This document shows, piece after piece, positions 1 through 64,000 of a stretch of DNA of 64,000 bases; position 1 is the stretch's first letter; the number at the start of each line of letters is the position of its first letter. The translations under genes were made by a program, and so were the position numbers. A model generated the notes under the pieces. It saw only the letters and a program-made list of their open reading frames with translations. It had not been told where the DNA came from and searched no databases. Origin of the DNA: a virus; UHGV virus genome UHGV-0092003. One strand, 5' to 3'.

Positions 1-126
1 ATCATGAACCACAGTCTTGACGGCATTGATCGCGTTTATAACAAACACGACTACTTGGATCGAATGGCGGAGGCGATGGCTGCGTACTCTGAATTCTTAA
101 CAAACACATGCAGAATCAACCACTAA
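1..126 (+). CDS. 3' end of a gene entering from upstream of the window (hypothetical protein)
   Basis: Frame 1 stays open from base 1 to TAA at 124-126. The start is off-window. Confidence 0.3.
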   Translation: MMNHSLDGIDRVYNKHDYLDRMAEAMAAYSEFLTNTCRINH

Positions 127-421
127 TGCCTATCTTTTTCTTCAGAGCCTCGTTTTCATCTTTGATTTTTTTAACAAATTCATAGACTTCAGGAATCCTC
201 TCAGACAAATACATCATCATAAATTCATCTGGTGGGGCGCCGACTGCTCGTGCAAAAGGTATAACCTTGTCAACTGACAAATGGGCGCGGCCAGATTTGA
301 TGAGTGAGATGTTGTTAGCATTCTCAAATCCAATTTCTTTCGCGACCTGGGCTTGAGTTTTCCCGCTAGTCATCATTGCCGCTGTCATGAACGGGCGGTA
401 GCGGCCTTTAGGCTCTTGCAT
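116..421 (-). CDS. XRE/Cro-CI family helix-turn-helix transcriptional regulator
   Basis: 101 aa. HTH signature QAQVAKEIGFENANNISLIKSGR. Sits alone on the minus strand, divergent from the cobT-like operon across an AT-rich 580 bp intergenic region. Confidence 0.6.
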   Translation of the reverse strand: MQEPKGRYRPFMTAAMMTSGKTQAQVAKEIGFENANNISLIKSGRAHLSVDKVIPFARAVGAPPDEFMMMYLSERIPEVYEFVKKIKDENEALKKKIGISG

Positions 422-694
422 ATTCTGTTCTGCCTTGTATTGAATTATCAGTAGTAAGTAAGTAACTACATATTTATGTATTGCTCAAGACTAAACCACT
501 GCATCAAAAATGTAAACCCACGCCGCCAACTTTGAATTGCGGCAGGTTAAGAATCACAACAAAACACATATGTCAATAGGCACAAGGAGCAATATTAGTG
601 TAAAATTCTTGTAATTATTAAAAAAAAAGAGTAGTTTCTACAGGAATCATTTTAGGACATACTAATAAACAACAACCTATTTAACGGTATTAAC

Positions 695-913
695 ATGAAT
701 GCAATTTTGAACTGGATGTCATCAGCCGAGAAGCTATCCTCCACCACGGTCAATGATCAGGTAGGAGCTGATATCATTTGTGATCTAGGCGCGGAAGATA
801 AGTCATCCGAAGGCTCTGACGATGTTTTTTTTCATATTAATCATTTAAATAAGGAATTCGTTTTAATTCAGAGATTGTCAAGCTACACCCTCATTTGTAC
901 TCATATCGCCTAA
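695..913 (+). CDS. hypothetical small protein (doubtful)
   Basis: 72 aa ORF inside the AT-rich divergent promoter region. No recognisable motif and weak RBS. Confidence 0.2.
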   Translation: MNAILNWMSSAEKLSSTTVNDQVGADIICDLGAEDKSSEGSDDVFFHINHLNKEFVLIQRLSSYTLICTHIA

Positions 914-1001
914 TATCTCACCCCTTTCTTTTTGGCTTTATACTTTCATTGATTATGATTATCATATCCATAAATAGTAAGCACTTATTTATGGGTATGG
1001 T

Positions 1002-3014
1002 ATGAAAAAAACTTCGGTCAAAGACATCACTAAGTTTCGAGAAGCGATTAAAAATGTCGTTTCTATGCTTGTCGCACGCAACATCCCCGTCATAGAGCGT
1101 GGAGATAAGGCATATGTTGAATACGACAAAGCCGGCAATCCACTACGCATCTGTATACCATCAATACCCGACGACGCCAGCGACAAGTTCCTGATGGCGA
1201 TACGCGGATTCATCGATCACGAGGTCGCTCACGTCCTTTTCACAGACAGTACGAAAGCCACCAGCTTCGTCTGGAACGCTGTAGAAGACACCTTCATTGA
1301 GCGAAAAATGGGGGAGATGTTCAAAGGCTCCAGAGCAAACCTCATCAACACACAAAAGCATGTAATCGATACGGTTTTCATTCCTAAAGAAATGGAGGCC
1401 ATTGCTGAAAAGCTGGGCGATCAGACCCGTATGTTTATGGAGTTCTATCTGGTTCCCGTGCTGCGTGCCTGGAATGATCAAACACCGTTCATCGACTACA
1501 TGGAAGACCGCTGGGAACGCGTTAAAGAGCCGGTATCAATCCTGATTAAACATGGCGTCGATAAGATGATCCCCAAAATAAGCAGCACGAGCGACAGTGT
1601 GGCTGTGGCCGCGCTAATTGTCCGACTGCTGGTCGACAAGCCAATGGAAAGCAAAGAACCTGACGGTTCAGATAGCAAAGAAAAAGGAAAAGGGAAATCG
1701 TCAAGCGAACCGTCCGAAGACGATTGTGGTAGTGGCAGCGATCTGCCCTGGCATGATGAGTCTGACGAGCAAGAACACTCAGACGCACCTGGAGATGGGG
1801 AGGAAAAGGGTTCCCCGGAATCATCCGAGAGCGAAGGAAGTGAAGCTTCATCGGCCGATGCAGGAAATGGCGGTTCTGCTGAATCCGAAGAAGACAAAAA
1901 GTCAGATGGTATCGGGGACGAACCGAGCGATGCAGAAAGCGGAACAGGGGATATACCAAAACCAACGAAAGGCGATCTAGAAAAGCTGGAGTCGACCAAA
2001 CTACCAAAAGGCGCCATGGATATGTCTATGGAAGGGGCAATGAAGATGATTATTTCCAGTGAATCCGAACTGTCGACAGGCTATCGTCCGTATGAGCGCA
2101 CCTACGACTTTATGGGAAGGCTTGAGCACGCGTCGGAGTTCTTCAGAAACGTTCTCGCCACTTCGCCGAAAGGGTTCCACATGTACGGTGACGCTGATAA
2201 CTACATGGTGTTCCCGAAGCATGAGGATGTCTTCAATAAGAAGATTAAACCTTTGATTGGCGATGATATCGTCGCGACACTCGCGAAAGATCTTGAGCGA
2301 ACGATAGCCAGTCAGAACCGTAATCAGTTTGTCCCAGGCCAGCGTCGCGGCCGGCTGCATGGCCCAAGTCTGTATCGCCTGTCCGTCGATGATGACCGAG
2401 TTTTTCGCAAGCTGGAGACCAAACGCGCGGTCAACTCATGCGTGCAGATTGTTATTGATATGTCTGGCTCCATGAGAGGGCAAAAAATCAAGACAGCTTG
2501 TGCAGCAGCCTACACACTGGCGGATGCATTGGCGCGTATCAACGTGAAAACGATGATAACCGGCTTCACAACATCTTCTCTGGCGATGCCTGGGAAGTCC
2601 GAGTTTAACCGCTCTGAAGCGCTTTTCCTGCCAATTATCAAGGGGTGGGAGACGCCGATATCCAGCAAACAAACGATATGCAATCTTGGCGCTCTCGCAG
2701 GTACGATGATACTGGCTGAAAATATCGATGGGGAAAGCATACTGGCCTTGCTTCAACATTTCTCTGGCCGTCAGGAAGATCGCAAGATCATGATTGTGCT
2801 CAGCGACGGAAGCCCAGCAGCTCAAGGGCACGGTTTGTCTGGGCACCTGAAAATGGTCACAAAACAGATTGAGCAGGATACCGATATCCATCTTCTGGGG
2901 ATCGGGATTTTGACAGACTCTCCGCGTCGCTTCTACCGCGACAACATCTGTCTGAACGATGTTGGTGATTTAGCCGAAACGCTCATCAAACAAATGCAAC
3001 GCCTGCTTTCGTAG
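1002..3014 (+). CDS. cobT: CobT-like protein with C-terminal von Willebrand factor A domain and central poly-acidic region
   Basis: 670 aa. vWA MIDAS motif VIDMSGSMRG plus IMIVLSDGSP. A long Ser/Glu/Asp-rich acidic linker sits mid-protein. It is paired with a CobS-like AAA ATPase, the architecture of phage/bacterial CobT. Confidence 0.6.
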   Translation: MKKTSVKDITKFREAIKNVVSMLVARNIPVIERGDKAYVEYDKAGNPLRICIPSIPDDASDKFLMAIRGFIDHEVAHVLFTDSTKATSFVWNAVEDTFIERKMGEMFKGSRANLINTQKHVIDTVFIPKEMEAIAEKLGDQTRMFMEFYLVPVLRAWNDQTPFIDYMEDRWERVKEPVSILIKHGVDKMIPKISSTSDSVAVAALIVRLLVDKPMESKEPDGSDSKEKGKGKSSSEPSEDDCGSGSDLPWHDESDEQEHSDAPGDGEEKGSPESSESEGSEASSADAGNGGSAESEEDKKSDGIGDEPSDAESGTGDIPKPTKGDLEKLESTKLPKGAMDMSMEGAMKMIISSESELSTGYRPYERTYDFMGRLEHASEFFRNVLATSPKGFHMYGDADNYMVFPKHEDVFNKKIKPLIGDDIVATLAKDLERTIASQNRNQFVPGQRRGRLHGPSLYRLSVDDDRVFRKLETKRAVNSCVQIVIDMSGSMRGQKIKTACAAAYTLADALARINVKTMITGFTTSSLAMPGKSEFNRSEALFLPIIKGWETPISSKQTICNLGALAGTMILAENIDGESILALLQHFSGRQEDRKIMIVLSDGSPAAQGHGLSGHLKMVTKQIEQDTDIHLLGIGILTDSPRRFYRDNICLNDVGDLAETLIKQMQRLLS

Positions 3015-3111
3015 CCTTTTTTTTGGCAAAGATGATAAGTAAATACTTATTTCTTTGCCTGTTATATATAAGTATCATTAGCGCATCAGAACTACTTCAA
3101 AAGGAAAACAC

Positions 3112-4362
3112 ATGTCGGTCGAATTGCAGAACAAAACAGTCGCTGAAGAAGAGAAACCTCGCGAGAACGAAGAGCAGCCTATTTCGTGCAAATGGTGTGG
3201 CGGCGAGACCCATCATGTCGGGTCTCATTTTATTGGGAAAAAATGCTCTGGTATCCCGAAAGAACACGAAGGCAAGACGCCTAATGAATTGATGAAAATC
3301 TACGTTGCTGCATTCCCTGAAGCACCGACCATGTCTGCCGCTGCAGCCAAACGTCTGAAAGAACATCAGGCCAAAAAGAAAGAAGAACCGGCTGCAGTTC
3401 ACGTTGGGTATGCCGGCTTCGAAGACTATATGGTCGAAAAGGTCGCAGTACATGAAATACTCGGTCTCGATGCTGACTTACTGAAGACGGCATCTGGCGA
3501 GCCTCTGCGCATCACCGTAAACATCAATAAGCCATTCCCGGAGTTTGTGCCAAAAGCAAACCCTGACTATGTGTTCGGCGACATCGAGCTGCTTAAAGAC
3601 GTGCTTATGATGATCGAGATGCGTATCCCTGGATATCTGTGGGGTCACGCAGGAACCGGCAAGAGTACGCTGCCAACTCAGCTTTGCGCTCGACTAAACC
3701 GGCCGATCATCCGTGCGCAGCACACCGCGTCCACTGAAGAGTCGCACATCTGCGGCCAGATTCTTGTGCGTGGTGGTGCAACTTATTTCGAGCCAGGTCT
3801 TCTGGCAAGTGCAATGCGTAACGGGTGGGTTTATCTGGCCGATGAATATGATTTCGCATTCCCGCAAATCCTTGGCGTTTACCAGCCAGTGCTGGAAGGT
3901 GAACCACTGATCATCAAAGAAGCAACCCCGGAGTGGCGCTACGTCGAACCGCATAAACGATTCGCTTTCATCGGAACCGGCAACACCAATGGTTCCGGTG
4001 ATGAAACTGGATTGTACCAGGGTACGAATATCCAGAACGCAGCGAACTTCTCTCGTTTCGGTATCGTCTCACACGTCAAGTACATGGATAGGTCTCATGA
4101 GTCCGCGATGCTTGAGAAAATGGGTTTACCGAAAGTGTACGCGACCATGCTTATCGATTTCGCAACCAGAATCCGTAGTGGGTATGAGGCAGGAAATATC
4201 AGCCAACCCATCGGGCCGCGTGAACTTCGCAATGCAGCATTGATCGGAATGGCGCACAAAAACTTCAAGAAAGGCGTCACGAAGTCTTTCATTAACAAGC
4301 TGCCTTCCACCAGCGCGGTATCCGCAACCGAGATAGCGCAGCGCGTCTTCGGTGATGAATAA
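3112..4362 (+). CDS. cobS: CobS-like AAA+ ATPase (MoxR-type)
   Basis: 416 aa. Walker A GHAGTGKST and Walker B VYLADEYDF. N-terminal CxxC-x-H (CKWCGGETHH). Preceded by the conserved AAAGGAAAACACATG initiation region. Confidence 0.65.
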   Translation: MSVELQNKTVAEEEKPRENEEQPISCKWCGGETHHVGSHFIGKKCSGIPKEHEGKTPNELMKIYVAAFPEAPTMSAAAAKRLKEHQAKKKEEPAAVHVGYAGFEDYMVEKVAVHEILGLDADLLKTASGEPLRITVNINKPFPEFVPKANPDYVFGDIELLKDVLMMIEMRIPGYLWGHAGTGKSTLPTQLCARLNRPIIRAQHTASTEESHICGQILVRGGATYFEPGLLASAMRNGWVYLADEYDFAFPQILGVYQPVLEGEPLIIKEATPEWRYVEPHKRFAFIGTGNTNGSGDETGLYQGTNIQNAANFSRFGIVSHVKYMDRSHESAMLEKMGLPKVYATMLIDFATRIRSGYEAGNISQPIGPRELRNAALIGMAHKNFKKGVTKSFINKLPSTSAVSATEIAQRVFGDE

Positions 4363-4543
4363 AGGTTGTTTTGGTTCAGCATTGACAGCCTCAGAAAAAA
4401 GCGAGATCTGCGCCCGGTGTGGTGACAGATCTCGCTGTCATGATGAAGCCCGCAAAAATATTGAGGCTATGTTTGGAAAGTTTGTCGGATTCCCGATTGA
4501 CAGCATTAAAAATAAAAAAAGAACTACGAAGGAAAGCACATGA
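4352..4543 (+). CDS. small Cys-rich ORF (uncertain)
   Basis: 63 aa with CARCGDRSRC. It overlaps a perfect 10-bp-stem hairpin (4408-4442). May be non-coding. Confidence 0.2.
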   Translation: MMNKGCFGSALTASEKSEICARCGDRSRCHDEARKNIEAMFGKFVGFPIDSIKNKKRTTKEST

Positions 4544-6912
4544 AGGCATTAATGGTACGCACCGATTTTTCTCTTGGTGAGTCGGCGTTGAAAGCAAGCC
4601 GCGTCGTCGCGGTCGCGAAGGAGTTGGGTTACTCGGCCATTATTAGTGCCGACACAATGAATCTGGCGTCCATCATCCCATTGCAGCAGTCGGCCGGCGA
4701 CGACATGGCTGTTATTTGCGGAGTCCGTTTGGTTATTAGTGACAATCCTTTTTATGAAGCAGCTGTTAGAAAAGCCAAAGAGGAAGGCACTGAGATCCCG
4801 GTATGCAAGCTTGGGCGCCCGTACAGCTTCACCGCGCTGATAAAGAACGATGAGGGGTATAAAGATCTGTGTGAACTGATGACGTTGGGCAACCGCCGCG
4901 AGCAGTTTCACTTTTTCCCGCGCATCTCGCTGGAGCAGCTGGCCGAAACGTATTCAAAGGGCAACATCCTTCTGCTGACGTCTGATCGCGATAGCATATT
5001 TCATCGGCAGGACTTCGTTAAAATCCTGACTACATTGCTGGCGGCTGGTGGTCGTGACAACTTCTACAGCGTCGTGTATCCGATTCCTACGCCTCTCTAC
5101 GATCAGTTGAACATGAAGGCGATGAAGGTGGCTAATGCGCTTAAAATCGCCCCTGTTGCGTTCTATCCAGCTTATTACGAGAAAGAAGAGGATGCAGACC
5201 TGCGCGACATTGCGCACATGGTAATCAATAACATCAAAACGGATCAGCCATATCGTTTTCACATCCCACACCAGCGCGACAACTCAATCCAGAACCGCAA
5301 GCATTTGTTGGTTCGCTTGATGGAGTTCTCGAAACGCATGGGAGTAGAGGGAATCAGCTCTGCAATGGTTAACGAGACTCAGGACGAAATCATTGCGGCG
5401 TGCAGCTGGCGCTGGCATGAGATGCCAGTCAGTCTGCCAGTTATGGCGGAAGATGAAGGTGATACGTTGACGCGCATGGCGGCGGAAGGTTTGAAGCGTC
5501 GGTTAACAACGCTTGAATTTGGCTGGAAGCCACCAGCGGAGCAGTACCCTGTCTACATCAACCGTCTACGTTATGAGTTGAGTGTTTTGAAAAAGTTGGG
5601 GTTCTGCGGCTACTTCCTGATGGTTGAAAATCTACTGTCATGGGCGCGTAAACAGGATATCCCGGTCGGGCCAGGTCGTGGATCGTCAGCCGGTTCACTT
5701 GTTGCGTGGGCGATTGGGATCACCAACATCGACCCGCTACGCCACGGTCTCCTGTTTGAGCGTTTCATCAACCCTGAACGTCTGGACTTGCCTGACGCGG
5801 ATCTGGACTTCAGTCAGGCGCAACGACCTCGCGTACTTGAATATCTCGAAGAGCACTACGGCGAAAAATACGTGGCCGGCATTCCTAACTTCTCTTATCT
5901 GGGTATGGCGTCGGCACTCCGAGACACAGCACGTATCTACGGCGTGTCAACGGAAGATATGGCGGTATCTAAGCAGCTGAAGCCATTCGATGATGAGGGA
6001 TTAACTCTCGAAGAGACGCGCGAGCAGCTGGGCGCCCTCGACAAATACGCGAAAGCAAACCCGGAAGCATTCGACGCCGCGTGCAAACTCCAGTCACTGA
6101 TGCGCAGCTATGGCAAGCACGCCGCGGGTGTCATCGTTTCTGGCGTACCACTGACTGAGCGAACACCAGTCGAATTACGCAACGGGGTGCGCTGTATCGC
6201 GTTTGACAAGCGTTTCTGTGAATCAATGGGGCTTATCAAGCTGGACGTGTTAGGGCTGGCTACGCTCGATTTACTGGCTCTCGCTAAACGCTACATCAAA
6301 GAGAACGAGGGGATCGACGTTAACCTCGACGCAATCCCTCTCGATGATAAACGCGTCCTTGAGGGTATGGCGTTGGGTGAAACAACTGGCGTGTTCCAGT
6401 TCGAGTCTGGCGGCATGAGAAACCTGCTTAAAAACCTTGGAAGCGGCATCAAACCAATGTCGTTTGAAATGGCCGTCGCAACTACCGCGCTATATCGCCC
6501 AGGCCCAATGCAGTCCGGCATGATGGATACCTACGTCAGCGTTGCGCGTGGTTATGAGGACGCTCACTCACTTCACCCAAGCCTTGACGAATTGACCAAA
6601 GAAACCAACGGGGTTTTGGTCTATCAGGAACAAATCATGAAAGCGTCGCAGATCCTCGCCGGCTTCTCTCTGTCGGAAGCAGATATGGTAAGGAAGGCGA
6701 TTGGTAAAAAAGACATCGAGAAGATGAAAAAGATTGGCGCCGACTTTTCAGATCGTGCGCAGCTTGGTTGGTTGGAAGTCCAGACTGACGACGGCCAGAT
6801 TGTCACTGTTCATCGCGCCGCGCTTCATCCGTGCTCTGATGGCAAGAAACGCACTGTCGAGCAAGCCATGGAAGATGATGCCGACATTATTGAATTTGAC
6901 ACCTCTAAATAA
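4540..6912 (+). CDS. dnaE: DNA polymerase III alpha (DnaE-type), N-terminal portion: PHP plus palm/fingers
   Basis: 790 aa. Canonical DnaE motif GYFLMVENLLSWARKQDIPVGPGRGSSAGSLVAWAIGITNIDPL. The PHP-like N-terminus continues to AIGKKDIEKMKK, which matches E. coli DnaE AMGKKKPEEMAK. Ends in TAATAA. Confidence 0.85.
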   Translation: MKALMVRTDFSLGESALKASRVVAVAKELGYSAIISADTMNLASIIPLQQSAGDDMAVICGVRLVISDNPFYEAAVRKAKEEGTEIPVCKLGRPYSFTALIKNDEGYKDLCELMTLGNRREQFHFFPRISLEQLAETYSKGNILLLTSDRDSIFHRQDFVKILTTLLAAGGRDNFYSVVYPIPTPLYDQLNMKAMKVANALKIAPVAFYPAYYEKEEDADLRDIAHMVINNIKTDQPYRFHIPHQRDNSIQNRKHLLVRLMEFSKRMGVEGISSAMVNETQDEIIAACSWRWHEMPVSLPVMAEDEGDTLTRMAAEGLKRRLTTLEFGWKPPAEQYPVYINRLRYELSVLKKLGFCGYFLMVENLLSWARKQDIPVGPGRGSSAGSLVAWAIGITNIDPLRHGLLFERFINPERLDLPDADLDFSQAQRPRVLEYLEEHYGEKYVAGIPNFSYLGMASALRDTARIYGVSTEDMAVSKQLKPFDDEGLTLEETREQLGALDKYAKANPEAFDAACKLQSLMRSYGKHAAGVIVSGVPLTERTPVELRNGVRCIAFDKRFCESMGLIKLDVLGLATLDLLALAKRYIKENEGIDVNLDAIPLDDKRVLEGMALGETTGVFQFESGGMRNLLKNLGSGIKPMSFEMAVATTALYRPGPMQSGMMDTYVSVARGYEDAHSLHPSLDELTKETNGVLVYQEQIMKASQILAGFSLSEADMVRKAIGKKDIEKMKKIGADFSDRAQLGWLEVQTDDGQIVTVHRAALHPCSDGKKRTVEQAMEDDADIIEFDTSK

Positions 6913-6928
6913 TAAGTAAAATGTGAAA

Positions 6929-6982
6929 ACAAGTTGTTTTTTAGCTTCTGAAAACAACTTGTTTAATAACAAAGGGAAACAC
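6929..6982 (+). promoter_or_regulatory. two tandem dyad promoter elements inside the dnaE split junction
   Basis: AAAACAAGTTGTTTT and GAAAACAACTTGTTTAA, followed by AAAGGGAAACACATG. Confidence 0.5.
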
Positions 6983-8143
6983 ATGAAGATTACTAAAATC
7001 ATCTCAGAGAAGCCCGGACTCAGCGAATCAAAAGCAAAAGAGGTATGGGATGCTTTCGAGAAATTCGGGTCGTATGGCTTTAACAAATCACACGCAGTGG
7101 CCTATACCGCAATCAGCTACCAGGCAATGTATCTGAAGACTCACCATCCGGCTGCATTCTTCGCCGCCGCACTGACAATTCAGGACGATGAAAAGCATCG
7201 TGCAGTTGTAAAGGATGCGCTGGCACGCGGCGTTATCGTGATGCCACCAGACATCAACCTCTCAACTGACCGCATCGAAATAGTCGAAATGAAGGATGGT
7301 CGGACGGCGTTATATGCCCCCTTCTCAGCTGTCAAAGGTTGTTCTGAAAAAGGCAGCTTAGCCATTATGCGTGCTCGCGAGCGTGTAGGTGGTAAGTTTG
7401 AGTCGCGAGCACAATTTAAGGAAGCGATAGAAGCCAGACTCTGCAATATCCGGGTTCAGGAGGCTCTGGAAGCCGTTGGCGCGTTTGCCAGTATTGAGCC
7501 TGGCAGCGAACCAGCGATGGCGGAATCCCGCCGCAAGGCTCAATCAGAGCTGATGGGAAGCCTCATTATCGATGCGGTAAAAGTGAGTCGCCCGTTCGAG
7601 ATGAATCCGAAACGCCAGGCTGAAGTGTCAATGTTGATGGAAGAGCTGCGTAAAGAGGTCGGGGTGGGCGAAGATCTCGTTACCCCGCATATCGGCGTAT
7701 CGCCAAAAATAATGATTATCCTCGACACAGCAAACGGCAACGATATCAGGACGGGGATCTTCATGGAGAACGGCTACGAAGATTTTAAGGCGAAAATGCT
7801 CGTTAATGGCGATCTGCGCATGAGCGAGGTGTACGTTACCGGCGTCATTAAGCAGGATAAGAAGTTGCCACTGTCCCGCGACGCAGAGAACACCTACATC
7901 GAGTTTATGAAGAAAGAGCTTGAGCTGGTTAAACCAACCTACGTCCTGACGTGTGGTCGCCTGTCGGCCAGTCTCTTCAACGACAAAACCAAGGCAACGG
8001 ATTTGGTCGGACGTAAGGAATACTTTGGCGCAATGGACTTGACCGTATTTTACGGATTCAATCCGGGTATACTTCACTTCAGACCGGAAGAAGGCGAGAA
8101 ACTGGAACTTATTATGGAAGACATTAAGGAGGCATTGTCATGA
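6983..8143 (+). CDS. dnaE: DNA polymerase III alpha (DnaE-type), C-terminal portion
   Basis: Starts at ATG 6983 with its own AAAGGGAAACACATG RBS; the track ORF begins 60 nt earlier. YGFNKSHAVAYTAISYQAMYLKTHHPAAFFAAAL matches DnaE [33 protein letters not shown]. It continues the colinear alignment interrupted at 6912. Confidence 0.8.
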   Translation: MKITKIISEKPGLSESKAKEVWDAFEKFGSYGFNKSHAVAYTAISYQAMYLKTHHPAAFFAAALTIQDDEKHRAVVKDALARGVIVMPPDINLSTDRIEIVEMKDGRTALYAPFSAVKGCSEKGSLAIMRARERVGGKFESRAQFKEAIEARLCNIRVQEALEAVGAFASIEPGSEPAMAESRRKAQSELMGSLIIDAVKVSRPFEMNPKRQAEVSMLMEELRKEVGVGEDLVTPHIGVSPKIMIILDTANGNDIRTGIFMENGYEDFKAKMLVNGDLRMSEVYVTGVIKQDKKLPLSRDAENTYIEFMKKELELVKPTYVLTCGRLSASLFNDKTKATDLVGRKEYFGAMDLTVFYGFNPGILHFRPEEGEKLELIMEDIKEALS

Positions 8144-8562
8144 GCGAGGTTACGGTGTCACAGGAGTTTATCGATAAGGCCATTATCGCCCTAAATAAGT
8201 CAGCATTCTGGGAGTTCGCAGACTGTCCCGTCACCATTCGTCTCGCTATGCGGCAGGCGGAGCTTGATGGGCGCCGGGCGAATAGCGCAGCACGTAGCGC
8301 AGCAAAGATGATTCTGAAGCGCGTGCGCGACCCGATGGTTCGAGATTATGTCGCCGTGATAGCTAAATCAAGCAATGTCGAAAAACATCTTGCTGAGTTT
8401 GAGGCTTATCGAGACCGACTGATATCAAAGGTTGCGGAGGAATTTGTCGAGGTAGATAAAGCGGCCAGCGTCAAAGACTACCGTCTCCAGCGTGCTCAGC
8501 GCATAGCTATTACTGGACGCGGAGTCGGAAAAAGAACGCTGGCAGAAATGTACGCAGCCTAA
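8140..8562 (+). CDS. hypothetical protein
   Basis: 140 aa. ATGA overlap with the upstream gene. No recognisable motif. Confidence 0.5.
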   Translation: MSEVTVSQEFIDKAIIALNKSAFWEFADCPVTIRLAMRQAELDGRRANSAARSAAKMILKRVRDPMVRDYVAVIAKSSNVEKHLAEFEAYRDRLISKVAEEFVEVDKAASVKDYRLQRAQRIAITGRGVGKRTLAEMYAA

Positions 8563-8607
8563 TTGTTCGTGTTAATATTCAAGCTCAAAGATAAGTAAGG
8601 ATTTACT

Positions 8608-8772
8608 ATGGATTTAACCATTCCAATGTTCGTTTTGGCCTACTTAATCGCTGGCATCGGTTTCGCGAAAATCTGGTCTGAAGCGGCGAGTTGCTGTGAT
8701 GTTGAGCTGAAGATAATCGGCTGCATCTTCTGGCCGATTGGGCTGTTTATTAGTGCTTTCTGGAGCTGGTAA
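8608..8772 (+). CDS. small hydrophobic membrane protein (54 aa, below the ORF-track cutoff)
   Basis: MDLTIPMFVLAYLIAGIGFAKIWSEAASCCDVELKIIGCIFWPIGLFISAFWSW. SD AAGGA sits inside the ATAAGTAAGGATTTACT palindrome. TAATG overlap with the next gene. Confidence 0.35.
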   Translation: MDLTIPMFVLAYLIAGIGFAKIWSEAASCCDVELKIIGCIFWPIGLFISAFWSW

Positions 8773-9212
8773 TGGACAAGGCGATCATCAAAGAAGTGAT
8801 GGATGACATCAGGCTTGATACGCATGATTTGGACGCGGTCTGGCGTCGTCAGCCGGAGCTTGTCGCCATTTATGGTTTTAAACAGGTTGAGGCTGAAAGC
8901 GCTGCGAATGCTGCGAAGCGGGATTTGGAATCTATCGAGGCGCGACTCTATTCGACGACGCGTGCCGGTCTGAGTTTCGACGGTGTGAAGATCAGCGAAT
9001 CGACCATTGAAGCCAAAATAAAGTCGGCTCCGGCGTATCTTTCGGCTCGCCAAAAGTACGATGACGCGAAGTACCTCGCTGAGTTTTACAAGCAGGTTGT
9101 TAACGCGCTCGGACACCGTCGAGACATGATCGTTCAGGCGTCTAAAAAGGCAATTTCCGAATACGAAAGAACAGGTGTTGAACGATTCAACGCCCCTAAA
9201 AATGTATCTTGA
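8772..9212 (+). CDS. hypothetical protein
   Basis: 146 aa. Same strand and translationally coupled with the neighbouring small ORF. The antisense ORF 8640-9116 was rejected. Confidence 0.5.
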   Translation: MDKAIIKEVMDDIRLDTHDLDAVWRRQPELVAIYGFKQVEAESAANAAKRDLESIEARLYSTTRAGLSFDGVKISESTIEAKIKSAPAYLSARQKYDDAKYLAEFYKQVVNALGHRRDMIVQASKKAISEYERTGVERFNAPKNVS

Positions 9213-9278
9213 TAATAAGTGATCGCTTATCTATCATAACCAAGTGCAATAAAAGCCATTAACAATAAAGGAAAACAC

Positions 9279-10256
9279 ATGTCCGCTTTAATGAACCTTC
9301 TGAAGAAAAGCCAAGAAGTTGCGAAAAACGCACGCGGCAATCGCGGAAACGATCTGCAAAAGATGCAACCAGGCGAAAACTACGTTCGTATCATCCTGAA
9401 CAAAGACGACCCTGACAATATTCCATTCTCTCACAAGTACGGCATTCACTATGCCAAAACTAAAGGCGAAGATGGGAAGGACGTATACAGCGCTCACCTG
9501 TGCTTCCAGCATACCCATGATAAGCCGTGCGAAATGTGCGAAATGGTTATGGAAGCTAAAGCGAAGTACAAAGGCAACAAAGCCATGGAAAAAGTCATCG
9601 ACGATATGCGCGCCTCTCCGCGTATGGCTGTTGTCGGCATGTGGTCTCAGAAAGAAGACTTCAGCGACACCGATAAGACTTCTCTCATCGATATGCCTAT
9701 GTCCGTGTTTGACGACCTGATGGACGCCATTATGCAGGATATGAACGATGAGATCGGCGAACCGCTGAGCCGCGAAAAAGGTTACGCGTATCAAATTACT
9801 CGTACCGGCTCTGGTCTGGATACTGACTACAAAATCAAGCCGATGCGTAAAAACAAAACAGCAGTTCCGGCTAAGTTCTGGGATAACCAACCGTCTCTGG
9901 AACAGTTTGTAAACCAGACCGATCCGACAAAACTGATGGCGACCTCCAAAATGATTGCTCGCGCGACCGGTATCGCACTGCCAGCGTCAATGGGTTCAAG
10001 CGCCGGTGCTCTGCCAACCCCAACCGGCAAAGCAGCTGCATCTCTTCCGGGCATGTCCATTACCGGCGTAGATGATTCAACTGTTGAAGCCTCTTTGCTG
10101 GATAAAGAAGTTGAATACGCAAAAGAAGCCGTATTCGAGCCAGAAGAGAAAGAAGTGAAAGAGGTAAAAGAAGCGCCAGCAAGCGAGCCAGTAGCTGAGC
10201 CGGAAAACGAAGATCTGGATGACATTTACGCGCAACTTAACGCGCTTTCTATGTAA
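9279..10256 (+). CDS. gp32-like single-stranded DNA-binding protein (putative)
   Basis: 325 aa. H-x12-C-x9-C-x2-C zinc motif (HLCFQHTHDKPCEMCEM) like T4 gp32. Strongly acidic C-terminal tail ending EDLDDIYAQLNALSM. Sits in the replication-gene block. Confidence 0.5.
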   Translation: MSALMNLLKKSQEVAKNARGNRGNDLQKMQPGENYVRIILNKDDPDNIPFSHKYGIHYAKTKGEDGKDVYSAHLCFQHTHDKPCEMCEMVMEAKAKYKGNKAMEKVIDDMRASPRMAVVGMWSQKEDFSDTDKTSLIDMPMSVFDDLMDAIMQDMNDEIGEPLSREKGYAYQITRTGSGLDTDYKIKPMRKNKTAVPAKFWDNQPSLEQFVNQTDPTKLMATSKMIARATGIALPASMGSSAGALPTPTGKAAASLPGMSITGVDDSTVEASLLDKEVEYAKEAVFEPEEKEVKEVKEAPASEPVAEPENEDLDDIYAQLNALSM

Positions 10257-10272
10257 GCCAGCCGTTGATTTT

Positions 10273-10300
10273 AAAGGCGTCTTCGGACGCCTTATTTATT
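10273..10300 (+). terminator. rho-independent terminator
   Basis: AAAGGCGTC-TTCG-GACGCCTT hairpin followed by ATTTATT. Confidence 0.6.
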
Positions 10301-10301
10301 C

Positions 10302-11279
10302 GTGGAGAACAATGCCGTGAACATTTTAATAATCGACGGAAATAGCCTCGGTTACTACCACCAGCAGCAACCCAAAAAACTTCATAGCGGCGATATGGAG
10401 ACTCAGGCAGTGTTTGGTTTTATCACCAATATGCGCCGCTATGCTTCGCTTCTGAAGGCTCGCCCTATCGTCCTGTGGGATGGCTTCAGTGACAAGCGTC
10501 GCGCGTTTTACCCGGACTACAAAGCCAACCGTGACGACAACGCAGAAATGAAGCAGATGAAAGAAGGTTTTGCCACACAAAAGCCTTTCATCAAAAAAGC
10601 AATCACCGCGCTTGGCGTCGACCAGATCACCGCAATCGACGGCGAAGCTGACGATTTGGCCGGCATTCTGAAGAAGCGCTATGTTGCGTCGAAAGACGTC
10701 GAACATATCTATCTGTTAACCGCGGACTCCGACTGGATTCAGCTGGTTGACGAAAAGGTAACGTGGGTCAGTCTGCGCGAGGACGCTAAGAATAAGCGCA
10801 TCAATATCGAGGCGTTTTCCGAGTTAACCGGCTACCCAACACCACGCGGCTATCTGGAAGGCAAAGCGCTGCAGGGTGATAAGTCGGACAACATTCAGCA
10901 AGTCGGCGGTATTGGCGATAAAGGCGCGATGGATCTGATTAACGAGTATGGCTCCATTGTTACGCTGGTTAAGGGGATTTGCGATGGCTCTATTGTCATG
11001 GACAAAGGTCGCAACAAAACGGCAGTGAATAACCTGGCGAAGAACGCTTTCAATGAGAAAACCGGCTGTCGGATGCTGGAGGCGTTTATGCGGAATATTA
11101 AGTTGATGGATCTCATCGACACCAAATTCGCCCCGGAGAAGCTGGAAATTATTCGCGGTGAGCAAAGTCTGGAAGCATTTAAGCAAATCTGTATGCAGTT
11201 AAATTTCCAGTCAATCCTCAGCGATCTGGATGTTTTTGTCGTGCCGTTCGTTAAGCGCTGCGGGTTGGTGGCTGAATGA
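10302..11279 (+). CDS. 5'-3' exonuclease / flap endonuclease (FEN, T5 D15 / T4 RNase H family)
   Basis: GTG start. 325 aa. Motifs ILIIDGNSLGYY, LWDGFSDKRRAFYPDYKANR, GEADDL. Helix-3-turn-helix region GIGDKGAMDLI. Confidence 0.85.
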   Translation: MENNAVNILIIDGNSLGYYHQQQPKKLHSGDMETQAVFGFITNMRRYASLLKARPIVLWDGFSDKRRAFYPDYKANRDDNAEMKQMKEGFATQKPFIKKAITALGVDQITAIDGEADDLAGILKKRYVASKDVEHIYLLTADSDWIQLVDEKVTWVSLREDAKNKRINIEAFSELTGYPTPRGYLEGKALQGDKSDNIQQVGGIGDKGAMDLINEYGSIVTLVKGICDGSIVMDKGRNKTAVNNLAKNAFNEKTGCRMLEAFMRNIKLMDLIDTKFAPEKLEIIRGEQSLEAFKQICMQLNFQSILSDLDVFVVPFVKRCGLVAE

Positions 11280-11536
11280 TTGCGTCAATTATTACTGGAA
11301 AATCCACTACGCCGACCGCGCTGGCGAAGGAGTTAGTCTTCACCTATGGCGAGTATGTTGTGTCTGATTTTAACGCGTGCATCATCGGTCACAAAATCGC
11401 TCTGACAGCGCGTGAAGTAGATATCGTGAAAGGCCATATTCTCACCATCATTGAGCGATCCGCAAAAATGATGAACTGCGACACCATCACATTTAACCGT
11501 GAACAAGCCGAAAAAGAAATCGGCTTAACTAAATAA
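11276..11536 (+). CDS. hypothetical protein
   Basis: 86 aa. ATGA overlap with the FEN gene. Confidence 0.45.
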   Translation: MIASIITGKSTTPTALAKELVFTYGEYVVSDFNACIIGHKIALTAREVDIVKGHILTIIERSAKMMNCDTITFNREQAEKEIGLTK

Positions 11537-11552
11537 AACCAAAGGAAAACAC

Positions 11553-12620
11553 ATGAAAAAGTCACCATTAGCAGTAGCCATGAAAAAGCGTATCGGCGGA
11601 AATGATGAGATCCAAAAAGTCGAGCAATGGCTGGATACCGGTTTCCCCCCGTTAAACGAAGCCGTTTCTGGTGATCTGGAAGGCGGGCTTCCTTGTGGGC
11701 GTATTGTGGAGATTTTTGGGCCTCCGTCTGCAGGCAAAACTTTCCTCGCAACCCGCGCGATGATTGCTGCGCAGAAAGTTGGTGGTATTGCGGTATTCCT
11801 CGATCATGAAAACAGTTTTGACGTTGGTCTGGCAGAAGTTATGGGACTTCAGTCTGATGAAGATGAAGGTAATTGGGTTTACAAGCAGCCAGACACCTTT
11901 GAGGATGCTATCGACTTGACCGGGCAAATCCTGTCTCTGGTTCGCAAGGAGAATCTGATCCCAGCTGAAGCGCCCATCGTCATTGTTTATGACTCACTGG
12001 CCTCCATGGTTCCGCGCCAGAAGTTCGAAAAGTTCGAGAAGATGGCAGATGGCACGGCCAAAGAGAAAGACGAGCTGAATATGAACGACAATACGGCACT
12101 GGCTCGCGCGACTTCGGCAAATCTCCCAACGCTGGCTAAGTGGGCGCAGAAGTACAATGCCTGCCTCATTTTCCTGAACCAAGTGCGTACAAAAATGGGC
12201 GTCATGTTCGGAGACCCTACCACTTCCCCAGGCGGCGACTCCCCAAAATTCTACGCTTCCGTCCGCATCAAGCTGGGTGGCGGTCAGTTGAAAGAAGGTG
12301 GCGATCGCGTTGGTCAGCTGGTTAAAGCAGAGTGCGTAAAAAACAAGGTGGCGCCACCGTTCCAGAAATGCGAGTGGAACTTCTACTTCGACCCTGCGCG
12401 TGGTCTGGACGTCGTAGAATCGCTTGTAGAGTACATGCTTGAAAAGGGCTACATTCCGAAGACGTCCACAGGCCGCATCGAGATTGGCGACAAGAAGTAC
12501 ACCAAGTCGCAGATCGTCGATATGTACCGCGAGAAGGAATTAAGCGAAATCGTGAAGGCGATTAAGTCGATTCAGGCGAAGATGAAGTCGAAAGATGAAC
12601 CTGAAGTCGCTGAAGCCTGA
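11553..12620 (+). CDS. recA: RecA-like recombinase
   Basis: 355 aa. GRIVEIFGPPSAGKTFLATRAMIAAQKVGGIAVFLDHENSFD is colinear with RecA [42 protein letters not shown]. Walker B IVIVYDSLASM. Confidence 0.8.
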   Translation: MKKSPLAVAMKKRIGGNDEIQKVEQWLDTGFPPLNEAVSGDLEGGLPCGRIVEIFGPPSAGKTFLATRAMIAAQKVGGIAVFLDHENSFDVGLAEVMGLQSDEDEGNWVYKQPDTFEDAIDLTGQILSLVRKENLIPAEAPIVIVYDSLASMVPRQKFEKFEKMADGTAKEKDELNMNDNTALARATSANLPTLAKWAQKYNACLIFLNQVRTKMGVMFGDPTTSPGGDSPKFYASVRIKLGGGQLKEGGDRVGQLVKAECVKNKVAPPFQKCEWNFYFDPARGLDVVESLVEYMLEKGYIPKTSTGRIEIGDKKYTKSQIVDMYREKELSEIVKAIKSIQAKMKSKDEPEVAEA

Positions 12621-12771
12621 TCCAGTCATCTAGCCCAAACTTGAATTAGCAATCTCCCGGCGCAGAGCTTAACGTCATGCACCAGTCAGCTCTGTGCCGA
12701 AACGGGACTCCTGATATGATAAACTAACCAGGCGCGTCTCGCTTCGTTGCGCAATCAGAATCACCTACTTT

Positions 12772-12800
12772 TCACCCGCTCATACGAGCGGTTTTTTTTA
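12772..12800 (+). terminator. rho-independent terminator
   Basis: CCGCTC-ATAC-GAGCGG followed by TTTTTTTT. Confidence 0.6.
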
Positions 12801-13091
12801 TGCAAAGATTCGGTCTTGACGAACACAGCGAAGAAGACATCATTTGATACCTTCATGCTATGCCATATATTGACTCTGCCAATGACTTCATCATAGATTG
12901 TCAAGGTGGTGAATCCCCCTGAGCGGTGGGGCGACCAGTCAGTTACAGTGATCTGTAAATGCAGCGCGAGCCATGTCGGCTGGGACATGCTCACCGGGAG
13001 GCACCCGGCACCACAAGCGTTACTAAGCAAATTCGTAGCAGAATTAACCCCTTGTTAACCCTGTTATGTTTAACAAATCCAATTTCAACCC

Positions 13092-13128
13092 GCCCCCCCT
13101 TGTGCGGGTTTTTTTTTAACTCAAACTG
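13092..13128 (+). terminator. rho-independent terminator (plus-strand polarity)
   Basis: CCCGC-(C-rich loop)-GCGGG followed by TTTTTTTTT. Confidence 0.55.
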
Positions 13129-13129
13129 C

Positions 13130-13855
13130 TTAGCGGTCTTCCTTGCTCCCCTTTCTGACGCCAACTTTAGAGAAATGGCCATACATTGCGCCAAGGCTGG
13201 CAAATGGAAATTTTTCGCCCATTTGTGCCCGAATATCCTTACCTGTATATTCGCCAGATGCCCACATATCAGTACATGCAGCTTTAAGTTGAACACGGGG
13301 ATCTACCGGTTTCGGTTTAAGGGGCTTCTTACGAGGTTTTCTCGGATGCTCAGGTATGATGCCATTTTTCTTAAACCAGCGTCTAAGTGCGCCGACGTTT
13401 TTCATACCTAACTCGGGAGAGAGTTCATCAAAGATTTGTCGGGTTGTGTGCTGGCCGGCTTTCCTTAACTCCACGGCTCTTTCTCTCAAAATTGCTCGCG
13501 GATTATTCGGAGCGTCGGGCGACTCGGAGTTTCTTATGTATCCATTTTGCCGGAACCAGAAAAGAAGAGATCCCTTGCGCTGTATACCCAGACGGCCTTT
13601 AAACATTTCAAGTAATTCGGGAGCGCTATACAGACCTGAAATCCATAGCGCGGCAGCTTCATGCCTGTTTTCATTGATTTTTTCTTTGGACTTGGAGCCT
13701 CGGATCTTGCCTTGTGATGAAAGCCAATGAACGAGTTCAGCTGAAGAACTCATGCCCATTCGTTTTCCTAACACCATAAGGATCATGTCAGCATCAAAGG
13801 CCCCACTCTCCCATAGCTCAATGGCTTTTAACCCAGCCAACTCTCTGTCTGTCAT
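13130..13855 (-). CDS. tandem helix-turn-helix DNA-binding protein (four ~55-aa repeats)
   Basis: 241 aa. Internal repeats, each ending in a basic tail (e.g. RRWFKKNGIIPEHPRKPRKK). A lone minus-strand gene inside a + strand block. Confidence 0.45.
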   Translation of the reverse strand: MTDRELAGLKAIELWESGAFDADMILMVLGKRMGMSSSAELVHWLSSQGKIRGSKSKEKINENRHEAAALWISGLYSAPELLEMFKGRLGIQRKGSLLFWFRQNGYIRNSESPDAPNNPRAILRERAVELRKAGQHTTRQIFDELSPELGMKNVGALRRWFKKNGIIPEHPRKPRKKPLKPKPVDPRVQLKAACTDMWASGEYTGKDIRAQMGEKFPFASLGAMYGHFSKVGVRKGSKEDR

Positions 13856-13977
13856 TCGTCTTCCAGGCCGCTAAAAAGAACATGTTATGCAGGATAAAAG
13901 CAGGGTTCAATATGTTTCGCTTGATGATAAGTAAGCACTTATTTATTATGTATAAGCTTTTCAACAAGAGAAAACAC

Positions 13978-14181
13978 ATGACCACAAAACTGTATTTAAA
14001 AATCTGCGCACTGATCTCGTTTGCGATGTCGATGGCAGGGTTAGTCATCCCCTATCTCGTGTCTCAAAAGAGCGACGTTGCTGTCCTGATTGGCTTCGTG
14101 CTGATGTTCACAACCCCCTTCGCTTCCTATAAAGCGGCTAAAAGCATTATCCATCAACTAATTACAGGAAAAACAAAATGA
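13978..14181 (+). CDS. small membrane protein (68 aa)
   Basis: True start at the conserved AGAGAAAACACATG. Two hydrophobic helices. ATGA overlap with the SPFH gene. The track ORF start at 13882 is likely too far upstream. Confidence 0.45.
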   Translation: MTTKLYLKICALISFAMSMAGLVIPYLVSQKSDVAVLIGFVLMFTTPFASYKAAKSIIHQLITGKTK

Positions 14182-15005
14182 AAAAGGGAATTATCGCACT
14201 GGCTGTCGTAGCGGCCATGACCATGTTAACAGGCTGCGAGTACGTTAAGCCTGGTGAAGTGGGTATCAAGGTCAACAAATTAGGTGACGACAAAGGTGTT
14301 GGGGAAGTTGTTGGCGTTGGCCGTCAATGGATTGGCTGGAATACCACTCTGTACACCTTCCCTACCTTCAAGCAGATGAAGTCGTATGAAGACGCCTTCA
14401 ACTTCCAAATGAGCGATGGTACAGCGATCGGCTATCACATTGGTGTAACTTACAAAGTAGACCCGACCAAAGTCACCACCATCTTCCAGACCTACCGTAA
14501 AGGCGTCGACGATATCACCGAAACCGATCTGAAACAGAAGATCGCAGACGTACTGATTAAACAGGCCAGTCACATGACCACTGACCGCTTTATCGACGGC
14601 GGCAAAACTGAACTTTTGGATAATTCACTGAAAGCTATTCAGACCGAAATGGGGCCGGTTGGAATTCAGGTTCTCAGTCTGTCTTGGATGGGTAAACCGG
14701 AGTACCCGCCGAGCGTTATCGAGTCCATTAACGCCAAAGTAACGGCAAACCAGACCACGCTGCAACGTGAGCAGCAGGTTAAGCAAAAAGAAGCTGAAGC
14801 AAACATGGTTCGCGCCCAGGCAGCGGGTGAAGCTGACGCCAAGGAAACTCTGGCTAAGGCTGATGCTGAATCTATCCGCATCCGCGGTGATGCTCTCCGC
14901 CAGAACCCGGAGGTTATGCAGCTGGAAGCCATCAACAAATGGAACGGCACACTGCCGCAGTACATGACCAACGGCGCGAATACCCCATTCATTACCGTTA
15001 AGTAA
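14178..15005 (+). CDS. SPFH/band-7 (HflC/prohibitin-like) lipoprotein
   Basis: 275 aa. Signal peptide plus lipobox LTGC. SPFH core. C-terminal Ala/Glu/Lys coiled coil (QREQQVKQKEAEANMVRAQAAGEADAKE). Confidence 0.7.
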   Translation: MKKGIIALAVVAAMTMLTGCEYVKPGEVGIKVNKLGDDKGVGEVVGVGRQWIGWNTTLYTFPTFKQMKSYEDAFNFQMSDGTAIGYHIGVTYKVDPTKVTTIFQTYRKGVDDITETDLKQKIADVLIKQASHMTTDRFIDGGKTELLDNSLKAIQTEMGPVGIQVLSLSWMGKPEYPPSVIESINAKVTANQTTLQREQQVKQKEAEANMVRAQAAGEADAKETLAKADAESIRIRGDALRQNPEVMQLEAINKWNGTLPQYMTNGANTPFITVK

Positions 15006-15093
15006 TTCAGTAATCAAAAGGCGTCATTTTTGGCGCCTTTCTCTTCTCAGTAAAATATCAAACATAAGAAAACAACTTGTTTAAGGAGTGAAA

Positions 15094-15351
15094 ATGGATA
15101 ATTCCTGGGTCGATAAAAATCTAACCTCTATCTCGGTTTCAGATATCACAAAGCCGCTAACCGGCCGCATCGCTCGCGTCGATTACTGGTGGCTTGAGAA
15201 AGATGGCCAAGTCTTCAAAACGAAACACAGCAATGCCTTCCAGTGCAACAAAGACCGCCGTGTCATTGATACGGTTTATGCACAAATGATTCGCGACGAT
15301 GGGTTTTCAGTAATCAATATCCCTGTTGCTTACGTGGAGCCAAGACTATGA
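15094..15351 (+). CDS. hypothetical protein
   Basis: Preceded by CATAAGAAAACAACTTGTTTAAGGAG, which contains both the dyad and the SD. ATG 15094 is preferred over GTG 15088. Confidence 0.5.
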   Translation: MDNSWVDKNLTSISVSDITKPLTGRIARVDYWWLEKDGQVFKTKHSNAFQCNKDRRVIDTVYAQMIRDDGFSVINIPVAYVEPRL

Positions 15352-16088
15352 CGGTAACTAGACAAAAGCCTGAAGTGAGCAGCGGCACAGCGTTCAAAAA
15401 TCGAGACATGGTAACGCATCCGGCATTTGGTCTGGTTCGAGTTGGTCGTGTCAATTCATCCGGCACCAATCTGTTCGACTCTGACATCGATCACCGCGAG
15501 TTAATTGAATTAACGTTCCATACAGCGGCCATTGAGCAGGATGGATACAGCAATCGCGTCACTAAAGGAGAAGACCGCAGCCCTCTTCTGGTAGCTCGAC
15601 TCAGCGCGGCGCAGTGGGCAGCGATGGTATCCAGCTTCGGCGTTGGCGAGGGTGTTCCATGCACTCTGTCTAAGATCCGCGATGGAAAGCTCGTTCACCT
15701 TCCTGAAATAGAGAAGTCTGAAACGATGCACGAGCGTTTCTCTAATGATATCGCGGCGCGAGTACGCAAAGACATCACCAGGATCGAAGCAATTACCGAC
15801 AAACTCGGTTCACTGATCGCCAGCGGGAAAATTGGCAAACGCGATTTGCGCGACATCTACGACTCCCTATCCAGCGCAGTCAACAACCTGCCAGGCAACA
15901 TGGCATTCGGCGCTGAGCTAACCCAAGAAGCGGTCGACAAAATAGTGGCTTCCGGGAAAGCGGAAGTTGAAGCGTATATCGCCGGCGCTGCGATGCGTCT
16001 GGGACTTGAGCAAATGGTCACAACCGGCCCAGAACTCAACATCAACGAGGATATTTTGAAAATGCTGGAGAGTAAGAATGGCGCCTAA
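15348..16088 (+). CDS. hypothetical protein
   Basis: 246 aa. ATGA-coupled to the upstream gene. Confidence 0.5.
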   Translation: MTVTRQKPEVSSGTAFKNRDMVTHPAFGLVRVGRVNSSGTNLFDSDIDHRELIELTFHTAAIEQDGYSNRVTKGEDRSPLLVARLSAAQWAAMVSSFGVGEGVPCTLSKIRDGKLVHLPEIEKSETMHERFSNDIAARVRKDITRIEAITDKLGSLIASGKIGKRDLRDIYDSLSSAVNNLPGNMAFGAELTQEAVDKIVASGKAEVEAYIAGAAMRLGLEQMVTTGPELNINEDILKMLESKNGA

Positions 16089-16389
16089 TTACGGACAAAT
16101 TTTTGAATGTCTGAAGTCTATGTATGAGGTTGAAAGCGACGATTCGGTCTGGGAAATCCTCAATCAAAGCGATGACCCTGTTGAAGAGATCGCGAAGGCT
16201 CTGAAGCTATTGGGGAATCCGAACGTCGGGCTGGAGTGGGATGCTGATGGTGAGCCTAACTTTTACACCCTACTCCGAAACGGAAAATGGTTCGCCAAGG
16301 TTCAGCTCAACGGCGAGATGAGTACCAGCCAGCAAGAAGCCTTTTTAAGCACGTTTGCCACTAAACACGAGAGGAAGCCAAATGCGTAA
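16078..16389 (+). CDS. hypothetical acidic protein
   Basis: 103 aa. Overlaps both neighbours. Confidence 0.5.
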   Translation: MAPNYGQIFECLKSMYEVESDDSVWEILNQSDDPVEEIAKALKLLGNPNVGLEWDADGEPNFYTLLRNGKWFAKVQLNGEMSTSQQEAFLSTFATKHERKPNA

Positions 16390-16534
16390 CAAATACCCAG
16401 GCTGCTGCTACTACTGCAAGAATTGGGTCGCCAAAGGTGAAGGTCATTTTGAGCGCTTCGCTGGTCGATTCCGCGTTATTCACGCCGATTGTGTGCTGAA
16501 ACAACGCCAGGCGAAATCCGCGGCCGCTGCGTGA
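16382..16534 (+). CDS. small zinc-ribbon-like protein (50 aa, below the track cutoff)
   Basis: MRNKYPGCCYYCKNWV...HADCVLKQ, i.e. CxxC...HxxC. Start overlaps the stop of the upstream gene. Confidence 0.3.
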   Translation: MRNKYPGCCYYCKNWVAKGEGHFERFAGRFRVIHADCVLKQRQAKSAAAA

Positions 16535-16579
16535 TGCAGCTCTTACCTAAAAGAATGTTGTAACTATATAAGGCAAAAC

Positions 16580-16777
16580 ATGATCACTATCGAATGCACA
16601 GGTACACGTCCGGGCATCAACTGGTTCACTCCGGGCAAAAAATACTCTGGATATGCTGACGCAGACGGACAAGCCATCCATACGAAAGACGACTTCGGTC
16701 GCGATACGTTCGTCTTTTTTGCTGCGTCCCTTCATGGCACATTCATAGAGGTAAAAAACAGTGACATTACAGCGTAA
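16580..16777 (+). CDS. hypothetical protein
   Basis: 65 aa. Preferred over the antisense 16547-16813 ORF because of strand continuity. Confidence 0.3.
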   Translation: MITIECTGTRPGINWFTPGKKYSGYADADGQAIHTKDDFGRDTFVFFAASLHGTFIEVKNSDITA

Positions 16778-16878
16778 TAGGTAAGTAGAAAGATAATTCT
16801 GTGACCGTGTCACTTATTTTTGCAACCTCATTTAGACACATAAGATAACAACTTGTTTATTACAACAAAGGAAAGCAC

Positions 16879-17151
16879 ATGAAGGCTTTATTACAAGTTT
16901 GCGCATCACTTAATACGTCATATTCACCTTATTCTATTTTAGACGTGCCTGACGGAACGAGCGATGATGACTTGCATGTAATCGCTAGTCAGATCCTGCC
17001 ATCGCTTTATGGTGACGAAAATACCGTTACGGTTGACGAGGATGGTGTTTGCTGGAGTAACGGTGAATGCTGGTATATCGAGGACTTGCGCTTTATTAGC
17101 GAGGAAGACGCGACACATTTGACCCGCATCCTTGGGCTTTCCACGATCTAA
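16879..17151 (+). CDS. hypothetical acidic protein
   Basis: Preceded by the CATAAGATAACAACTTGTTTA dyad plus CAAAGGAAAGCACATG. Confidence 0.5.
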   Translation: MKALLQVCASLNTSYSPYSILDVPDGTSDDDLHVIASQILPSLYGDENTVTVDEDGVCWSNGECWYIEDLRFISEEDATHLTRILGLSTI

Positions 17152-17185
17152 ATAATAAGTAGACATTTATCTATCAAGGTGTATT

Positions 17186-17338
17186 ATGCCGTTCCTGTAT
17201 TTAGCAACATCAGTTTTTTTGCTCTTTGACAGCGTATTCGTTGGCAGTTTCAGAAAAGCCTTAGCACCGGTCAATGGCCGGATTGTAGATGTTTTGGTGG
17301 GCGTGTTTCTGGCTATCACTTTAGGGAAGTTCTTCTAA
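17186..17338 (+). CDS. small membrane protein (50 aa)
   Basis: MPFLYLATSVFLLFDSVFVGSF...LAITLGKFF. Below the track cutoff. Followed directly by the next ATG. Confidence 0.3.
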   Translation: MPFLYLATSVFLLFDSVFVGSFRKALAPVNGRIVDVLVGVFLAITLGKFF

Positions 17339-17340
17339 TC

Positions 17341-17679
17341 ATGAAAACGATTTTTGCAGCTACCCTGACTATCCTGACTTTGCTACCGAATGTAGGCAAC
17401 TCAGCCGTGATGAAATGCCAGATGAACATTATGCGCATAGAGAATGGCGAAATGTCCGGCGCTCCGCATCGTATTGCAGAGGCGATCCTGACAGCTGACT
17501 CCCGTCAATTCTATGCCGTGGTCGGTGAGCGAATAATCAGCTCGCCTATACTATCGGAGAACAAAGGTAATTTGGCCGCTTACCATTCTGGCGCCGCTTA
17601 CTTTATGCGAAAAGACTCCTTCGGCGTGATCTACGACGACTTTGGTTATGTGTTTGATGAATGTGAAAAGGTGGCATGA
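17341..17679 (+). CDS. secreted hypothetical protein
   Basis: 112 aa. N-terminal signal peptide MKTIFAATLTILTLLPNVGNSA. Confidence 0.5.
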   Translation: MKTIFAATLTILTLLPNVGNSAVMKCQMNIMRIENGEMSGAPHRIAEAILTADSRQFYAVVGERIISSPILSENKGNLAAYHSGAAYFMRKDSFGVIYDDFGYVFDECEKVA

Positions 17680-17894
17680 TGAATAACATTGCTAACAGTA
17701 TTGAAATTGAAAAAATCAGACCATATTGGCGTGCCAAGGGCTTTACCCGCCCGGACGACTTCTCAACCAGGTTAGAGCGAAACGACTGTCAGATTGTGTA
17801 TCGCTACCGCTCGTGGCAGATGATTGAAAATGGTGAGACGAAGGCGAAGGCTAAATCACATCGTCTCTACAATCTTCTCTCATCGATCACCTGA
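17676..17894 (+). CDS. hypothetical protein
   Basis: 72 aa. ATGA overlap with the upstream gene. Confidence 0.45.
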   Translation: MMNNIANSIEIEKIRPYWRAKGFTRPDDFSTRLERNDCQIVYRYRSWQMIENGETKAKAKSHRLYNLLSSIT

Positions 17895-17908
17895 CATTAG
17901 ATAAATTG

Positions 17909-17961
17909 TTAGTGGTTACTAACCCTTTGATATCAACGTCTCACAGGTTAGTAACCACTAG
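17909..17961. repeat. 16-bp inverted repeat with nested GGTTAnTAACC palindromes
   Basis: TTAGTGGTTACTAACC ... GGTTAGTAACCACTAG. 15 of 16 positions are complementary. The ~20 bp spacer is not T-rich. Confidence 0.7.
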
Positions 17962-17995
17962 GGGGCTAAATGAAACCCTCTCAAAATGACTCCTG

Positions 17996-18257
17996 ATCGA
18001 AGTCACCGCTGGCGGCATAGTGTACCGCTGACAGCATATCAATTACCGCTGGTAACATACATTGAGCCGCTGACAGCATATCTACAACCGCTGACAGCAT
18101 ACGAAATAAAAAAGCCCTCTATTCGAGGGCTTAAATTTGGTGTGAATAAACGATTCCAGACCTTCCTAATCACCGCTGACAGCATATCTAATAGTCAAAT
18201 CACCGCTGGCAGCATACCATTTGCCGTTCACAGCATATATTGCACCGCTCAGAGCAT
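17996..18257. repeat. iteron array (incA-like), ~9 copies of CCGCTGACAGCATA(T/C) in two sub-clusters
   Basis: Copies at about 17996, 18015, 18037, 18058, 18079, 18171, 18201, 18221, 18243. Spacing is ~21-22 bp. A hairpin (AGCCCTC/GAGGGCT, 18108-18135) separates the sub-clusters. Confidence 0.8.
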
Positions 18258-18258
18258 A

Positions 18259-19371
18259 TCAAAGCAACTTCAGACCGTTACTAAGTATCTCAATTAGCTT
18301 TATATTCTCAGGCGTCAAATCCGCAGAAAGTTCAGCTATCTTCTTGATCATGTTTTGTTTTACGACTTCCAGCTCGCCGTTCTCTTGTGGCCCTTCCACT
18401 TGCTCTGCAGGCTTCTCAGGCTTCGGCGGTTTCTCTTCACCAATGACTTTAAGTTTCGGGTTGCGTCCATGAATCTGAATAAATACAGAGCGACCACGCT
18501 TCACCTCTGAGTAATCGAGGTAGCCAAGCTCTTTAAGAGACTTCAGACCGTTTCGAATGGTCTGATTTTGGGAGCTGATGCTTGCGCTATTCAGATTCAA
18601 CCTCGCACGCAAACGAGCCAGAGATATTGGTGCCGGCCGCGCCGGAAGACTTTCAATGAAGGTGTATAGCGCCTGGGCGGTTTCTTTACGTGGAAGTTTG
18701 TTGATGACCTTCAGCTGGAGAAGAACTTTGTGGTCAAACCGGTATAGCTCTGACAGCTTTGGCTCGGCGTGAAATATGATGGTGTCATTTTTCTCATTGT
18801 AATCCACGCTATTCACCAGATGAACCATGAGCAGAGATATCTTGTTCGAGCCGTCCACGTTCTTCTCTTCGTATGTGCGCTGGAACGAAAGCGTTGTGCG
18901 CATTATCTTCAGCAGGCTGTTTGTAATCCTGTCTCGCAGCGTCTTGCGTATCTGGGAAGATGGATACCCGCAGAACTTGGCAAACTTCGTGATGCTTAGC
19001 TCAACGCGCCCACTGGCCTCCCCATACTCGGCAAGTGATCGGACGACACCAACCCACGTCTTGAAGTCGTGATCCATATCGAGACGTGGCCCGGTTATTT
19101 TGATATCGGAATAACCCTCAGATCTCGCAACCTCCAGTTGCACCAGTTCTTTTGAGGCGTCTATCTGGTTGGAGTTATTTCGTTTACTATTCTTCGTGCC
19201 TTTGAGCGTGGGAACGAACAATCCAAGTCTCATCAACGCAATGGGTTGTACGGTATTGTTGCTGTTCGGGGTGAGGTCGCCTGTGAATAACGCCGGAACA
19301 CTTTCGTCGATCGCGTCATCATCATCGATTAACGGTATGTTTTCTTTCTTCTTTTTTTTGCCTGTGGACAT
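18259..19371 (-). CDS. repA: iteron-binding replication initiator (RepA-like), putative
   Basis: 370 aa minus-strand gene. Flanked on both sides by arrays of the same 15-mer, as in the P1/F replicon layout. N-terminal poly-Lys/acidic region. Product assigned by context only. Confidence 0.55.
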   Translation of the reverse strand: MSTGKKKKKENIPLIDDDDAIDESVPALFTGDLTPNSNNTVQPIALMRLGLFVPTLKGTKNSKRNNSNQIDASKELVQLEVARSEGYSDIKITGPRLDMDHDFKTWVGVVRSLAEYGEASGRVELSITKFAKFCGYPSSQIRKTLRDRITNSLLKIMRTTLSFQRTYEEKNVDGSNKISLLMVHLVNSVDYNEKNDTIIFHAEPKLSELYRFDHKVLLQLKVINKLPRKETAQALYTFIESLPARPAPISLARLRARLNLNSASISSQNQTIRNGLKSLKELGYLDYSEVKRGRSVFIQIHGRNPKLKVIGEEKPPKPEKPAEQVEGPQENGELEVVKQNMIKKIAELSADLTPENIKLIEILSNGLKLL

Positions 19372-19389
19372 GTGGACACCTCATTGCTT

Positions 19390-19494
19390 AAACCGCTGGT
19401 AGCATACTTCATTTGCCGTTAGCAGCATACACAAAACAGTCCACAGCATATCGCACGCCGCTCGCAGCATATATTTTTCCGCTGACAGCATACG
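19390..19494. repeat. iteron array (incC/origin-like), 5 copies of the same 15-mer family
   Basis: ACCGCTGGTAGCATAC, GCCGTTAGCAGCATAC, CACAGCATAT, CCGCTCGCAGCATAT, CCGCTGACAGCATAC. Lies immediately upstream of the rep start codon. Confidence 0.8.
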
Positions 19495-19529
19495 CCAATG
19501 GTCTTTCAGAGCAGGCGTGGCGCGGGTTG

Positions 19530-19620
19530 CGAGGATCGGGGATCTCTTTTGATCTCATATATGATCTATATAGGGATCTTATTATTGGGATCTATCCAGT
19601 TGATATGTGGATAACTTTTC
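19530..19620. other. oriC-like DNA unwinding element: six GATC-initiated 13-mer-like repeats plus a consensus DnaA box
   Basis: GATC at 19534, 19541, 19551, 19563, 19575, 19589 (GATCTCTTTTGAT, GATCTCATATATG, GATCTATATAGGG, GATCTTATTATTG, GATCTATCC). TGTGGATAA at 19606-19614 is a perfect TTATCCACA on the opposite strand. Confidence 0.7.
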
Positions 19621-19687
19621 AAGGCATTTTAGTACGTGAGCCTTGTTTTTGGTTTAATGTGATAAAAAATACAAGGCCAAGCATCAA

Positions 19688-20335
19688 ATGAATATCAAAC
19701 AGTCGCGTTACATCAGAAGACTTGAAGATGGGACTTACACCATCAAGCCTGACTCTAAACTGGTTGCTTCCAGGGACATGTGTGAGGTTTGCGGCATCAA
19801 AACCGCCTGCCCGATCTACAAGACTCGGGCATCACTGCTGGAACAGGGAGCGTCATTTGAAATCAATACATGCAAACGATACGTCCCGCTCATCTCCTTC
19901 AGAAAACCTTATCTTGGTTTAAAGGAGGCATACTTCAACACAATGCGCAGCGGCGTAACCTGGGTCAACCGCGTTAGTGAAAATTCTATTGTTTGCCTGG
20001 TTGGTGCTGAGAACGGTGAGATCATACGCTTTGCGCGCGTCGCAAAGGTGTTCTCTGGCCCCGTCGACAAAATGCTCAAGATAAACGCCAGGTTCAACCA
20101 TCTATGTCTCGGCGGAAAAACTCAGGACGAGGTAAAAACTGTTATCCAAAAGTCATACGGCCACTTCCTGAAAGAAGACAGCTTGCTGACGGTAATCTAC
20201 CTGAAGAGTCTAAAGCACGAGCACGATTGGGAATATCACACCGAAGAAGAAATTCGAATGATGGAGGACGTCACCCCGCCAGATAACGTCGTGAGTCTCG
20301 ATGAGTTAAGACGTAGATTCGAAGAGAAGATTTAA
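19688..20335 (+). CDS. hypothetical protein with CxxC...CP zinc-finger-like motif
   Basis: 215 aa. CEVCGIKTACP. Immediately adjacent to the origin. Confidence 0.5.
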   Translation: MNIKQSRYIRRLEDGTYTIKPDSKLVASRDMCEVCGIKTACPIYKTRASLLEQGASFEINTCKRYVPLISFRKPYLGLKEAYFNTMRSGVTWVNRVSENSIVCLVGAENGEIIRFARVAKVFSGPVDKMLKINARFNHLCLGGKTQDEVKTVIQKSYGHFLKEDSLLTVIYLKSLKHEHDWEYHTEEEIRMMEDVTPPDNVVSLDELRRRFEEKI

Positions 20336-20557
20336 CCGCGCATATTCAGCCCCTCCGCTATTCTGAGGGGCCTTCTCTCTAACCCCCAACTCGCCCAAAG
20401 TAACCACTAAATCTCTCAGGGGAGCGTTTTAGGGGCTTTCTTATTGTGTATCTTCAAAAAAACAACGGCATACATTGCACATCTTAAAAATTCACTTATT
20501 ATCGTAATACAATTACAATTTGTTTCTAATGTACATGTATGCACATAGGTATAAACA

Positions 20558-20938
20558 ATGGAAGATAAAGAAATAGAGTTTTATCGTAATGGTAATGTGA
20601 GTATCACTAACGCTCGTTTTATGGTAGGCAGCACGACTTACGCTATGCATGGTGTTACGTCAGTAAAGCGCGGAGAAAAGATTCCATCCAAGGTTGGCCC
20701 AATTATTACTGGCATCATTGGTATCTTAATGATTTTCTTAGCAGCTACGCTGATGTTTAAAGCAATCGGTGTACTGGTCGTTCTCTTTGCCATCTTCTGG
20801 TTCAAGGGCCTCAAAACAGAATATCTTGTCTTTTTAAATAGCGCTTCTGGTGAGTCCCAAGCCTTAACCAGTACGGATAAAAGCTACATCGATAGCGTTA
20901 TCCACCACCTCAACGAAGCTATTATCCACAGAGGTTAA
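20558..20938 (+). CDS. small inner-membrane protein (two TM helices), moron-like
   Basis: 126 aa. Sits in an AT-rich island with its own AT-rich promoter region (20400-20557). Preceded by a terminator hairpin GCCCCTC/GAGGGGC at ~20349-20385. Confidence 0.5.
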   Translation: MEDKEIEFYRNGNVSITNARFMVGSTTYAMHGVTSVKRGEKIPSKVGPIITGIIGILMIFLAATLMFKAIGVLVVLFAIFWFKGLKTEYLVFLNSASGESQALTSTDKSYIDSVIHHLNEAIIHRG

Positions 20939-21146
20939 AATTCAAACTGGGTAGCCAATAGACTACCCACCTCCTTGCCATACCTCCCCCTCTCAAAAGA
21001 TATAGCATAGCCTATCGCACTTCGGTATCATGCTCTTAGATAAATAAGTGGTTACTTATTGTTGGTGTTTAATATGCACCTGATGAAGTCGCTTGGTGGC
21101 CTGTTAACCCACTCTATCATCGAATAAAACAACAACAGGAAAACAC

Positions 21147-22232
21147 ATGAAAACGATATACGGTGTGATTTCAGACCCACACTATCATAGCTGGTCTGCG
21201 TTCTCGACAATCAGCGTCAGCGGTCTGAATTCTCGTTTAAAAATTCAGCTCGATGCAACCATCGAGGCGGCAAAAGCGATCAAAGCTTCTGGCGCAAAAT
21301 ACATGTTTGTTGCTGGCGACACATTCCATACGCGCGGCTCAATCACCCCTTCCGTGCTCCACTTCGTCACTGAAACGTACAAAACCATTGTTAACGAAAT
21401 CGGTCTGGAAGTCTGGATGCTGGCCGGCAACCACGACCTGGAAACCAATGACTCAGTATTTTCGGCAAATGCGGCGGCATCATTGCAGTCGATTGGCGTA
21501 AATATCGTCTGTGGCCCGGCACAGAGCGTGAAAATTGATGATGTAACAGTCCACTTTATCAGCTGGCGTAACAGTCATGCCGAATTGCTGGCGGATATGA
21601 AATCTCTTCGTGAGAAAGCTGGCCCAGGCATTCACGACATTGTGATCCACACAGGCATCAACAAAGCCATACCGACAATGCCAGACGTAGGGATTGAGGC
21701 AAACGATCTGAAGGAACTCGGTTTTCGTCTTGTGCTCTCCGGCCACTATCACAATCACAAAGAGATAATTCCCGGCGTCGTGTCAGTCGGTGCGTTAACT
21801 CACCAGAATTGGGGCGACGTTGGTACGTTGGCCGGGTTCATGTTGGTTCAGGAAGACGGTTCATTCACGCAGCACGAAACATCGGCACCGAAGTTTGTAT
21901 CTCTGGAAGGCGATGTGACTGAAGACGATATTCGCGGCAATTATGTTCGCTATCGCGCAGTCATTCAGAACGACGCTGAGGCAGTGCAAATAAAAGAGCA
22001 ACTGGCGACGCTGGGTGCCGCGGGCGTTGTGACAAATCTCATCAAAAAAGCGTCGATGATGGCTGGAACTGCAAGCACCGAATCCACCAGCAAAATCGAC
22101 AGTCTCTCTGAATCAATCAGTGCCTACTGCAAGGTTGTCCACGATACGGATGGCGGCTTCGATCTGGCTAAGCTCGACTCACTATGCAACGAAATCCTAT
22201 TAGAAGCGGAAAGCGCGGGGACGTCTGAATGA
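21147..22232 (+). CDS. sbcD: SbcD/Mre11-like nuclease (calcineurin-like phosphoesterase)
   Basis: 361 aa. Motifs DPH, GDTFH, GNHD, GHYH in canonical order. Confidence 0.85.
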   Translation: MKTIYGVISDPHYHSWSAFSTISVSGLNSRLKIQLDATIEAAKAIKASGAKYMFVAGDTFHTRGSITPSVLHFVTETYKTIVNEIGLEVWMLAGNHDLETNDSVFSANAAASLQSIGVNIVCGPAQSVKIDDVTVHFISWRNSHAELLADMKSLREKAGPGIHDIVIHTGINKAIPTMPDVGIEANDLKELGFRLVLSGHYHNHKEIIPGVVSVGALTHQNWGDVGTLAGFMLVQEDGSFTQHETSAPKFVSLEGDVTEDDIRGNYVRYRAVIQNDAEAVQIKEQLATLGAAGVVTNLIKKASMMAGTASTESTSKIDSLSESISAYCKVVHDTDGGFDLAKLDSLCNEILLEAESAGTSE

Positions 22233-24145
22233 AATTCCTAAATCTGAAAGTTGAAAACTTTATGGTCATTGCCGAGGCGAGTGTCGATCTGGACAATCGC
22301 GGTCTGGTGCTGATTCAGGGCATTAACGCCGCTGACTCCAGTGCCGCGAGTAATGGCGCCGGCAAATCCACGCTGATGAATGCTTTGATGTGGTGTTTGT
22401 ACGGGGAGACTGCCACTGGATATAAGGGTGATGACGTTCTGAACTCAACGACGCCAAAGAACTGCCGCGTTTCCGTGACCATTGAAGACGAAGGTAAGCA
22501 ATATGCGGTAATTCGTCACCGCGCTCACAAAGAATTCAAAAATCGTCTCATTGTCCGCAGTGAAGACGGTGATTTGACCAAAGGCAAGGACACGCTGACT
22601 CAGGAACTGGTTGAGCGGCTGATCGGCTCTTCGAAAGAAGTATTCATGGCATCCATCTATGCCAGTCAGGAAGCTATGCCGGATTTGCCAGGCATGACGG
22701 ATAAAAATTTGAAGGCGATTGTTGAAGAAGCCGCTGGCATCGACCGTCTGACAAAGGCTTATGCTATCGCCCGCGACAGAGCTAATGCGATGAGCGCTCG
22801 ACTCGACAGAGCCAACGCTCAGGCTGAAAGCACAGTATCGCTTATCACTTCAACAGAGACGGAGATTGAGACCAGTACAGCCGCTGCCGAGGCGTGGGAG
22901 AGAGCACGTTCCGTTAGGCTCGATGAAGCACGAGCCGAAGCGACTCTGATCGAAGTCAAGGTAACGGAGGCCAGCATGGAAATGGCCGACATCCCGGCCA
23001 CCATCAACAAAATTGAGAACCAAATCACGGATGAAAAGAAAAAGCTTTCCGGTAGGGCTGAGCATGATAAGAAAGTTCAGGCAGCGAACACAATGGTGGC
23101 TGATGCAGCGGCGGAGATCCGAGCGACTGAATCAGCTCGCGACAGAGCCATTAGCGCAGCAAAAAAAGCCAAGCTGAATGCGGATAATGTCAATTCAAGC
23201 GTAGGCAAACCATGCTCGACGTGCGGCAAGCCATACACCAGCGATGATCTGTCTCATGTTCACGATAACTACGTCGGCGAAGTCCGCAAGTATGTAGACG
23301 AAGCTAAATCACTAACAGCGGATTTAGCGGCCAAAACTGAGCGTCACGATAAAATCGTCGTGCTGCGTGATCGTCTTGTTGCGTCGACCCCCGACGTCTC
23401 CGCAATCACTGAGCGCATTTCTGAGCTTACCCGCAGTCTGGGTAACGTAAAGTCACGGCAAGTCGAAATAAAAGCGGCAGAGAGCGCTCTGGCTCGCGCA
23501 AACGCACAAGTTAAAGCGATCTCAGAAGAAGCCAACCCTCACAATGCAGCTATTTCCCGTCATCGCGAAAATCTGGCAATGCACAAAGAAAAGCTGAAAG
23601 AGATCCGACGCGAAATCGAAGGGATGAAAGATCAGGCACTGCTGCTTGAGAAGGCGCGTCAGGTTTACTCTCCGGCCGGAGTTCGTTCACATATTCTGAC
23701 GGCGGTAACACCATTCCTGAACGATAAAACGGCGGAATATCTGAGCACGATGTCGGACGGCAACATCTCTGCCATCTGGTCGACGATGGATACCACGAAG
23801 AAAGGAGAGATCCGCGACAAATTCAACATTGCCGTTGAGAAGACCGGATTCAGTAAAGACTTCCGCGGTCTGTCCGGTGGTGAAAAGCGGAAAGTGCGTC
23901 TGGCTTGTGCGCTGGCTCTTCAGGATATGGTCGCGAACCGGGCCAGCAAAAGCATTCAGTTGTTTATCGGCGATGAGATCGATGATGCACTGGATTCGGC
24001 GGGACTTGAGCGTCTGATGGGGATTCTGGAAGCGAAGGCGCGTGAGCGTGGTACGGTGATGATCGTCTCGCACAAGGAGATGAAGTCGTGGTTCCGCGAA
24101 ACGGTGACGCTGGAAGTCAAAGAGGGCCGCAGCTATGTCGTTTAA
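22229..24145 (+). CDS. sbcC: SbcC/Rad50-like SMC ATPase
   Basis: 638 aa. Walker A NGAGKST. Long coiled coil with central CxxC zinc hook (KPCSTCGKPY). ABC signature LSGGEKRKVRLA. Walker B FIGDEIDDALD. Confidence 0.85.
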   Translation: MKFLNLKVENFMVIAEASVDLDNRGLVLIQGINAADSSAASNGAGKSTLMNALMWCLYGETATGYKGDDVLNSTTPKNCRVSVTIEDEGKQYAVIRHRAHKEFKNRLIVRSEDGDLTKGKDTLTQELVERLIGSSKEVFMASIYASQEAMPDLPGMTDKNLKAIVEEAAGIDRLTKAYAIARDRANAMSARLDRANAQAESTVSLITSTETEIETSTAAAEAWERARSVRLDEARAEATLIEVKVTEASMEMADIPATINKIENQITDEKKKLSGRAEHDKKVQAANTMVADAAAEIRATESARDRAISAAKKAKLNADNVNSSVGKPCSTCGKPYTSDDLSHVHDNYVGEVRKYVDEAKSLTADLAAKTERHDKIVVLRDRLVASTPDVSAITERISELTRSLGNVKSRQVEIKAAESALARANAQVKAISEEANPHNAAISRHRENLAMHKEKLKEIRREIEGMKDQALLLEKARQVYSPAGVRSHILTAVTPFLNDKTAEYLSTMSDGNISAIWSTMDTTKKGEIRDKFNIAVEKTGFSKDFRGLSGGEKRKVRLACALALQDMVANRASKSIQLFIGDEIDDALDSAGLERLMGILEAKARERGTVMIVSHKEMKSWFRETVTLEVKEGRSYVV

Positions 24146-24833
24146 TCCGACAGGCAATCAGTTTGGTCAGATCGTTACCTGCGTTGCTGCAGCGCGGGTA
24201 ATGGCTATGCGTTTTGGCGGTATTGTAGACTTCGGTTCTTTCACTAGCCATTACAAAGACAAGCTGACACACCAGCGCATTGTCGAGACAAGCGAAGCTC
24301 TGTTTGACGCTCAATGGATAGGCGATTCATCGCTTGTTTACATGGGGAATGTATTTGGTGTCGATCATATGGGCGACAGCATTATCATTTCGAGCAAGGA
24401 GGACACTGATATTGTCTTTAACCCGGTGAAGTCTGTCAAAATGTCTGGCCGTATCCAGCATATGAGCGCAAGGATGGCTGTTCGCCGCGTTCAGAATGAC
24501 ATGGCTCGATTTGGGCAACGACATAAATCAAAGGCATTTTCGAAGGTGGAGATGCCGGTAACGCTGATTAGCGATGGTGTTTTGCACTTCGGCATATGCT
24601 TCGATGACAAAGTTGAAACAGGTTTCATCGTGTCGACTACTGACCCAGGTGACGCAAATGAGAGCCTTCAGTACGCCAGTGAAACTATGAAAAAACTGGC
24701 CGTTTGTATCACTGAAATGTGGCCCGATATCATTGCCGGCTTCTCAGAAATTCGGGCATCGGACTACGAACTTGATGAATTTAGCGAGGTGAGAGAGCTT
24801 CGAAAAGCTAACCCCATTTGGGGAACGTGGTAA
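24135..24833 (+). CDS. hypothetical protein
   Basis: 232 aa. Overlaps the sbcC stop. Confidence 0.5.
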   Translation: MSFNPTGNQFGQIVTCVAAARVMAMRFGGIVDFGSFTSHYKDKLTHQRIVETSEALFDAQWIGDSSLVYMGNVFGVDHMGDSIIISSKEDTDIVFNPVKSVKMSGRIQHMSARMAVRRVQNDMARFGQRHKSKAFSKVEMPVTLISDGVLHFGICFDDKVETGFIVSTTDPGDANESLQYASETMKKLAVCITEMWPDIIAGFSEIRASDYELDEFSEVRELRKANPIWGTW

Positions 24834-24849
24834 CAACAAAGGAAAGCAC

Positions 24850-25422
24850 ATGAGTAATAAAATTATTAAATTCGCCGGGTTTGATCCAAGTCTTCGCAAC
24901 TTTGGGATCGTCACTGGCTCATTAAACCTCGATACGTCAGAAGTGTCCGATGTGTCAATAAAACTGATTGAAACAGAGGCTACTTCAGCAAAAAAAACTG
25001 TTCGAACCAATAGCGATGATCTGCGTCGGGCGAACGAAATATGGCGAGGCATTAAGCCAATCGTTGATAGCGTAAATATCGTGTTTGCAGAGCTGCCTGT
25101 GGGTAGCCAGTCTTCCCGCGCCCAAACGTCATACGGCCTGTGTCTCGGCGTTCTGGCGTGTATCGATAAACCCATTATTCAGTTGACACCAAATGACATC
25201 AAAATGCATATCGGCGGAAAAAAAGACACCTCCAAAAACACCATCATTGAATGGGCGGTATCTAAGCACCCGGATGCTGGCTGGTTTACGAAGAAGGTTA
25301 AAGGTGAAGTGAGTATTGTCAGCAAAAACGAACATCCGGCCGACGCATTGGCTGCGGTTTATACCGGACTGGAGACGGATCAATACCGTCAAGCTGTCTC
25401 TATGATGAGAGCATTCTTTTAA
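24850..25422 (+). CDS. RuvC-like Holliday junction resolvase (RNase H fold), putative
   Basis: 190 aa. GFDPSLRNFGIVTG matches GIDPGSRVTGYGV. FAELPVG matches AIEQVF. HPADALAAVY matches DAADALAIAI. Confidence 0.6.
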   Translation: MSNKIIKFAGFDPSLRNFGIVTGSLNLDTSEVSDVSIKLIETEATSAKKTVRTNSDDLRRANEIWRGIKPIVDSVNIVFAELPVGSQSSRAQTSYGLCLGVLACIDKPIIQLTPNDIKMHIGGKKDTSKNTIIEWAVSKHPDAGWFTKKVKGEVSIVSKNEHPADALAAVYTGLETDQYRQAVSMMRAFF

Positions 25423-25461
25423 GTTAGCTTTATTGATAAGTAAGAATTTACTTATTACTAT

Positions 25462-25492
25462 AGGCCACTACATTTAGTGGCCTTTTTCTTTT
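25462..25492 (+). terminator. rho-independent terminator
   Basis: GGCCACTACATTTAGTGGCC followed by TTTTTCTTTT. Confidence 0.6.
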
Positions 25493-25502
25493 GGATAACA
25501 AC

Positions 25503-27830
25503 ATGATTCGAATCATCAAACGGAATGGCAGTGCCGAAGCACTGTCTGAAGAGAAGTATAACCGCGTCGTTATGTGGGCAACGGACGGTGTTGATGGCGT
25601 AAGCGCCTCTGCCGTCGCTATGGGAGCCGCAGCGAGTATCGTTGACGGCATGACGACAAGCCAAGTACACGACGCTCTAATCAAAGCTGCCGCCGATCTT
25701 ATCAGTGCCGACACACCTAACTACAGCCAGGTTGCTGCGCGTCTGAGTATTTTCAAAATTCGCAAAGATGCCCACGGCCAATACGAATACCCGGACTTCT
25801 ACGAACACATCCTGAAGAACGTTACTCGCGGCGTTTATGATGACGAAATCATGCATAAATACAGCTGCGAAGAGATCGACGAGCTGGGCGCGTACATGAA
25901 GCCTGAGCGTGACGACAACTTCGGTTATGCGGCCACGACCCAGCTGCGCGGCAAATATCTGGTACAACATCGAGTCAGCGGGGAAATCTATGAGTCACCT
26001 CAACATATCTACATGCTGGTGGGCATGTGTCTATATCAGGACTGGGCTGACGGTGATATGGGCAAAACACGGCTGGAAATGGTCAAAGGCTTTTACGATG
26101 TCACTAGTACATTCAAGCTGTCGTTACCTACTCCAATTATGGCCGGTGTCCGCACTCCTACTCGCCAGTTCTCAAGTTGCGTCCTGATCGAGTCCGGTGA
26201 TTCACTGAAGTCCATCAATGCAACGACCTCGGCCATTGTGGAGTACATCTCCCAGCGTGCCGGCATCGGCGTTAACTTCGGTTCTATTCGTGCGCTGGGT
26301 AGCCCTATTCGCAACGGTGAAGCGACCCATACAGGTGTTATTCCGTTCCTGAAGCTGTTCCAGGCGGCTGTTAAGTCCTGTTCTCAAGGTGGTGTCCGCG
26401 GTGGTGCGGCAACGGCTTATTATCCGCTATGGCATCTGGAGGCGAATAGTTTGCTGGTGCTGAAGAATAACCGTGGTGTCGAAAGTAACCGTGTTCGCCA
26501 CATGGACTACGGTGTTGAATTGAACCGCTTAATGTACCGTCGTTTGATCGAGGGTGGAGCTATCACGCTGTTTAGCCCTCATGATGTTCCCGGTCTTCTG
26601 AATGCCTTCTATGCTGACCAGGATGAGTTTGAGCGTCTATATGTTCAGTACGAAAATGACCCGTCAATCCGCAAAGAGTCTGTGCCTGCAGTGGAGCTAT
26701 TCTCTTCGCTTATGCAGGAACGAGCATCTACCGGCCGTATCTACATCGCCAACATCGACCATATGAATACGCATGGCGCTTTCGATGAGGCTGTGGCGCC
26801 TATTAAGCAATCTAACCTTTGCGCCGAAATTGCCCTGCCGACTAAGCCGCTGGCATTTACTGACGATCCGAACGGCGAAATCGCGCTGTGTACTCTGTCC
26901 GCATTCAATCTCGGCGCTCTTGAGTCTCTGGCAGATCTGGAAGAAGTAGCCTTCTACGCTGTCTCTGCGCTGGACTGTCTGCTTGATTATCAGGACTATC
27001 CGATGTTTGCAGCGGAAACACCAGCCAAGGCGCGTCGTAGTTTGGGGATTGGTGTAACCAACTTCGCTTACTGGCTGGCTAAGAACGGTGCAAAGTATTC
27101 CGGCGTTGATGGAAACAAACTGGTTCACGAAACATTTGAAGCGGTTCAGTTCTATTTGCTGAAGGCCAGTAACCTGCTTGCATCAGATAAGGGAGCGTGC
27201 GAATGGTTTAGCCAGACGAAATATGCGAAAGGTTTGCTGCCTATCGATCACTACCGCAAGCAGCTGGACGCCCCAGAACTGAATGCCAACCACCCTCTTC
27301 TTCTGGATTGGGATGGGTTGCGAAAAGATATTGAGCGATACGGTCTACGCAACTCCACTCTGTCCGCTCAAATGCCCTGTGAGACCTCCAGCCAAATTAC
27401 CAACTCTACCAATGGCATTGAGCCGCCGCGTGGCCCGGTATCCGTGAAGTCGTCCAAAGATGGTGTCGTGAAGATGGTCGTGCCGGAATTTTCTCGCATT
27501 GGCGACGCTTACGAGTACCTGTGGGACATCGCTGATAACTTTGGCTACCTGACCAAAGTGGCGATCATGCAGAAGTTCATCGATCAGTCTATTTCTGCCA
27601 ATACCAACTATGACCCGACGCGCTTCCCCAATGGCCGCGTGCCAATGCAAAAGATGCTGACTGATTTGCTGGATGCGTATCGCATGGGGGTGAAGACGCT
27701 TTATTACCACAACACCCGCGATGGCGCCGGCGCTCGCGAAGACGACAAGATCACACATCAGGCGCATCTTCCATCTTCGACCGAATTTGTCGAGGAAGAG
27801 GATGAGTGCGGCGGCGCTTGCAAAATCTGA
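25503..27830 (+). CDS. nrdA: class Ia ribonucleotide reductase alpha subunit (with ATP-cone)
   Basis: Near-colinear with E. coli NrdA along the whole length; many runs are identical, e.g. TRQFSSCVLIE and NLCLEIALPT-like segments, and the C-terminal CGGACKI. ATG 25503 is preferred over the track's TTG at 25491. Confidence 0.92.
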   Translation: MIRIIKRNGSAEALSEEKYNRVVMWATDGVDGVSASAVAMGAAASIVDGMTTSQVHDALIKAAADLISADTPNYSQVAARLSIFKIRKDAHGQYEYPDFYEHILKNVTRGVYDDEIMHKYSCEEIDELGAYMKPERDDNFGYAATTQLRGKYLVQHRVSGEIYESPQHIYMLVGMCLYQDWADGDMGKTRLEMVKGFYDVTSTFKLSLPTPIMAGVRTPTRQFSSCVLIESGDSLKSINATTSAIVEYISQRAGIGVNFGSIRALGSPIRNGEATHTGVIPFLKLFQAAVKSCSQGGVRGGAATAYYPLWHLEANSLLVLKNNRGVESNRVRHMDYGVELNRLMYRRLIEGGAITLFSPHDVPGLLNAFYADQDEFERLYVQYENDPSIRKESVPAVELFSSLMQERASTGRIYIANIDHMNTHGAFDEAVAPIKQSNLCAEIALPTKPLAFTDDPNGEIALCTLSAFNLGALESLADLEEVAFYAVSALDCLLDYQDYPMFAAETPAKARRSLGIGVTNFAYWLAKNGAKYSGVDGNKLVHETFEAVQFYLLKASNLLASDKGACEWFSQTKYAKGLLPIDHYRKQLDAPELNANHPLLLDWDGLRKDIERYGLRNSTLSAQMPCETSSQITNSTNGIEPPRGPVSVKSSKDGVVKMVVPEFSRIGDAYEYLWDIADNFGYLTKVAIMQKFIDQSISANTNYDPTRFPNGRVPMQKMLTDLLDAYRMGVKTLYYHNTRDGAGAREDDKITHQAHLPSSTEFVEEEDECGGACKI

Positions 27831-27924
27831 TAACCAGGTGGGCGAAAGCCCGCCTTTCTTCTCTGTTTGAGAGCCTGCTAAGCCCACATACCATTACGTT
27901 ACTGACAACTGAAGCGAATAAAAA

Positions 27925-28329
27925 ATGACTGTTTACGATCTGTCTGAGTTCGAAATCAACATCCGCCTGGCGAAGTTGATGAAATTGCAGGTTCAGGAAA
28001 TTGATGACAGCCGATCAACCGGCATGACGTCGTGGTATCACCACCAGATGCCGCATACAGTCTGGGTTACGGACGGCGAATCACCGTGGCGCCAGTTTTG
28101 CGCGACGCGTTCATGGGAAGACATTGGCCCGGTGATAAAAGATTTGCAGATCGCGCTTATTCCAGAAGCCCACGAAGGTCGTTTAGGCACTGAAGACTCT
28201 GAAATGTGGGGGGCAAACGTCTATTACTCTGGCGGCGAAGAGTTTACTACTCGATATGTCCAGCGACCTGAGCTGGCCGCGTCTATTGCCGCACTTGTCG
28301 CGTTAAGCGGCACTGAATTTATTAAATAA
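27925..28329 (+). CDS. hypothetical protein inserted between nrdA and nrdB
   Basis: 134 aa. No recognisable motif. Confidence 0.5.
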
Positions 28330-28342
28330 CAAAGGAAAACAC

Positions 28343-29485
28343 ATGTCATATTCAACCTTCCGTCTCGGCGCAAACGACGCGACGAAAGAACCAATGTTTC
28401 TCGGCAACTCCGTTAACGTTTCGCGCTACGACGTTCAAAAGTACCGTGAATTCGAAAAGCTGATTGAGAAACAGCTGTCATTCTTCTGGCGCCCGGAAGA
28501 GGTAGATATCTCGCAAGACCGAATCGACTACATGACGAAATTGGCCGATCATGAGCGGCATATCTTCACCAGTAACCTGCGCTACCAGACACTATTGGAC
28601 AGCGTTCAAGGCCGTAGCCCTAACGTTACGCTGCTGCCGCTGGCTTCCATCCCGGAGCTTGAAACGTGGATTGAAACCTGGGCCTTCTCCGAGACCATTC
28701 ACAGCCGCAGCTACACCCATATCATTCGAGGCATGGTTGATGATCCAAGCGAGATTTTCGACGGCATCGTAACTGATGAACAGATTATCAGCCGCGCATC
28801 GAGCGTATCGGCAGAGTACGACAAGCTTTATCAAATGGTCTGCGCTCGCGAGCATCTCGGGGAAGATGAATTTGAGCGTCTGTACGCGTCTGAGTTCGAC
28901 GGGAAGCCATACCCGATGCAACGCCAGCTGTTCCGCACCCTCGTATCTGTAAACGCGCTGGAAGCGATTCGTTTTTATGTCAGTTTTGCCTGCACGTTCG
29001 CGTTTGGCGAGCGAAAGCTGCTGGAAGGCAACGCGAAGATTATGCGACTGATTGCGCGTGACGAGGCGCTGCACTGCGAAGGCACTGAGCGCATGTTGCG
29101 AAATATGCGAAATGGTCGCGAAGGTTTGCTGTGGAAGCAGATCGCCGAAGAAGAAGAGCCGTTTGTCTACCAGACGATGCTCGACGTGGCCGAGCAGGAA
29201 ATGCGTTGGGCTGATTATCTGTTCAAAGACGGCTCGATGATTGGTCTGAATGCGAAGATCCTGAAACAGTACGTGAAGTACCGCACAAATCTGGCGATGA
29301 AGCGACTTCATCTCAACCCTCTGTTTGACGATGTCACTTTCGATCCGCTGCCGTGGATGAACAGCTGGCTGTTCACCGACAACGTTCAGGTGGCGCCGCA
29401 GGAAACGGAGATCCCTTCGTATCTGGTGGGGCAAATTGACGCAGCCGTTGATACATCAATGCTTGGCGGATTTGGCGATCTGTAA
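28343..29485 (+). CDS. nrdB: class Ia ribonucleotide reductase beta subunit
   Basis: 380 aa. Colinear with E. coli NrdB ([31 protein letters not shown], the Tyr radical region, C-terminal YLVGQID). Confidence 0.92.
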
Positions 29486-29559
29486 GCCTTTTAGTTTGTT
29501 TTTGTGACCTGGTTCGCTGGGTCACAATAATCACATCATTCAAATGCACGGAATTAAAA

Positions 29560-30426
29560 ATGTTAAAGAAAGTATTAGAGACATCTCGCCTGAAATCTGA
29601 AGCCAAAAATGGCAAAAAAATCGACACGCTTCACGAGATCTACCCAGGCGGCATCGACATTACGATGAAAATCGGCGAGATGGTGTCAGAGTTTCATGAA
29701 TTATTTCAGCATCCGATCGCGGTCGACGTCACGCCTGAGCTTTTAGAACTGCGGGCTGGTCTTATCCGTGAAGAGGCTGTAGACGAAGCTGCCGAAGCCG
29801 TTGAACGCCTGGACATGGATAAGGTTCTGGACGCTATGGCCGATGGTTTATACGTTGGTATTGGCACATTGATCAGCGTGCGTGGCGGTGTGGCTAACGC
29901 CATGGCCCACTTCACAAAAGAGCAGAGCGAAGACATTTACACCGGCTATGTTCATGCTCATAGCAAAAAGCCGCAGGAAGACATCATCCTCGGGCTATCT
30001 CAGTTTGGTGTGGCCGTAGAAGAGCTTGAAATTATTGCGGCCAAAATCCGATCTGGGTATGCGGATACCACCAGTCTGGCCGTGGACTTGCGTGGCGCAA
30101 TGAATCGCATCTACGTGGCGTCACAGATGGTTTATCACCTGGCGGATTTGATGAATGTCCCTGTTGTTGATCTGGTGGCCGAAGTCCATCGCAGTAATAT
30201 GACTAAGCTTTGGCCGGCTGACGCCGAACTGCGCATGAAGTTGGTTGCGAAGTGCAAATACGACAAAGATGACCTGGCATTCCGTGTTGCTGAAGGTCGG
30301 GATGGCATGATCGGGTATCGAATTTCTGATGGCAAGATCCTGAAATCGCCGACATATGACTCGGCGGACTTGTCCCGGTTTGTTGATATGGCAATGAACT
30401 CAATAATCGGGCGTCACTTTTTCTAA
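29560..30426 (+). CDS. all-alpha NTP pyrophosphohydrolase (MazG/HisE/dCTPase-like), putative
   Basis: 288 aa. EExxDEAAEAVERLDxxxxxDAMADGLYVGIGTL resembles the MazG EExxE...EELGDLLF metal-binding helices. Confidence 0.45.
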   Translation: MLKKVLETSRLKSEAKNGKKIDTLHEIYPGGIDITMKIGEMVSEFHELFQHPIAVDVTPELLELRAGLIREEAVDEAAEAVERLDMDKVLDAMADGLYVGIGTLISVRGGVANAMAHFTKEQSEDIYTGYVHAHSKKPQEDIILGLSQFGVAVEELEIIAAKIRSGYADTTSLAVDLRGAMNRIYVASQMVYHLADLMNVPVVDLVAEVHRSNMTKLWPADAELRMKLVAKCKYDKDDLAFRVAEGRDGMIGYRISDGKILKSPTYDSADLSRFVDMAMNSIIGRHFF

Positions 30427-30517
30427 AAAAGATGAATTATGCATTGATAAGTAAATACTTATTGATGTATATTCTTTCCCGCCTTGTATTATTTTGTTTT
30501 GCTTAAACACCACCCCG

Positions 30518-30558
30518 TAAGAACCTTAGCGGTCGGCCATTTGGTCGACCGTTTTTTT
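30518..30558 (+). terminator. rho-independent terminator
   Basis: GCGGTCGGCC-ATTT-GGTCGACCG followed by T9. Confidence 0.6.
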
Positions 30559-30621
30559 TTCTGCAATACCTCTTGTTGTTGTGTAAAATAAGTAAATCAT
30601 TACTTACCAACGAGAGACGAA

Positions 30622-31713
30622 ATGAACGAACTATTCGAAAACGGCCTTTTGACCGATTCATCCTACGCCTGTGTTCTCGCGGAAGCCGCCTCCTCCGACA
30701 TTAAGTCCGACAATCGCACTGGAACTCCTACTATTGGCACCTGCTATGTGAATTCACAGTATCCGCTCTGGGGCGCTGCCGTTCCGCTTATCTCCGCCAA
30801 AGCCGTCAATCTGAAGCCTCTACTTGTAGAGCTTGAGTGGTATTTGAAAGGAACCGGTGATGTCTCTTTTCTGCGCGAACACAACGTAAAAATCTGGGAT
30901 GCATGGGTAAAAGAAGACGGCACGCTTGGCCCGGTATATGGCAAGCAATGGCGTCGCTGGAACGATACCCGGATCGTCAATCGATATGAATTCGTTAAAA
31001 ACGGTCTGGACTATCGCAAGCGCGGCTACAAAGTCGAGGGTTATCTGGGCCACGAAGAAGATCGCGTCGTTCTCTCTCGTGAAATTGACCAGTTACAGCG
31101 CATCGTCGACAAGCTGCGAAGCAACCCGACTGATCGTCGCGTGATGATGAGCGCGTGGAATGTTGGAGAACTCGAAGACATGGCACTGCCGCCGTGCCAC
31201 TTCATGTACCACGTTTGGAGCCGCGAACTCGGCTTTGAAGAGCGTCTGCGCCAGGCCAATGCCATCGGTGAGGCTCATGCAAAATATCTCCACGAGTCAC
31301 GCTATACGGCTCTGCTGGCCGAGATTGAGCGCCGCGGCGAAGCCAGCGAAGAAATGCTGGACTCATTAAATATCCCCCGCCGTGCGCTCTGTTCGGCAAT
31401 GATTCAACGTAGCGTCGATGTGTTCGTCGGTATGCCATTCAATATCGCCGGCTACGGCATCCTGACGTCTCTGATTGCTCAGATCACCAACCACATGCCG
31501 ATGATGTTCTCTCACTTCGGTATGGACGTTCACGTCTACGAAAACCACATGGACGGTGTTAACGAGATGATGGATCGCGACATCCCGGAAAATTCAGACC
31601 CGGTCGTCATTTTTCCCGAGTCGTGGAAAGAGATTGATGACTTCCGCTGGCAGGACGTTCGCATCGAAGGTTACGCGCCGCATCCGTGGATCAAAGTGCC
31701 GGTGGCTGTTTGA
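30622..31713 (+). CDS. thyA: thymidylate synthase (ThyA type) with ~55-aa insertion
   Basis: RRVMMSAWNVGELEDMALPPCHFMYHVW, VDVFVGMPFNIAGYGILT, EGYAPHPWIKVPVAV are colinear with E. coli ThyA. Extra segment ELGFEERLRQANAIGEAHAKYLHESRYTALLAEIERRGEASEEML after the PCH active site. Has an N-terminal extension. Confidence 0.9.
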   Translation: MNELFENGLLTDSSYACVLAEAASSDIKSDNRTGTPTIGTCYVNSQYPLWGAAVPLISAKAVNLKPLLVELEWYLKGTGDVSFLREHNVKIWDAWVKEDGTLGPVYGKQWRRWNDTRIVNRYEFVKNGLDYRKRGYKVEGYLGHEEDRVVLSREIDQLQRIVDKLRSNPTDRRVMMSAWNVGELEDMALPPCHFMYHVWSRELGFEERLRQANAIGEAHAKYLHESRYTALLAEIERRGEASEEMLDSLNIPRRALCSAMIQRSVDVFVGMPFNIAGYGILTSLIAQITNHMPMMFSHFGMDVHVYENHMDGVNEMMDRDIPENSDPVVIFPESWKEIDDFRWQDVRIEGYAPHPWIKVPVAV

Positions 31714-31714
31714 T

Positions 31715-32128
31715 ATGGCTAAGGGAATGTTCGCGCTCGTGGAGCTGGATGACGTAGTCGCAGACAGCAGACACCGCGCCTCCGTAGACATTGAAAAAGA
31801 CCGCATCGACATGATGGCCGGTGACGAGCTGATTTACCCAACGAGCAGGATGCTGAAAGGCTTCTATCGCTCGGGTATTGAAATCGTGCTGGTCACAACC
31901 AAACGTCTTTTGAAAGAAGAGCGGGAAGTTACCCGGGCGTGGCTTTCCGCTCACGGCGTCAGTTACGACTATTTGGTTCAGGCCGAAAGCGTGGAGCATC
32001 TGGCTCGATGGATCAAAGACAACCAGCGGGAAAATATTTTTGTCATGGCGATTTGTGCTGGCAACAAGCTAATCAGCATGGCGAATAACCACCCGCACAA
32101 GCCTCATATTTACCAGGTTCAACGATGA
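31715..32128 (+). CDS. HAD-superfamily NT5C-like (deoxy)nucleotidase, putative
   Basis: 137 aa from ATG 31715. N-terminal LVELDDVVAD resembles the VDMDGVLAD motif I, but with Glu at the nucleophile position. Confidence 0.4.
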   Translation: MAKGMFALVELDDVVADSRHRASVDIEKDRIDMMAGDELIYPTSRMLKGFYRSGIEIVLVTTKRLLKEEREVTRAWLSAHGVSYDYLVQAESVEHLARWIKDNQRENIFVMAICAGNKLISMANNHPHKPHIYQVQR

Positions 32129-32607
32129 GAATGATAGCGGCCGTTGGCCGAAATTTTGAAATAGGCAGAGGAAATGATCTGCCTTGGAAATGCCCCGCAG
32201 AACTGAGTCTCTTCAGACAGTTGACGCATGGGTTCACCGTAATCATGGGCAGAAAAACAGCCGAGAGTCTGGGTAAGGCATTGCCGGGTCGACGCAACGT
32301 AATGCTGACACGTTCACCAGCTGTAGTGGCGCCTCAAGGCATCCAGAACGCCTCAGTCGAACGCTGTTTGCGCGAGTTCCCCAATGCGTGGGTTATCGGT
32401 GGCGCCGTCGTGTATGAGGTGATGCTTCCGCATGTGACGGAAATTTGGCTGAGCCATATCAATATTGAAGTGCCGGATGCAGACGCTTTCTTCCCGTTTG
32501 AAGCAATGCGTCAGATGGGTTTTGAAGCGGTTGATACGGTGAATGAATTTGCTGGTGATGAGAATTCACCATCGTTTAAACAAATTGTTTACAGGAAGTT
32601 GAAATGA
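32125..32607 (+). CDS. folA: dihydrofolate reductase
   Basis: 160 aa. MIAAVGRNFEIGRGNDLPWKCPAELSLFRQLTHGFTVIMGRKT matches E. coli FolA [46 protein letters not shown]. Confidence 0.88.
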   Translation: MRMIAAVGRNFEIGRGNDLPWKCPAELSLFRQLTHGFTVIMGRKTAESLGKALPGRRNVMLTRSPAVVAPQGIQNASVERCLREFPNAWVIGGAVVYEVMLPHVTEIWLSHINIEVPDADAFFPFEAMRQMGFEAVDTVNEFAGDENSPSFKQIVYRKLK

Positions 32608-33254
32608 AAATTGGCCTTTGTGGTGCGCAAGGAACGGGTAAAACGACGCTGGCGAAAGCTTACAGTGAAGTGTCAGGTATCCCATACATCGACGCTAAAG
32701 TCGGCGATTTTCTCAACGAGATAGGCGTAGATTTGTCACGAAGCGATATGCCGATTGTTGAACGGATGAAGGCGCAATTAATGGTGGCCGGCCACATCGC
32801 GAGCATAACTGAGGCGCCAGATCTCCACAAGACCGGGTTTATTATCGACCGCACGCCTATCGACGTCATGGCGTACACCCACGACATTGCCGTTCCACAC
32901 TACAAAAATGATGAGGTGCTGGAGCTGTATGCTCAGACGCATATGGTATGTCTGGACGCGGTCTCGGAGAATTTTAATCTGTGTCTCATGCTGCGCCCCG
33001 GTGTCCAGCTTTCCTCGCAAGACCATTACCGAAAGCAGAGAGCCTCACTGCAGCCGTTCTACGTTAACCACATCGATATGCTCATGGTTTCGATGATCAT
33101 GTCGTTTTCAACGAAAGTGGTTGCCAGCTCACTATCTCGATTTGCGTTTATGCAGGACGACGTTGTTGACCTGAGCCTCCGCGTCGATGCCCTGGAGGAC
33201 ATCGTGAGAAATATCGCTTTAAATTCTGTTACGAAGCGCGAGCCTTGTCATTGA
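32604..33254 (+). CDS. P-loop NTPase, putative (deoxy)nucleoside/nucleotide kinase
   Basis: 216 aa. Walker A GAQGTGKTT. DRTPIDVMAYT resembles the DRS lid motif of dNK-type kinases. Sits in the nucleotide-metabolism operon. Confidence 0.45.
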   Translation: MKIGLCGAQGTGKTTLAKAYSEVSGIPYIDAKVGDFLNEIGVDLSRSDMPIVERMKAQLMVAGHIASITEAPDLHKTGFIIDRTPIDVMAYTHDIAVPHYKNDEVLELYAQTHMVCLDAVSENFNLCLMLRPGVQLSSQDHYRKQRASLQPFYVNHIDMLMVSMIMSFSTKVVASSLSRFAFMQDDVVDLSLRVDALEDIVRNIALNSVTKREPCH

Positions 33255-33308
33255 TATTGATCCCCTGTTCGCATGAGTCAGAATAATAAAAAAAACAGAG
33301 GAAAGCAC

Positions 33309-33716
33309 ATGTATAGCGCTGCCGAAGAACTTGACAGAAAAGTTTCAGAAACCCTTGTGGACATAATCAAAAAGCAGACTGGCGGATTGATGACGACGAA
33401 TGAGGCGAAAGCAGCCATTCATTCGGTGTTCTGTTCTGTCATGGGTCTGGTAGGCCCGGATGTCGCCGAACTTCTAGAAGAGGCAATGAATACGATAGAG
33501 AAGGAGCGACCGTCGCCGTTCCCTCTCTATCTGAAAACTGCCAATGGCGTTTATATCTCGGTAACGCCAGACCCTATGATCAGGAGAGTTTTCGTCAGGG
33601 TTATGGCTGGTGAATATCGAACAATGAATTACGAGTGCGAAAGCGCAAGCAGCACGATTAAAAAGGCACTTGAAGTGGTGCAGTTACTTGTCAAACAGGG
33701 TGCAAAACGACTATGA
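33309..33716 (+). CDS. hypothetical protein
   Basis: 135 aa from the conserved ACAGAGGAAAGCACATG start. The track ORF begins 36 nt earlier. Confidence 0.5.
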   Translation: MYSAAEELDRKVSETLVDIIKKQTGGLMTTNEAKAAIHSVFCSVMGLVGPDVAELLEEAMNTIEKERPSPFPLYLKTANGVYISVTPDPMIRRVFVRVMAGEYRTMNYECESASSTIKKALEVVQLLVKQGAKRL

Positions 33717-34264
33717 CAGTTGCAACAGGTGTGGATATTGAGACCACTGGTCTCGATGTTTACTCAGGCCATAAAATTATTGAGATCGCTCTTGTCTCAT
33801 ATGAGTTAGAGACCTCGCGGAAAATTCATGAAGTGTCGCTGAGGTTCAACCCACGGCGCAGCATTGACGCGAAAGCCCAGGCAGTCCACCACATCTCGCT
33901 TGAGATGCTGGCCGACTGTCCACTGTTCGAAGATAAAGCCGCTGCGCTGGCTAAAGCATTGGCAGCGGCGGATGTGTGGGTCGCGCACAACGGTCGACAG
34001 TTCGATATCCCCTTCATCACCAAGCAAATGAGTGATTGCGGCGTAGAGCTACCGCAGCGTCCGCTGGTGGACACCATGGATGCGCGATGGGCATGTGAGA
34101 ACGGCAAGATCCCACGATTGCAGGAACTAGCCGTCGCCATGGGATTCGTCTATGACGAGGAAAAGGCGCATGGGGCGCTTTATGATACTGACCTCATGAT
34201 GAAGTGCTTCATGAAGGCTAGAAAAGACTACGGGTTCTTCCCCATCCCCGAATTGGTGATTTAG
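33713..34264 (+). CDS. DnaQ-like (Pol III epsilon family) 3'-5' proofreading exonuclease
   Basis: 183 aa. DEDDh motifs DIETTGL, HNGRQFDIPF, HGALYDTD. Confidence 0.8.
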   Translation: MTVATGVDIETTGLDVYSGHKIIEIALVSYELETSRKIHEVSLRFNPRRSIDAKAQAVHHISLEMLADCPLFEDKAAALAKALAAADVWVAHNGRQFDIPFITKQMSDCGVELPQRPLVDTMDARWACENGKIPRLQELAVAMGFVYDEEKAHGALYDTDLMMKCFMKARKDYGFFPIPELVI

Positions 34265-34366
34265 TTGATTGCTACCATTATTGGGTAATAGCAAACGTTT
34301 GCCTTCAGGTGCGGTTAATGTTTAATTACATTTACATGTAATTTCCGTGAAGTCTGCGAGTGGGTA

Positions 34367-34468
34367 TGAACTGGTTAGAGTTAGGGTTAAGTGTGCTAGG
34401 GCTTTTTGTCATCGCTGTGGCACTGTTCATCATGGACTGGAACTTCAGTTGCCGATACCGCGATTAAT
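34367..34468 (+). CDS. tiny hydrophobic peptide (33 aa), speculative
   Basis: MNWLELGLSVLGLFVIAVALFIMDWNFSCRYRD. Followed by terminator GCCGCC/GGCGGC plus TTTTCTT at 34488-34515. Confidence 0.2.
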
Positions 34469-34613
34469 CAGATCCTCCAACTCTTAAAAGCCGCCGCCTG
34501 GCGGCTTTTCTTATGCCTCAAAACAAGATGTTTACCTGATTGATTTATCTTTTATGCCTGCTGTCGCATGTCAAAATAACTTCATTGAAACGATTACAAC
34601 AAAGGAAAAACAC

Positions 34614-35405
34614 ATGAGCGCTACACATTCAACTAATAAAGAAAACAGCAACGCAGACCTGATCGCAATGCTGTCAGAGCTAGATGGCTTAAACCCCATT
34701 GAAGAGCACGAAGAGGTTGCAGGTGAAGTTGTTGAGGTGAAAAAACCTACGACCTACACAACTGATGATCTGTTCAGCGAACTCTTGCCGCTGGTCTCAT
34801 CTGAAAAGCCCGTCAGAAGTGAAGAAGAGGCGATACAGGAGCTTCTAAGTAATATTGATGATGAAATTAAGCCGATTGAGAAATCGATAGAAGTGGTTGA
34901 AGAGCCGGTTGAAGCTGTTGAAGCGCAAGTAGCTGAAGAACAGGCATCGGATACAAAGTCAGAACCTGAAAAGCCGAAACGCTCACCATCTTCAACCGGC
35001 GCTCGCAAAAAACGGTTCTCAATGGATCAACTTTCAGACGAAGTCATGGCTGAGCTAGGTTTTGAACGCAAAGCCTTCATGGATGCATATAATGCTTGTC
35101 CGGTAAAAGCGATGGACAAGGTGCAGAATTTTATGGCCTGGAGTCAGGGGTTGGCTGAGCTTAGCGTATATACCCAGATATCGGTCACTCATCTCATTAA
35201 CGCAGGCACCAGCGATACGGCAGGATTCCGTCTGGCTATGATGAGTAACCCAACTAAGCCATACCCTTCATCGACTGCATCAGCGCAGGCGGGGCAGATG
35301 ATGAGCATCCTTCCGGTGTTGGGGATGGCGATCAAAGATGGTAAAACGCTCACGTTGAATGAAGATTCCCCGCTGGTTAAGAAGTTCAAAAACGAGGCGA
35401 TGTAG
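34614..35405 (+). CDS. hypothetical protein with acidic N-terminal half
   Basis: 263 aa from the conserved CAAAGGAAAAACACATG start. Confidence 0.5.
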   Translation: MSATHSTNKENSNADLIAMLSELDGLNPIEEHEEVAGEVVEVKKPTTYTTDDLFSELLPLVSSEKPVRSEEEAIQELLSNIDDEIKPIEKSIEVVEEPVEAVEAQVAEEQASDTKSEPEKPKRSPSSTGARKKRFSMDQLSDEVMAELGFERKAFMDAYNACPVKAMDKVQNFMAWSQGLAELSVYTQISVTHLINAGTSDTAGFRLAMMSNPTKPYPSSTASAQAGQMMSILPVLGMAIKDGKTLTLNEDSPLVKKFKNEAM

Positions 35406-35758
35406 TGGATATCAAGCGGCTTTTCCAGATGAAGAGACCATGCCCTGACTGTCCTTTCCTGAAGAGCGGAGGTATAGAGCTTCATGAGGGACGTCTGGAA
35501 CAGATTAAAAATGACTTACTGACAGACGATCAGAGACCGTTTCAGTGCCATAAAACAACCTACTCAACAGGCGGAAGATATGACGACGACGGGGAGCGAT
35601 ATCTACCGTCAGGAAAGGAGGCTTACTGTGCCGGCGCAATGGCTTTCTTGTATGCCAACAGAAGAATGAATGTTCCGATGCGGCTTGGCATCATCTATGG
35701 CGCCCTGAATGTCGATGATTTAGAAGCCACAATCCCGTTAATAGACACCAGTGTCTAA
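35405..35758 (+). CDS. Cys/His zinc-binding-like hypothetical protein
   Basis: 117 aa. CPDCPF...CH...C. GTG start. Terminator GCCCCTCGTGGGC plus T6 at 35768-35795. Confidence 0.45.
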   Translation: MDIKRLFQMKRPCPDCPFLKSGGIELHEGRLEQIKNDLLTDDQRPFQCHKTTYSTGGRYDDDGERYLPSGKEAYCAGAMAFLYANRRMNVPMRLGIIYGALNVDDLEATIPLIDTSV

Positions 35759-35926
35759 AACGTTGCAGAAAAGCCCCTCGTGGGCTTTTTTGTCTAACTA
35801 GTACCATCGCACCACCAACACCAAGAAAATGCGATCCCTTCCTTTCTATGGCTGATCCCGATGTATTCGTCTTGTTAGTTCTCTCTAACTCTGTAAAATA
35901 AGTAAATGTTTACCTATTGGTGTGGT

Positions 35927-36559
35927 ATGAACGGATCTCAGAAAATTAAAAAACGTGAGCGCGACGGCAACTTGCGCGATCTCTGGAGAACGCCTCTGTG
36001 GTTATTTCGCGCCATTGAGGTTTATCTGGGAGTGAAGTTTCAGGTTGATGTCGCGTGCAACAAAGATAACGCGATCCTGCCTGATTTTATAGGCGTCGAG
36101 CGTGACGCGCTGAAGTCGAGCTGGGGAGAGCCTGGTACTGTGGCATTCCTGAACCCGCCCTATTCCAAAATCAAACCATGGATAGACGCCGCGGCGCGTG
36201 AACAAGCCAATGGCGTTACGACCGTCATGCTTGTCCCTCAGTCCCTCGACACTCAGTGGTATCTGGACGTTAAGCGCAGCGCGAATCAGACCGTGCTTAT
36301 TGTTGGCGGTCGCGTCGCTTTCATGGAGCCAGACACAGCGCTGGGATTGGTTGAAGTACGCGAGAATACTGGCGGCAGCATGTTGCTGGTCTTCCGGGGC
36401 TTCTGTGGCGCTGCTGGACACCAGACGACGGAGATCGACATCGGCGTGATGAAATTGTTGGGTGGCTATGATCCACTAACGGCGAAACGGAAGCCACGTA
36501 AGAAGCCTGTTAAGAAAGCATCTCCACCCCTTAATAAAAAGACTTTAAAAGCGCTTTAA
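35927..36559 (+). CDS. phage Dam-family N6-adenine DNA methyltransferase
   Basis: LWRTPLWLFRAIEVY and VAFLNPPYSKIKPWI (motif IV NPPY). The short overall architecture fits the small phage Dam family. ATG 35927 is preferred to the track start at 35906. Confidence 0.75.
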   Translation: MNGSQKIKKRERDGNLRDLWRTPLWLFRAIEVYLGVKFQVDVACNKDNAILPDFIGVERDALKSSWGEPGTVAFLNPPYSKIKPWIDAAAREQANGVTTVMLVPQSLDTQWYLDVKRSANQTVLIVGGRVAFMEPDTALGLVEVRENTGGSMLLVFRGFCGAAGHQTTEIDIGVMKLLGGYDPLTAKRKPRKKPVKKASPPLNKKTLKAL

Positions 36560-36575
36560 ATAATATACAGAGCCA

Positions 36576-36620
36576 GGCTTATTTAAGAGATTCAGGCACT
36601 TGCGTGCCTTAATCTCTCTT
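36576..36620 (+). terminator. nested-stem rho-independent terminator
   Basis: AAGAGATT-C-AGGCAC-TTGC-GTGCCT-T-AATCTCTC followed by TTTTG. Confidence 0.6.
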
Positions 36621-36715
36621 TTGTCTGGAGTGTATTCAAAAGAACCTCAAACACCAGCTTTGTAGCCTGTTTAATGGCTTTAAGATGGCTTTAACAAAAC
36701 GAAAAGGATCGCAAA

Positions 36716-36940
36716 ATGACTTATGAAACAAACATCGTCGCCCTGGCGGAGAACGAATTTCTGGACAACACTCGGAAGCTGATGGAGAAGCGAGATACGG
36801 CCTTTAGTCTTTATCAATGGGTCGTTGATAGTCTGCGTGAAGGTAAACACACTGAAGAGATTGGGATGCTGGTTGGCGACCTGATTAACTCAAACTTTGC
36901 TCTTGAAGTGCAGCTAAAGGGTCGTGCCGGCGCTCGGTAG
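36716..36940 (+). CDS. hypothetical protein
   Basis: 74 aa. Confidence 0.45.
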   Translation: MTYETNIVALAENEFLDNTRKLMEKRDTAFSLYQWVVDSLREGKHTEEIGMLVGDLINSNFALEVQLKGRAGAR

Positions 36941-36964
36941 TAAGTAACAATTTACTTATGCGAG

Positions 36965-37505
36965 TGTGATATGTATCATTGTCGGGCCACCAATGGTGGC
37001 CCAAAATTTATTAGCAGCCAAGCTAATACAAAATGGCAACGACACCAGTCTCTCGGTGAGAAACGGTCGGGATTGGTGGAGCAGTAAAGAACCTTGAGCA
37101 AACGCTCTTGGGAAGGCCCAGACGGGATTTGTAGCATAGGGTCTGTATTGCCGGTGTGGGCGCGAAGTGGTAACTCGCGTCGGTTGAGGGCAAAAGCTAC
37201 AGGGCTGTGAGACAGGGGGAGCGACTTAGATACCTGACTCACAGAATAAAAGCTCAACCATTAAATTCTAAGAGGAACCTATACGAGTAAGCCCTTTCCA
37301 CGAGAATGAGAGTGCTTACCAGTAGGGGGCGTTGCTGGACTTACACCTAACTTTTTCGATTAAAAAGACACTGATTCGACCGAACCGTTAAACAATATGG
37401 GTCGAAGTTTTTTTAACGAAATTGTTAGGATAAGTATGTCCAGCAGCCCCTACCGAGAGACATTAAAACATCAGCGAAACGGCGAAACAGAGAAGCGATA
37501 AAGCG
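36965..37505 (+). ncRNA. candidate structured non-coding RNA (unknown class)
   Basis: ~540 nt with no ORF. Starts after an ATAAGTAA-type palindrome and a GGGCCACC-AAT-GGTGGCCC hairpin. Several perfect stems: CTGTGAG/CTCACAG, CTTTTT/AAAAAG, TTCGACC/GGTCGAA. Long-range pairing of 37318-37340 with 37441-37462. Confidence 0.3.
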
Positions 37506-37523
37506 ACGAACTGGAAAGGCAAA

Positions 37524-38093
37524 ATGGCGAAGAAAACAACAAAACAAAAAGGCATCAAATACAACCGGCAGAAACATGTCTCTGACAAAAACATGGCGAC
37601 AAAATTTGACCCGCGCTTGAAAGAGGTTGTTCTGTATACGGACGGATCATGCCTGAAGAACCCAGGCGGTGCTGGTGGAGTTGCGGCCATCGTTCGTTTT
37701 GGCGAACACCATAAAACAGTTCAAGAAGGTTTTCGCTCCACAACCAATAACCGCATGGAAATGCTCGCTGCGATCCGAGGGTTGGATCTACTTAATCAAA
37801 AATGCAACGTGACGATCTACACGGATAGCCAGTACCTAATTAATGGCATTTCGCTGTGGATTAAAGGTTGGAAAAAGCGCGGCTGGAAGCTGGCGAACGG
37901 TGAGCGAGTTAAAAATGTGGATCTCTGGCAGGAATTGGATGCGGCGGTGTCCGGTCATCGTGTCCGTTGGTGTTGGGTCAAAGGCCATGATGGAAACCCA
38001 GACAATGAGCTATGCGACATGATGGCGCGATCGGCCGCTGAATCACCGACGATGGTTGATCGTATTTACGAATCAATTTCTGCCTATAATTGA
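37524..38093 (+). CDS. rnhA: ribonuclease HI
   Basis: 189 aa. VVLYTDGSCLKNPGGAGGVAAIV, NNRMEMLAAIRGL, IYTDSQYLINGI, WVKGHDGNPDNELCD. These carry the DEDD catalytic residues in canonical order. Confidence 0.85.
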   Translation: MAKKTTKQKGIKYNRQKHVSDKNMATKFDPRLKEVVLYTDGSCLKNPGGAGGVAAIVRFGEHHKTVQEGFRSTTNNRMEMLAAIRGLDLLNQKCNVTIYTDSQYLINGISLWIKGWKKRGWKLANGERVKNVDLWQELDAAVSGHRVRWCWVKGHDGNPDNELCDMMARSAAESPTMVDRIYESISAYN

Positions 38094-38242
38094 TAAGTAA
38101 GTGTTTACTTAACCTTTCGTTTGTTGTATGTTTGATTTGCAAGGATGATGGCGCGGTTAGCGCCTGTCTCAGGGATGAGACGACCTGAAGGCGGCTGAGT
38201 TTTCTCAGCCGCAACTATTTTAAGGCTCCGTTAAGAGGCTTT

Positions 38243-38719
38243 ATGATTAATTTCCTCTCTGATCTTTTTCGAAATAAGCGGTTTGAGCGAAATGTTAGCT
38301 CGACCCTCAGCTTGCTCGAAAGTCGCATCGAAAACCTCAATGAACGAATCCGAGTGCTGGAAAGTACAGTAGTGTCACAGGCAAATACTATCGCCTCTCT
38401 CACGAAGAGCAGTGACTCTACCCCGCGCCCAGACTCGTTCCCCGATAAAAGTATTGCCAATGGAAAACTACCAACGAAAAAGGCTGCAACCGCTGGCGTT
38501 TCTGGTTATCGTACTAGTTCTGATACCTCTCGCCATCGCGCCAGCTACGCAGATGATAGCGCCAGCTATCAGCAAGCCACGCCCAGCGCCGGCCACCACA
38601 ACTCAGGCCACCATCATCACCACCACGACTCCGGCCTGTGCCATAACAGTTTCGGAGACACTGGAGGGTATGACTCTGGATGCTCCGATTCGTCCTTTTC
38701 ATCAGGGTCTTGTGACTAA
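38243..38719 (+). CDS. hypothetical protein with N-terminal coiled coil and His-rich tract
   Basis: 158 aa. Contains HHNSGHHHHHHDSGLCH. Confidence 0.5.
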   Translation: MINFLSDLFRNKRFERNVSSTLSLLESRIENLNERIRVLESTVVSQANTIASLTKSSDSTPRPDSFPDKSIANGKLPTKKAATAGVSGYRTSSDTSRHRASYADDSASYQQATPSAGHHNSGHHHHHHDSGLCHNSFGDTGGYDSGCSDSSFSSGSCD

Positions 38720-38785
38720 GTTGCCGGCTTGATTGTAAATCAGTAAACAAATTGTTTGACAATATAAGAAAACAAAGGAAATCAC

Positions 38786-39211
38786 ATGTTTGGTATTTTT
38801 AAAAAGAAAGTTCGTAAAGCGGCCGTAGAAGTGAAGAAGATGGAAAACCGCGACGCCGTAGAAGCGACTGTCTGGGGCGCCTATGCGATCGCATATGCTG
38901 ACGGCACCTGTGACGCGAAAGAAATCAGCGTTCTGGAAAAAACCATCTCTGCCCTGCCCTCTTTCTCTCCGTTTGCTGGCGAGATCGCCCAGATGAGCGC
39001 CAATATTCGCTCTCGCTACGAAGCTTCCCCGCGTTCTGCTAACGCTGAAGCGATGCGCCAGCTGGCCGACGTTGCTGGCACAACCGATGCAGTTGACGTT
39101 CTGTGCCTGTGTCTGGATATCGCTGATAACGACGGTATCGATGAGAAAGAAGAGCAGATGCTGAAGAAAATCGCTCAGGCTCTGCAACTGTCCCTGGATC
39201 AGTACCTGTGA
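38786..39211 (+). CDS. TerB-like (tellurite-resistance TerB fold) protein
   Basis: 141 aa. Two acidic motifs AYADGTCDAKEISVLE and IADNDGIDEKEEQML, as in the TerB domain. Confidence 0.55.
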   Translation: MFGIFKKKVRKAAVEVKKMENRDAVEATVWGAYAIAYADGTCDAKEISVLEKTISALPSFSPFAGEIAQMSANIRSRYEASPRSANAEAMRQLADVAGTTDAVDVLCLCLDIADNDGIDEKEEQMLKKIAQALQLSLDQYL

Positions 39212-39366
39212 TGGCCCGCGTCAGCATCGCGCTGGCGCTATTGATGTTATCTGTGCTGGTGGACTTCACCAGCCGGATTATGTCTGTAGCTGCTGACGGA
39301 GTCCTTGTCATTACTGGGCTTGTGATTCTCATGCCGATACTGATTAAAGGCATAAAAGTTAAATAA
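39211..39366 (+). CDS. small membrane protein (51 aa, below the track cutoff)
   Basis: MARVSIALALLMLSVLVDFTSRIMSVAADGVLVITGLVILMPILIKGIKVK. TGATG overlap with the upstream gene. Followed by terminator GGGGCTTCGGCCCC plus T6 at 39366-39392. Confidence 0.35.
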   Translation: MARVSIALALLMLSVLVDFTSRIMSVAADGVLVITGLVILMPILIKGIKVK

Positions 39367-39397
39367 GGGGCTTCGGCCCCTTTTTTGAAGAGAAAGA

Positions 39398-40186
39398 ATG
39401 AAAGAATTAATTATCAAAACCTCTACGCCATCTATGACGAGTGCCGAGATCGCTGCGCTGGTGGGCAGTCGTCACGACAGTGTGAAAAGAACCATCGAGC
39501 GACTGGTTAAATCAGGCGTAATCACTTCTCCACCATTGGTGGAAAAGCCCACGGCAGGCCGTCCGGTGGCGGTTTATGTGTTTTCTGGTGAAGAAGGAAA
39601 GCGTGACACCTATGTCGTCGTTGCGCAGCTAAGCCCAGAGTTTACTGGTCTACTCGTTGACCGCTGGCAGGAGCTGGAGAACGCTGCAAAAGAGCCGCCA
39701 CTCCCGCGTACCTACAAAGAGGCGCTACTCCATCTGGTGGCCCAGGTAGAAGAGAACGAACGTCTGACTGAACAGAATGAAGCGCTGGATGAAGCGCTGA
39801 GCATCGCTCGCCCTAAAGCTATTCTCATGGATCGCTTAGCCGGAACGTCAGAGCAACTTTATGGTATCAACGAAGCTGGTCGCATTCTGGGTACGTCAGG
39901 GGCTGTTATGGCTTCCTGTATGGATATGGTTGGCAATGTCTTTGCTAAAAGAAAATACTCCACCACCCCGCGCCAGTTTGTGAAGCAATTCATTGATCGC
40001 GAGTACGGCCGCAACGTAACCAGCACCAGTGGCGGTCACATTCAGGCGAAGTTTACGTTTAAGGGACTTTGCTACGTTGCACTCCACCTCGTTAAACGCG
40101 GGATCATCACCGTAGACACCATTCCGTATCGCCCATGCCGCGACAGCGTCGAAGCCGCCATGGCAATGAAAAAGTCAGCAGCCTGA
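39398..40186 (+). CDS. Rha-family regulatory protein / antirepressor (Rha N-domain plus KilA-C/ANT C-domain)
   Basis: 262 aa. N-terminal MTSAEIAALVGSRHDSVKRTIERL is Rha-like. C-terminal YGINEAGRILGTSG resembles the ANT domain. Confidence 0.6.
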   Translation: MKELIIKTSTPSMTSAEIAALVGSRHDSVKRTIERLVKSGVITSPPLVEKPTAGRPVAVYVFSGEEGKRDTYVVVAQLSPEFTGLLVDRWQELENAAKEPPLPRTYKEALLHLVAQVEENERLTEQNEALDEALSIARPKAILMDRLAGTSEQLYGINEAGRILGTSGAVMASCMDMVGNVFAKRKYSTTPRQFVKQFIDREYGRNVTSTSGGHIQAKFTFKGLCYVALHLVKRGIITVDTIPYRPCRDSVEAAMAMKKSAA

Positions 40187-40233
40187 TTAAACATGGACTG
40201 GCGCCTTTCGAGTCAGTCCATAATTAACCACAT

Positions 40234-40271
40234 CAGAAAACAACTTGTTATCAAAACAAAAAGGAAAGCAC
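40234..40271 (+). promoter_or_regulatory. dyad element plus conserved initiation region
   Basis: CAGAAAACAACTTGTTATCAAAACAAAAAGGAAAGCACATG. Confidence 0.5.
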
Positions 40272-40706
40272 ATGTGCATTCGCTGTGAAGAACGTAAAGC
40301 AAAAAAAGAAGTAATCCTGAGCCACGCCAACGAAATCGCCGATCTTGCCATCTTAGTTGACGGTGGAGTCAAAGGAATCTCGGATGCGCTGCGAATTACA
40401 TCTCGTCTTGAGGCATTGAGTAGTGAAGATCTTCTTGAGCCTATGAGCTTGATCACTCTTATCGCCCACTTTGCCAGCCAGAACAAAGAGCTGGCGGCTG
40501 ACAACAAGCGTCTTCACGAGACTCTGAATTATATGGCGATGAGCGAAAAATCTGCGCCGTCGGACGGTAATAAAATGTCGAATGAAGAGGCGTTGCATGT
40601 CGTCGAAACCATCGTAAATACCTTCGAACTGGCTCAGGCACGAGCAATGGACGGGGCTAATGCCCAGATCCGCGAACTGAAGAATCGCTTTAGCATTAAC
40701 AAGTAA
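40272..40706 (+). CDS. hypothetical coiled-coil protein
   Basis: 144 aa from the conserved AAAAGGAAAGCACATG start. The track begins 27 nt earlier. Confidence 0.5.
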   Translation: MCIRCEERKAKKEVILSHANEIADLAILVDGGVKGISDALRITSRLEALSSEDLLEPMSLITLIAHFASQNKELAADNKRLHETLNYMAMSEKSAPSDGNKMSNEEALHVVETIVNTFELAQARAMDGANAQIRELKNRFSINK

Positions 40707-40749
40707 AAGTAGAGCGCAGCAGAAAGGCTGCGCTTTTCTGGAGCACGCT

Positions 40750-41067
40750 ATGAAATTACCGCTCATTCTCTTAGCCGTTTCTCTGGTCGGCTGCAGCGCT
40801 CGACCTGTTAACACAATCAAATTCCCTGATCGAGCATATCAATACGGTGTCTACGGCACTGTTCGTGTGCAATACGATGTCAGCAAAGACGGCCGCATAG
40901 AAAATATCGTGGTCAACGACGACGATGAAGGCTTTTTCACAAAGCAGATCGTCAATGACATGAAGCATTGGCGGCTTGAGAAAGGCCATCCGAAGAAAGC
41001 CCAGAAACTTATCGTAGCTTTCGAAAGAGATCGCGTTCGAGCTAAAGGTGGATTCCTTGAAAATTAA
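40750..41067 (+). CDS. lipoprotein with TonB-C-like fold (putative superinfection-exclusion type)
   Basis: 105 aa. Lipobox LVGCS. YGVYGTVRVQYDVSKDGRIENIVV resembles the TonB C-terminal domain. Confidence 0.45.
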   Translation: MKLPLILLAVSLVGCSARPVNTIKFPDRAYQYGVYGTVRVQYDVSKDGRIENIVVNDDDEGFFTKQIVNDMKHWRLEKGHPKKAQKLIVAFERDRVRAKGGFLEN

Positions 41068-41100
41068 ACTATCAAACCATGTTTTTACGGTGTGAGCTGA

Positions 41101-41262
41101 ATGATTAAAGAGCCTATAGCGAAACTACCACCTCACATTTACCGTGAACTGGTGTCCGAGTTGACGCAGACCGCAAAGCGGCACTGCGGAACCGGCTCAA
41201 TGAGAGAGGCGCTGAGTTACGTGCTTTCTCGCTACGTCGAGCCAGATCACTCGAAGAAATGA
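41101..41262 (+). CDS. small basic protein (53 aa), speculative
   Basis: MIKEPIAKLPPHIYRELVSELTQTAKRHCGTGSMREALSYVLSRYVEPDHSKK. Followed by bidirectional terminator GGGGCGAAAGCCCC flanked by A- and T-runs (41263-41292). Confidence 0.3.
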   Translation: MIKEPIAKLPPHIYRELVSELTQTAKRHCGTGSMREALSYVLSRYVEPDHSKK

Positions 41263-41284
41263 ATAAGGGGCGAAAGCCCCTTTT

Positions 41285-41935
41285 TTAATAGCCTTGGAAG
41301 TATGCGTAGGGGATTTTTAACCCCCCTCTTCCACCAAACGATTGAGAGAATGTGTTTTGGTATCGTGACACGTATTTCACTTGGATCTGAGAGCCAGTCC
41401 ATTTGATGAGAAGGCCAGAGTAACCCGTGACCTCACCATCATCCGAAATATTGCCAGGCACCATATTCATCAAAATCCATGGGTTAAATCCTGGAGAAAA
41501 GGATACTACCTGATTATCGACAGGTGAGTTTGCTGGCAGATCGATAAATCCTCTGATACGAGGCACACGGCCGGCACTTTTTGCACTCCATATCAGATCG
41601 CCGTTACCATTCATCACATCAAGATATCCGCTCTCAACGCCAAGGTTTCGAGTTGTTCTAATGATCTGACCGCTGCCGTTCTGGAAGCTGAAGGCTCCAG
41701 GCATGGCAAATGCACCAGCGTTTAGACGAAACCAGTATAGATAGCCTGGCACTGGTGTGTCTGCTGGTTTTAAGAAACCAAATGGATATGACCCGCCGAA
41801 CGGGTTATCGATTTTGTAGTACCCGTTATCTGTCAGGCCATCGATGTTTCTGATATCAGAAAAAAGCGTTGTCTTGTTGTCTGAGTCTATTTGTAGCGCC
41901 CCTGCGTCGTTATAGACCTCAAATCCGTAACTCAT
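41285..41935 (-). CDS. hypothetical beta-rich protein (paralog A)
   Basis: 216 aa. N-terminus MSYGFEVYNDAGALQIDSDN is paralogous to the next gene. Confidence 0.5.
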   Translation of the reverse strand: MSYGFEVYNDAGALQIDSDNKTTLFSDIRNIDGLTDNGYYKIDNPFGGSYPFGFLKPADTPVPGYLYWFRLNAGAFAMPGAFSFQNGSGQIIRTTRNLGVESGYLDVMNGNGDLIWSAKSAGRVPRIRGFIDLPANSPVDNQVVSFSPGFNPWILMNMVPGNISDDGEVTGYSGLLIKWTGSQIQVKYVSRYQNTFSQSFGGRGGLKIPYAYFQGY

Positions 41936-41944
41936 GTCTCATCC

Positions 41945-42241
41945 CTAAGCATATCGATACACTTCTACTGTGAATGTCTGGGATGTATTGGCGCCAGACA
42001 GCGTAAATAGGGTGAACGAATTGTCGTTTACTGCGCAAAACGCCTCGTTAAAGGAGCTTCCGTAAGAACCAGCAACGATTACTGCATAGGCGTTGCCTTG
42101 GTTTATGCCTGAAACGCCTACAGTGGCTGAATTACCACCACCCGTTGATACATTGTAGGTTCCTATGTACCTGCAGTTATAGTCACTGGTGTCGACGACT
42201 AGATTTCCATTCTCATCCCAGCATTGAAGCCCGAATCCCAT
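41945..42241 (-). CDS. hypothetical protein (paralog B)
   Basis: 98 aa. N-terminus MGFGLQCWDENGNLVVDTSDY. Confidence 0.5.
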   Translation of the reverse strand: MGFGLQCWDENGNLVVDTSDYNCRYIGTYNVSTGGGNSATVGVSGINQGNAYAVIVAGSYGSSFNEAFCAVNDNSFTLFTLSGANTSQTFTVEVYRYA

Positions 42242-42302
42242 AGCTAAGTCCTTTGCAATGGCCCGGTTTCAGTTCCTTAATTTTACAGCCTAATGAAATT
42301 GC

Positions 42303-42365
42303 TAAACAACTTGTTTTCTGCCTTTTCTAATGTGTGATAATAATTGCAATCAGAAAACAACGGAA
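42303..42365 (+). promoter_or_regulatory. dyad promoter (full type)
   Basis: CTAAACAACTTGTTTTCTGCC-N-TGTGATAATAA-N-AGAAAACAAC. Confidence 0.55.
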
Positions 42366-42373
42366 TATGACAA

Positions 42374-42634
42374 ATGATTTTCAGACAGAGACATTATCTG
42401 TTCATTCGCGAACACAATAAGCATTCTCGCTTCGAGGGGCGCAACGACGCTACATGGGGGCGTGATTACTCTTATCGTATCGCGCAGAGCGGTCTGGACT
42501 CACTGTCGAAGTATGGGTATGGCCTGATATCGCAGCACGAATCGAAAACTGGTGAGGCGGTATATTACGATCGCAACCTGAATATTCTGACCGACGAACA
42601 GATTAAGGCTGCTCTCAGAGGGGAATTAGCATGA
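42374..42634 (+). CDS. hypothetical protein
   Basis: 86 aa. Preceded by the dyad promoter. Confidence 0.45.
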   Translation: MIFRQRHYLFIREHNKHSRFEGRNDATWGRDYSYRIAQSGLDSLSKYGYGLISQHESKTGEAVYYDRNLNILTDEQIKAALRGELA

Positions 42635-43269
42635 ATATCATCGACAAGGCTCAAATGTTCGCGGCCGGCGCCCACGCTGGTGTAGGCCAGAAGCGCAAAT
42701 ATACCGGTGAGGATTACATCACTCACCCGATTGCAGTGGCCGAGATTGTTCGCAACAACGGCGGAACTGACGAAATGATCGCAGCGGCAATGCTCCACGA
42801 CACCATCGAGGATACACAGGTCACGTTCGGTCACATCTTCAGTATGTTCGGGGACCGCGTTGCTGAAATGGTCGATGCGCTGAGCAACAAGGCCAAGCCA
42901 GAAGACGGCAGTCGTGAGACGCGATTCTTTATCAACGTCCGTGCGCTACGTGAGCGACTCGACATGCAGAGCCGCGTCATTAAGCTGGCTGACCTGATTC
43001 ACAACACTCAGTCAATTACGAAGTACGATCAGAAATTCGCGGCGCAATACCTGGCTGAAAAGGCGTTCATGTTGAGCGTGATATTCAGAGGTGTCGAGAT
43101 TGGTGCGTCTGATGAAGAGATTGAGTCCAGAGTCGGCGACCACCCTCTTTTGGTTGAAGCGGAAAAGATTGTCGCCACAGCGCTTTCCCGACTTCCCGAT
43201 GAGTTGTTCTTCAAGTCAGATCGAATTAATGCCGGTCTGATGGAGAAATGGAAGTCGATGGAAGCCTGA
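42631..43269 (+). CDS. HD-domain small alarmone hydrolase (SpoT/Mesh1-like (p)ppGpp hydrolase), putative
   Basis: 212 aa. YITHPIAVAEIV...AAAMLHDTIEDTQVTFGHIFSMFGDRVAEMVDALS matches the SpoT hydrolase HD motif. Terminator AGACCGC/GCGGTCT plus T6 at 43270-43305. Confidence 0.6.
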   Translation: MNIIDKAQMFAAGAHAGVGQKRKYTGEDYITHPIAVAEIVRNNGGTDEMIAAAMLHDTIEDTQVTFGHIFSMFGDRVAEMVDALSNKAKPEDGSRETRFFINVRALRERLDMQSRVIKLADLIHNTQSITKYDQKFAAQYLAEKAFMLSVIFRGVEIGASDEEIESRVGDHPLLVEAEKIVATALSRLPDELFFKSDRINAGLMEKWKSMEA

Positions 43270-43314
43270 CACCACCACAGAAGACCGCCGATGCGGTCTT
43301 TTTTATTCATGCCT

Positions 43315-43391
43315 CAAACAAATTGTTTAATACCTTATCTGGTCTGAGATAATAACCAACATTAGAAAACAATTTGTTTGAGGATCGCCCA
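43315..43391 (+). promoter_or_regulatory. dyad promoter (full type)
   Basis: CAAACAAATTGTTTAA-N-TGAGATAATAA-N-AGAAAACAATTTGTTTG. Confidence 0.55.
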
Positions 43392-45065
43392 ATGTCAACA
43401 GCCATCTCTATCATTGAAAACACAGCCAACGCCGTAGACTTCCGCAAGGAAATGAACGTCATTCATGACATCGTGGGAGAGTGCGAAAGAGAGATCGCCC
43501 TGATGAATCAGGTGCATGATTTTGTTTACTCAGGTGAGCGCGTGTCGATGATTAACCGCCTGCAGGTGCTGAGTCGTCGCCCGAATGATGAGAATCTCCG
43601 AAACGTACCGCAGCTTAACTCCGTTAACCTGGATTTCGTTAAGCAAAACATTTGGGCCGAATACTGGCGCAAGGTGACGGATATGACTGGCGCCCTTCTC
43701 ATCATGCCAGCAGAGCGCCGCGACCAGTGGCGCAGCCAGTTCACTTTAGGTTTGCAAAAGGTGGCGAAGAGAGACCGCGGTGGATTCGAGCGTCAGGTTG
43801 AAGAGTTCGTCGGCGTTCCTGAATTCACGGCCGACACAGTTATCCCAACGATGACCTCGTTACTTAATGATCGCCACAAGTATCTGGCCGAGCGCGTCTA
43901 TGGGCTGTTCAAGGCATTAAGTCCAACGCACAAGACCAACAAAACATACGGCTTCAGTGAAAAGCTAATCATCTCCTACTGCGTGACCGATTTTTGGAAT
44001 AGCAGCGTTAGCCTGAACTATCACAAAGCTGATGTTATCGACGACCTGCGCGTCATGTTGCACTTCTTTGCACATAAAGAGTTCATCACCCTTAATAGTT
44101 GTTCTGAGATGCTCTCGGCGGCGTACAGAGCGCACAACTGTGAAACCGGTCAGTGGATGAATGTCGACGGCAACTTAATGCGTGTGAAGATTTTCAAAAA
44201 CGGCAATGCTCACTTTGAAATCCACCCGGATGTCGCGTGGAAGTTAAACGAGGTGCTGGCCTACAGTTTGCCTGCAGCGATTCCGGCACCATGTCGCAAG
44301 GCGCCAACGACAAAGGCGCCAAAAGAGTTTGGTTACATCCAAAAAACCGTGTCGACGAAAACGCGAATGGTGATCCGCGACCGGCGACACAATAGTGCCA
44401 ATGAGACCTGGTACTTTTCCGACTCATCGTTACAGAAGACAGAGAAGCAAGACCTTGAACGCACTCTGAGCTTTATCGGCGGAGTGAAGGTGGGCGGCAG
44501 CTGGAAGTTTCCGTATGAACCGTCCACTACGTTCGACAGCATCGTTAGCTTGGGTGTTATTCCAGAGGTGAAATCGCACCAGTTTTACCCAACGCCGGCA
44601 TCGATAGCGCAGTACGTCGCGCAGATACTGAAATGCCAGCCAACTGATCAGATATTAGACCCGGACGCCGGCCGCGGTGATTTGGTGGCGTTTCTCGATG
44701 TGCCTGAAGAGAACATAACGAGCGTGGAAATCTCACCGCTGTTTTGCGACATCCTCGGGGCCAAGGGATTTAACGTCTACAACAAGGATTTTCTGGCCTG
44801 GTCGAAGGAATTCATTACTGCCCCTGGCTACGACAAAATTGCAATCAATCCGCCATATTCCGAAGGAAGAGCCAAAGAACATACGCTGGCGGCTCTGAAC
44901 CATCTTAACGAAAAAGGAATTATGGCCGCAGTGCTTCCAGCCGGGTACAAGCCGGAAGAGTGGATTGGTAGTGAGTTCGTTTGCGCCAAATCAGGTCGTG
45001 AGTTCGCTGGCGAGTTTGAGGATACCGGCATCACAGTAGCAGTTTTCGTTTTCAGAAGAGCATAG
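43392..45065 (+). CDS. fusion protein: ~400-aa unknown N-terminal domain plus C-terminal NPPY-type amino-methyltransferase
   Basis: C-terminal motifs in order: FYPTP (X), LDPDAGRGDL (I), SVEIS (II), YNKDFL (III), INPPYS (IV). Start ATG 43392 is preferred over the track's TTG at 43374. Confidence 0.65.
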   Translation: MSTAISIIENTANAVDFRKEMNVIHDIVGECEREIALMNQVHDFVYSGERVSMINRLQVLSRRPNDENLRNVPQLNSVNLDFVKQNIWAEYWRKVTDMTGALLIMPAERRDQWRSQFTLGLQKVAKRDRGGFERQVEEFVGVPEFTADTVIPTMTSLLNDRHKYLAERVYGLFKALSPTHKTNKTYGFSEKLIISYCVTDFWNSSVSLNYHKADVIDDLRVMLHFFAHKEFITLNSCSEMLSAAYRAHNCETGQWMNVDGNLMRVKIFKNGNAHFEIHPDVAWKLNEVLAYSLPAAIPAPCRKAPTTKAPKEFGYIQKTVSTKTRMVIRDRRHNSANETWYFSDSSLQKTEKQDLERTLSFIGGVKVGGSWKFPYEPSTTFDSIVSLGVIPEVKSHQFYPTPASIAQYVAQILKCQPTDQILDPDAGRGDLVAFLDVPEENITSVEISPLFCDILGAKGFNVYNKDFLAWSKEFITAPGYDKIAINPPYSEGRAKEHTLAALNHLNEKGIMAAVLPAGYKPEEWIGSEFVCAKSGREFAGEFEDTGITVAVFVFRRA

Positions 45066-45077
45066 GATGAGGTTGTA

Positions 45078-45257
45078 ATGTTTGAGATAACACTGAAGGA
45101 ATATAACGCCATCCCAAAAGACTACAGGGGCGTGTGGTCTACGGAGCGAACCGACTGGCCCGATTGGGAGAAAGTCAGAGATCAGTACATGGGCAAGCGA
45201 ACGCTCATGCGGGCCGGTGGTTTACTGATTGAAGATCTTCACTTTCGTATTGTTTAG
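45078..45257 (+). CDS. small protein (59 aa, just below the track cutoff)
   Basis: MFEITLKEYNAIPKDYRGVWSTERTDWPDWEKVRDQYMGKRTLMRAGGLLIEDLHFRIV. SD AGGATGAGG. Confidence 0.3.
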   Translation: MFEITLKEYNAIPKDYRGVWSTERTDWPDWEKVRDQYMGKRTLMRAGGLLIEDLHFRIV

Positions 45258-45298
45258 AATGAAACGGCTTGTAAAAAATCCACTAATCAGAGACTGAA

Positions 45299-45910
45299 AT
45301 GAAAATAAAAAATTTTGGCATCGTTGCAATACTTTTTCTGGCTTCAGGTTGTAATGATGTTGCCGTTAAACCATATGAGATGGTGCTCAACAAAACACCA
45401 TCTCAGGTGGATATGGCAGGTTATACGATGGTTGATCAGGACGGGAAGGCAACGGACAAACCAGTCAAAGCCAAGGATCGTTTTTCTCAGTATCTATACG
45501 CACCATCAGAATACGTAGGCAAAGTCCTCAAGGAAGAGAAAGACCCAGATTTAGTCATCTTTAACACATTAGACGGGAAAATTGCGTACTCCATCGTCAA
45601 TGTGAGTGTGGATAAGATGAAGACGGTGCAGGACGTGCTGAAAAGTAAATATGGCCCGGCTCTGGCGACTCGCGCTGGCGTGAGAGATAAAGCCGCTTTC
45701 GAGTCAAGTCCAGGCTTCTGTAAAGCGTACAATTCAGAAGCAGGGTTAGAACAGAACCACTGCCCTATGGACTATTACGAAATTTACGGCACTGTAGATG
45801 AGGCATATGTGCTGGTTAAGGCTAAAAGCATCTACGCTAACGGCCCTGTGAAGTTGATGGTGGCAGGAATAACCAGAGACGCAAAAAACTACTTGGACAG
45901 CATTAAGTAA
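45299..45910 (+). CDS. lipoprotein, hypothetical
   Basis: 203 aa. Signal plus lipobox LASGC. Confidence 0.5.
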   Translation: MKIKNFGIVAILFLASGCNDVAVKPYEMVLNKTPSQVDMAGYTMVDQDGKATDKPVKAKDRFSQYLYAPSEYVGKVLKEEKDPDLVIFNTLDGKIAYSIVNVSVDKMKTVQDVLKSKYGPALATRAGVRDKAAFESSPGFCKAYNSEAGLEQNHCPMDYYEIYGTVDEAYVLVKAKSIYANGPVKLMVAGITRDAKNYLDSIK

Positions 45911-45915
45911 TCACC

Positions 45916-45983
45916 TTAAACAATTTGTTTTCTACCTTTTCTGGTTTGTGATAATAACGCCAACCAGAAAAGGAGAACCCAGC
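45916..45983 (+). promoter_or_regulatory. dyad promoter (full type)
   Basis: TTAAACAATTTGTTTTCTACC-N-TGTGATAATAA. Confidence 0.55.
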
Positions 45984-46211
45984 ATGACCCCTTCCCATAC
46001 ATACCTGACAGTCAGCTTGACCCACCCAGAAAAAGTCACCTCAGAGAACCTCGCGGATTTGTATCGTGATTGGATGAACAACTACCTTTCCGTCGCCGCG
46101 TTCGCAGAGGATTACGGCATCACAGTGCCACAGGCGGAGATGACCATCGCAAAAGGGCGCATGGTTCACGAAGCAGCCGCCGAGTGGCTGAAAGAGTTCA
46201 ACAAAGTCTAA
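45984..46211 (+). CDS. hypothetical protein
   Basis: 75 aa from ATG 45984 with SD AGGAGAA. Upstream dyad promoter. Confidence 0.45.
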   Translation: MTPSHTYLTVSLTHPEKVTSENLADLYRDWMNNYLSVAAFAEDYGITVPQAEMTIAKGRMVHEAAAEWLKEFNKV

Positions 46212-46281
46212 AACAACTTGTTTTCTGCCTATAGCAAGTTGAGATAATAAAACCATTAAGAAAACAACAAAGAGAAAACAC
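46208..46281 (+). promoter_or_regulatory. dyad promoter (full type)
   Basis: TAAAACAACTTGTTTTCTGCC-N-GAGATAATAA-N-AGAAAACAAC. Confidence 0.55.
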
Positions 46282-46602
46282 ATGAGCCTGAATATTACTG
46301 AATCATACAAAGTCGCCGTTATCAGCACCGCTCACGTTACCCAAGCGGACTCCGAGATACTGCCTCAAATCAGCTTTGACCCCATCACTGATCGCGGCTA
46401 CAACTGGATTCATGGCACTGAGTATGGCTGGATTGTCCGTGCGGGAAGAGCTGGGGGTGAGTGGAAGGCAAGACTTCGCGCTGAAGGGATAACATGGCCT
46501 ACAATCGAAAATATTGAAAAAGTCATTGATGCTGGTTTTGAGGTGGTGCATTTTGACCGTGACGCGGACACTGTTGATGGATTACAGACCTGGGAGTGGT
46601 AA
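46282..46602 (+). CDS. hypothetical protein
   Basis: 106 aa. Conserved GAGAAAACACATG start. Confidence 0.5.
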   Translation: MSLNITESYKVAVISTAHVTQADSEILPQISFDPITDRGYNWIHGTEYGWIVRAGRAGGEWKARLRAEGITWPTIENIEKVIDAGFEVVHFDRDADTVDGLQTWEW

Positions 46603-47007
46603 ATGAGTGTTACAAAAAGAAAGATAGCAATGAGTTCTGAATTTGTATTATTGGCTATGTGCTGCTTTGCAGTTTCGGGATGTATCAGTAAGAACCAAGA
46701 CGCACAATCTGCAGGTTATCGACACTCGACATACGTAGGATGCAGTGCAAAATTCGGCAACGCCCCTTTGATACCAAACATGGCAACCATTGTTGACCAG
46801 GGGGATAGCTTTATTGTTCAGGGGAGCGCCGGAGATTTCTATAGTGGAAGCTTAGTGTTGCGTAATGACCAGCTAATCTCCAGCGAACCTGCAGGTGGTT
46901 TAGTTTTCTCTAAGGGAGTAGGTGACTATTCAAAAATGTACCTAGTTCATATCATAAAAGATAATAAACTCACAGTTTTCGACTGCCGCTCTGCGCTTGT
47001 AAAGTAA
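46603..47007 (+). CDS. lipoprotein, hypothetical
   Basis: 134 aa. Lipobox VSGC. Confidence 0.5.
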   Translation: MSVTKRKIAMSSEFVLLAMCCFAVSGCISKNQDAQSAGYRHSTYVGCSAKFGNAPLIPNMATIVDQGDSFIVQGSAGDFYSGSLVLRNDQLISSEPAGGLVFSKGVGDYSKMYLVHIIKDNKLTVFDCRSALVK

Positions 47008-47039
47008 TGACCTTTCACTGACATAAATGATCAACCTCT

Positions 47040-48520
47040 CGCAGTTTGTATAAGAAGAGGTTGATCATCACTTTCCCACCTTATCAACCACTCGCCAACC
47101 CGCTACACCGCTACAAACAAGGCAATAACGCACATAAGAAAACAATTTGTTTGCAGATCAACGTAACGTCAAACGAAAACCCATTTTTGCCCTCATTTTT
47201 TGACATTTGAGAACAGCCACTCTTACACCCGCCAGATACACCACCAGAACGCACAGGTTTCGTTTAAACAAGAAAACCCACACCAACACATCACCACAAA
47301 TCAGAGTCGCTTAGAACGCGTTATAGAGCGTTTACGATGATTAGCCGTTCAACGCGAAATTGAGGAAAAGAACCACCAACAACACATTCAGGCAAAACCC
47401 TCCATAATAACGGAAAGAACGTAACCGGCATACCACCAACCAAAGGAGACGAGGCTCAAAAATCACAAGAACACCGCTCGACTTATCTCAGACATTTGGA
47501 TACCCGCCTACCATTCACAGGCACCGAAACACCACTCAGTTTTCATCAGGCACACCAGAGAAGCGACAGAACGGAAATCCCATACCCGCCATCCATCGAT
47601 AACAACGTAACCTCAAATCCCCAGAATTGCGGAAACCAGACAGCACAAGGCTTAAAGACACATTCACCCAGATAACAACTTGTTTAAACGCACAAGGAAA
47701 CAACCAGCCGCGTACCTGCCATCTCCCAGAGTAAAACGGCGAAACAATCACTTCGCCTATATGGCATTACCCAAGGTAGAACGAATCCCGGATAAGAGAA
47801 CAACCCAGAAGAAAACCACCAGGAAAGAACAACAGCACCAGAGAGAACGACATAAAGAAATCCCGAAGAGAAGAACACTCCCAGATACACATTCACCATA
47901 GAAACGATAGAAAGACTCAGAACGAAATTGGGAATAAGAAAGAGACAGTTTGGGAAGGTCATTTACCGTTTTGGGAAGGTAGCGTTTAGAGGCTCTGGAG
48001 GTATGGGATTGAGACGTTATGGGGGTGAAGAGATTTGGGCGTTTGGGCGTTTGTGAGAGAAGCGTTTGGGCGTTTGTGTAAGAGGGGGAGGAAAAAAGGT
48101 CGCGCTTCCGTTTTCGCATAAATTCAAGCGGTAGTTTCGCAGCCCTGCAAAAAAAACGTCCGCGCCGCCGCTCAAGCCTACGGTTCAGAAACGGGTCGGT
48201 TACCTTCTATGCCGGCCATTAGGGAAAAGGCTGTATACCGAAACGGCGCGGGGAACGGGGAGGTTGCCGTATAGAGACGGTTATCAGCGAGAAGGTTGGC
48301 CGAGGTGCGAAGGAGAATGGCAAGGCTGGTGGTGTGAGGCGACCCAGGCATAGGCTCGTATAAATACGGTCACACCACCAGCGAGCTTCATTCTGCCATG
48401 TAGTTGACGGGCGTCAATATTTTCTGTTCGGTCATTGTATCTCATCACCCTTTTGAAAGTGCTTTTTCGCCTTGGTGTTGTTGCGATAATAAGTCACATA
48501 AGAAAACAACGGAGTAAAGC
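47040..48520. other. 1.5-kb non-coding region with extreme strand compositional skew and internal tandem repeats
   Basis: 47200-47930 is A+C-rich on the + strand. 47940-48110 is G+T-rich with GCGTTTGGGCGTTTGTG-type tandem repeats. Two orphan copies of the dyad promoter (47131-47156, 47669-47707) have no following ORF. The track ORFs here are low-complexity. Confidence 0.6.
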
Positions 48521-48522
48521 AC

Positions 48523-48759
48523 ATGTTAAAAAATACAGAAGTTAAAATGCCTGATTTATTCAACTACTGGACTGTTGATACGGTTGCTGAGTGCATCGAC
48601 GGCGTGGGTGAGGAGCTGTACCGCAAACTGTGGTCGTTTATCACTCCAGAGACGGACGGTGAGAACGCGCCGCTGGCGAAAGTAGCCTGGGAGACGTTTA
48701 CGGACGAAGAGAAGGCGAAACTTGCCGCTGCTGTCGCTAAAGAGTTCCCGGAGGACTAA
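48523..48759 (+). CDS. hypothetical acidic protein
   Basis: 78 aa. Conserved AAAGCACATG start. Confidence 0.5.
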   Translation: MLKNTEVKMPDLFNYWTVDTVAECIDGVGEELYRKLWSFITPETDGENAPLAKVAWETFTDEEKAKLAAAVAKEFPED

Positions 48760-49127
48760 TGAGTTTGGAAATTAAACCCCTGCTGGAACCAACGAAGGCT
48801 GTGATGGGTGCCTGTAACGATATGCGGTTCGTCTTTCCGTTCACCGGCAATCTGACGGCGGAGAAGAAGACTGAGATGGCCCGGAAACTGTGTAGCTGGT
48901 GGAACAGCGACGCCGGCTGGGAAGCGCTGAAGAAGAACGGCCGCTTTAGAACGGACATTCGCCTTGATATGGCTAACAGCCTTGGTTTCTTCGATCGCTT
49001 CTGTGGCCGCTACAAATCCGTTGAGGCGAAGACTGTGGTTTTGACGACCGGCGCGGAGATGGTGAGTTATGCCGGCGATAACTGTGGTGGGAGTATCGAG
49101 CCGCACAACTTCGTGATAATCGAGTAA
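48759..49127 (+). CDS. hypothetical protein
   Basis: 122 aa. TAATG overlap with the upstream gene. Terminator at 49130-49160. Confidence 0.5.
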   Translation: MSLEIKPLLEPTKAVMGACNDMRFVFPFTGNLTAEKKTEMARKLCSWWNSDAGWEALKKNGRFRTDIRLDMANSLGFFDRFCGRYKSVEAKTVVLTTGAEMVSYAGDNCGGSIEPHNFVIIE

Positions 49128-49213
49128 GCCAGGCCACCAGCTGCGGTGGCTTTTATTCAATAGCTCCCTACGGCGTATTAATCCAATTTCTCACCGTGTT
49201 TGTTTTCTTAACG

Positions 49214-49288
49214 CCTTAAACAAGTTGTTTTCTGCCTGATGCAAACAGTCATAATGACGCTATCGAAACAAACAACGGAATAAACAAA
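49214..49288 (+). promoter_or_regulatory. dyad promoter (full type)
   Basis: TTGTTTTCTTAACGCCTTAAACAAGTTGTTTTCTGCC. The upstream ~30 bp is duplicated at 49730. Confidence 0.55.
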
Positions 49289-49651
49289 ATGGAAAATCGC
49301 TTTCACTACTTCACCACTCGCAACGCGGAAAAGACTTCTTTCACTGCGATCATCACTGAGCCTGTAGATGGGCAAAACGAGTTCTATGTAGCTCCAGACT
49401 TGTCTAACGTGCTGGCGATGGTTAACACGTATGGAGACGGGGATTTTGGAACCGTACACGTACACAATGCGGAAAAGCTCGCGCTGGTAGATTTTGACAC
49501 CAGTTATGAATATTTAGCCAAAGACGCCGTCAAAATGTCTAAAGGGTACGACAATGGCGCATCTGGTGACTTTGCTTACAAGATGTCGGATGACGCTCGA
49601 TTGGTTGAGGGTGAGGATGTGACTTTCTACATGGATTTAGATCGAGTTTGA
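49289..49651 (+). CDS. hypothetical protein
   Basis: 120 aa. Dyad promoter upstream. Confidence 0.5.
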   Translation: MENRFHYFTTRNAEKTSFTAIITEPVDGQNEFYVAPDLSNVLAMVNTYGDGDFGTVHVHNAEKLALVDFDTSYEYLAKDAVKMSKGYDNGASGDFAYKMSDDARLVEGEDVTFYMDLDRV

Positions 49652-49729
49652 CAGGAAGGATGGCGGAGTAATCCGCTATCTTTGCAGTCCACCAGCCCTG
49701 CGGCGCGTTTCCCCACTCCCATACCTTCT

Positions 49730-49818
49730 TGTTTTCTTAACGCCTTAAACAATTTGTTTTCACCCTTTGTCACGCTGCTAATATGTATCTCAACGAAACA
49801 CGAAACGAGATTTACATC
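49730..49818 (+). promoter_or_regulatory. dyad promoter (full type, duplicate of 49200)
   Basis: CTTGTTTTCTTAACGCCTTAAACAATTTGTTTTCACCC-N-GCTAATATGTAT. Confidence 0.55.
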
Positions 49819-50148
49819 ATGAACAACACTGAGCGCCTGTTATCTTCTTACTACGCAAAGCAACGCAACGAGTTCAAAGAGAAACGTAAGACGAACCTGT
49901 CCAGCGTCACTCTTCTGGATATCGTCGCAAACGGAACTGCGATCCGCGTATTCAAAGAGAGCACCGCCAGTTTTGATAATGGAGTGTCTCGCCGCGTTGT
50001 CGTTAGTGTGCGCCGCAGCAAGCTGAAGTCTGGCTGGGCTGCTGTGCAGAAGATTTTCCCTATTTCGCAGCTTGAGACAGCCATTGTGTACGCAAACAAA
50101 ATGGCTCAGAAAGAGATTTCAAGAGAGTCCCTTGCTGCTATCGCATAA
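49819..50148 (+). CDS. hypothetical protein
   Basis: 109 aa from ATG 49819. Terminator GCCCC/GGGGC plus T6 at 50180-50210. Confidence 0.45.
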   Translation: MNNTERLLSSYYAKQRNEFKEKRKTNLSSVTLLDIVANGTAIRVFKESTASFDNGVSRRVVVSVRRSKLKSGWAAVQKIFPISQLETAIVYANKMAQKEISRESLAAIA

Positions 50149-50273
50149 TCATGTGCTTAGTAGTCGCAGAATTGTCTACAGCCCCTTCTTCCTTTTGGGG
50201 CTTTTTTGCGTTTGTATTGTAAGTGTTTACTTACCGGTATATATTTACCTTGCTCAACAACATGGAGGTAGCA

Positions 50274-50726
50274 ATGAGCCTTAAACGTACCGATCTGGTA
50301 TACGACCTGTTTTACGCATCCAGCACTGACCCGATGACCGCCGATCGCATCGCAACGCTGACCATTCAGCTGCGCGACGAAGCCGGCGTGACTCAACTGT
50401 CAACCCAACTGACTCGCACCGTTCTGCGTTCCAATAAGCAGAAAGTCTATGCCGTAGGTCAGCAGATGATTAACGACGGCGGCGACCCGCTGCTGGTGGC
50501 CGCGGAAGCATATTTCCGTAAAGACACCGCAACGTTGACCGAAGGGCTGATTTCTGACGTTCTGGACTTCATCGAAGGCAATCTCGGCGCCGGCAGCACC
50601 TGGATGGGTGTTTACGGTATGAAGATTTACTCCGGCGAAGCTCTGACCGAACTTCTGCCTGAAAACGTTCTGAAAGCCGACGGCACCGAAACCGACTCAG
50701 CGGCAACCGGCGCAACCACCGCCTAA
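50274..50726 (+). CDS. hypothetical protein
   Basis: 150 aa from ATG 50274 (SD GGAGGT). Terminator AGCCACG/CGTGGCT plus T6 at 50745-50775. Confidence 0.5.
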   Translation: MSLKRTDLVYDLFYASSTDPMTADRIATLTIQLRDEAGVTQLSTQLTRTVLRSNKQKVYAVGQQMINDGGDPLLVAAEAYFRKDTATLTEGLISDVLDFIEGNLGAGSTWMGVYGMKIYSGEALTELLPENVLKADGTETDSAATGATTA

Positions 50727-50881
50727 CGGCTATAACGCCTGTCAAAGCCACGCTAAGCCGTGGCTTTTTTCTTTGATACCCTTCGAACACCACCAGGCTA
50801 CCGCACGGCTAAAACACCCCTCAATCACCCTCCGGCTGCAGTCAGGCTACAGGCCAAGTCACCGTCATTGTTTCCTTGTCG

Positions 50882-50958
50882 CCTAAAACAACTTGTTTAC
50901 TGCCTTTTCGTCACTGCGATAATTCATCTCATCAAAACAAAACAACAAAGGAAAGCAC
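50882..50958 (+). promoter_or_regulatory. dyad promoter (full type)
   Basis: CCTAAAACAACTTGTTTACTGCC-N-TGCGATAATTC-N-AAAACAAAACAACAAAGGAAAGCACATG. Confidence 0.55.
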
Positions 50959-51441
50959 ATGAACCAGTTACTGACCGTTGATACTCGCTTTGGCACCTCC
51001 ACCGCGCTGTTTAACACTATCCATAAACGTCTTATCACTGTTATGCACGGCGATGAGGACGTAACGACCAGATTGTTAGAATGGGAAAGGAATTCATTAC
51101 AGCAGGATCTGGCAAATGGCTTCGGTTACACGCAAACCTTTAAAGCCGCTCGCGTCGTCTCAACCGGATTCGGAACGTTTATTTTCCCACTGCGCGGGAG
51201 AGACTGTGAAAGCCGCCGTTTCGAAATGGCTGTGCAGATCGCAGGATGGTTGGCCGAAACACGACCGCATCAGGATTCAGCCTACCAGACAAGCGCCGCC
51301 GTTCGGGCTGTTGAAAATAGTGAGCGGTACACCAACGTCGTCTATAAAGCCGGTCACGATCAGTTTAGTGTCGTCATAAACGGTAACACGTTAGGGAAAA
51401 CGCGTATCAAGTCAGACATTATCGTGCTGGAAGGTAAGTAA
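50959..51441 (+). CDS. hypothetical protein
   Basis: 160 aa. Dyad promoter plus AAAGGAAAGCACATG. Terminator GGGAGA/TCTCCC plus TTTTC at 51452-51480. Confidence 0.5.
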   Translation: MNQLLTVDTRFGTSTALFNTIHKRLITVMHGDEDVTTRLLEWERNSLQQDLANGFGYTQTFKAARVVSTGFGTFIFPLRGRDCESRRFEMAVQIAGWLAETRPHQDSAYQTSAAVRAVENSERYTNVVYKAGHDQFSVVINGNTLGKTRIKSDIIVLEGK

Positions 51442-51920
51442 AGCAGAATGAGAAGGGGAGACGATGTTCTCCCTTTTCACCGTTTAAGTGGCGCCGCAGG
51501 GAAACGGGCAAAAAGCCTATTAAGGTGAAAATTTCGGGAAACGGCTGGGTTTGCATATACAGCGGCGAAAATGTGTAGAGGTGTCCCTACGGACTACCCA
51601 GAAGGCCACGCCAAGGCGTCGTTTTTAAGGGGTGGGGTGAGAATGCGACGGGCCATCTTTAACGCTAAATGGCTTTAACGCTAAATGGCTGGATAGCCAG
51701 CTTTTGACCAGCGCCCACGGAAAGGAATATACAGCAAGCCAGAAGGGATCGGTTAAAACGCCTCGCAAAACATGGAATAACACTAAAACGCTCTGTATCG
51801 CGTTCTAAGCGCTTTTTTACGTTGGTAATACGATTGCTTGTCTGGCGTCTTAAAAAGCGCTTATAATCGATTTGGCGCGTTCTGTTTTATGTCATCGCTG
51901 TTATTGTTTAGCGTATAACG

Positions 51921-52050
51921 CAAAAAGCGCCATCATGGGCGCTTTTATTATGGCTGGAATGCTCGGATCACTGGAAACGCAAAAAGCGCCCATGATGGGC
52001 GCTGGTGGCTGTATAGCGGAAACGAAAAAAGCGCCCATCATGGGCGCTTG
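51921..52050. repeat. three tandem copies of a GC-rich perfect palindrome (AGCGCCCAT-N-ATGGGCGCT) with A/T flanks; bidirectional terminator-like
   Basis: Copies at ~51925-51945, 51985-52005, 52027-52047. Each is preceded by AAAAA and the first is followed by TTTTATT. The third abuts the stop of minus-strand gene 52054-52707. Confidence 0.65.
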
Positions 52051-52053
52051 ATG

Positions 52054-52707
52054 TTACTTGTTGAAGCTGGTGGCGATATGATTAAACAAATCATTTTTAA
52101 CAAATTTGAATTTTGCCATGCCAAATTCAGATTTTCCGCCATCTTTGATCGCTTCCACAATTCCCAAATCACGGAAGAGTTTAATCAATTGATTTGCTTG
52201 CGTATATGTTGCATCTGGCTTCATCTCGTTCTCTTGTTTAGCTTTATTCATGATTTTGAAAACGTCGCCATTGCTAAACGTCGTCGGATCTTTCTTGATA
52301 AGCTCAATCATTGCGAAAACGCGTGAGTTAGTAGAAAGCGCGCTATTGAATGAACATTTACCAGAAGCCATCGACGCCATCAGATAAGCCAGCTTTTCGA
52401 GCGCATAGCTATTCGCTAATGTTTCACGGAAAAACAGCTCTGGATCTTTTTTAGCAATCTTAATGGAGAAGTAGAAAACGCCACACTGTTTATCATCGCG
52501 CATCGCTTCCAGAATGTTGTTATCAAAGTAAGCGCTTTTTGTTTGCGCAGCACGTAGATCCGCTTTATCTTTTTTGGTATCCATGCCAGCACTTAAACGC
52601 TCGTTAAATTTGATTGCCAGCGCTTCAGCGTTTGCGCTCAATTCTTTTGAAACAACGATTGCAGCGCTCAGGACGTCAGATTTTTTGAGATTGTTAAGAG
52701 TAGTCAT
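52054..52707 (-). CDS. hypothetical protein in an AT-rich minus-strand island
   Basis: 217 aa. Lower GC than surrounding genes. Own AT-rich upstream region 52708-52970. Confidence 0.5.
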   Translation of the reverse strand: MTTLNNLKKSDVLSAAIVVSKELSANAEALAIKFNERLSAGMDTKKDKADLRAAQTKSAYFDNNILEAMRDDKQCGVFYFSIKIAKKDPELFFRETLANSYALEKLAYLMASMASGKCSFNSALSTNSRVFAMIELIKKDPTTFSNGDVFKIMNKAKQENEMKPDATYTQANQLIKLFRDLGIVEAIKDGGKSEFGMAKFKFVKNDLFNHIATSFNK

Positions 52708-53007
52708 TTTATTTTCCTTTATTTAAATTGATTGGCTTTCGCCAGATTCGAAACGTTTATTTGTTTACGTCGTTTCGTTGAGTTCCATTATCGATATATA
52801 AAAATTTTACGCAAGCTTTTTTTTTGATGAATTGCAAAAAAGTAAAGTCTTAGAAAAAAACGCACATAGCTGGAAGGTGTTCCCTAAATAAATAACCAAA
52901 CGAGGCTTTTACCCTTATATATTACGAGAGGCTAGGGAGGTGGGGTTTAATTAATTAAGGGGAGGTGATACATAAAAAAATACCGACACTTGGTCGGCAT
53001 TATTACC

Positions 53008-53556
53008 TTATATTTCTTGATTAAGGGGAATGATTCGGTCAACCCAATCATAGAAAATCTGGACGACTCTGCCGTCCGACAACCTTATACCTGCTGACTG
53101 CTCATTCATGCCGGTGGACACGCCATCCAAGACTCGGTTGTCTGAGAGATAGACCCTTATAGGCTTTCCCTGCTGGTGGGCGTATCGGATAACTTGAAAG
53201 AAATCTTTCCCCGAACGCACAAAGCCACCATCCTCAAAATCCCCGCGCTTCAGTGTCGTTTGACCCTTATAGGCTGTATCGACTTCAGAGGCGGCAATAT
53301 GCTCTGCCGAGATGATGTAATCGACGGGTATGATGACGCGATTAGCCTTATGGTCGTCGGTTAATGGGCTGAGATAGATACGATGGGACTTGATGTCAAA
53401 TCCAGTAACAAGCATCGAGAAAACCAGCTCGTTCGCTGTAACCACCCTTACAGGTAATTTTCTGCGTTGCGCGTTCTTGAAATAATCCATCGTTGTGTTT
53501 AGGTTTCTTTCTTTCTCAGCGTCTATGCCGTAAGTGAAGTCTGCAGGTGCGTTCAT
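53008..53556 (-). CDS. hypothetical protein
   Basis: 182 aa. Minus-strand terminator at ~52975-53005 (hairpin CCGAC/GTCGG then T8 on the minus strand). Confidence 0.5.
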   Translation of the reverse strand: MNAPADFTYGIDAEKERNLNTTMDYFKNAQRRKLPVRVVTANELVFSMLVTGFDIKSHRIYLSPLTDDHKANRVIIPVDYIISAEHIAASEVDTAYKGQTTLKRGDFEDGGFVRSGKDFFQVIRYAHQQGKPIRVYLSDNRVLDGVSTGMNEQSAGIRLSDGRVVQIFYDWVDRIIPLNQEI

Positions 53557-53621
53557 GATATTAACCAGACATTAGAATTAAAATAAAAAGTACGCCCACC
53601 ATGAGCGTACTATTTAATATT

Positions 53622-53972
53622 TTATTTTTGTGTGTTTTCCATCGCCATCTTTTTTAATATTCTTAAATCATCATCATTCATTTCTGAATTTAGAAATACC
53701 TGAACAATGTCGTTTCTAATCTTGTCACCGAAAATATCAGCTAAATCTTTACTAAAGTGTTCGACGTTAAGGTTTTCAAGCAGGAGGTTGATGATGCATG
53801 TTTTTGACAGCTTTATATTTTCTGCGCGTAGCAAGTGTTGAATTTTAAGAAGCTTACCATCAGCCTTTGCAGAAAGTTTGAGATGGCAGTTTACTGGTCT
53901 ATCAGTCACTGCCTCCTGGCGCCCACGATCTGAGTCGGTTTTGGATGGTTGATGTTGCATTTGCTCTTTCAT
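53622..53972 (-). CDS. hypothetical protein
   Basis: 116 aa. Hairpin AGTACGC/GCGTACT with A/T flanks between it and the downstream gene (53560-53620). Confidence 0.45.
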   Translation of the reverse strand: MKEQMQHQPSKTDSDRGRQEAVTDRPVNCHLKLSAKADGKLLKIQHLLRAENIKLSKTCIINLLLENLNVEHFSKDLADIFGDKIRNDIVQVFLNSEMNDDDLRILKKMAMENTQK

Positions 53973-54016
53973 AAACTTTACCCTAAAGGAGCCGGCTCAA
54001 AGACCGGCCACACACT

Positions 54017-55594
54017 TTACGATTCAAGAATCGAGAAGTCGAATTTCCCGTCTATATCTAAAATGCCTTCAGAAAAACCAGGCGTAGTGGAAATGATGTG
54101 TTTTCTCTCGTAAGAGTGAGACATCAGATGTTTGTTGGACGTATCCAGAAAATCGGCAATGAAACATACGTTCGCTTTCCCCTTTTTCTTTCGTAGACCA
54201 CGACCCACGCGTTGTCGAAGTTCAACTTCAGCCTTGCCACCACCGGCTATGATGACCGCGCCTACGCTTGGCACATCTACGCCGACGTCCAGAATTGTCG
54301 AGCCGATAAGAACGTCGATTTTCCCCGCTGCCAGTTCTGCCAGTTTTGCGGAACGAGTTGCGGCAGATGACTTGCCGTTGATAAAGCTCGAAACCAGCCC
54401 ACGCTCTTCCAACATAGTCTTTAGAATCTGCCCATGCCGTTCATGTCTAACCAGCGTCATGCAGCTCAGATTGTGGCGCTTAAACTCTTCAGCAGTATCC
54501 ACGATAGCTCGGTTTCTGGCGAGATTATACGTGATACCTAACTGATAAGCTTTTTGGTATGCGGTCGACATACTAACGCGGAAGTTGACATGTTTGCCTG
54601 TTAATTCCTTGTTTAGAAGCTCGATATCTGGAACGTACCCGATTTTACGATAAAGGAAAACTGGTTTTGCTAAAATACCCTTATCAATCAGATATTTTTC
54701 AGACACTTTGATTTCTATTCGACCAGATACAGCCATCAGACGCATGTTATCTTCGGTACTGTCCTTCATGAAAGGCGTCGCGGTTAGCGCAAGACGATAG
54801 TCTGCGTTTTTGCAGAGTCTGGCGATTTCATAAAAACTCTCACCCGACGCCTCATGAGCTTCCTCAAGGATTAGAAGCGAGACCTTAGACAGCATTTGTT
54901 TCATCAGTTCACGTCGACGTAGATGAAATTCTCGTTTCTCTTTCGACAGATCGCTACCAGGCTCGCTCAGGAAGCTGGATAGCGTCTGGACAGTCGCCAC
55001 GTTAATAAATCGAGAGAACTTCAGCTCGCCGGAACCAATGATACCGACCTTTTCGTTTTTGAGCCACGGCTCACCATGGGCAGCTCGATAATCGATGGAC
55101 TCCTGGAAATTGTCAGCCATCTGGAACATTAGCATCGAGCGAGTGGTGATAAACAGCGTCATCCTGCCGATCCTTGCTGCGGCTTTGCACGCGATTTGCG
55201 ATTTGCCGCCACCGGTGGCAACCTGAGCAATCATTCCACCAAATCGAACCAGGCGCTCACAAGTCTCGTCCTGATAGGCGTAATCAGGATTGTATGGGAA
55301 TGGGCTTACGACGGGGTTTGGGTTGCCTAGAGGTTTGGTCAGTTCTTTTCGAACCAGAGCACATTTGATGCCAGACCGGCCAAGATCTGCAGCAACGGCA
55401 CGAGCGAACCCGGCCGGAAATACACCGTTGGCCCAGCTGAACATTGAGCTTTGACCATCCCAGCCACTTCCGCCGCCGCCGTATCTTCCGCCGTCTACTT
55501 CATAGCTGAGCATTTTCTGTATTTTCAATTTCACATCGTCATTTGCTCCCTTGACGATGGCATTGACTGCGTCAAACACGATTCTGACTGTCAT
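54017..55594 (-). CDS. SF2 DEAH-box DNA helicase (UvsW-like role plausible)
   Basis: 525 aa. Motif I ATGGGKSQIA. Motif II LILEEAHEASG. Motif III LTATPF. Motif VI QRVGRGLRKKKG. Confidence 0.8.
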   Translation of the reverse strand: MTVRIVFDAVNAIVKGANDDVKLKIQKMLSYEVDGGRYGGGGSGWDGQSSMFSWANGVFPAGFARAVAADLGRSGIKCALVRKELTKPLGNPNPVVSPFPYNPDYAYQDETCERLVRFGGMIAQVATGGGKSQIACKAAARIGRMTLFITTRSMLMFQMADNFQESIDYRAAHGEPWLKNEKVGIIGSGELKFSRFINVATVQTLSSFLSEPGSDLSKEKREFHLRRRELMKQMLSKVSLLILEEAHEASGESFYEIARLCKNADYRLALTATPFMKDSTEDNMRLMAVSGRIEIKVSEKYLIDKGILAKPVFLYRKIGYVPDIELLNKELTGKHVNFRVSMSTAYQKAYQLGITYNLARNRAIVDTAEEFKRHNLSCMTLVRHERHGQILKTMLEERGLVSSFINGKSSAATRSAKLAELAAGKIDVLIGSTILDVGVDVPSVGAVIIAGGGKAEVELRQRVGRGLRKKKGKANVCFIADFLDTSNKHLMSHSYERKHIISTTPGFSEGILDIDGKFDFSILES

Positions 55595-55659
55595 TTTTTG
55601 ATTTCCTTCGTGCCTTATTTGTGTTAATTGGGTATTCTATGTAAGTAATCATTTACTAA

Positions 55660-56373
55660 ATGGATTGTATCAAAAATATGGACGTTAAAATCAGTATTTT
55701 GACGGTGGAGACAGCGCAGTTACGGCCGAATCCCTGGAATACGAATGTCGTTGGCGCTCGAAACTTCGACAAGCTGAAAAACTCAATCGACCGGCTTGGC
55801 TTTTTTAAGCCGATTCTGGTTCGTGAGTTGCTGGACGGCACTTACGAAATTCTCGGTGGGGAGCACCGCTGGCGTGCCGCTATTGAGCAGGGTATGGCAA
55901 CCGTTCCAGTCACCTCCGTTGGCGTGATTGATGACAACACCGCCAAGCAGATGTCACTGGTTGATAATGAGCGTTACGGTGAAGATGATGCCGTCGAGCT
56001 GCAGCGCCTTATTGAAAGTATTCAGGCTGAAATTGACTATTCGCTGGCAGATATTGCCCCGTATGACGAGGAAATGACTGAAACGCTGGCGCGTGAGTCC
56101 AGTATCGACCTGGAAGAGCTGGGTCTGTTGGGCGAAGAGGAAGATCACGTCGTTGAGCCGGACACTCGCGAGAAGAAGGAGCGTCTTGGCGTTGAACACC
56201 AGACTATGCGCTTCAAGGTTTCGTTTGACACGGCAGAGAGCGTGACGGAAGTCATCAAAACTATCATCCGGGAGCAGGGGATTAAAACCGGCAGCGAAAT
56301 GGAAGACGCTGGCGAAGCTCTGGTGTGGCTCACTCAATATTACAAGGACGTGACCGATGAAAAAGTCGTTTGA
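55660..56373 (+). CDS. ParB N-terminal (ParB/Srx nuclease-like) domain protein 1
   Basis: 237 aa. LRPNPWNTN...FFKPILVREL.DGTYEILGGEHRWRAAIEQG. Acidic C-terminal half. Confidence 0.65.
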   Translation: MDCIKNMDVKISILTVETAQLRPNPWNTNVVGARNFDKLKNSIDRLGFFKPILVRELLDGTYEILGGEHRWRAAIEQGMATVPVTSVGVIDDNTAKQMSLVDNERYGEDDAVELQRLIESIQAEIDYSLADIAPYDEEMTETLARESSIDLEELGLLGEEEDHVVEPDTREKKERLGVEHQTMRFKVSFDTAESVTEVIKTIIREQGIKTGSEMEDAGEALVWLTQYYKDVTDEKVV

Positions 56374-57031
56374 AATTCAGTATCTCGATCCGCGTACTCT
56401 CATCCCGTATGAGAAAAACGCCAAAAAGCACGATGAGCGCCAGATTAAAGACCTGGCTGCAGCCATCATTAGTCGTGGATTTGACCAGCCAATCACCGTT
56501 GACAAGCATCGTGTAATCATTACCGGCCATGGTCGTCGTGAAGCGGCTCTGGTGGCTGGTTTGGCTCTTGTGCCTGTCATTGTTCGTGACGATCTGACAG
56601 AAAGCGCTGTGCGAGCGAAACGTCTCGAAGACAACCGCTTAGCCAGTATCGATTATGACGCTATTCGTATGCAGGAAGAGCTAAACGAACTACTTCAGGA
56701 CGAAGACGTTGAGATCTACGGCTTTGACGAGCGTGAGTTGAAGGTTTTCATCGAAGACCTGACCGAAAAAATGGCTGACGATACGTTGATCGACGACCTG
56801 AATGAAGAGGCTGAGCGCCAGCGAGAAGAGCATAAAGCGATAACGGAAGAAGTCGCCGGTGGCAGAACTCGCATCATCGACATTCTGGGGTTCAAAGATG
56901 TGCCGACCAGCAGTGCGATCGCCGTTGGTGATTTGTTGGCTCACATGGAAGAGAAAACCGGTCTGATGGGAGAAGCCGCTTTTATTGCCTTTGCGGAGAA
57001 GATTTCCGAAGAGGTGGCCGAGTATGAGTAA
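56357..57031 (+). CDS. ParB N-terminal domain protein 2
   Basis: 224 aa. LIPYEKNAKKH...GFDQPITVDKHRVIITGHGRREAALVAGL. Acidic coiled-coil C-terminus. Confidence 0.65.
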   Translation: MKKSFEIQYLDPRTLIPYEKNAKKHDERQIKDLAAAIISRGFDQPITVDKHRVIITGHGRREAALVAGLALVPVIVRDDLTESAVRAKRLEDNRLASIDYDAIRMQEELNELLQDEDVEIYGFDERELKVFIEDLTEKMADDTLIDDLNEEAERQREEHKAITEEVAGGRTRIIDILGFKDVPTSSAIAVGDLLAHMEEKTGLMGEAAFIAFAEKISEEVAEYE

Positions 57032-57665
57032 GTACGTCATCAACGTCTCTTTCAACACGCGGGTCAATAAGACGATCCGCACGCTGGAGATCGCCGAATC
57101 TTTCGGACTTGGTTTGGACGAAAAGGCGTGGACGCTTTATGACAATCTGGAACTGGACATCGAACGCGGTGACGTAGTTTACGTGACCGGTCAGTCCGGT
57201 TCCGGCAAATCCGTTGTTCTTCGTGAATTGCAGCGCCTGATGGCTGATGCCGGCCAGCGAGTTGCGTCAATTGACGACTTCGTCTTCGCAGATGACACCA
57301 ACGTTATTGATCAGCTAGGGAAGACCACCAGCGACGCGCTGGGGCTGCTTTCTATGGCTGGGCTGAATGACGCCTATCTGTTTGTCAGAAAGCCGTCAGA
57401 GATGTCTGACGGCCAGAAGTATCGTCTCAAAATCGCCAAGTTAATCGAATCCGGCGCAGATGTCTGGGTTGCCGATGAATTTGGCGCGGTTTTGGATCGA
57501 GTGACTGCCCAGGTTGTTGCCTCCAATCTGCAGCGTGCCGCTCGCGCTGTCGGCGCGACGGTCATTGTTGCGACAACGCATGAAGACCTTAAAAATGCAC
57601 TGCGACCATCAGTGCAGATCACCAAACACTATAAAGAGCGTGTGAAGGTGGATTATGAGCATTGA
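57024..57665 (+). CDS. stand-alone ABC-type ATPase
   Basis: 213 aa from ATG 57024 (ATGAGTAA overlap). Walker A GQSGSGKS. Signature-like SDGQKYRLKIA. Walker B VWVADEFGAVLD. H-loop ATTHED. Confidence 0.6.
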   Translation: MSKYVINVSFNTRVNKTIRTLEIAESFGLGLDEKAWTLYDNLELDIERGDVVYVTGQSGSGKSVVLRELQRLMADAGQRVASIDDFVFADDTNVIDQLGKTTSDALGLLSMAGLNDAYLFVRKPSEMSDGQKYRLKIAKLIESGADVWVADEFGAVLDRVTAQVVASNLQRAARAVGATVIVATTHEDLKNALRPSVQITKHYKERVKVDYEH

Positions 57666-58212
57666 TAACAAGGTTTTCCCGATTTATGAGGGCGCCCAGC
57701 TGAGGCGCCGTTTTACCACTGAAGAAGAGTGGAAAGACTGGCTGCGTGCGCATGGTGCATATGGTTTCCGTGTGGCCCCGTATTACAGTCGCTGCGTTGT
57801 GGTATTTGGTGCAGATCGTTATGTCGAGACGATGAAGCAGCTGTACGGCGTCGACGATAGCGAGTTTATCGGTGATGCTGGTGGTTGGGTAACGGACATG
57901 GGTTACTTCGAAGCAGACCGCTCGGTTCACGGCGTTTTTCTTCCTGACGTCCGGGACGAAAAAACGTTATGGCATGAGGCTCTGCATGTTGCTATGTCGA
58001 CCGCAGAATCGCACGGCGTTCATTTGGTCGATCAGGAGGCCATTACCTATCTGCAGGGGTACATCGCCGAGAAGCTGGATGCTGCATTCAGTCAATTCAA
58101 AGCTGATAAAAAAGCAGGTGGCTTACCTCCAGTAGAATCCATTGTGACCCGAGATCCGCGCTCCATCCGTCGCGGAGTTTATGGCTGTGTTAAGAAGGTG
58201 GTGAAGAGATGA
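57655..58212 (+). CDS. HExxH motif protein (putative zinc metallopeptidase-like)
   Basis: 185 aa. Contains TLWHEALHVAMS. Confidence 0.4.
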   Translation: MSIDNKVFPIYEGAQLRRRFTTEEEWKDWLRAHGAYGFRVAPYYSRCVVVFGADRYVETMKQLYGVDDSEFIGDAGGWVTDMGYFEADRSVHGVFLPDVRDEKTLWHEALHVAMSTAESHGVHLVDQEAITYLQGYIAEKLDAAFSQFKADKKAGGLPPVESIVTRDPRSIRRGVYGCVKKVVKR

Positions 58213-59099
58213 CCGACATCATTATCAAACGCCACCGGCCTGAAGAGTTCCCGCGCCATCTGGACTTCATGGAACGTATCGTTGTGAAGAAAGGTACGGT
58301 AGATGACTGGAATACGCTTAAAGGTTTGCACTACAAAACTGACGGTAAGCCTTTTGCCCCATCATATTACCGGGCTGAGCTGGACGGGCGTCTCATTGGT
58401 GTTCTCGTTATGGCGTATCCGAAACTTCTACTGGCGCCGCGTCATCGCATGTTCCCGGACATTAAGCCGACATCGAATACGCGTGAAGCGAATCAGATTT
58501 GGGGCAAACGTGTGAATCAGGAGTTCGCCGTTGTCAGCCGTCTGGTGGCCGACACGCAATATCGTGGTCTTGGATTATCGTATCGCTTTATGAACATGGT
58601 TTGTCGTATGCACGATAAGCCTATCCTCGAAATTCAGTCATCCATGAGCAAGTACAACCCGTTCGCTATGAAAGCAGGGTTTAAGTTCATCAAGCCAGAA
58701 AGACCAAAGTCCTACGAAAGCGCTCTGAAAGTCTTCCAGCGCCATTTCAGAGCTGACCCTGGTGATAACGAGTCTGTGGTGAAAGAGCTGCTGAGAATGG
58801 CGGAGGGGCGCAGGAAACGCGCATTGCATGATCTGGTTGCGAACTACCACAAAAATTCGTCGCTGGCGAAAGCTGGACGTAACCGCGGGACGACTGTTCA
58901 GGACATTGCAGACACACTGACGGACGAAGCGAGCATTGTGAAGCTTCTGAAGGATATTCACACGCTGAGTTTCACCAGTCCGCTCTATGGAGTGTATCGG
59001 AACCCGGATTTTGGACGTCAGCTGCCTGACGCTCTGCCACTTCTCGCATTTGATAACCAGCCGCTGGATGCGCCGCTGGATTTAACGAAAATTTTGTAA
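58209..59099 (+). CDS. GNAT-fold acetyltransferase-like protein
   Basis: 296 aa. VSRLVADTQYRGLGLSYRFMNMV resembles GNAT motif A (R/Q-x-x-G-x-G/A). Confidence 0.45.
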   Translation: MTDIIIKRHRPEEFPRHLDFMERIVVKKGTVDDWNTLKGLHYKTDGKPFAPSYYRAELDGRLIGVLVMAYPKLLLAPRHRMFPDIKPTSNTREANQIWGKRVNQEFAVVSRLVADTQYRGLGLSYRFMNMVCRMHDKPILEIQSSMSKYNPFAMKAGFKFIKPERPKSYESALKVFQRHFRADPGDNESVVKELLRMAEGRRKRALHDLVANYHKNSSLAKAGRNRGTTVQDIADTLTDEASIVKLLKDIHTLSFTSPLYGVYRNPDFGRQLPDALPLLAFDNQPLDAPLDLTKIL

Positions 59100-59108
59100 G
59101 GACACACT

Positions 59109-59375
59109 ATGAACCTGACTTCTAAACAAAAAGACGTCATCAAAACCTTGAATCTCGGCTATGAGCGTGGACATCTTCTCGATCTGGACGAGCTGCTGGA
59201 GATTTTGCCCTATCGCACAACGAAACAGAGCATTCAGTTTTCGCTGCGTGCGCTGATCAAGAAAGGTCTGGTTGAAAAGCACGACTGCCGGCCGCGGGGC
59301 GAAACGCTGCATCAACGTCGCACGCTGGGGTTGACTATTCTTGGCCGAGCAAAAGCCAAAATGCTGCTGGCGTAG
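59109..59375 (+). CDS. winged-helix DNA-binding protein, hypothetical
   Basis: 88 aa. Basic C-terminus. Confidence 0.4.
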   Translation: MNLTSKQKDVIKTLNLGYERGHLLDLDELLEILPYRTTKQSIQFSLRALIKKGLVEKHDCRPRGETLHQRRTLGLTILGRAKAKMLLA

Positions 59376-59487
59376 TCAAGTGCCTGATTCTGTATGTTTT
59401 TAAAAGAAGAACTTCAGAATATATAAATATATTAAGAGCCAGGCATTGTTTTTTGTGTTTTTTGGTTGTTTTTTAAACTTAAACAGA

Positions 59488-59545
59488 CCAGAAAACAAAT
59501 TGTTTTAAGGCGTCAGGAAGATGCCGAGTGGTAGTAGAGGGAACT
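59488..59545 (+). promoter_or_regulatory. dyad element upstream of terS
   Basis: CCAGAAAACAAATTGTTTTAAGGCG. Confidence 0.45.
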
Positions 59546-60133
59546 ATGACAGAATCCGCAAAAAAAACGCGCCTGTCTCCGGCGCAATGGGCAGAAATTG
59601 AGGTTAAGTGGCGCTCAGGCGAATACACCTTATCGATGCTCGAAGAAGAGTACGGAACTCGCTCTGAGACGTTCTCGCGGTACTTCAAAAAGAAGGGTAT
59701 CGCTAAAGGCTCAGACAGTGTCGGGGAGATGATCCGCGAATCACTGAAGTCGGATGCCGAAATTCGTGCGCGTGCGCGTGCGCAAAAAGTGGAAAGCAGG
59801 AAAGAGGAGTACGACAAGTGGGCTATCTGGCTGAGCGGTCTCACCATTAATCAGATCGCCACCGCCAAGAAGGAAGGCCGCTCACTTAGTTTAGTTGAAG
59901 ACGATATTAAGTCCCTCCAGCGTGCTGCCGCTGTCGTTCAGAAGTGCTTCGACGTGTCGAGCCGCGCTCTCGGTCTGGAAAAAGATGACGTTATTACTGA
60001 CGAAATCCCGAATCTTGTTTTCGGCGAGCTGACTCCGGCCCAAGTAGATGAGCTTAAAAAAATGGACGAGGACAACCTTGTCGATGAAGAGGATCTGTTC
60101 CTTCCAGATGTAGAAGACGAGGGGGAGGAATAA
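59546..60133 (+). CDS. terminase small subunit (putative)
   Basis: ATG 59546 with SD GAGGG. N-terminal HTH-like region (LSPAQWAEIEVKWRSGEYTLSMLEEEYG). Acidic C-terminus. Immediately upstream of TerL with TAATG overlap. Confidence 0.55.
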   Translation: MTESAKKTRLSPAQWAEIEVKWRSGEYTLSMLEEEYGTRSETFSRYFKKKGIAKGSDSVGEMIRESLKSDAEIRARARAQKVESRKEEYDKWAIWLSGLTINQIATAKKEGRSLSLVEDDIKSLQRAAAVVQKCFDVSSRALGLEKDDVITDEIPNLVFGELTPAQVDELKKMDEDNLVDEEDLFLPDVEDEGEE

Positions 60134-61389
60134 TGGCTATTCCATCATCCCTGAGTCTGGTTCAGTTGCATTCGGGGCAGATGAAGGTCTTCAAGTCTCC
60201 ACATCGTTTTAAGGTTGTTTGTGCCGGTCGACGCTGGGGTAAGTCTCGTCTGTCGATCTCCAAAATTATAAAAGCCGCCGCTGCCAATCGTAAGCAGCGC
60301 GTCTGGTATGTTGCGCCGACATACCAGATGGCACGTCAAATCCTGTGGGATGACCTGCAGGAAGTGCTGCCGCGTAAATGGATCGCGAAGAAGAACGACA
60401 CCACGATGACTATCGTCCTAAAAAACGGTAGTGAAATTGCACTGAAGGGCGCTGATAAGCCTGATACGCTGCGTGGTGTTGCGTTGAACTTTGTCGTGCT
60501 CGACGAGTTTCAGGATATGAAGCCCGATACCTGGTACAAGGTACTTCGTCCGACACTTTCGTCTACTCGCGGCGGGGCGCTTATCATCGGAACACCAAAG
60601 GGATTCTCAGAGTTCCATAAACTTTGGATGATAGGCCAGAACCCGGAGATGCAAGCGAAAGGTTTGTGGAAGAGCTGGCAGTTTGTGACCGCGGATTCTC
60701 CGTTTGTTCCAGACAGTGAGATCGAGGCGGCGAAGAATGATATGGACCCTAAATCGTTCGCGCAGGAGTACCTTGCGTCGTTCGAAAACATGTCTGGGCG
60801 CGTATATTACCCGTTCGATCGCAACGTGCATGTCAGGCCGCTACAGTTCAATCCGCGTTTGCCAATCTGGGTTGGTCAGGACTTCAACATCGACCCAATG
60901 TCCTCGGTGATCCTGCAGCCGCAGCCGAACGGTGAAGTATGGGCTATTGATGAGGTTGTTCTGTTTTCGTCGAATACCTCAGAAGTGTGTGATGAGCTGG
61001 AGAGACGTTACTGGCGTCAGAAAAGCCAGGTCACGATTTTCCCTGACCCGGCCGGCGCATATCGACAGCACGCTCGCGGTGAGTCTGATGTGGACATCTT
61101 CAAGGAGAAGGGGTTCATGCGAGTGGATCACCCGAAGAAGCACCCACCGATTGCCGACCGCGTGAACGCAGTAAACAGGTTGCTGCTGACCGCTTCAGGT
61201 GACGTTCGTCTGTACATTGATCCGAAGTGTAAGCATTTGATTGAGTCACTTGAGAAGGTGATTTACAAACCTGGCGGTCGAGATATTGATAAAACAGGGA
61301 ACGTCGAGCACAGTGCCGATGCTCTGGGTTATCCAATTCATCGTCGCTTCCCGGTTAAAACTCGTGTTATTCTTGGCGGATCTAGATAA
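60133..61389 (+). CDS. terminase large subunit
   Basis: 418 aa. Walker A VVCAGRRWGKS. Walker B NFVVLDEFQDM. C-terminal RNase-H-like nuclease region with conserved Asp (GQDFNIDPMS, FPDPAG). Confidence 0.8.
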   Translation: MAIPSSLSLVQLHSGQMKVFKSPHRFKVVCAGRRWGKSRLSISKIIKAAAANRKQRVWYVAPTYQMARQILWDDLQEVLPRKWIAKKNDTTMTIVLKNGSEIALKGADKPDTLRGVALNFVVLDEFQDMKPDTWYKVLRPTLSSTRGGALIIGTPKGFSEFHKLWMIGQNPEMQAKGLWKSWQFVTADSPFVPDSEIEAAKNDMDPKSFAQEYLASFENMSGRVYYPFDRNVHVRPLQFNPRLPIWVGQDFNIDPMSSVILQPQPNGEVWAIDEVVLFSSNTSEVCDELERRYWRQKSQVTIFPDPAGAYRQHARGESDVDIFKEKGFMRVDHPKKHPPIADRVNAVNRLLLTASGDVRLYIDPKCKHLIESLEKVIYKPGGRDIDKTGNVEHSADALGYPIHRRFPVKTRVILGGSR

Positions 61390-61420
61390 GTAAGTATTTA
61401 CTAACATAGGAATATGACAA

Positions 61421-62995
61421 ATGGAATTGTCGAACAAAATGATTCAGGATCTGGTGAATCGCCGCCATCCTGATTATGAGCTACGAAAAGCTCATTGGGA
61501 CTTTATCGCAGCCACCTACGCCGGTGGCCGCACTTGGTTTAAAGATAACATCTTCCGCTACTTTAAGGAGGGTGATGCCGAGTTCAAGGAGCGTCTGGAA
61601 CGCGCTTACCGGTTTAACCATACCCGCGAAGTCGTGAATCTGATTAATAAATATCTGTTCAAAGAGGACATTCAGCGCTGCGAGGATGATGCCCCGCCGT
61701 CAGTGAAGGAGTTCTGGAAGCGAGCAACCCGTCAGAATATGAACATTGATGATTTTATGGTTGAAGTAGACCTCCAGTCTTCAATTTATGGCCGTATCTG
61801 GGTGGTTGTTGATAGCACCGTATCGGGCGACATCGAGTCGAAAGAAGACCAGAAAAAGTCTGATGGCCGCGCCTATGCATATTGGGTTTCACCTCAGCAG
61901 ATGCTGGACTGTGCTTGGGATGAAGAGGGGAATCTGAGTTGGATTCTGATCTGCGAAGTGAGCCGCGACGACGCTGACCCCTTCACCTCATCGGGTAAAG
62001 AGTTCCTGCGTTACCGTCTATGGACGAAAGACCACTGGTATCTTTTCCGCGAAGATCGCAAGGGGCAGCGGTCAGGTAGTAGAACGAAAGTTGTTTTGGA
62101 AGATACTGGAGAGCACGGTCTCGGCATGGTTCCTGTCTTCCCTGTTGACTGTATGGGTCAGAGCGAATCGCCGTACTTCAGTCCATCACTGATTGACGAT
62201 ATTGCCTATCTCGACCGGGCTGTTGCCAACTATCTGTCTAACCTTGATGCCATCATTCAGGATCAGACATTTTCGCAACTGGCTATCCCGGTTCAATCTC
62301 TCTTGCCTGGTGACGCTGACCACAAGAAGGTTCTTGAGTTTGGCACGAAACGCGTTTTCACCTATGACGGTGAAAATGGCGCCCAGCCTTTCTATCTGTC
62401 GCCAGACCCAAAACAGGCGAGCATGATCATTTCGACCGTCCAGCAGATCATCAACGAGATTTATCACTCTGTTGGTGTTGCTGGAGAGCGCACGAAGCAG
62501 GACAACGCAAAGGGTATCGACAACTCCAGCGGCGCAGCCAAACTGTATGACTTCCAGCGAGTAAATAGTCTACTCATCAATAAATCGAGTCGCCTGCAGC
62601 GAGCCGAAGAAATGTTGATGACGCTGGTAACTGCATGGATGGGTGAGAAGATGCCAGAGGGCGAAGAATTGGTCACGTACCCGGAGAGTTTCGACATCCG
62701 TGGACTGGTTGATGAATTCGAAGTCGCGAGCAACCTGAAAGATCTTGAAGCGCCAGATTCTGTCCGTCGTTATCAGATGGAAATCCTTATCGATAAAATC
62801 TTCCCGAATCTTTCCAAAGACAAAATGAAGGATATTGAGAAAGATTTATTGCAATTTCCTCCAAAAAATGACGCCTTGGCACTTGAAAGTAAGTTAGCAC
62901 TTACTTATGATAAAGGTACGGCCCGAGAAAATGGGCAAGAAAAATCCCAAGGAACCGGGAAACCATCACCCAAGAAACCGGGTAATGACGAATAA
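61421..62995 (+). CDS. portal protein (putative)
   Basis: 524 aa. Position directly after TerL and typical size. Basic C-terminal tail. Confidence 0.55.
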   Translation: MELSNKMIQDLVNRRHPDYELRKAHWDFIAATYAGGRTWFKDNIFRYFKEGDAEFKERLERAYRFNHTREVVNLINKYLFKEDIQRCEDDAPPSVKEFWKRATRQNMNIDDFMVEVDLQSSIYGRIWVVVDSTVSGDIESKEDQKKSDGRAYAYWVSPQQMLDCAWDEEGNLSWILICEVSRDDADPFTSSGKEFLRYRLWTKDHWYLFREDRKGQRSGSRTKVVLEDTGEHGLGMVPVFPVDCMGQSESPYFSPSLIDDIAYLDRAVANYLSNLDAIIQDQTFSQLAIPVQSLLPGDADHKKVLEFGTKRVFTYDGENGAQPFYLSPDPKQASMIISTVQQIINEIYHSVGVAGERTKQDNAKGIDNSSGAAKLYDFQRVNSLLINKSSRLQRAEEMLMTLVTAWMGEKMPEGEELVTYPESFDIRGLVDEFEVASNLKDLEAPDSVRRYQMEILIDKIFPNLSKDKMKDIEKDLLQFPPKNDALALESKLALTYDKGTARENGQEKSQGTGKPSPKKPGNDE

Positions 62996-63007
62996 AAGGA
63001 TTTACGA

Positions 63008-63892
63008 ATGAAATTATGGCAGTGGATGCAGCTGACCAATACCCATCGCGGGTATATGGATGTTGCAGGTAAAGAAGAGTTAGGTGGCGGCGGTGGCGAA
63101 GCATCTGTCGAAGACAAGGGCGCCGCACCGGAAGACAAAGGCGATAAGAGCGAAACTACAGCTGACGATCTGCAAGGTCTGAGCGCTGAAGAGCTGATCG
63201 CTAAGGTTCGTGAAGAACGTAAAAACGCCGCGTCTCTGCTGAAAGAGAGCATGAAGCGCAAGAGTAACGAGCAAACTCTGAAAGAAAAACTGGCTAAGTA
63301 CGGCGATATCGCACCGGAGCGTGCGCTTGAGCTGGTTCAAGCCGAGTCCGCTGCTCAAAAGGCTCGCGAAGACGCTGAGCGTCAGGAGCTTGAGCGCCGC
63401 GGTGAATTTGACGCTGTGAAAAAGCAGATGATCGAAGCACACGGAAAAGACCTGGAAGGTCGCGACGCTCGTATTGCTGAACTCGAAGCTGAAATCGCAG
63501 GTATGAAGAACAAGTTGGTTGAGAAAACCATCGGTACTTCGTTTGGGGAGTCCCAATTCCTGCGTGAAAAAGTCCTGATGACTCCGGCAAAAGCCCGCGT
63601 TATTTACGGCTCTCACTTCGAAATTGGCGAAGACGGTCAGGTAGTTGGTTACGACAAACCAGCTGGCGCGAAAGATCGTGCGGTTCTGGTTGATGGTCAA
63701 GGCAACCCGCTGGCATTTGAGAGTGCGATTGAACGCATTCTGCGTGCTGACCCGGAGGCTGATGCTCTGTTGCGCAGTGAAGCGAAACAAGGCGCTCATT
63801 CCAAAACCACCACCAAACCGAAACTGAATACCGAAACCAAAAAGTCGACACTGGATAAGTTGACCGCTGGCATCGGTAAATTGAACAAGTAA
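63008..63892 (+). CDS. head scaffolding protein (putative)
   Basis: 294 aa. Ala/Glu/Lys/Arg-rich coiled coil. Follows the portal gene. Confidence 0.5.
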   Translation: MKLWQWMQLTNTHRGYMDVAGKEELGGGGGEASVEDKGAAPEDKGDKSETTADDLQGLSAEELIAKVREERKNAASLLKESMKRKSNEQTLKEKLAKYGDIAPERALELVQAESAAQKAREDAERQELERRGEFDAVKKQMIEAHGKDLEGRDARIAELEAEIAGMKNKLVEKTIGTSFGESQFLREKVLMTPAKARVIYGSHFEIGEDGQVVGYDKPAGAKDRAVLVDGQGNPLAFESAIERILRADPEADALLRSEAKQGAHSKTTTKPKLNTETKKSTLDKLTAGIGKLNK

Positions 63893-63920
63893 CAAACATC
63901 TTAATCATAAGGAAATGAAA

Positions 63921-64000
63921 GATGCCTTTACTGCGTGAAGAAGCTGAAAAGCTGAGTAATAACGAACTGGAGCAGGGCGTAATCGAGACGATTATCGACC
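63921..64000 (+). CDS. 5' end of the next head-module gene (partial)
   Basis: ATG at 63921 with SD AAGGAAA. Frame stays open to the window end. Confidence 0.3.

Follow-up and report, generated by a model that had tools for sequence, protein, structure and literature searches.

What is the function of a 1.5-kb stretch of a phage-plasmid that holds no gene? The window analyzed here, a 64-kb stretch of DNA, is part of a Klebsiella SSU5-family phage-plasmid in which positions 47008–48522 are non-coding, lying between a CDS that stops at 47007 and the one that follows (48523/48546). An earlier note, made from the sequence alone, had claimed that this stretch has no credible ORF, and we found none between the two flanking CDSs. 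A consistent CDS was absent at the element in all of the 12+ annotated relatives examined, and the ORFs that it contains on both strands shift in frame and length from relative to relative. Variable sites lacked codon periodicity (40/42/36 and 36/29/33), and indels among relatives measured 1, 21–23, 33–34 and 43 nt. Lacking a conserved ORF, codon periodicity and multiple-of-three indels, the protein-coding reading was rejected for either strand. A search for tRNA and tmRNA genes found none, and an Rfam covariance-model search returned no match in the element, its only two matches being at chance level (E about 0.3) and outside it. A search of the literature found the element nowhere described, the sole informative source being the LF82/Cyrano transcriptome table. 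We conclude that the gene-free stretch is a genuine modular DNA element, previously undescribed.

Conservation and anatomy of the element

The earlier note had proposed a comparison with related phages and had listed a lack of conservation among the results that would speak against it; that outcome did not occur, as the comparison showed conservation to be family-wide: the element was present in every SSU5-family relative checked, more than 900 plasmids and phages including SSU5, pHCM2 and pECOH89/Cyrano. Copies were found in 77 W-type (the type of the window, W) and 859 SSU5-type plasmid records, in 12 of 12 SSU5-like phage records and in 55 IMG/VR contigs, and a Citrobacter plasmid with a truncated copy also retains one full copy. 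BLAST of the phage collection with the W-type sequence gave no match, and the family link was obtained via the plasmid collection, a protein anchor and a degenerate pattern. The orientation of the element is constant, and it sits between variable gene cassettes. Its flanking genes are small, variable and without a Pfam match. SSU5_107, a ~400-aa protein that lies upstream in several clades and is absent beside the W-type copy, also has no Pfam match. Even where there is no BLAST similarity, the same architecture recurs, consisting of a left core, a CA-rich body, a G-run block and GGGAAA(A/C)GG repeats, which are 22 nt apart in several clades, together with a leftward promoter in four sequence groups. 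We read it as a composite cis-acting non-coding control element, present in every SSU5-family member checked.

Similarity begins at a predicted 13-bp hairpin, B1 (47027–47068, + strand; arms 47027–47039 and 47056–47068, inverted repeat I4, 100% complementary), though the upstream genes differ in every clade, and on sequence grounds B1 is the left boundary of the element. Its stem is clade-specific (CAACCTCT/AGAGGTTG in W, GATTCTT/AAGAATC in pECOH89), its loop TTT(C/G)TATAAGA is invariant family-wide, and it is followed by a GTTGATC box at 47059–47065, of which GTTGAyC is invariant in all clades. Next comes an ORF-less promoter/leader-like cassette (47117–47151, + strand) with a degenerate −10-like GCAATAAC, the leader CACATAAGAAAACAA at 47131–47145 and the operator-like dyad AACAATTTGTT at 47141–47151; within this cassette, AAGAAAACAA is invariant across all clades. 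The leader motif occurs 14 times in the window (2.5 expected) and the dyad motif AACAAnTTGTT 21 times (3.2 expected). At real genes, this leader/dyad cassette is followed by an RBS and ATG, and a TGnGATAATAA −10 adjoins the dyad, before or after it. The earlier note had described two dyad promoters firing into the region without an ORF. Both dyads exist, at 47141–47151 and, in the CA-rich body, at 47674–47684, but as promoters they are no more than candidates: the supposed orphan promoters are copies of the genome-wide operator/leader cassette and lack the TGnGATAATAA −10 of bona fide gene cassettes.

The B2 core boxes (47157–47228, + strand) comprise ATCAAC (47157–47162), GTCAAA (47168–47173) and TTGACA (47200–47205), followed by a 17-nt spacer and CTCTTACACCC (47218–47228). 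Across 6 clades and 42 distinct sequences, these boxes hardly vary. They are mutually complementary and nested with B1, with 97.5% of cells paired versus 25–42% with a slid partner, and covariation in this nesting is limited to one pair, with C-G, A-U and U-A variants. TTGACA-17-CTCTTACACCC could be a promoter-like −35/−10 pair or a set of paired boxes; as a promoter, TTGACA-17-TTACAC at 47200–47228 is a weak match to the consensus. The CTCTTA in B2 might be a boxA-like site. A 9-codon ORF in the B2 block of SSU5 was dropped as not conserved. The nearly invariant core covers ~230 nt, and a likewise nearly invariant 37-nt core picked out 55 viral contigs in one scan.

To the right of B2 lies the CA-rich body (47229–47905, + strand; A 0.38–0.40, C 0.29–0.30, G 0.16–0.17, T 0.14–0.16), which carries degenerate (C/T)GCCAT(T/C)(A/C)CC motifs (GCCATTACC-type) at about 47427, 47587, 47716 and 47763. 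Across clades, there are 4–6 such motifs, at kept positions, always on the same strand and in a structure-poor context. A terminator scan picked out a minus-strand hairpin at 47738–47757 (GGCGAAGTGATTGTTTCGCC then GTTTTACTCT), which by its sequence looks like an intrinsic terminator for leftward transcription; it is invariant in 10 of 10 W-type sequences and was not found in other clades.

The body gives way to a G+T-rich, C-poor block (47906–48110, + strand) with 7–9 runs of G3 or longer and repeats whose copy number varies between relatives. The switch to a G+T-rich block that the earlier note had reported is real, as 47930–48110 has G 0.41, T 0.26 and C 0.09, and 48000–48099, with 46 G and 5 C per 100 nt, is the extreme of the whole window. 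The direct repeats it had listed are also present (TTTGGGAAGGT at 47949 and 47970, and the 22-nt units GCGTTTGGGCGTTTGTG at 48039 and 48062), but its nearly three copies of a 17-mer amount to two full copies and a third that is only partial (TRF: TTTGGGCG ×2.5). In most clades, a G-rich, C-poor block with 4–9 G-runs lies 740–860 nt downstream of B2. B3 (48080–48130, + strand) combines a G-run cluster, AAGAGGGGGAGG, with a CU-rich partner, CGCTTCCGTTTTCGC, and the invariant ATTCAAGC at 48122–48129; within it, ATTCAAG and CGCT.C..TT.C do not vary between clades. The B3 hairpin of the L013, pECOH89 and L014 types has a T-rich tail and resembles a + strand terminator, a class of call for which scans are noisy on a GT-rich strand. 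A resemblance to an RfaH ops site (AGCGGTAGTTTC at 48126) was dropped because it is not conserved in relatives.

The direct repeats B4, GGGAAA(A/C)GG/GAAACGG, lie on the + strand at 48188–48276 (copies at 48188, 48222, 48240 and 48251, then CCGTATAGAG at 48267–48276). Relatives carry 3–6 copies, all of them on one strand, and in some cases the spacing is exactly 22 nt (Cronobacter 1083/1105/1127/1149; L013 1127/1149/1171; SSU5 partly), and W has 3–4 irregular copies, 28–52 nt apart. The repeats are direct, not palindromic, with a core of only 8–12 nt. Further right is a minus-strand 13-bp hairpin (48325–48382; inverted repeat I7, 100% complementary), one arm of which contains Chi, GCTGGTGG, and the opposite arm the complement of Chi. 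A predicted leftward transcript would have this hairpin at its 5′ end, and the hairpin dominates the minus-strand MFE fold. In the alignment, one of its pairs is compensatory, being G-C in W and A-T among relatives, and at one further position a C-A of the + strand corresponds to G.U on the minus strand. The corresponding leftward extended −10 promoter, predicted by a promoter scan (48390–48417, minus strand), consists of TTGACG at 48417–48412, 16 nt, and TGgCAGAAT, with the −10 at 48395–48390. Its position, 16-nt spacer and TG are kept in four sequence groups (W-type, L013-type, pECOH89-type and L064/L030), the −35 and −10 being invariant and the spacer variable; it is absent in the SSU5/pHCM2 and L014 types. 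By consensus, the predicted promoters of the element are weak. The right boundary of the element is the promoter and leader of the downstream operon (48453–48522, + strand), with an extended −10, TGCGATAAT, at 48482–48490, the leader CACATAAGAAAACAA at 48495–48509 and the RBS GGAG. This block shares direct repeat D6 with 47124–47145 and is kept in the W, L013 and L014 types. As probes for binding proteins, we propose GCCATTACCCACA, GGGAAAAGGCTG and GTTGATC.

Strand composition and transcription

Across about 840 nt, A+C makes up 68% of the + strand of the element, which exceeds the window mean by 6.4 sd (the best 800-nt segment has 0.68, the mean being 0.505 and the sd 0.028), and nowhere else in the 64 kb does A+C reach 0.62. 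The earlier note was right about a strong bias but overstated it in calling the + strand almost devoid of G+T, which makes up 32% of 47060–47900. GC across the element is 0.40–0.56, and its compositional boundaries are sharp. The + strand of the CA-rich body is the least structured stretch of the window by more than 6 sd, with a fold energy of −0.138 kcal/nt versus −0.301 ± 0.026 in random segments. This composition is kept in clades without BLAST similarity. The body diverges by 14–15% versus 19–35% at the 4-fold sites of neighboring genes, and these sites have an A+C of 0.488, which argues for selection rather than drift. Regional mutation bias is excluded as the source of the skew, since the adjacent 4-fold sites are unbiased; the substitution spectrum is mostly transitions and is uninformative on mutation bias. 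The CA-rich body is therefore under purifying selection, which acts on its sequence and its composition. Fold z-scores of −1.15, −0.46 and −0.15 were unremarkable for a compact structured RNA. Long-range CA/GT complementarity (inverted repeats I9, I12 and I15) was rejected as a structure, as its pairs are neither nested nor covarying and some are expected from composition.

Transcription of the homologous region can be read from strand-specific RNA-seq of E. coli LF82/Cyrano lysogens, in which the left/CA-rich part has 0 FPKM and the flanking genes are expressed (PMC9928086 S1 Table). CYRAN_103 has 0 FPKM in LB and a log2(FPKM+5) of at most 4.27 in four other conditions, so that the + strand of the element stays at or below about 14 FPKM there despite >10-fold induction of neighbors (PMC9928086). 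The gene upstream of the Cyrano element reaches ~590 FPKM, and the ORF starting 110 nt downstream has 0–7 FPKM (PMC9928086). The Cyrano downstream operon has its own promoter. The silence of the + strand in lysogens fits a lytic function.

Candidate functions

Of the candidates that the earlier note had put forward, a lytic replication origin is the best fit. We tentatively favor a replication origin or control region that serves the lytic cycle, is activated by transcription and is of the R-loop type, giving this reading a probability of roughly 0.3. Comparators for an R-loop origin are ColE1 RNA II/RNA I, T4 oriF/oriG, the T7 primary origin and the vertebrate mitochondrial control region. 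The element resembles R-loop origins in its candidate promoter into non-coding DNA, its downstream block of G-rich RNA and C-rich template, an RNase H and a convergent/antisense promoter. It resembles mitochondrial DNA in having a non-coding control region of about 1 kb, A+C versus G+T strand asymmetry and conserved G-run blocks. Unlike ColE1 RNA II, whose leader is highly structured, the element has a leader of ~700 nt that is selected to be unstructured; it also differs from R-loop origins in its DnaE-type replicase rather than Pol I and its extra 22-nt-phased repeats.

In such an origin, the ORF-less early promoter/leader cassette of the left core would, after derepression, direct RNA polymerase rightward, and the polymerase would traverse about 700 nt in which neither the transcript nor the displaced + strand could fold. 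At the G-run block (G 46%, C 5%), the G-rich RNA and C-rich template would form a persistent hybrid, which phage RNase HI would trim to a primer for the phage DnaE-type replicase, with the 22-nt-phased repeats and right-hand hairpin possibly serving as protein/helicase assembly sites. In the lysogen, silencing would be exerted by the repressor (at the dyad sites) and by Rho, RNA from either side being C-rich and G-poor, and the leftward promoter may provide an antisense regulator. The replicon encodes RNase HI (rnhA, 37593–38093), a DnaB-like helicase, a polymerase of the DnaE type and not Pol I, a ligase and a 5′–3′ exonuclease. The stability of a rightward RNA:DNA hybrid relative to the duplex has its window-wide optimum inside the element, at 48245 (z = −3.6), and leftward hybrids are disfavored; with the parameters used, this peak is the first in the window and not a large outlier (other loci reach −19). 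A leading-strand excess of G/T is the general expectation, and the passage of the + strand from CA to GT has the polarity of an origin, not of a terminus.

The points in favor of an origin are the G-run block downstream of a promoter-like cassette, the hybrid optimum, the iteron-like 22-nt geometry, the convergent leftward promoter, the replication genes on the replicon, family-wide conservation, selection on the body, an architecture that outlasts sequence similarity, the unstructured + strand, its silence in lysogens and the CA-to-GT polarity. Against it stand the lack of an adjoining initiator gene, the variable flanks, the absence of a replicon-wide skew switch at the element and the few, irregular repeats in W, as well as a + strand near the floor even when neighboring genes are partly induced, weak promoters and unremarkable fold z-scores. 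Moreover, Rho would find an ideal substrate in the CA-rich leader, and without antitermination the polymerase might not get as far as the G block. Neither a clear AT-rich unwinding element nor a canonical DnaA box was found in the element; the best candidate for the latter, TTACCCACA, matches at 8/9 and lies inside a GCCATTACC motif. Like iteron origins (P1 oriR/incA, lambda ori, R6K, pSC101 and the replicon's own repB), the element has one-strand direct repeats in non-coding DNA, some 22 nt apart, but its repeat core measures 8–12 nt and there is no adjacent cognate initiator and no GATC/DnaA-box/AT-rich module. A plasmid origin or inc locus was rejected: the repB replicon is at 18.0–19.6 kb, repB and its own iterons ACCGCTGACAGCATA lie 28 kb from the element with a GATC/DnaA module, and they are unrelated to the element, B4 repeats included.

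A bidirectional Rho-dependent transcription insulator, which would separate lysogeny-expressed cassettes from lytic genes or shield a central DNA site, strikes us as rather unlikely. RNA entering from the left is C-rich, G-poor, unstructured and untranslated (47060–47900), and RNA entering from the right is even C-richer (48110–47930). Over about 850 nt of the + strand, C outnumbers G, one of the longest stretches of this kind in the window, and the window-maximum C-G excess is found in the leftward RNA, at 47996 (41 per 100 nt). With next to no structure on the + strand, the element has what a rut site calls for, namely 80 nt or more of untranslated, unstructured RNA in which C > G. The drop in Cyrano from ~590 to 0–7 FPKM ahead of an operon with its own promoter is also consistent with insulation, with the B1 hairpin perhaps guarding the upstream mRNA at its 3′ end. 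The element thus shares with rut sites and Rho terminators such as lambda tR1 the C-rich, G-poor, unstructured, untranslated RNA and the transcript drop in the homologue. However, a rut site needs only about 80 nt, and this element is about ten times longer than needed and two-directional, with 1.5 kb of DNA, positioned motifs unrelated to termination, a 230-nt core, phased repeats and its own promoters; many other cassette junctions of the same genome do without it. Insulation may be a property of the element and not its purpose.

We consider it doubtful that the element is a compositionally encoded control region comparable to the mitochondrial D-loop, in which an A+C-only strand of ~700 nt, selected to be unfoldable, polar recognition motifs, flanking two-way Rho traps and an R-loop-nucleating G-run block would act together. 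Equally doubtful is a lytic-phase + strand long non-coding RNA of about 0.9 kb, with a structured 5′ domain, a CA-rich body with 4–6 GCCAUUACC sites and a G-rich 3′ hairpin, which, as a trans-acting sponge or decoy, would bind Hfq, Rho, S1 or GU-rich sRNA seeds such as GcvB. The motif copies at fixed positions on one strand in a structure-free context, the nested complementarity of the left core with its one covarying pair and G.U variants, the ORF-less promoter/leader cassette and the T-rich tail of the B3 hairpin in several clades would suit such an RNA. Its likeness to CsrB/RsmZ, CrcZ and AgvB lies in a short motif repeated in single-stranded context and in CA-richness like that of GcvB or Hfq/Crc targets; it differs in its length (about 0.9 kb versus 0.1–0.4 kb), in lacking GGA-in-loop hairpins and in a transcript undetected where tested, the + strand having 0 FPKM in lysogens grown in LB and no more than about 14 FPKM under the four other conditions. 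The abundant, protein-sequestering CA-rich RNA that the earlier note had thought conceivable is thereby contradicted for lysogens, and of its long non-coding transcripts, the + strand one in lysogens falls away and a lytic-phase or minus-strand one is possible. Such an RNA would also be a prime target for Rho and exonucleases, it has neither an Rfam match nor a significant fold z-score, and it leaves the 22-nt-phased repeats and convergent promoter unexplained.

The right side of the element could instead produce an antisense or immunity RNA, a reading that we regard as improbable. Here, the leftward promoter (48417 to 48390) would drive a small non-coding RNA, beginning with the 13-bp hairpin and continuing into CU-rich complements of the GGGAAAAGG repeats, which, by analogy with P1 c4, ColE1 RNA I or lambda oop, would regulate rightward transcription or translation, either in cis or in trans. 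Retention of the extended −10 promoter in four sequence groups, even across cassette replacement, favors this RNA, as do the compensatory pair and minus-strand-only G.U of the hairpin, the A8 tract at 48150–48157, which gives a U8 run in leftward RNA, and minus-strand hairpin-plus-U-run candidates 940–1010 nt downstream of B2 in many clades. On the other hand, the fold z-score is only −1.15, the promoter is missing from the SSU5/pHCM2 and L014 types, the U-runs are mere complements of the GGGAAAA repeats, and only the right third would be accounted for, not the CA-rich body.

Highly improbable is a pac or cos site, a plasmid centromere or a loading array for the two ParB-like proteins encoded at 55660–57031. 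Same-strand short repeat arrays and GTTGAyC boxes, some with GATC, do occur here in non-coding DNA, and we take the repeat core GGGAAA to be loosely reminiscent of ParB/Noc half-sites. The pac site that the earlier note had listed is unlikely, given that the terminase genes (59528–61389) are about 12 kb away and that no universal P1-type pac hexamer cluster was found, the TGATC(A/G) box being absent in the L014 type. There is no ParA–element synteny because ParA is about 47 kb from the element here and 3.4 kb in Cyrano, and the repeats are direct rather than palindromic. A functionless decayed cassette "graveyard" or product of strand-specific mutation bias, for which relics in the body that resemble promoter-leader-RBS cassettes (such as 47660–47705 versus the cassette at 16847) and the dominance of transitions might speak, is largely refuted by the conservation data, as the whole family has the element, its length, architecture and motif positions are kept, and it shows divergence slower than at neighboring synonymous sites, unbiased adjacent 4-fold sites and sharp compositional boundaries. 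The surrounding small-gene cassettes, each with the same promoter/operator/leader repeat, recall the PeSL cassettes of T4-like phages, and the element's edges reuse that repeat; the element differs in being a 1.5-kb conserved non-coding unit, not a cassette boundary.

Implications for SSU5-family phage-plasmids

Few extrachromosomal elements are as common in Klebsiella, E. coli, Enterobacter and Salmonella Typhi (pHCM2) as the SSU5-family phage-plasmids, some of which bear resistance genes. No mechanism has been described so far for their switch from plasmid to lytic replication, and a universally conserved, unannotated 1.5-kb cis element is a concrete experimental target. Its 37-nt core is a usable sequence marker for typing SSU5-family elements, and annotations can be cleared of the spurious ORFs called within the element, namely SSU5_108/109, CYRAN_103/104 and PGAP predictions in plasmids of K. 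oxytoca and K. michiganensis. The element is also a rare clear case in which strand composition itself is selected, being kept across clades without detectable sequence similarity. If the element is indeed a compositionally encoded control region, it would be an origin or switch of a new class, whose directionality and silencing are set by base composition and not by sequence.

A non-coding region of SSU5-supergroup phage-plasmids

The window derives from an SSU5-supergroup phage-plasmid (as defined in PMC7969092), since portal, terminase, capsid and tail genes are annotated alongside a RepB plasmid initiator on one replicon, and the DUF4942 methylase upstream of the element is 63% identical to its Salmonella phage SSU5 counterpart. 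Klebsiella pneumoniae plasmid pMB7868_2 (111.6 kb, non-mobilizable) is 99.9% identical over 15 kb around the element, and dozens more Klebsiella plasmids of 108-115 kb are 85-95% identical over the same 15 kb. The plasmid replicon lies elsewhere: ACCGCTGACAGCATA iterons, ~15 in total with 21-nt spacing, flank repB (18259-19371, minus strand) to either side (~10 at 18000-18265, ~5 at 19390-19497), and a GATC-rich block at 19520-19620 that contains a DnaA box (TGTGGATAA) adjoins it, a layout resembling P1 or RepFIB plasmid replicons. None of these parts is related to the element, which rules out the latter as the plasmid replicon. Neighbouring ORFs at 4540-6912 and 6923-8143 (790 and 406 aa) seemingly make up a split DnaE-type Pol III alpha with PHP, NTPase and finger domains; the PLSDB gene table lists neither half, so a pseudogene, intein or frameshift may be the explanation. 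At 1002-4362, a CobT-like VWA protein (670 aa) is paired with an adjoining AAA ATPase (416 aa).

The element (47008-48522) fills the largest true CDS-free gap of the annotated record, 1,538 bp from the CDS end at 47007 to the next CDS (48523/48546). The earlier note saw no credible ORF here, and its relatives bear this out: an alignment of ten homologues (~80-96% identity) has indels of 1, 21-23, 33-34 and 43 nt and no third-position excess among its variable columns, and small ORFs on either strand differ in frame and length from relative to relative. Public records nevertheless call ORFs within it (SSU5_108, SSU5_109, CYRAN_103, CYRAN_104, pJN226_0035, and PGAP hypothetical proteins of K. 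oxytoca and K. michiganensis plasmids), placed in the relatives' sequences at L015 (SSU5) 8892-9131 and 9507-9704, L081 1882-2238 and 2728-3132, L002 2658-2852, L007 2010-2351 and 2610-2804, and L017 7325-7447. These annotations are almost certainly spurious.

Conservation in relatives had been named beforehand as a check, and the element proved to be present family-wide. The window's own version (W-type) matches 77 plasmid records, and the SSU5 element (L015 8383-9811) matches 859, which span Klebsiella, Escherichia, Enterobacter and Salmonella and have pHCM2 of S. Typhi and pECOH89 among them. Nearly all of these 859 records are without annotation beneath the matched region. All 12 SSU5-like records of the phage collection carry it, among them Cyrano (a plasmid prophage of E. 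coli LF82), PhiR41_1 and pJN2-26. More distant Klebsiella and Enterobacter relatives show no BLAST similarity in the element body; they have a 1.5-1.9-kb CDS-free gap at the corresponding position, and its A+C profile is the same. A scan with a 37-nt degenerate pattern built from the element core found 55 IMG/VR contigs as well as Kluyvera and Buttiauxella genomes. The enterobacterial core motif is also matched exactly on a 604-nt contig labelled Catenulispora yoronensis (L080, NZ_BAAAQN010000196.1), which probably reflects contamination of that actinomycete assembly. In Citrobacter plasmid NZ_CP056343.1, a left fragment of the W type, truncated to 577 nt (L008 2501-3077), and a full SSU5-type element (L082 3329-4925) lie ~5 kb apart, suggesting that lineages recombined at the element. 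The genes on either side differ in almost every relative.

Composition and shared anatomy

The strand skew described in the earlier note is real; its wording, that the + strand is almost devoid of G+T, was too strong, as G+T still makes up 32%. A+C peaks at 0.68 (800-nt window) against a window mean of 0.505 (sd 0.028), and the element is the sole stretch of the 64 kb with A+C above 0.62. The switch to a G+T-rich block holds, with composition flipping at ~47905: 47930-48110 has G 0.41, T 0.26 and C 0.09, and 48000-48099 (46 G, 5 C) is the most extreme 100-nt window of the whole sequence. No replicon-wide skew switch occurs at this position. Regional mutation bias was ruled out as the source, because 4-fold degenerate sites of ten flanking + strand genes are unbiased (A+C = 0.488), the element's compositional boundaries are sharp, and between the window and four relatives the body diverges by 14-15% compared with 19-35% at flanking-gene 4-fold sites. 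Taken as RNA, the body + strand has a fold energy of -0.138 kcal/nt and 37% paired bases, against a mean of -0.301 +/- 0.026 kcal/nt and 61% paired for 60 segments drawn at random from the window; G.U pairs give the minus strand an ordinary value (-0.28 kcal/nt). Together, the slow divergence, unbiased 4-fold sites and weak + strand folding make the selected property look like an unfoldable + strand bearing polar motifs. Fold z-scores of the left core and right part are unremarkable, and the element matches no Rfam family, tRNA or tmRNA.

From left to right, the clades share a near-invariant left core of ~230 nt, comprising a hairpin with loop TTTCTATAAGA, GTTGATC, ~70 variable C-rich nt, CAyAAGAAAACAA, ATCAAC, GTCAAC, ~25 nt, TTGAC(A/G), 17 nt and CTTAyAcCC. 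Its boxes are mutually complementary and nested (TATAAG/CTTATA, GTTGAT/ATCAAC, GTCAAC/GTTGAC), with 97.5% of cells paired versus 25-42% when the partner is slid; 13 of 18 pairs are invariant, only one covaries, and mismatches favour neither strand. In every clade the CA-rich body, 650-700 nt long, falls within A 0.33-0.40, C 0.28-0.34, G 0.12-0.20 and T 0.13-0.16, and it bears 4-6 copies of (C/T)GCCATTAC(C/T), always on the same strand and at conserved offsets of ~270-290, 411-451, 546 and 627-640 nt from the B2 block of left-core boxes (47157-47228). Next is a block rich in G and poor in C that contains 4-9 G-runs; its end, GGGAAGGGGAAGAGGGGG-ATCGC..TTTC.CCGTAnAAATTCAAGC, forms a hairpin that in some clades has a T-rich tail. 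It is followed by 3-6 GGGAAA(A/C)GG direct repeats, spaced exactly 22 nt in several clades, followed by CCGTATAGAG. The direct repeats quoted previously are present, in copy numbers that differ among relatives. Four sequence groups (W-type, L013-type, pECOH89-type and L064/L030) conserve a predicted leftward extended -10 promoter (TTGnnn-16-TGnCAsAmT); the W type has a 13-bp hairpin (48325-48382) after it, each arm of which contains Chi and which shows a single compensatory pair. Across the 64 kb, Chi (GCTGGTGG) is far commoner than the ~1 copy per strand that chance gives: there are 13 + strand and 9 minus-strand copies. Between the repeats and this promoter (alignment A1 columns 1325-1480, window ~48270-48400), close relatives have one or the other of two unrelated alternative modules, the first in the window, L002-L005, L010 and L011 and the second in L006, L009 and L012, and the promoter to their right is kept with either. 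The promoter and leader of the downstream operon form the right end.

The AACAAnTTGTT dyad occurs 21 times in the window versus 3.2 expected, always intergenically (e.g. 6928, 6953, 15071, 16847, 38746, 40239, 42305, 43317, 43368, 45919, 46212, 49219, 49748, 50887 and 59494). It belongs to a recurring cassette that sits 5' of many small gene cassettes, in which a TTGTTT -35 overlapped by the dyad precedes ~18 nt, TGnGATAATAA, leader CAnnAGAAAACAA, RBS and ATG; a second arrangement has the leader first and the dyad immediately after. The dyad is presumably the operator of the master repressor and probably also serves as a recombination handle for cassette shuffling. Of the two dyad promoters proposed within the element, the cassette-like dyads stand (47141 and 47674), but they lack a good -10 and an ORF.

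Expression and candidate functions

Strand-specific RNA-seq of Cyrano lysogens, tabulated as log2(FPKM+5) with a floor of 2.32 (PMC9928086, S1 Table), covers + strand counts of a different-clade homologue in E. coli, in the lysogenic state only. CYRAN_103 and CYRAN_104, ORFs that the Cyrano annotation authors placed inside the element, span the core plus left body and the right part, respectively. CYRAN_103 reads 2.32/2.32 in LB and <=4.27 in four other conditions and CYRAN_104 4.09/3.52 in LB and <=4.66 in the other conditions, while upstream CYRAN_102 ranges from 6.0 to 9.2 and downstream CYRAN_105 reaches 7.8 (PMC9928086, S1 Table). The + strand is therefore a transcriptional desert between active units in these lysogens, and transcription from the upstream gene ends at the element's left edge. 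By far the highest expression on Cyrano, ~720-fold above prophage background in LF82 lysogens, is that of CYRAN_43 (record 40268-40822, minus), a small hypothetical gene adjoining the integrase and repressor (PMC9928086, S1 Table).

We tentatively favour a transcription-primed lytic replication origin as the most likely function, at a probability of roughly 0.3. Several features fit the logic of the transcription-primed origins of ColE1, T4 (oriF/G), T7 and mitochondrial DNA: a cassette of the early type that lacks an ORF, a conserved block of G-runs, phased repeats, a convergent promoter, silence in lysogens, and an RNase HI, a DnaB-like helicase and a DnaE-type polymerase that the phage itself encodes. 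By nearest-neighbour calculation, a rightward RNA:DNA hybrid gains steadily on the DNA duplex along the body, and its advantage is greatest for the whole window at 48245 (-22.7 kcal per 100 nt, z = -3.6); a leftward RNA hybrid is disfavoured. Against an origin, no initiator gene lies next to the element, the element contains no AT-rich unwinding element or DnaA boxes, its promoters are weak by consensus, and the window's own repeats are few and irregularly spaced.

A Rho-sensitive leader should also hinder polymerase from reaching the G block. RNA read into the element from either side would be C-rich, G-poor and untranslated, and from the left also unstructured, so it would be an ideal Rho substrate in both directions. 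A bidirectional Rho-dependent insulator is the next candidate, though an unlikely one; insulation may be a property of the element and not its purpose. Somewhat less probable is a + strand non-coding RNA of the lytic phase; the abundant CA-rich sponge RNA imagined earlier is contradicted for lysogens by the near-silent + strand of the Cyrano homologue. Doubtful, too, is an antisense control RNA made from the leftward promoter. A packaging or centromere role is highly improbable, as neither the terminase genes (59.5-61.4 kb) nor parA adjoins the element, and functionless junk is equally so.

We found no earlier description of the element in the literature searched in full text, key phage-plasmid papers included. 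The element is a genuine non-coding module, unannotated and defining for the family, and its compositional design is unusual. Its kind (an origin, control region or terminator) is probably a known one, its form a new one.
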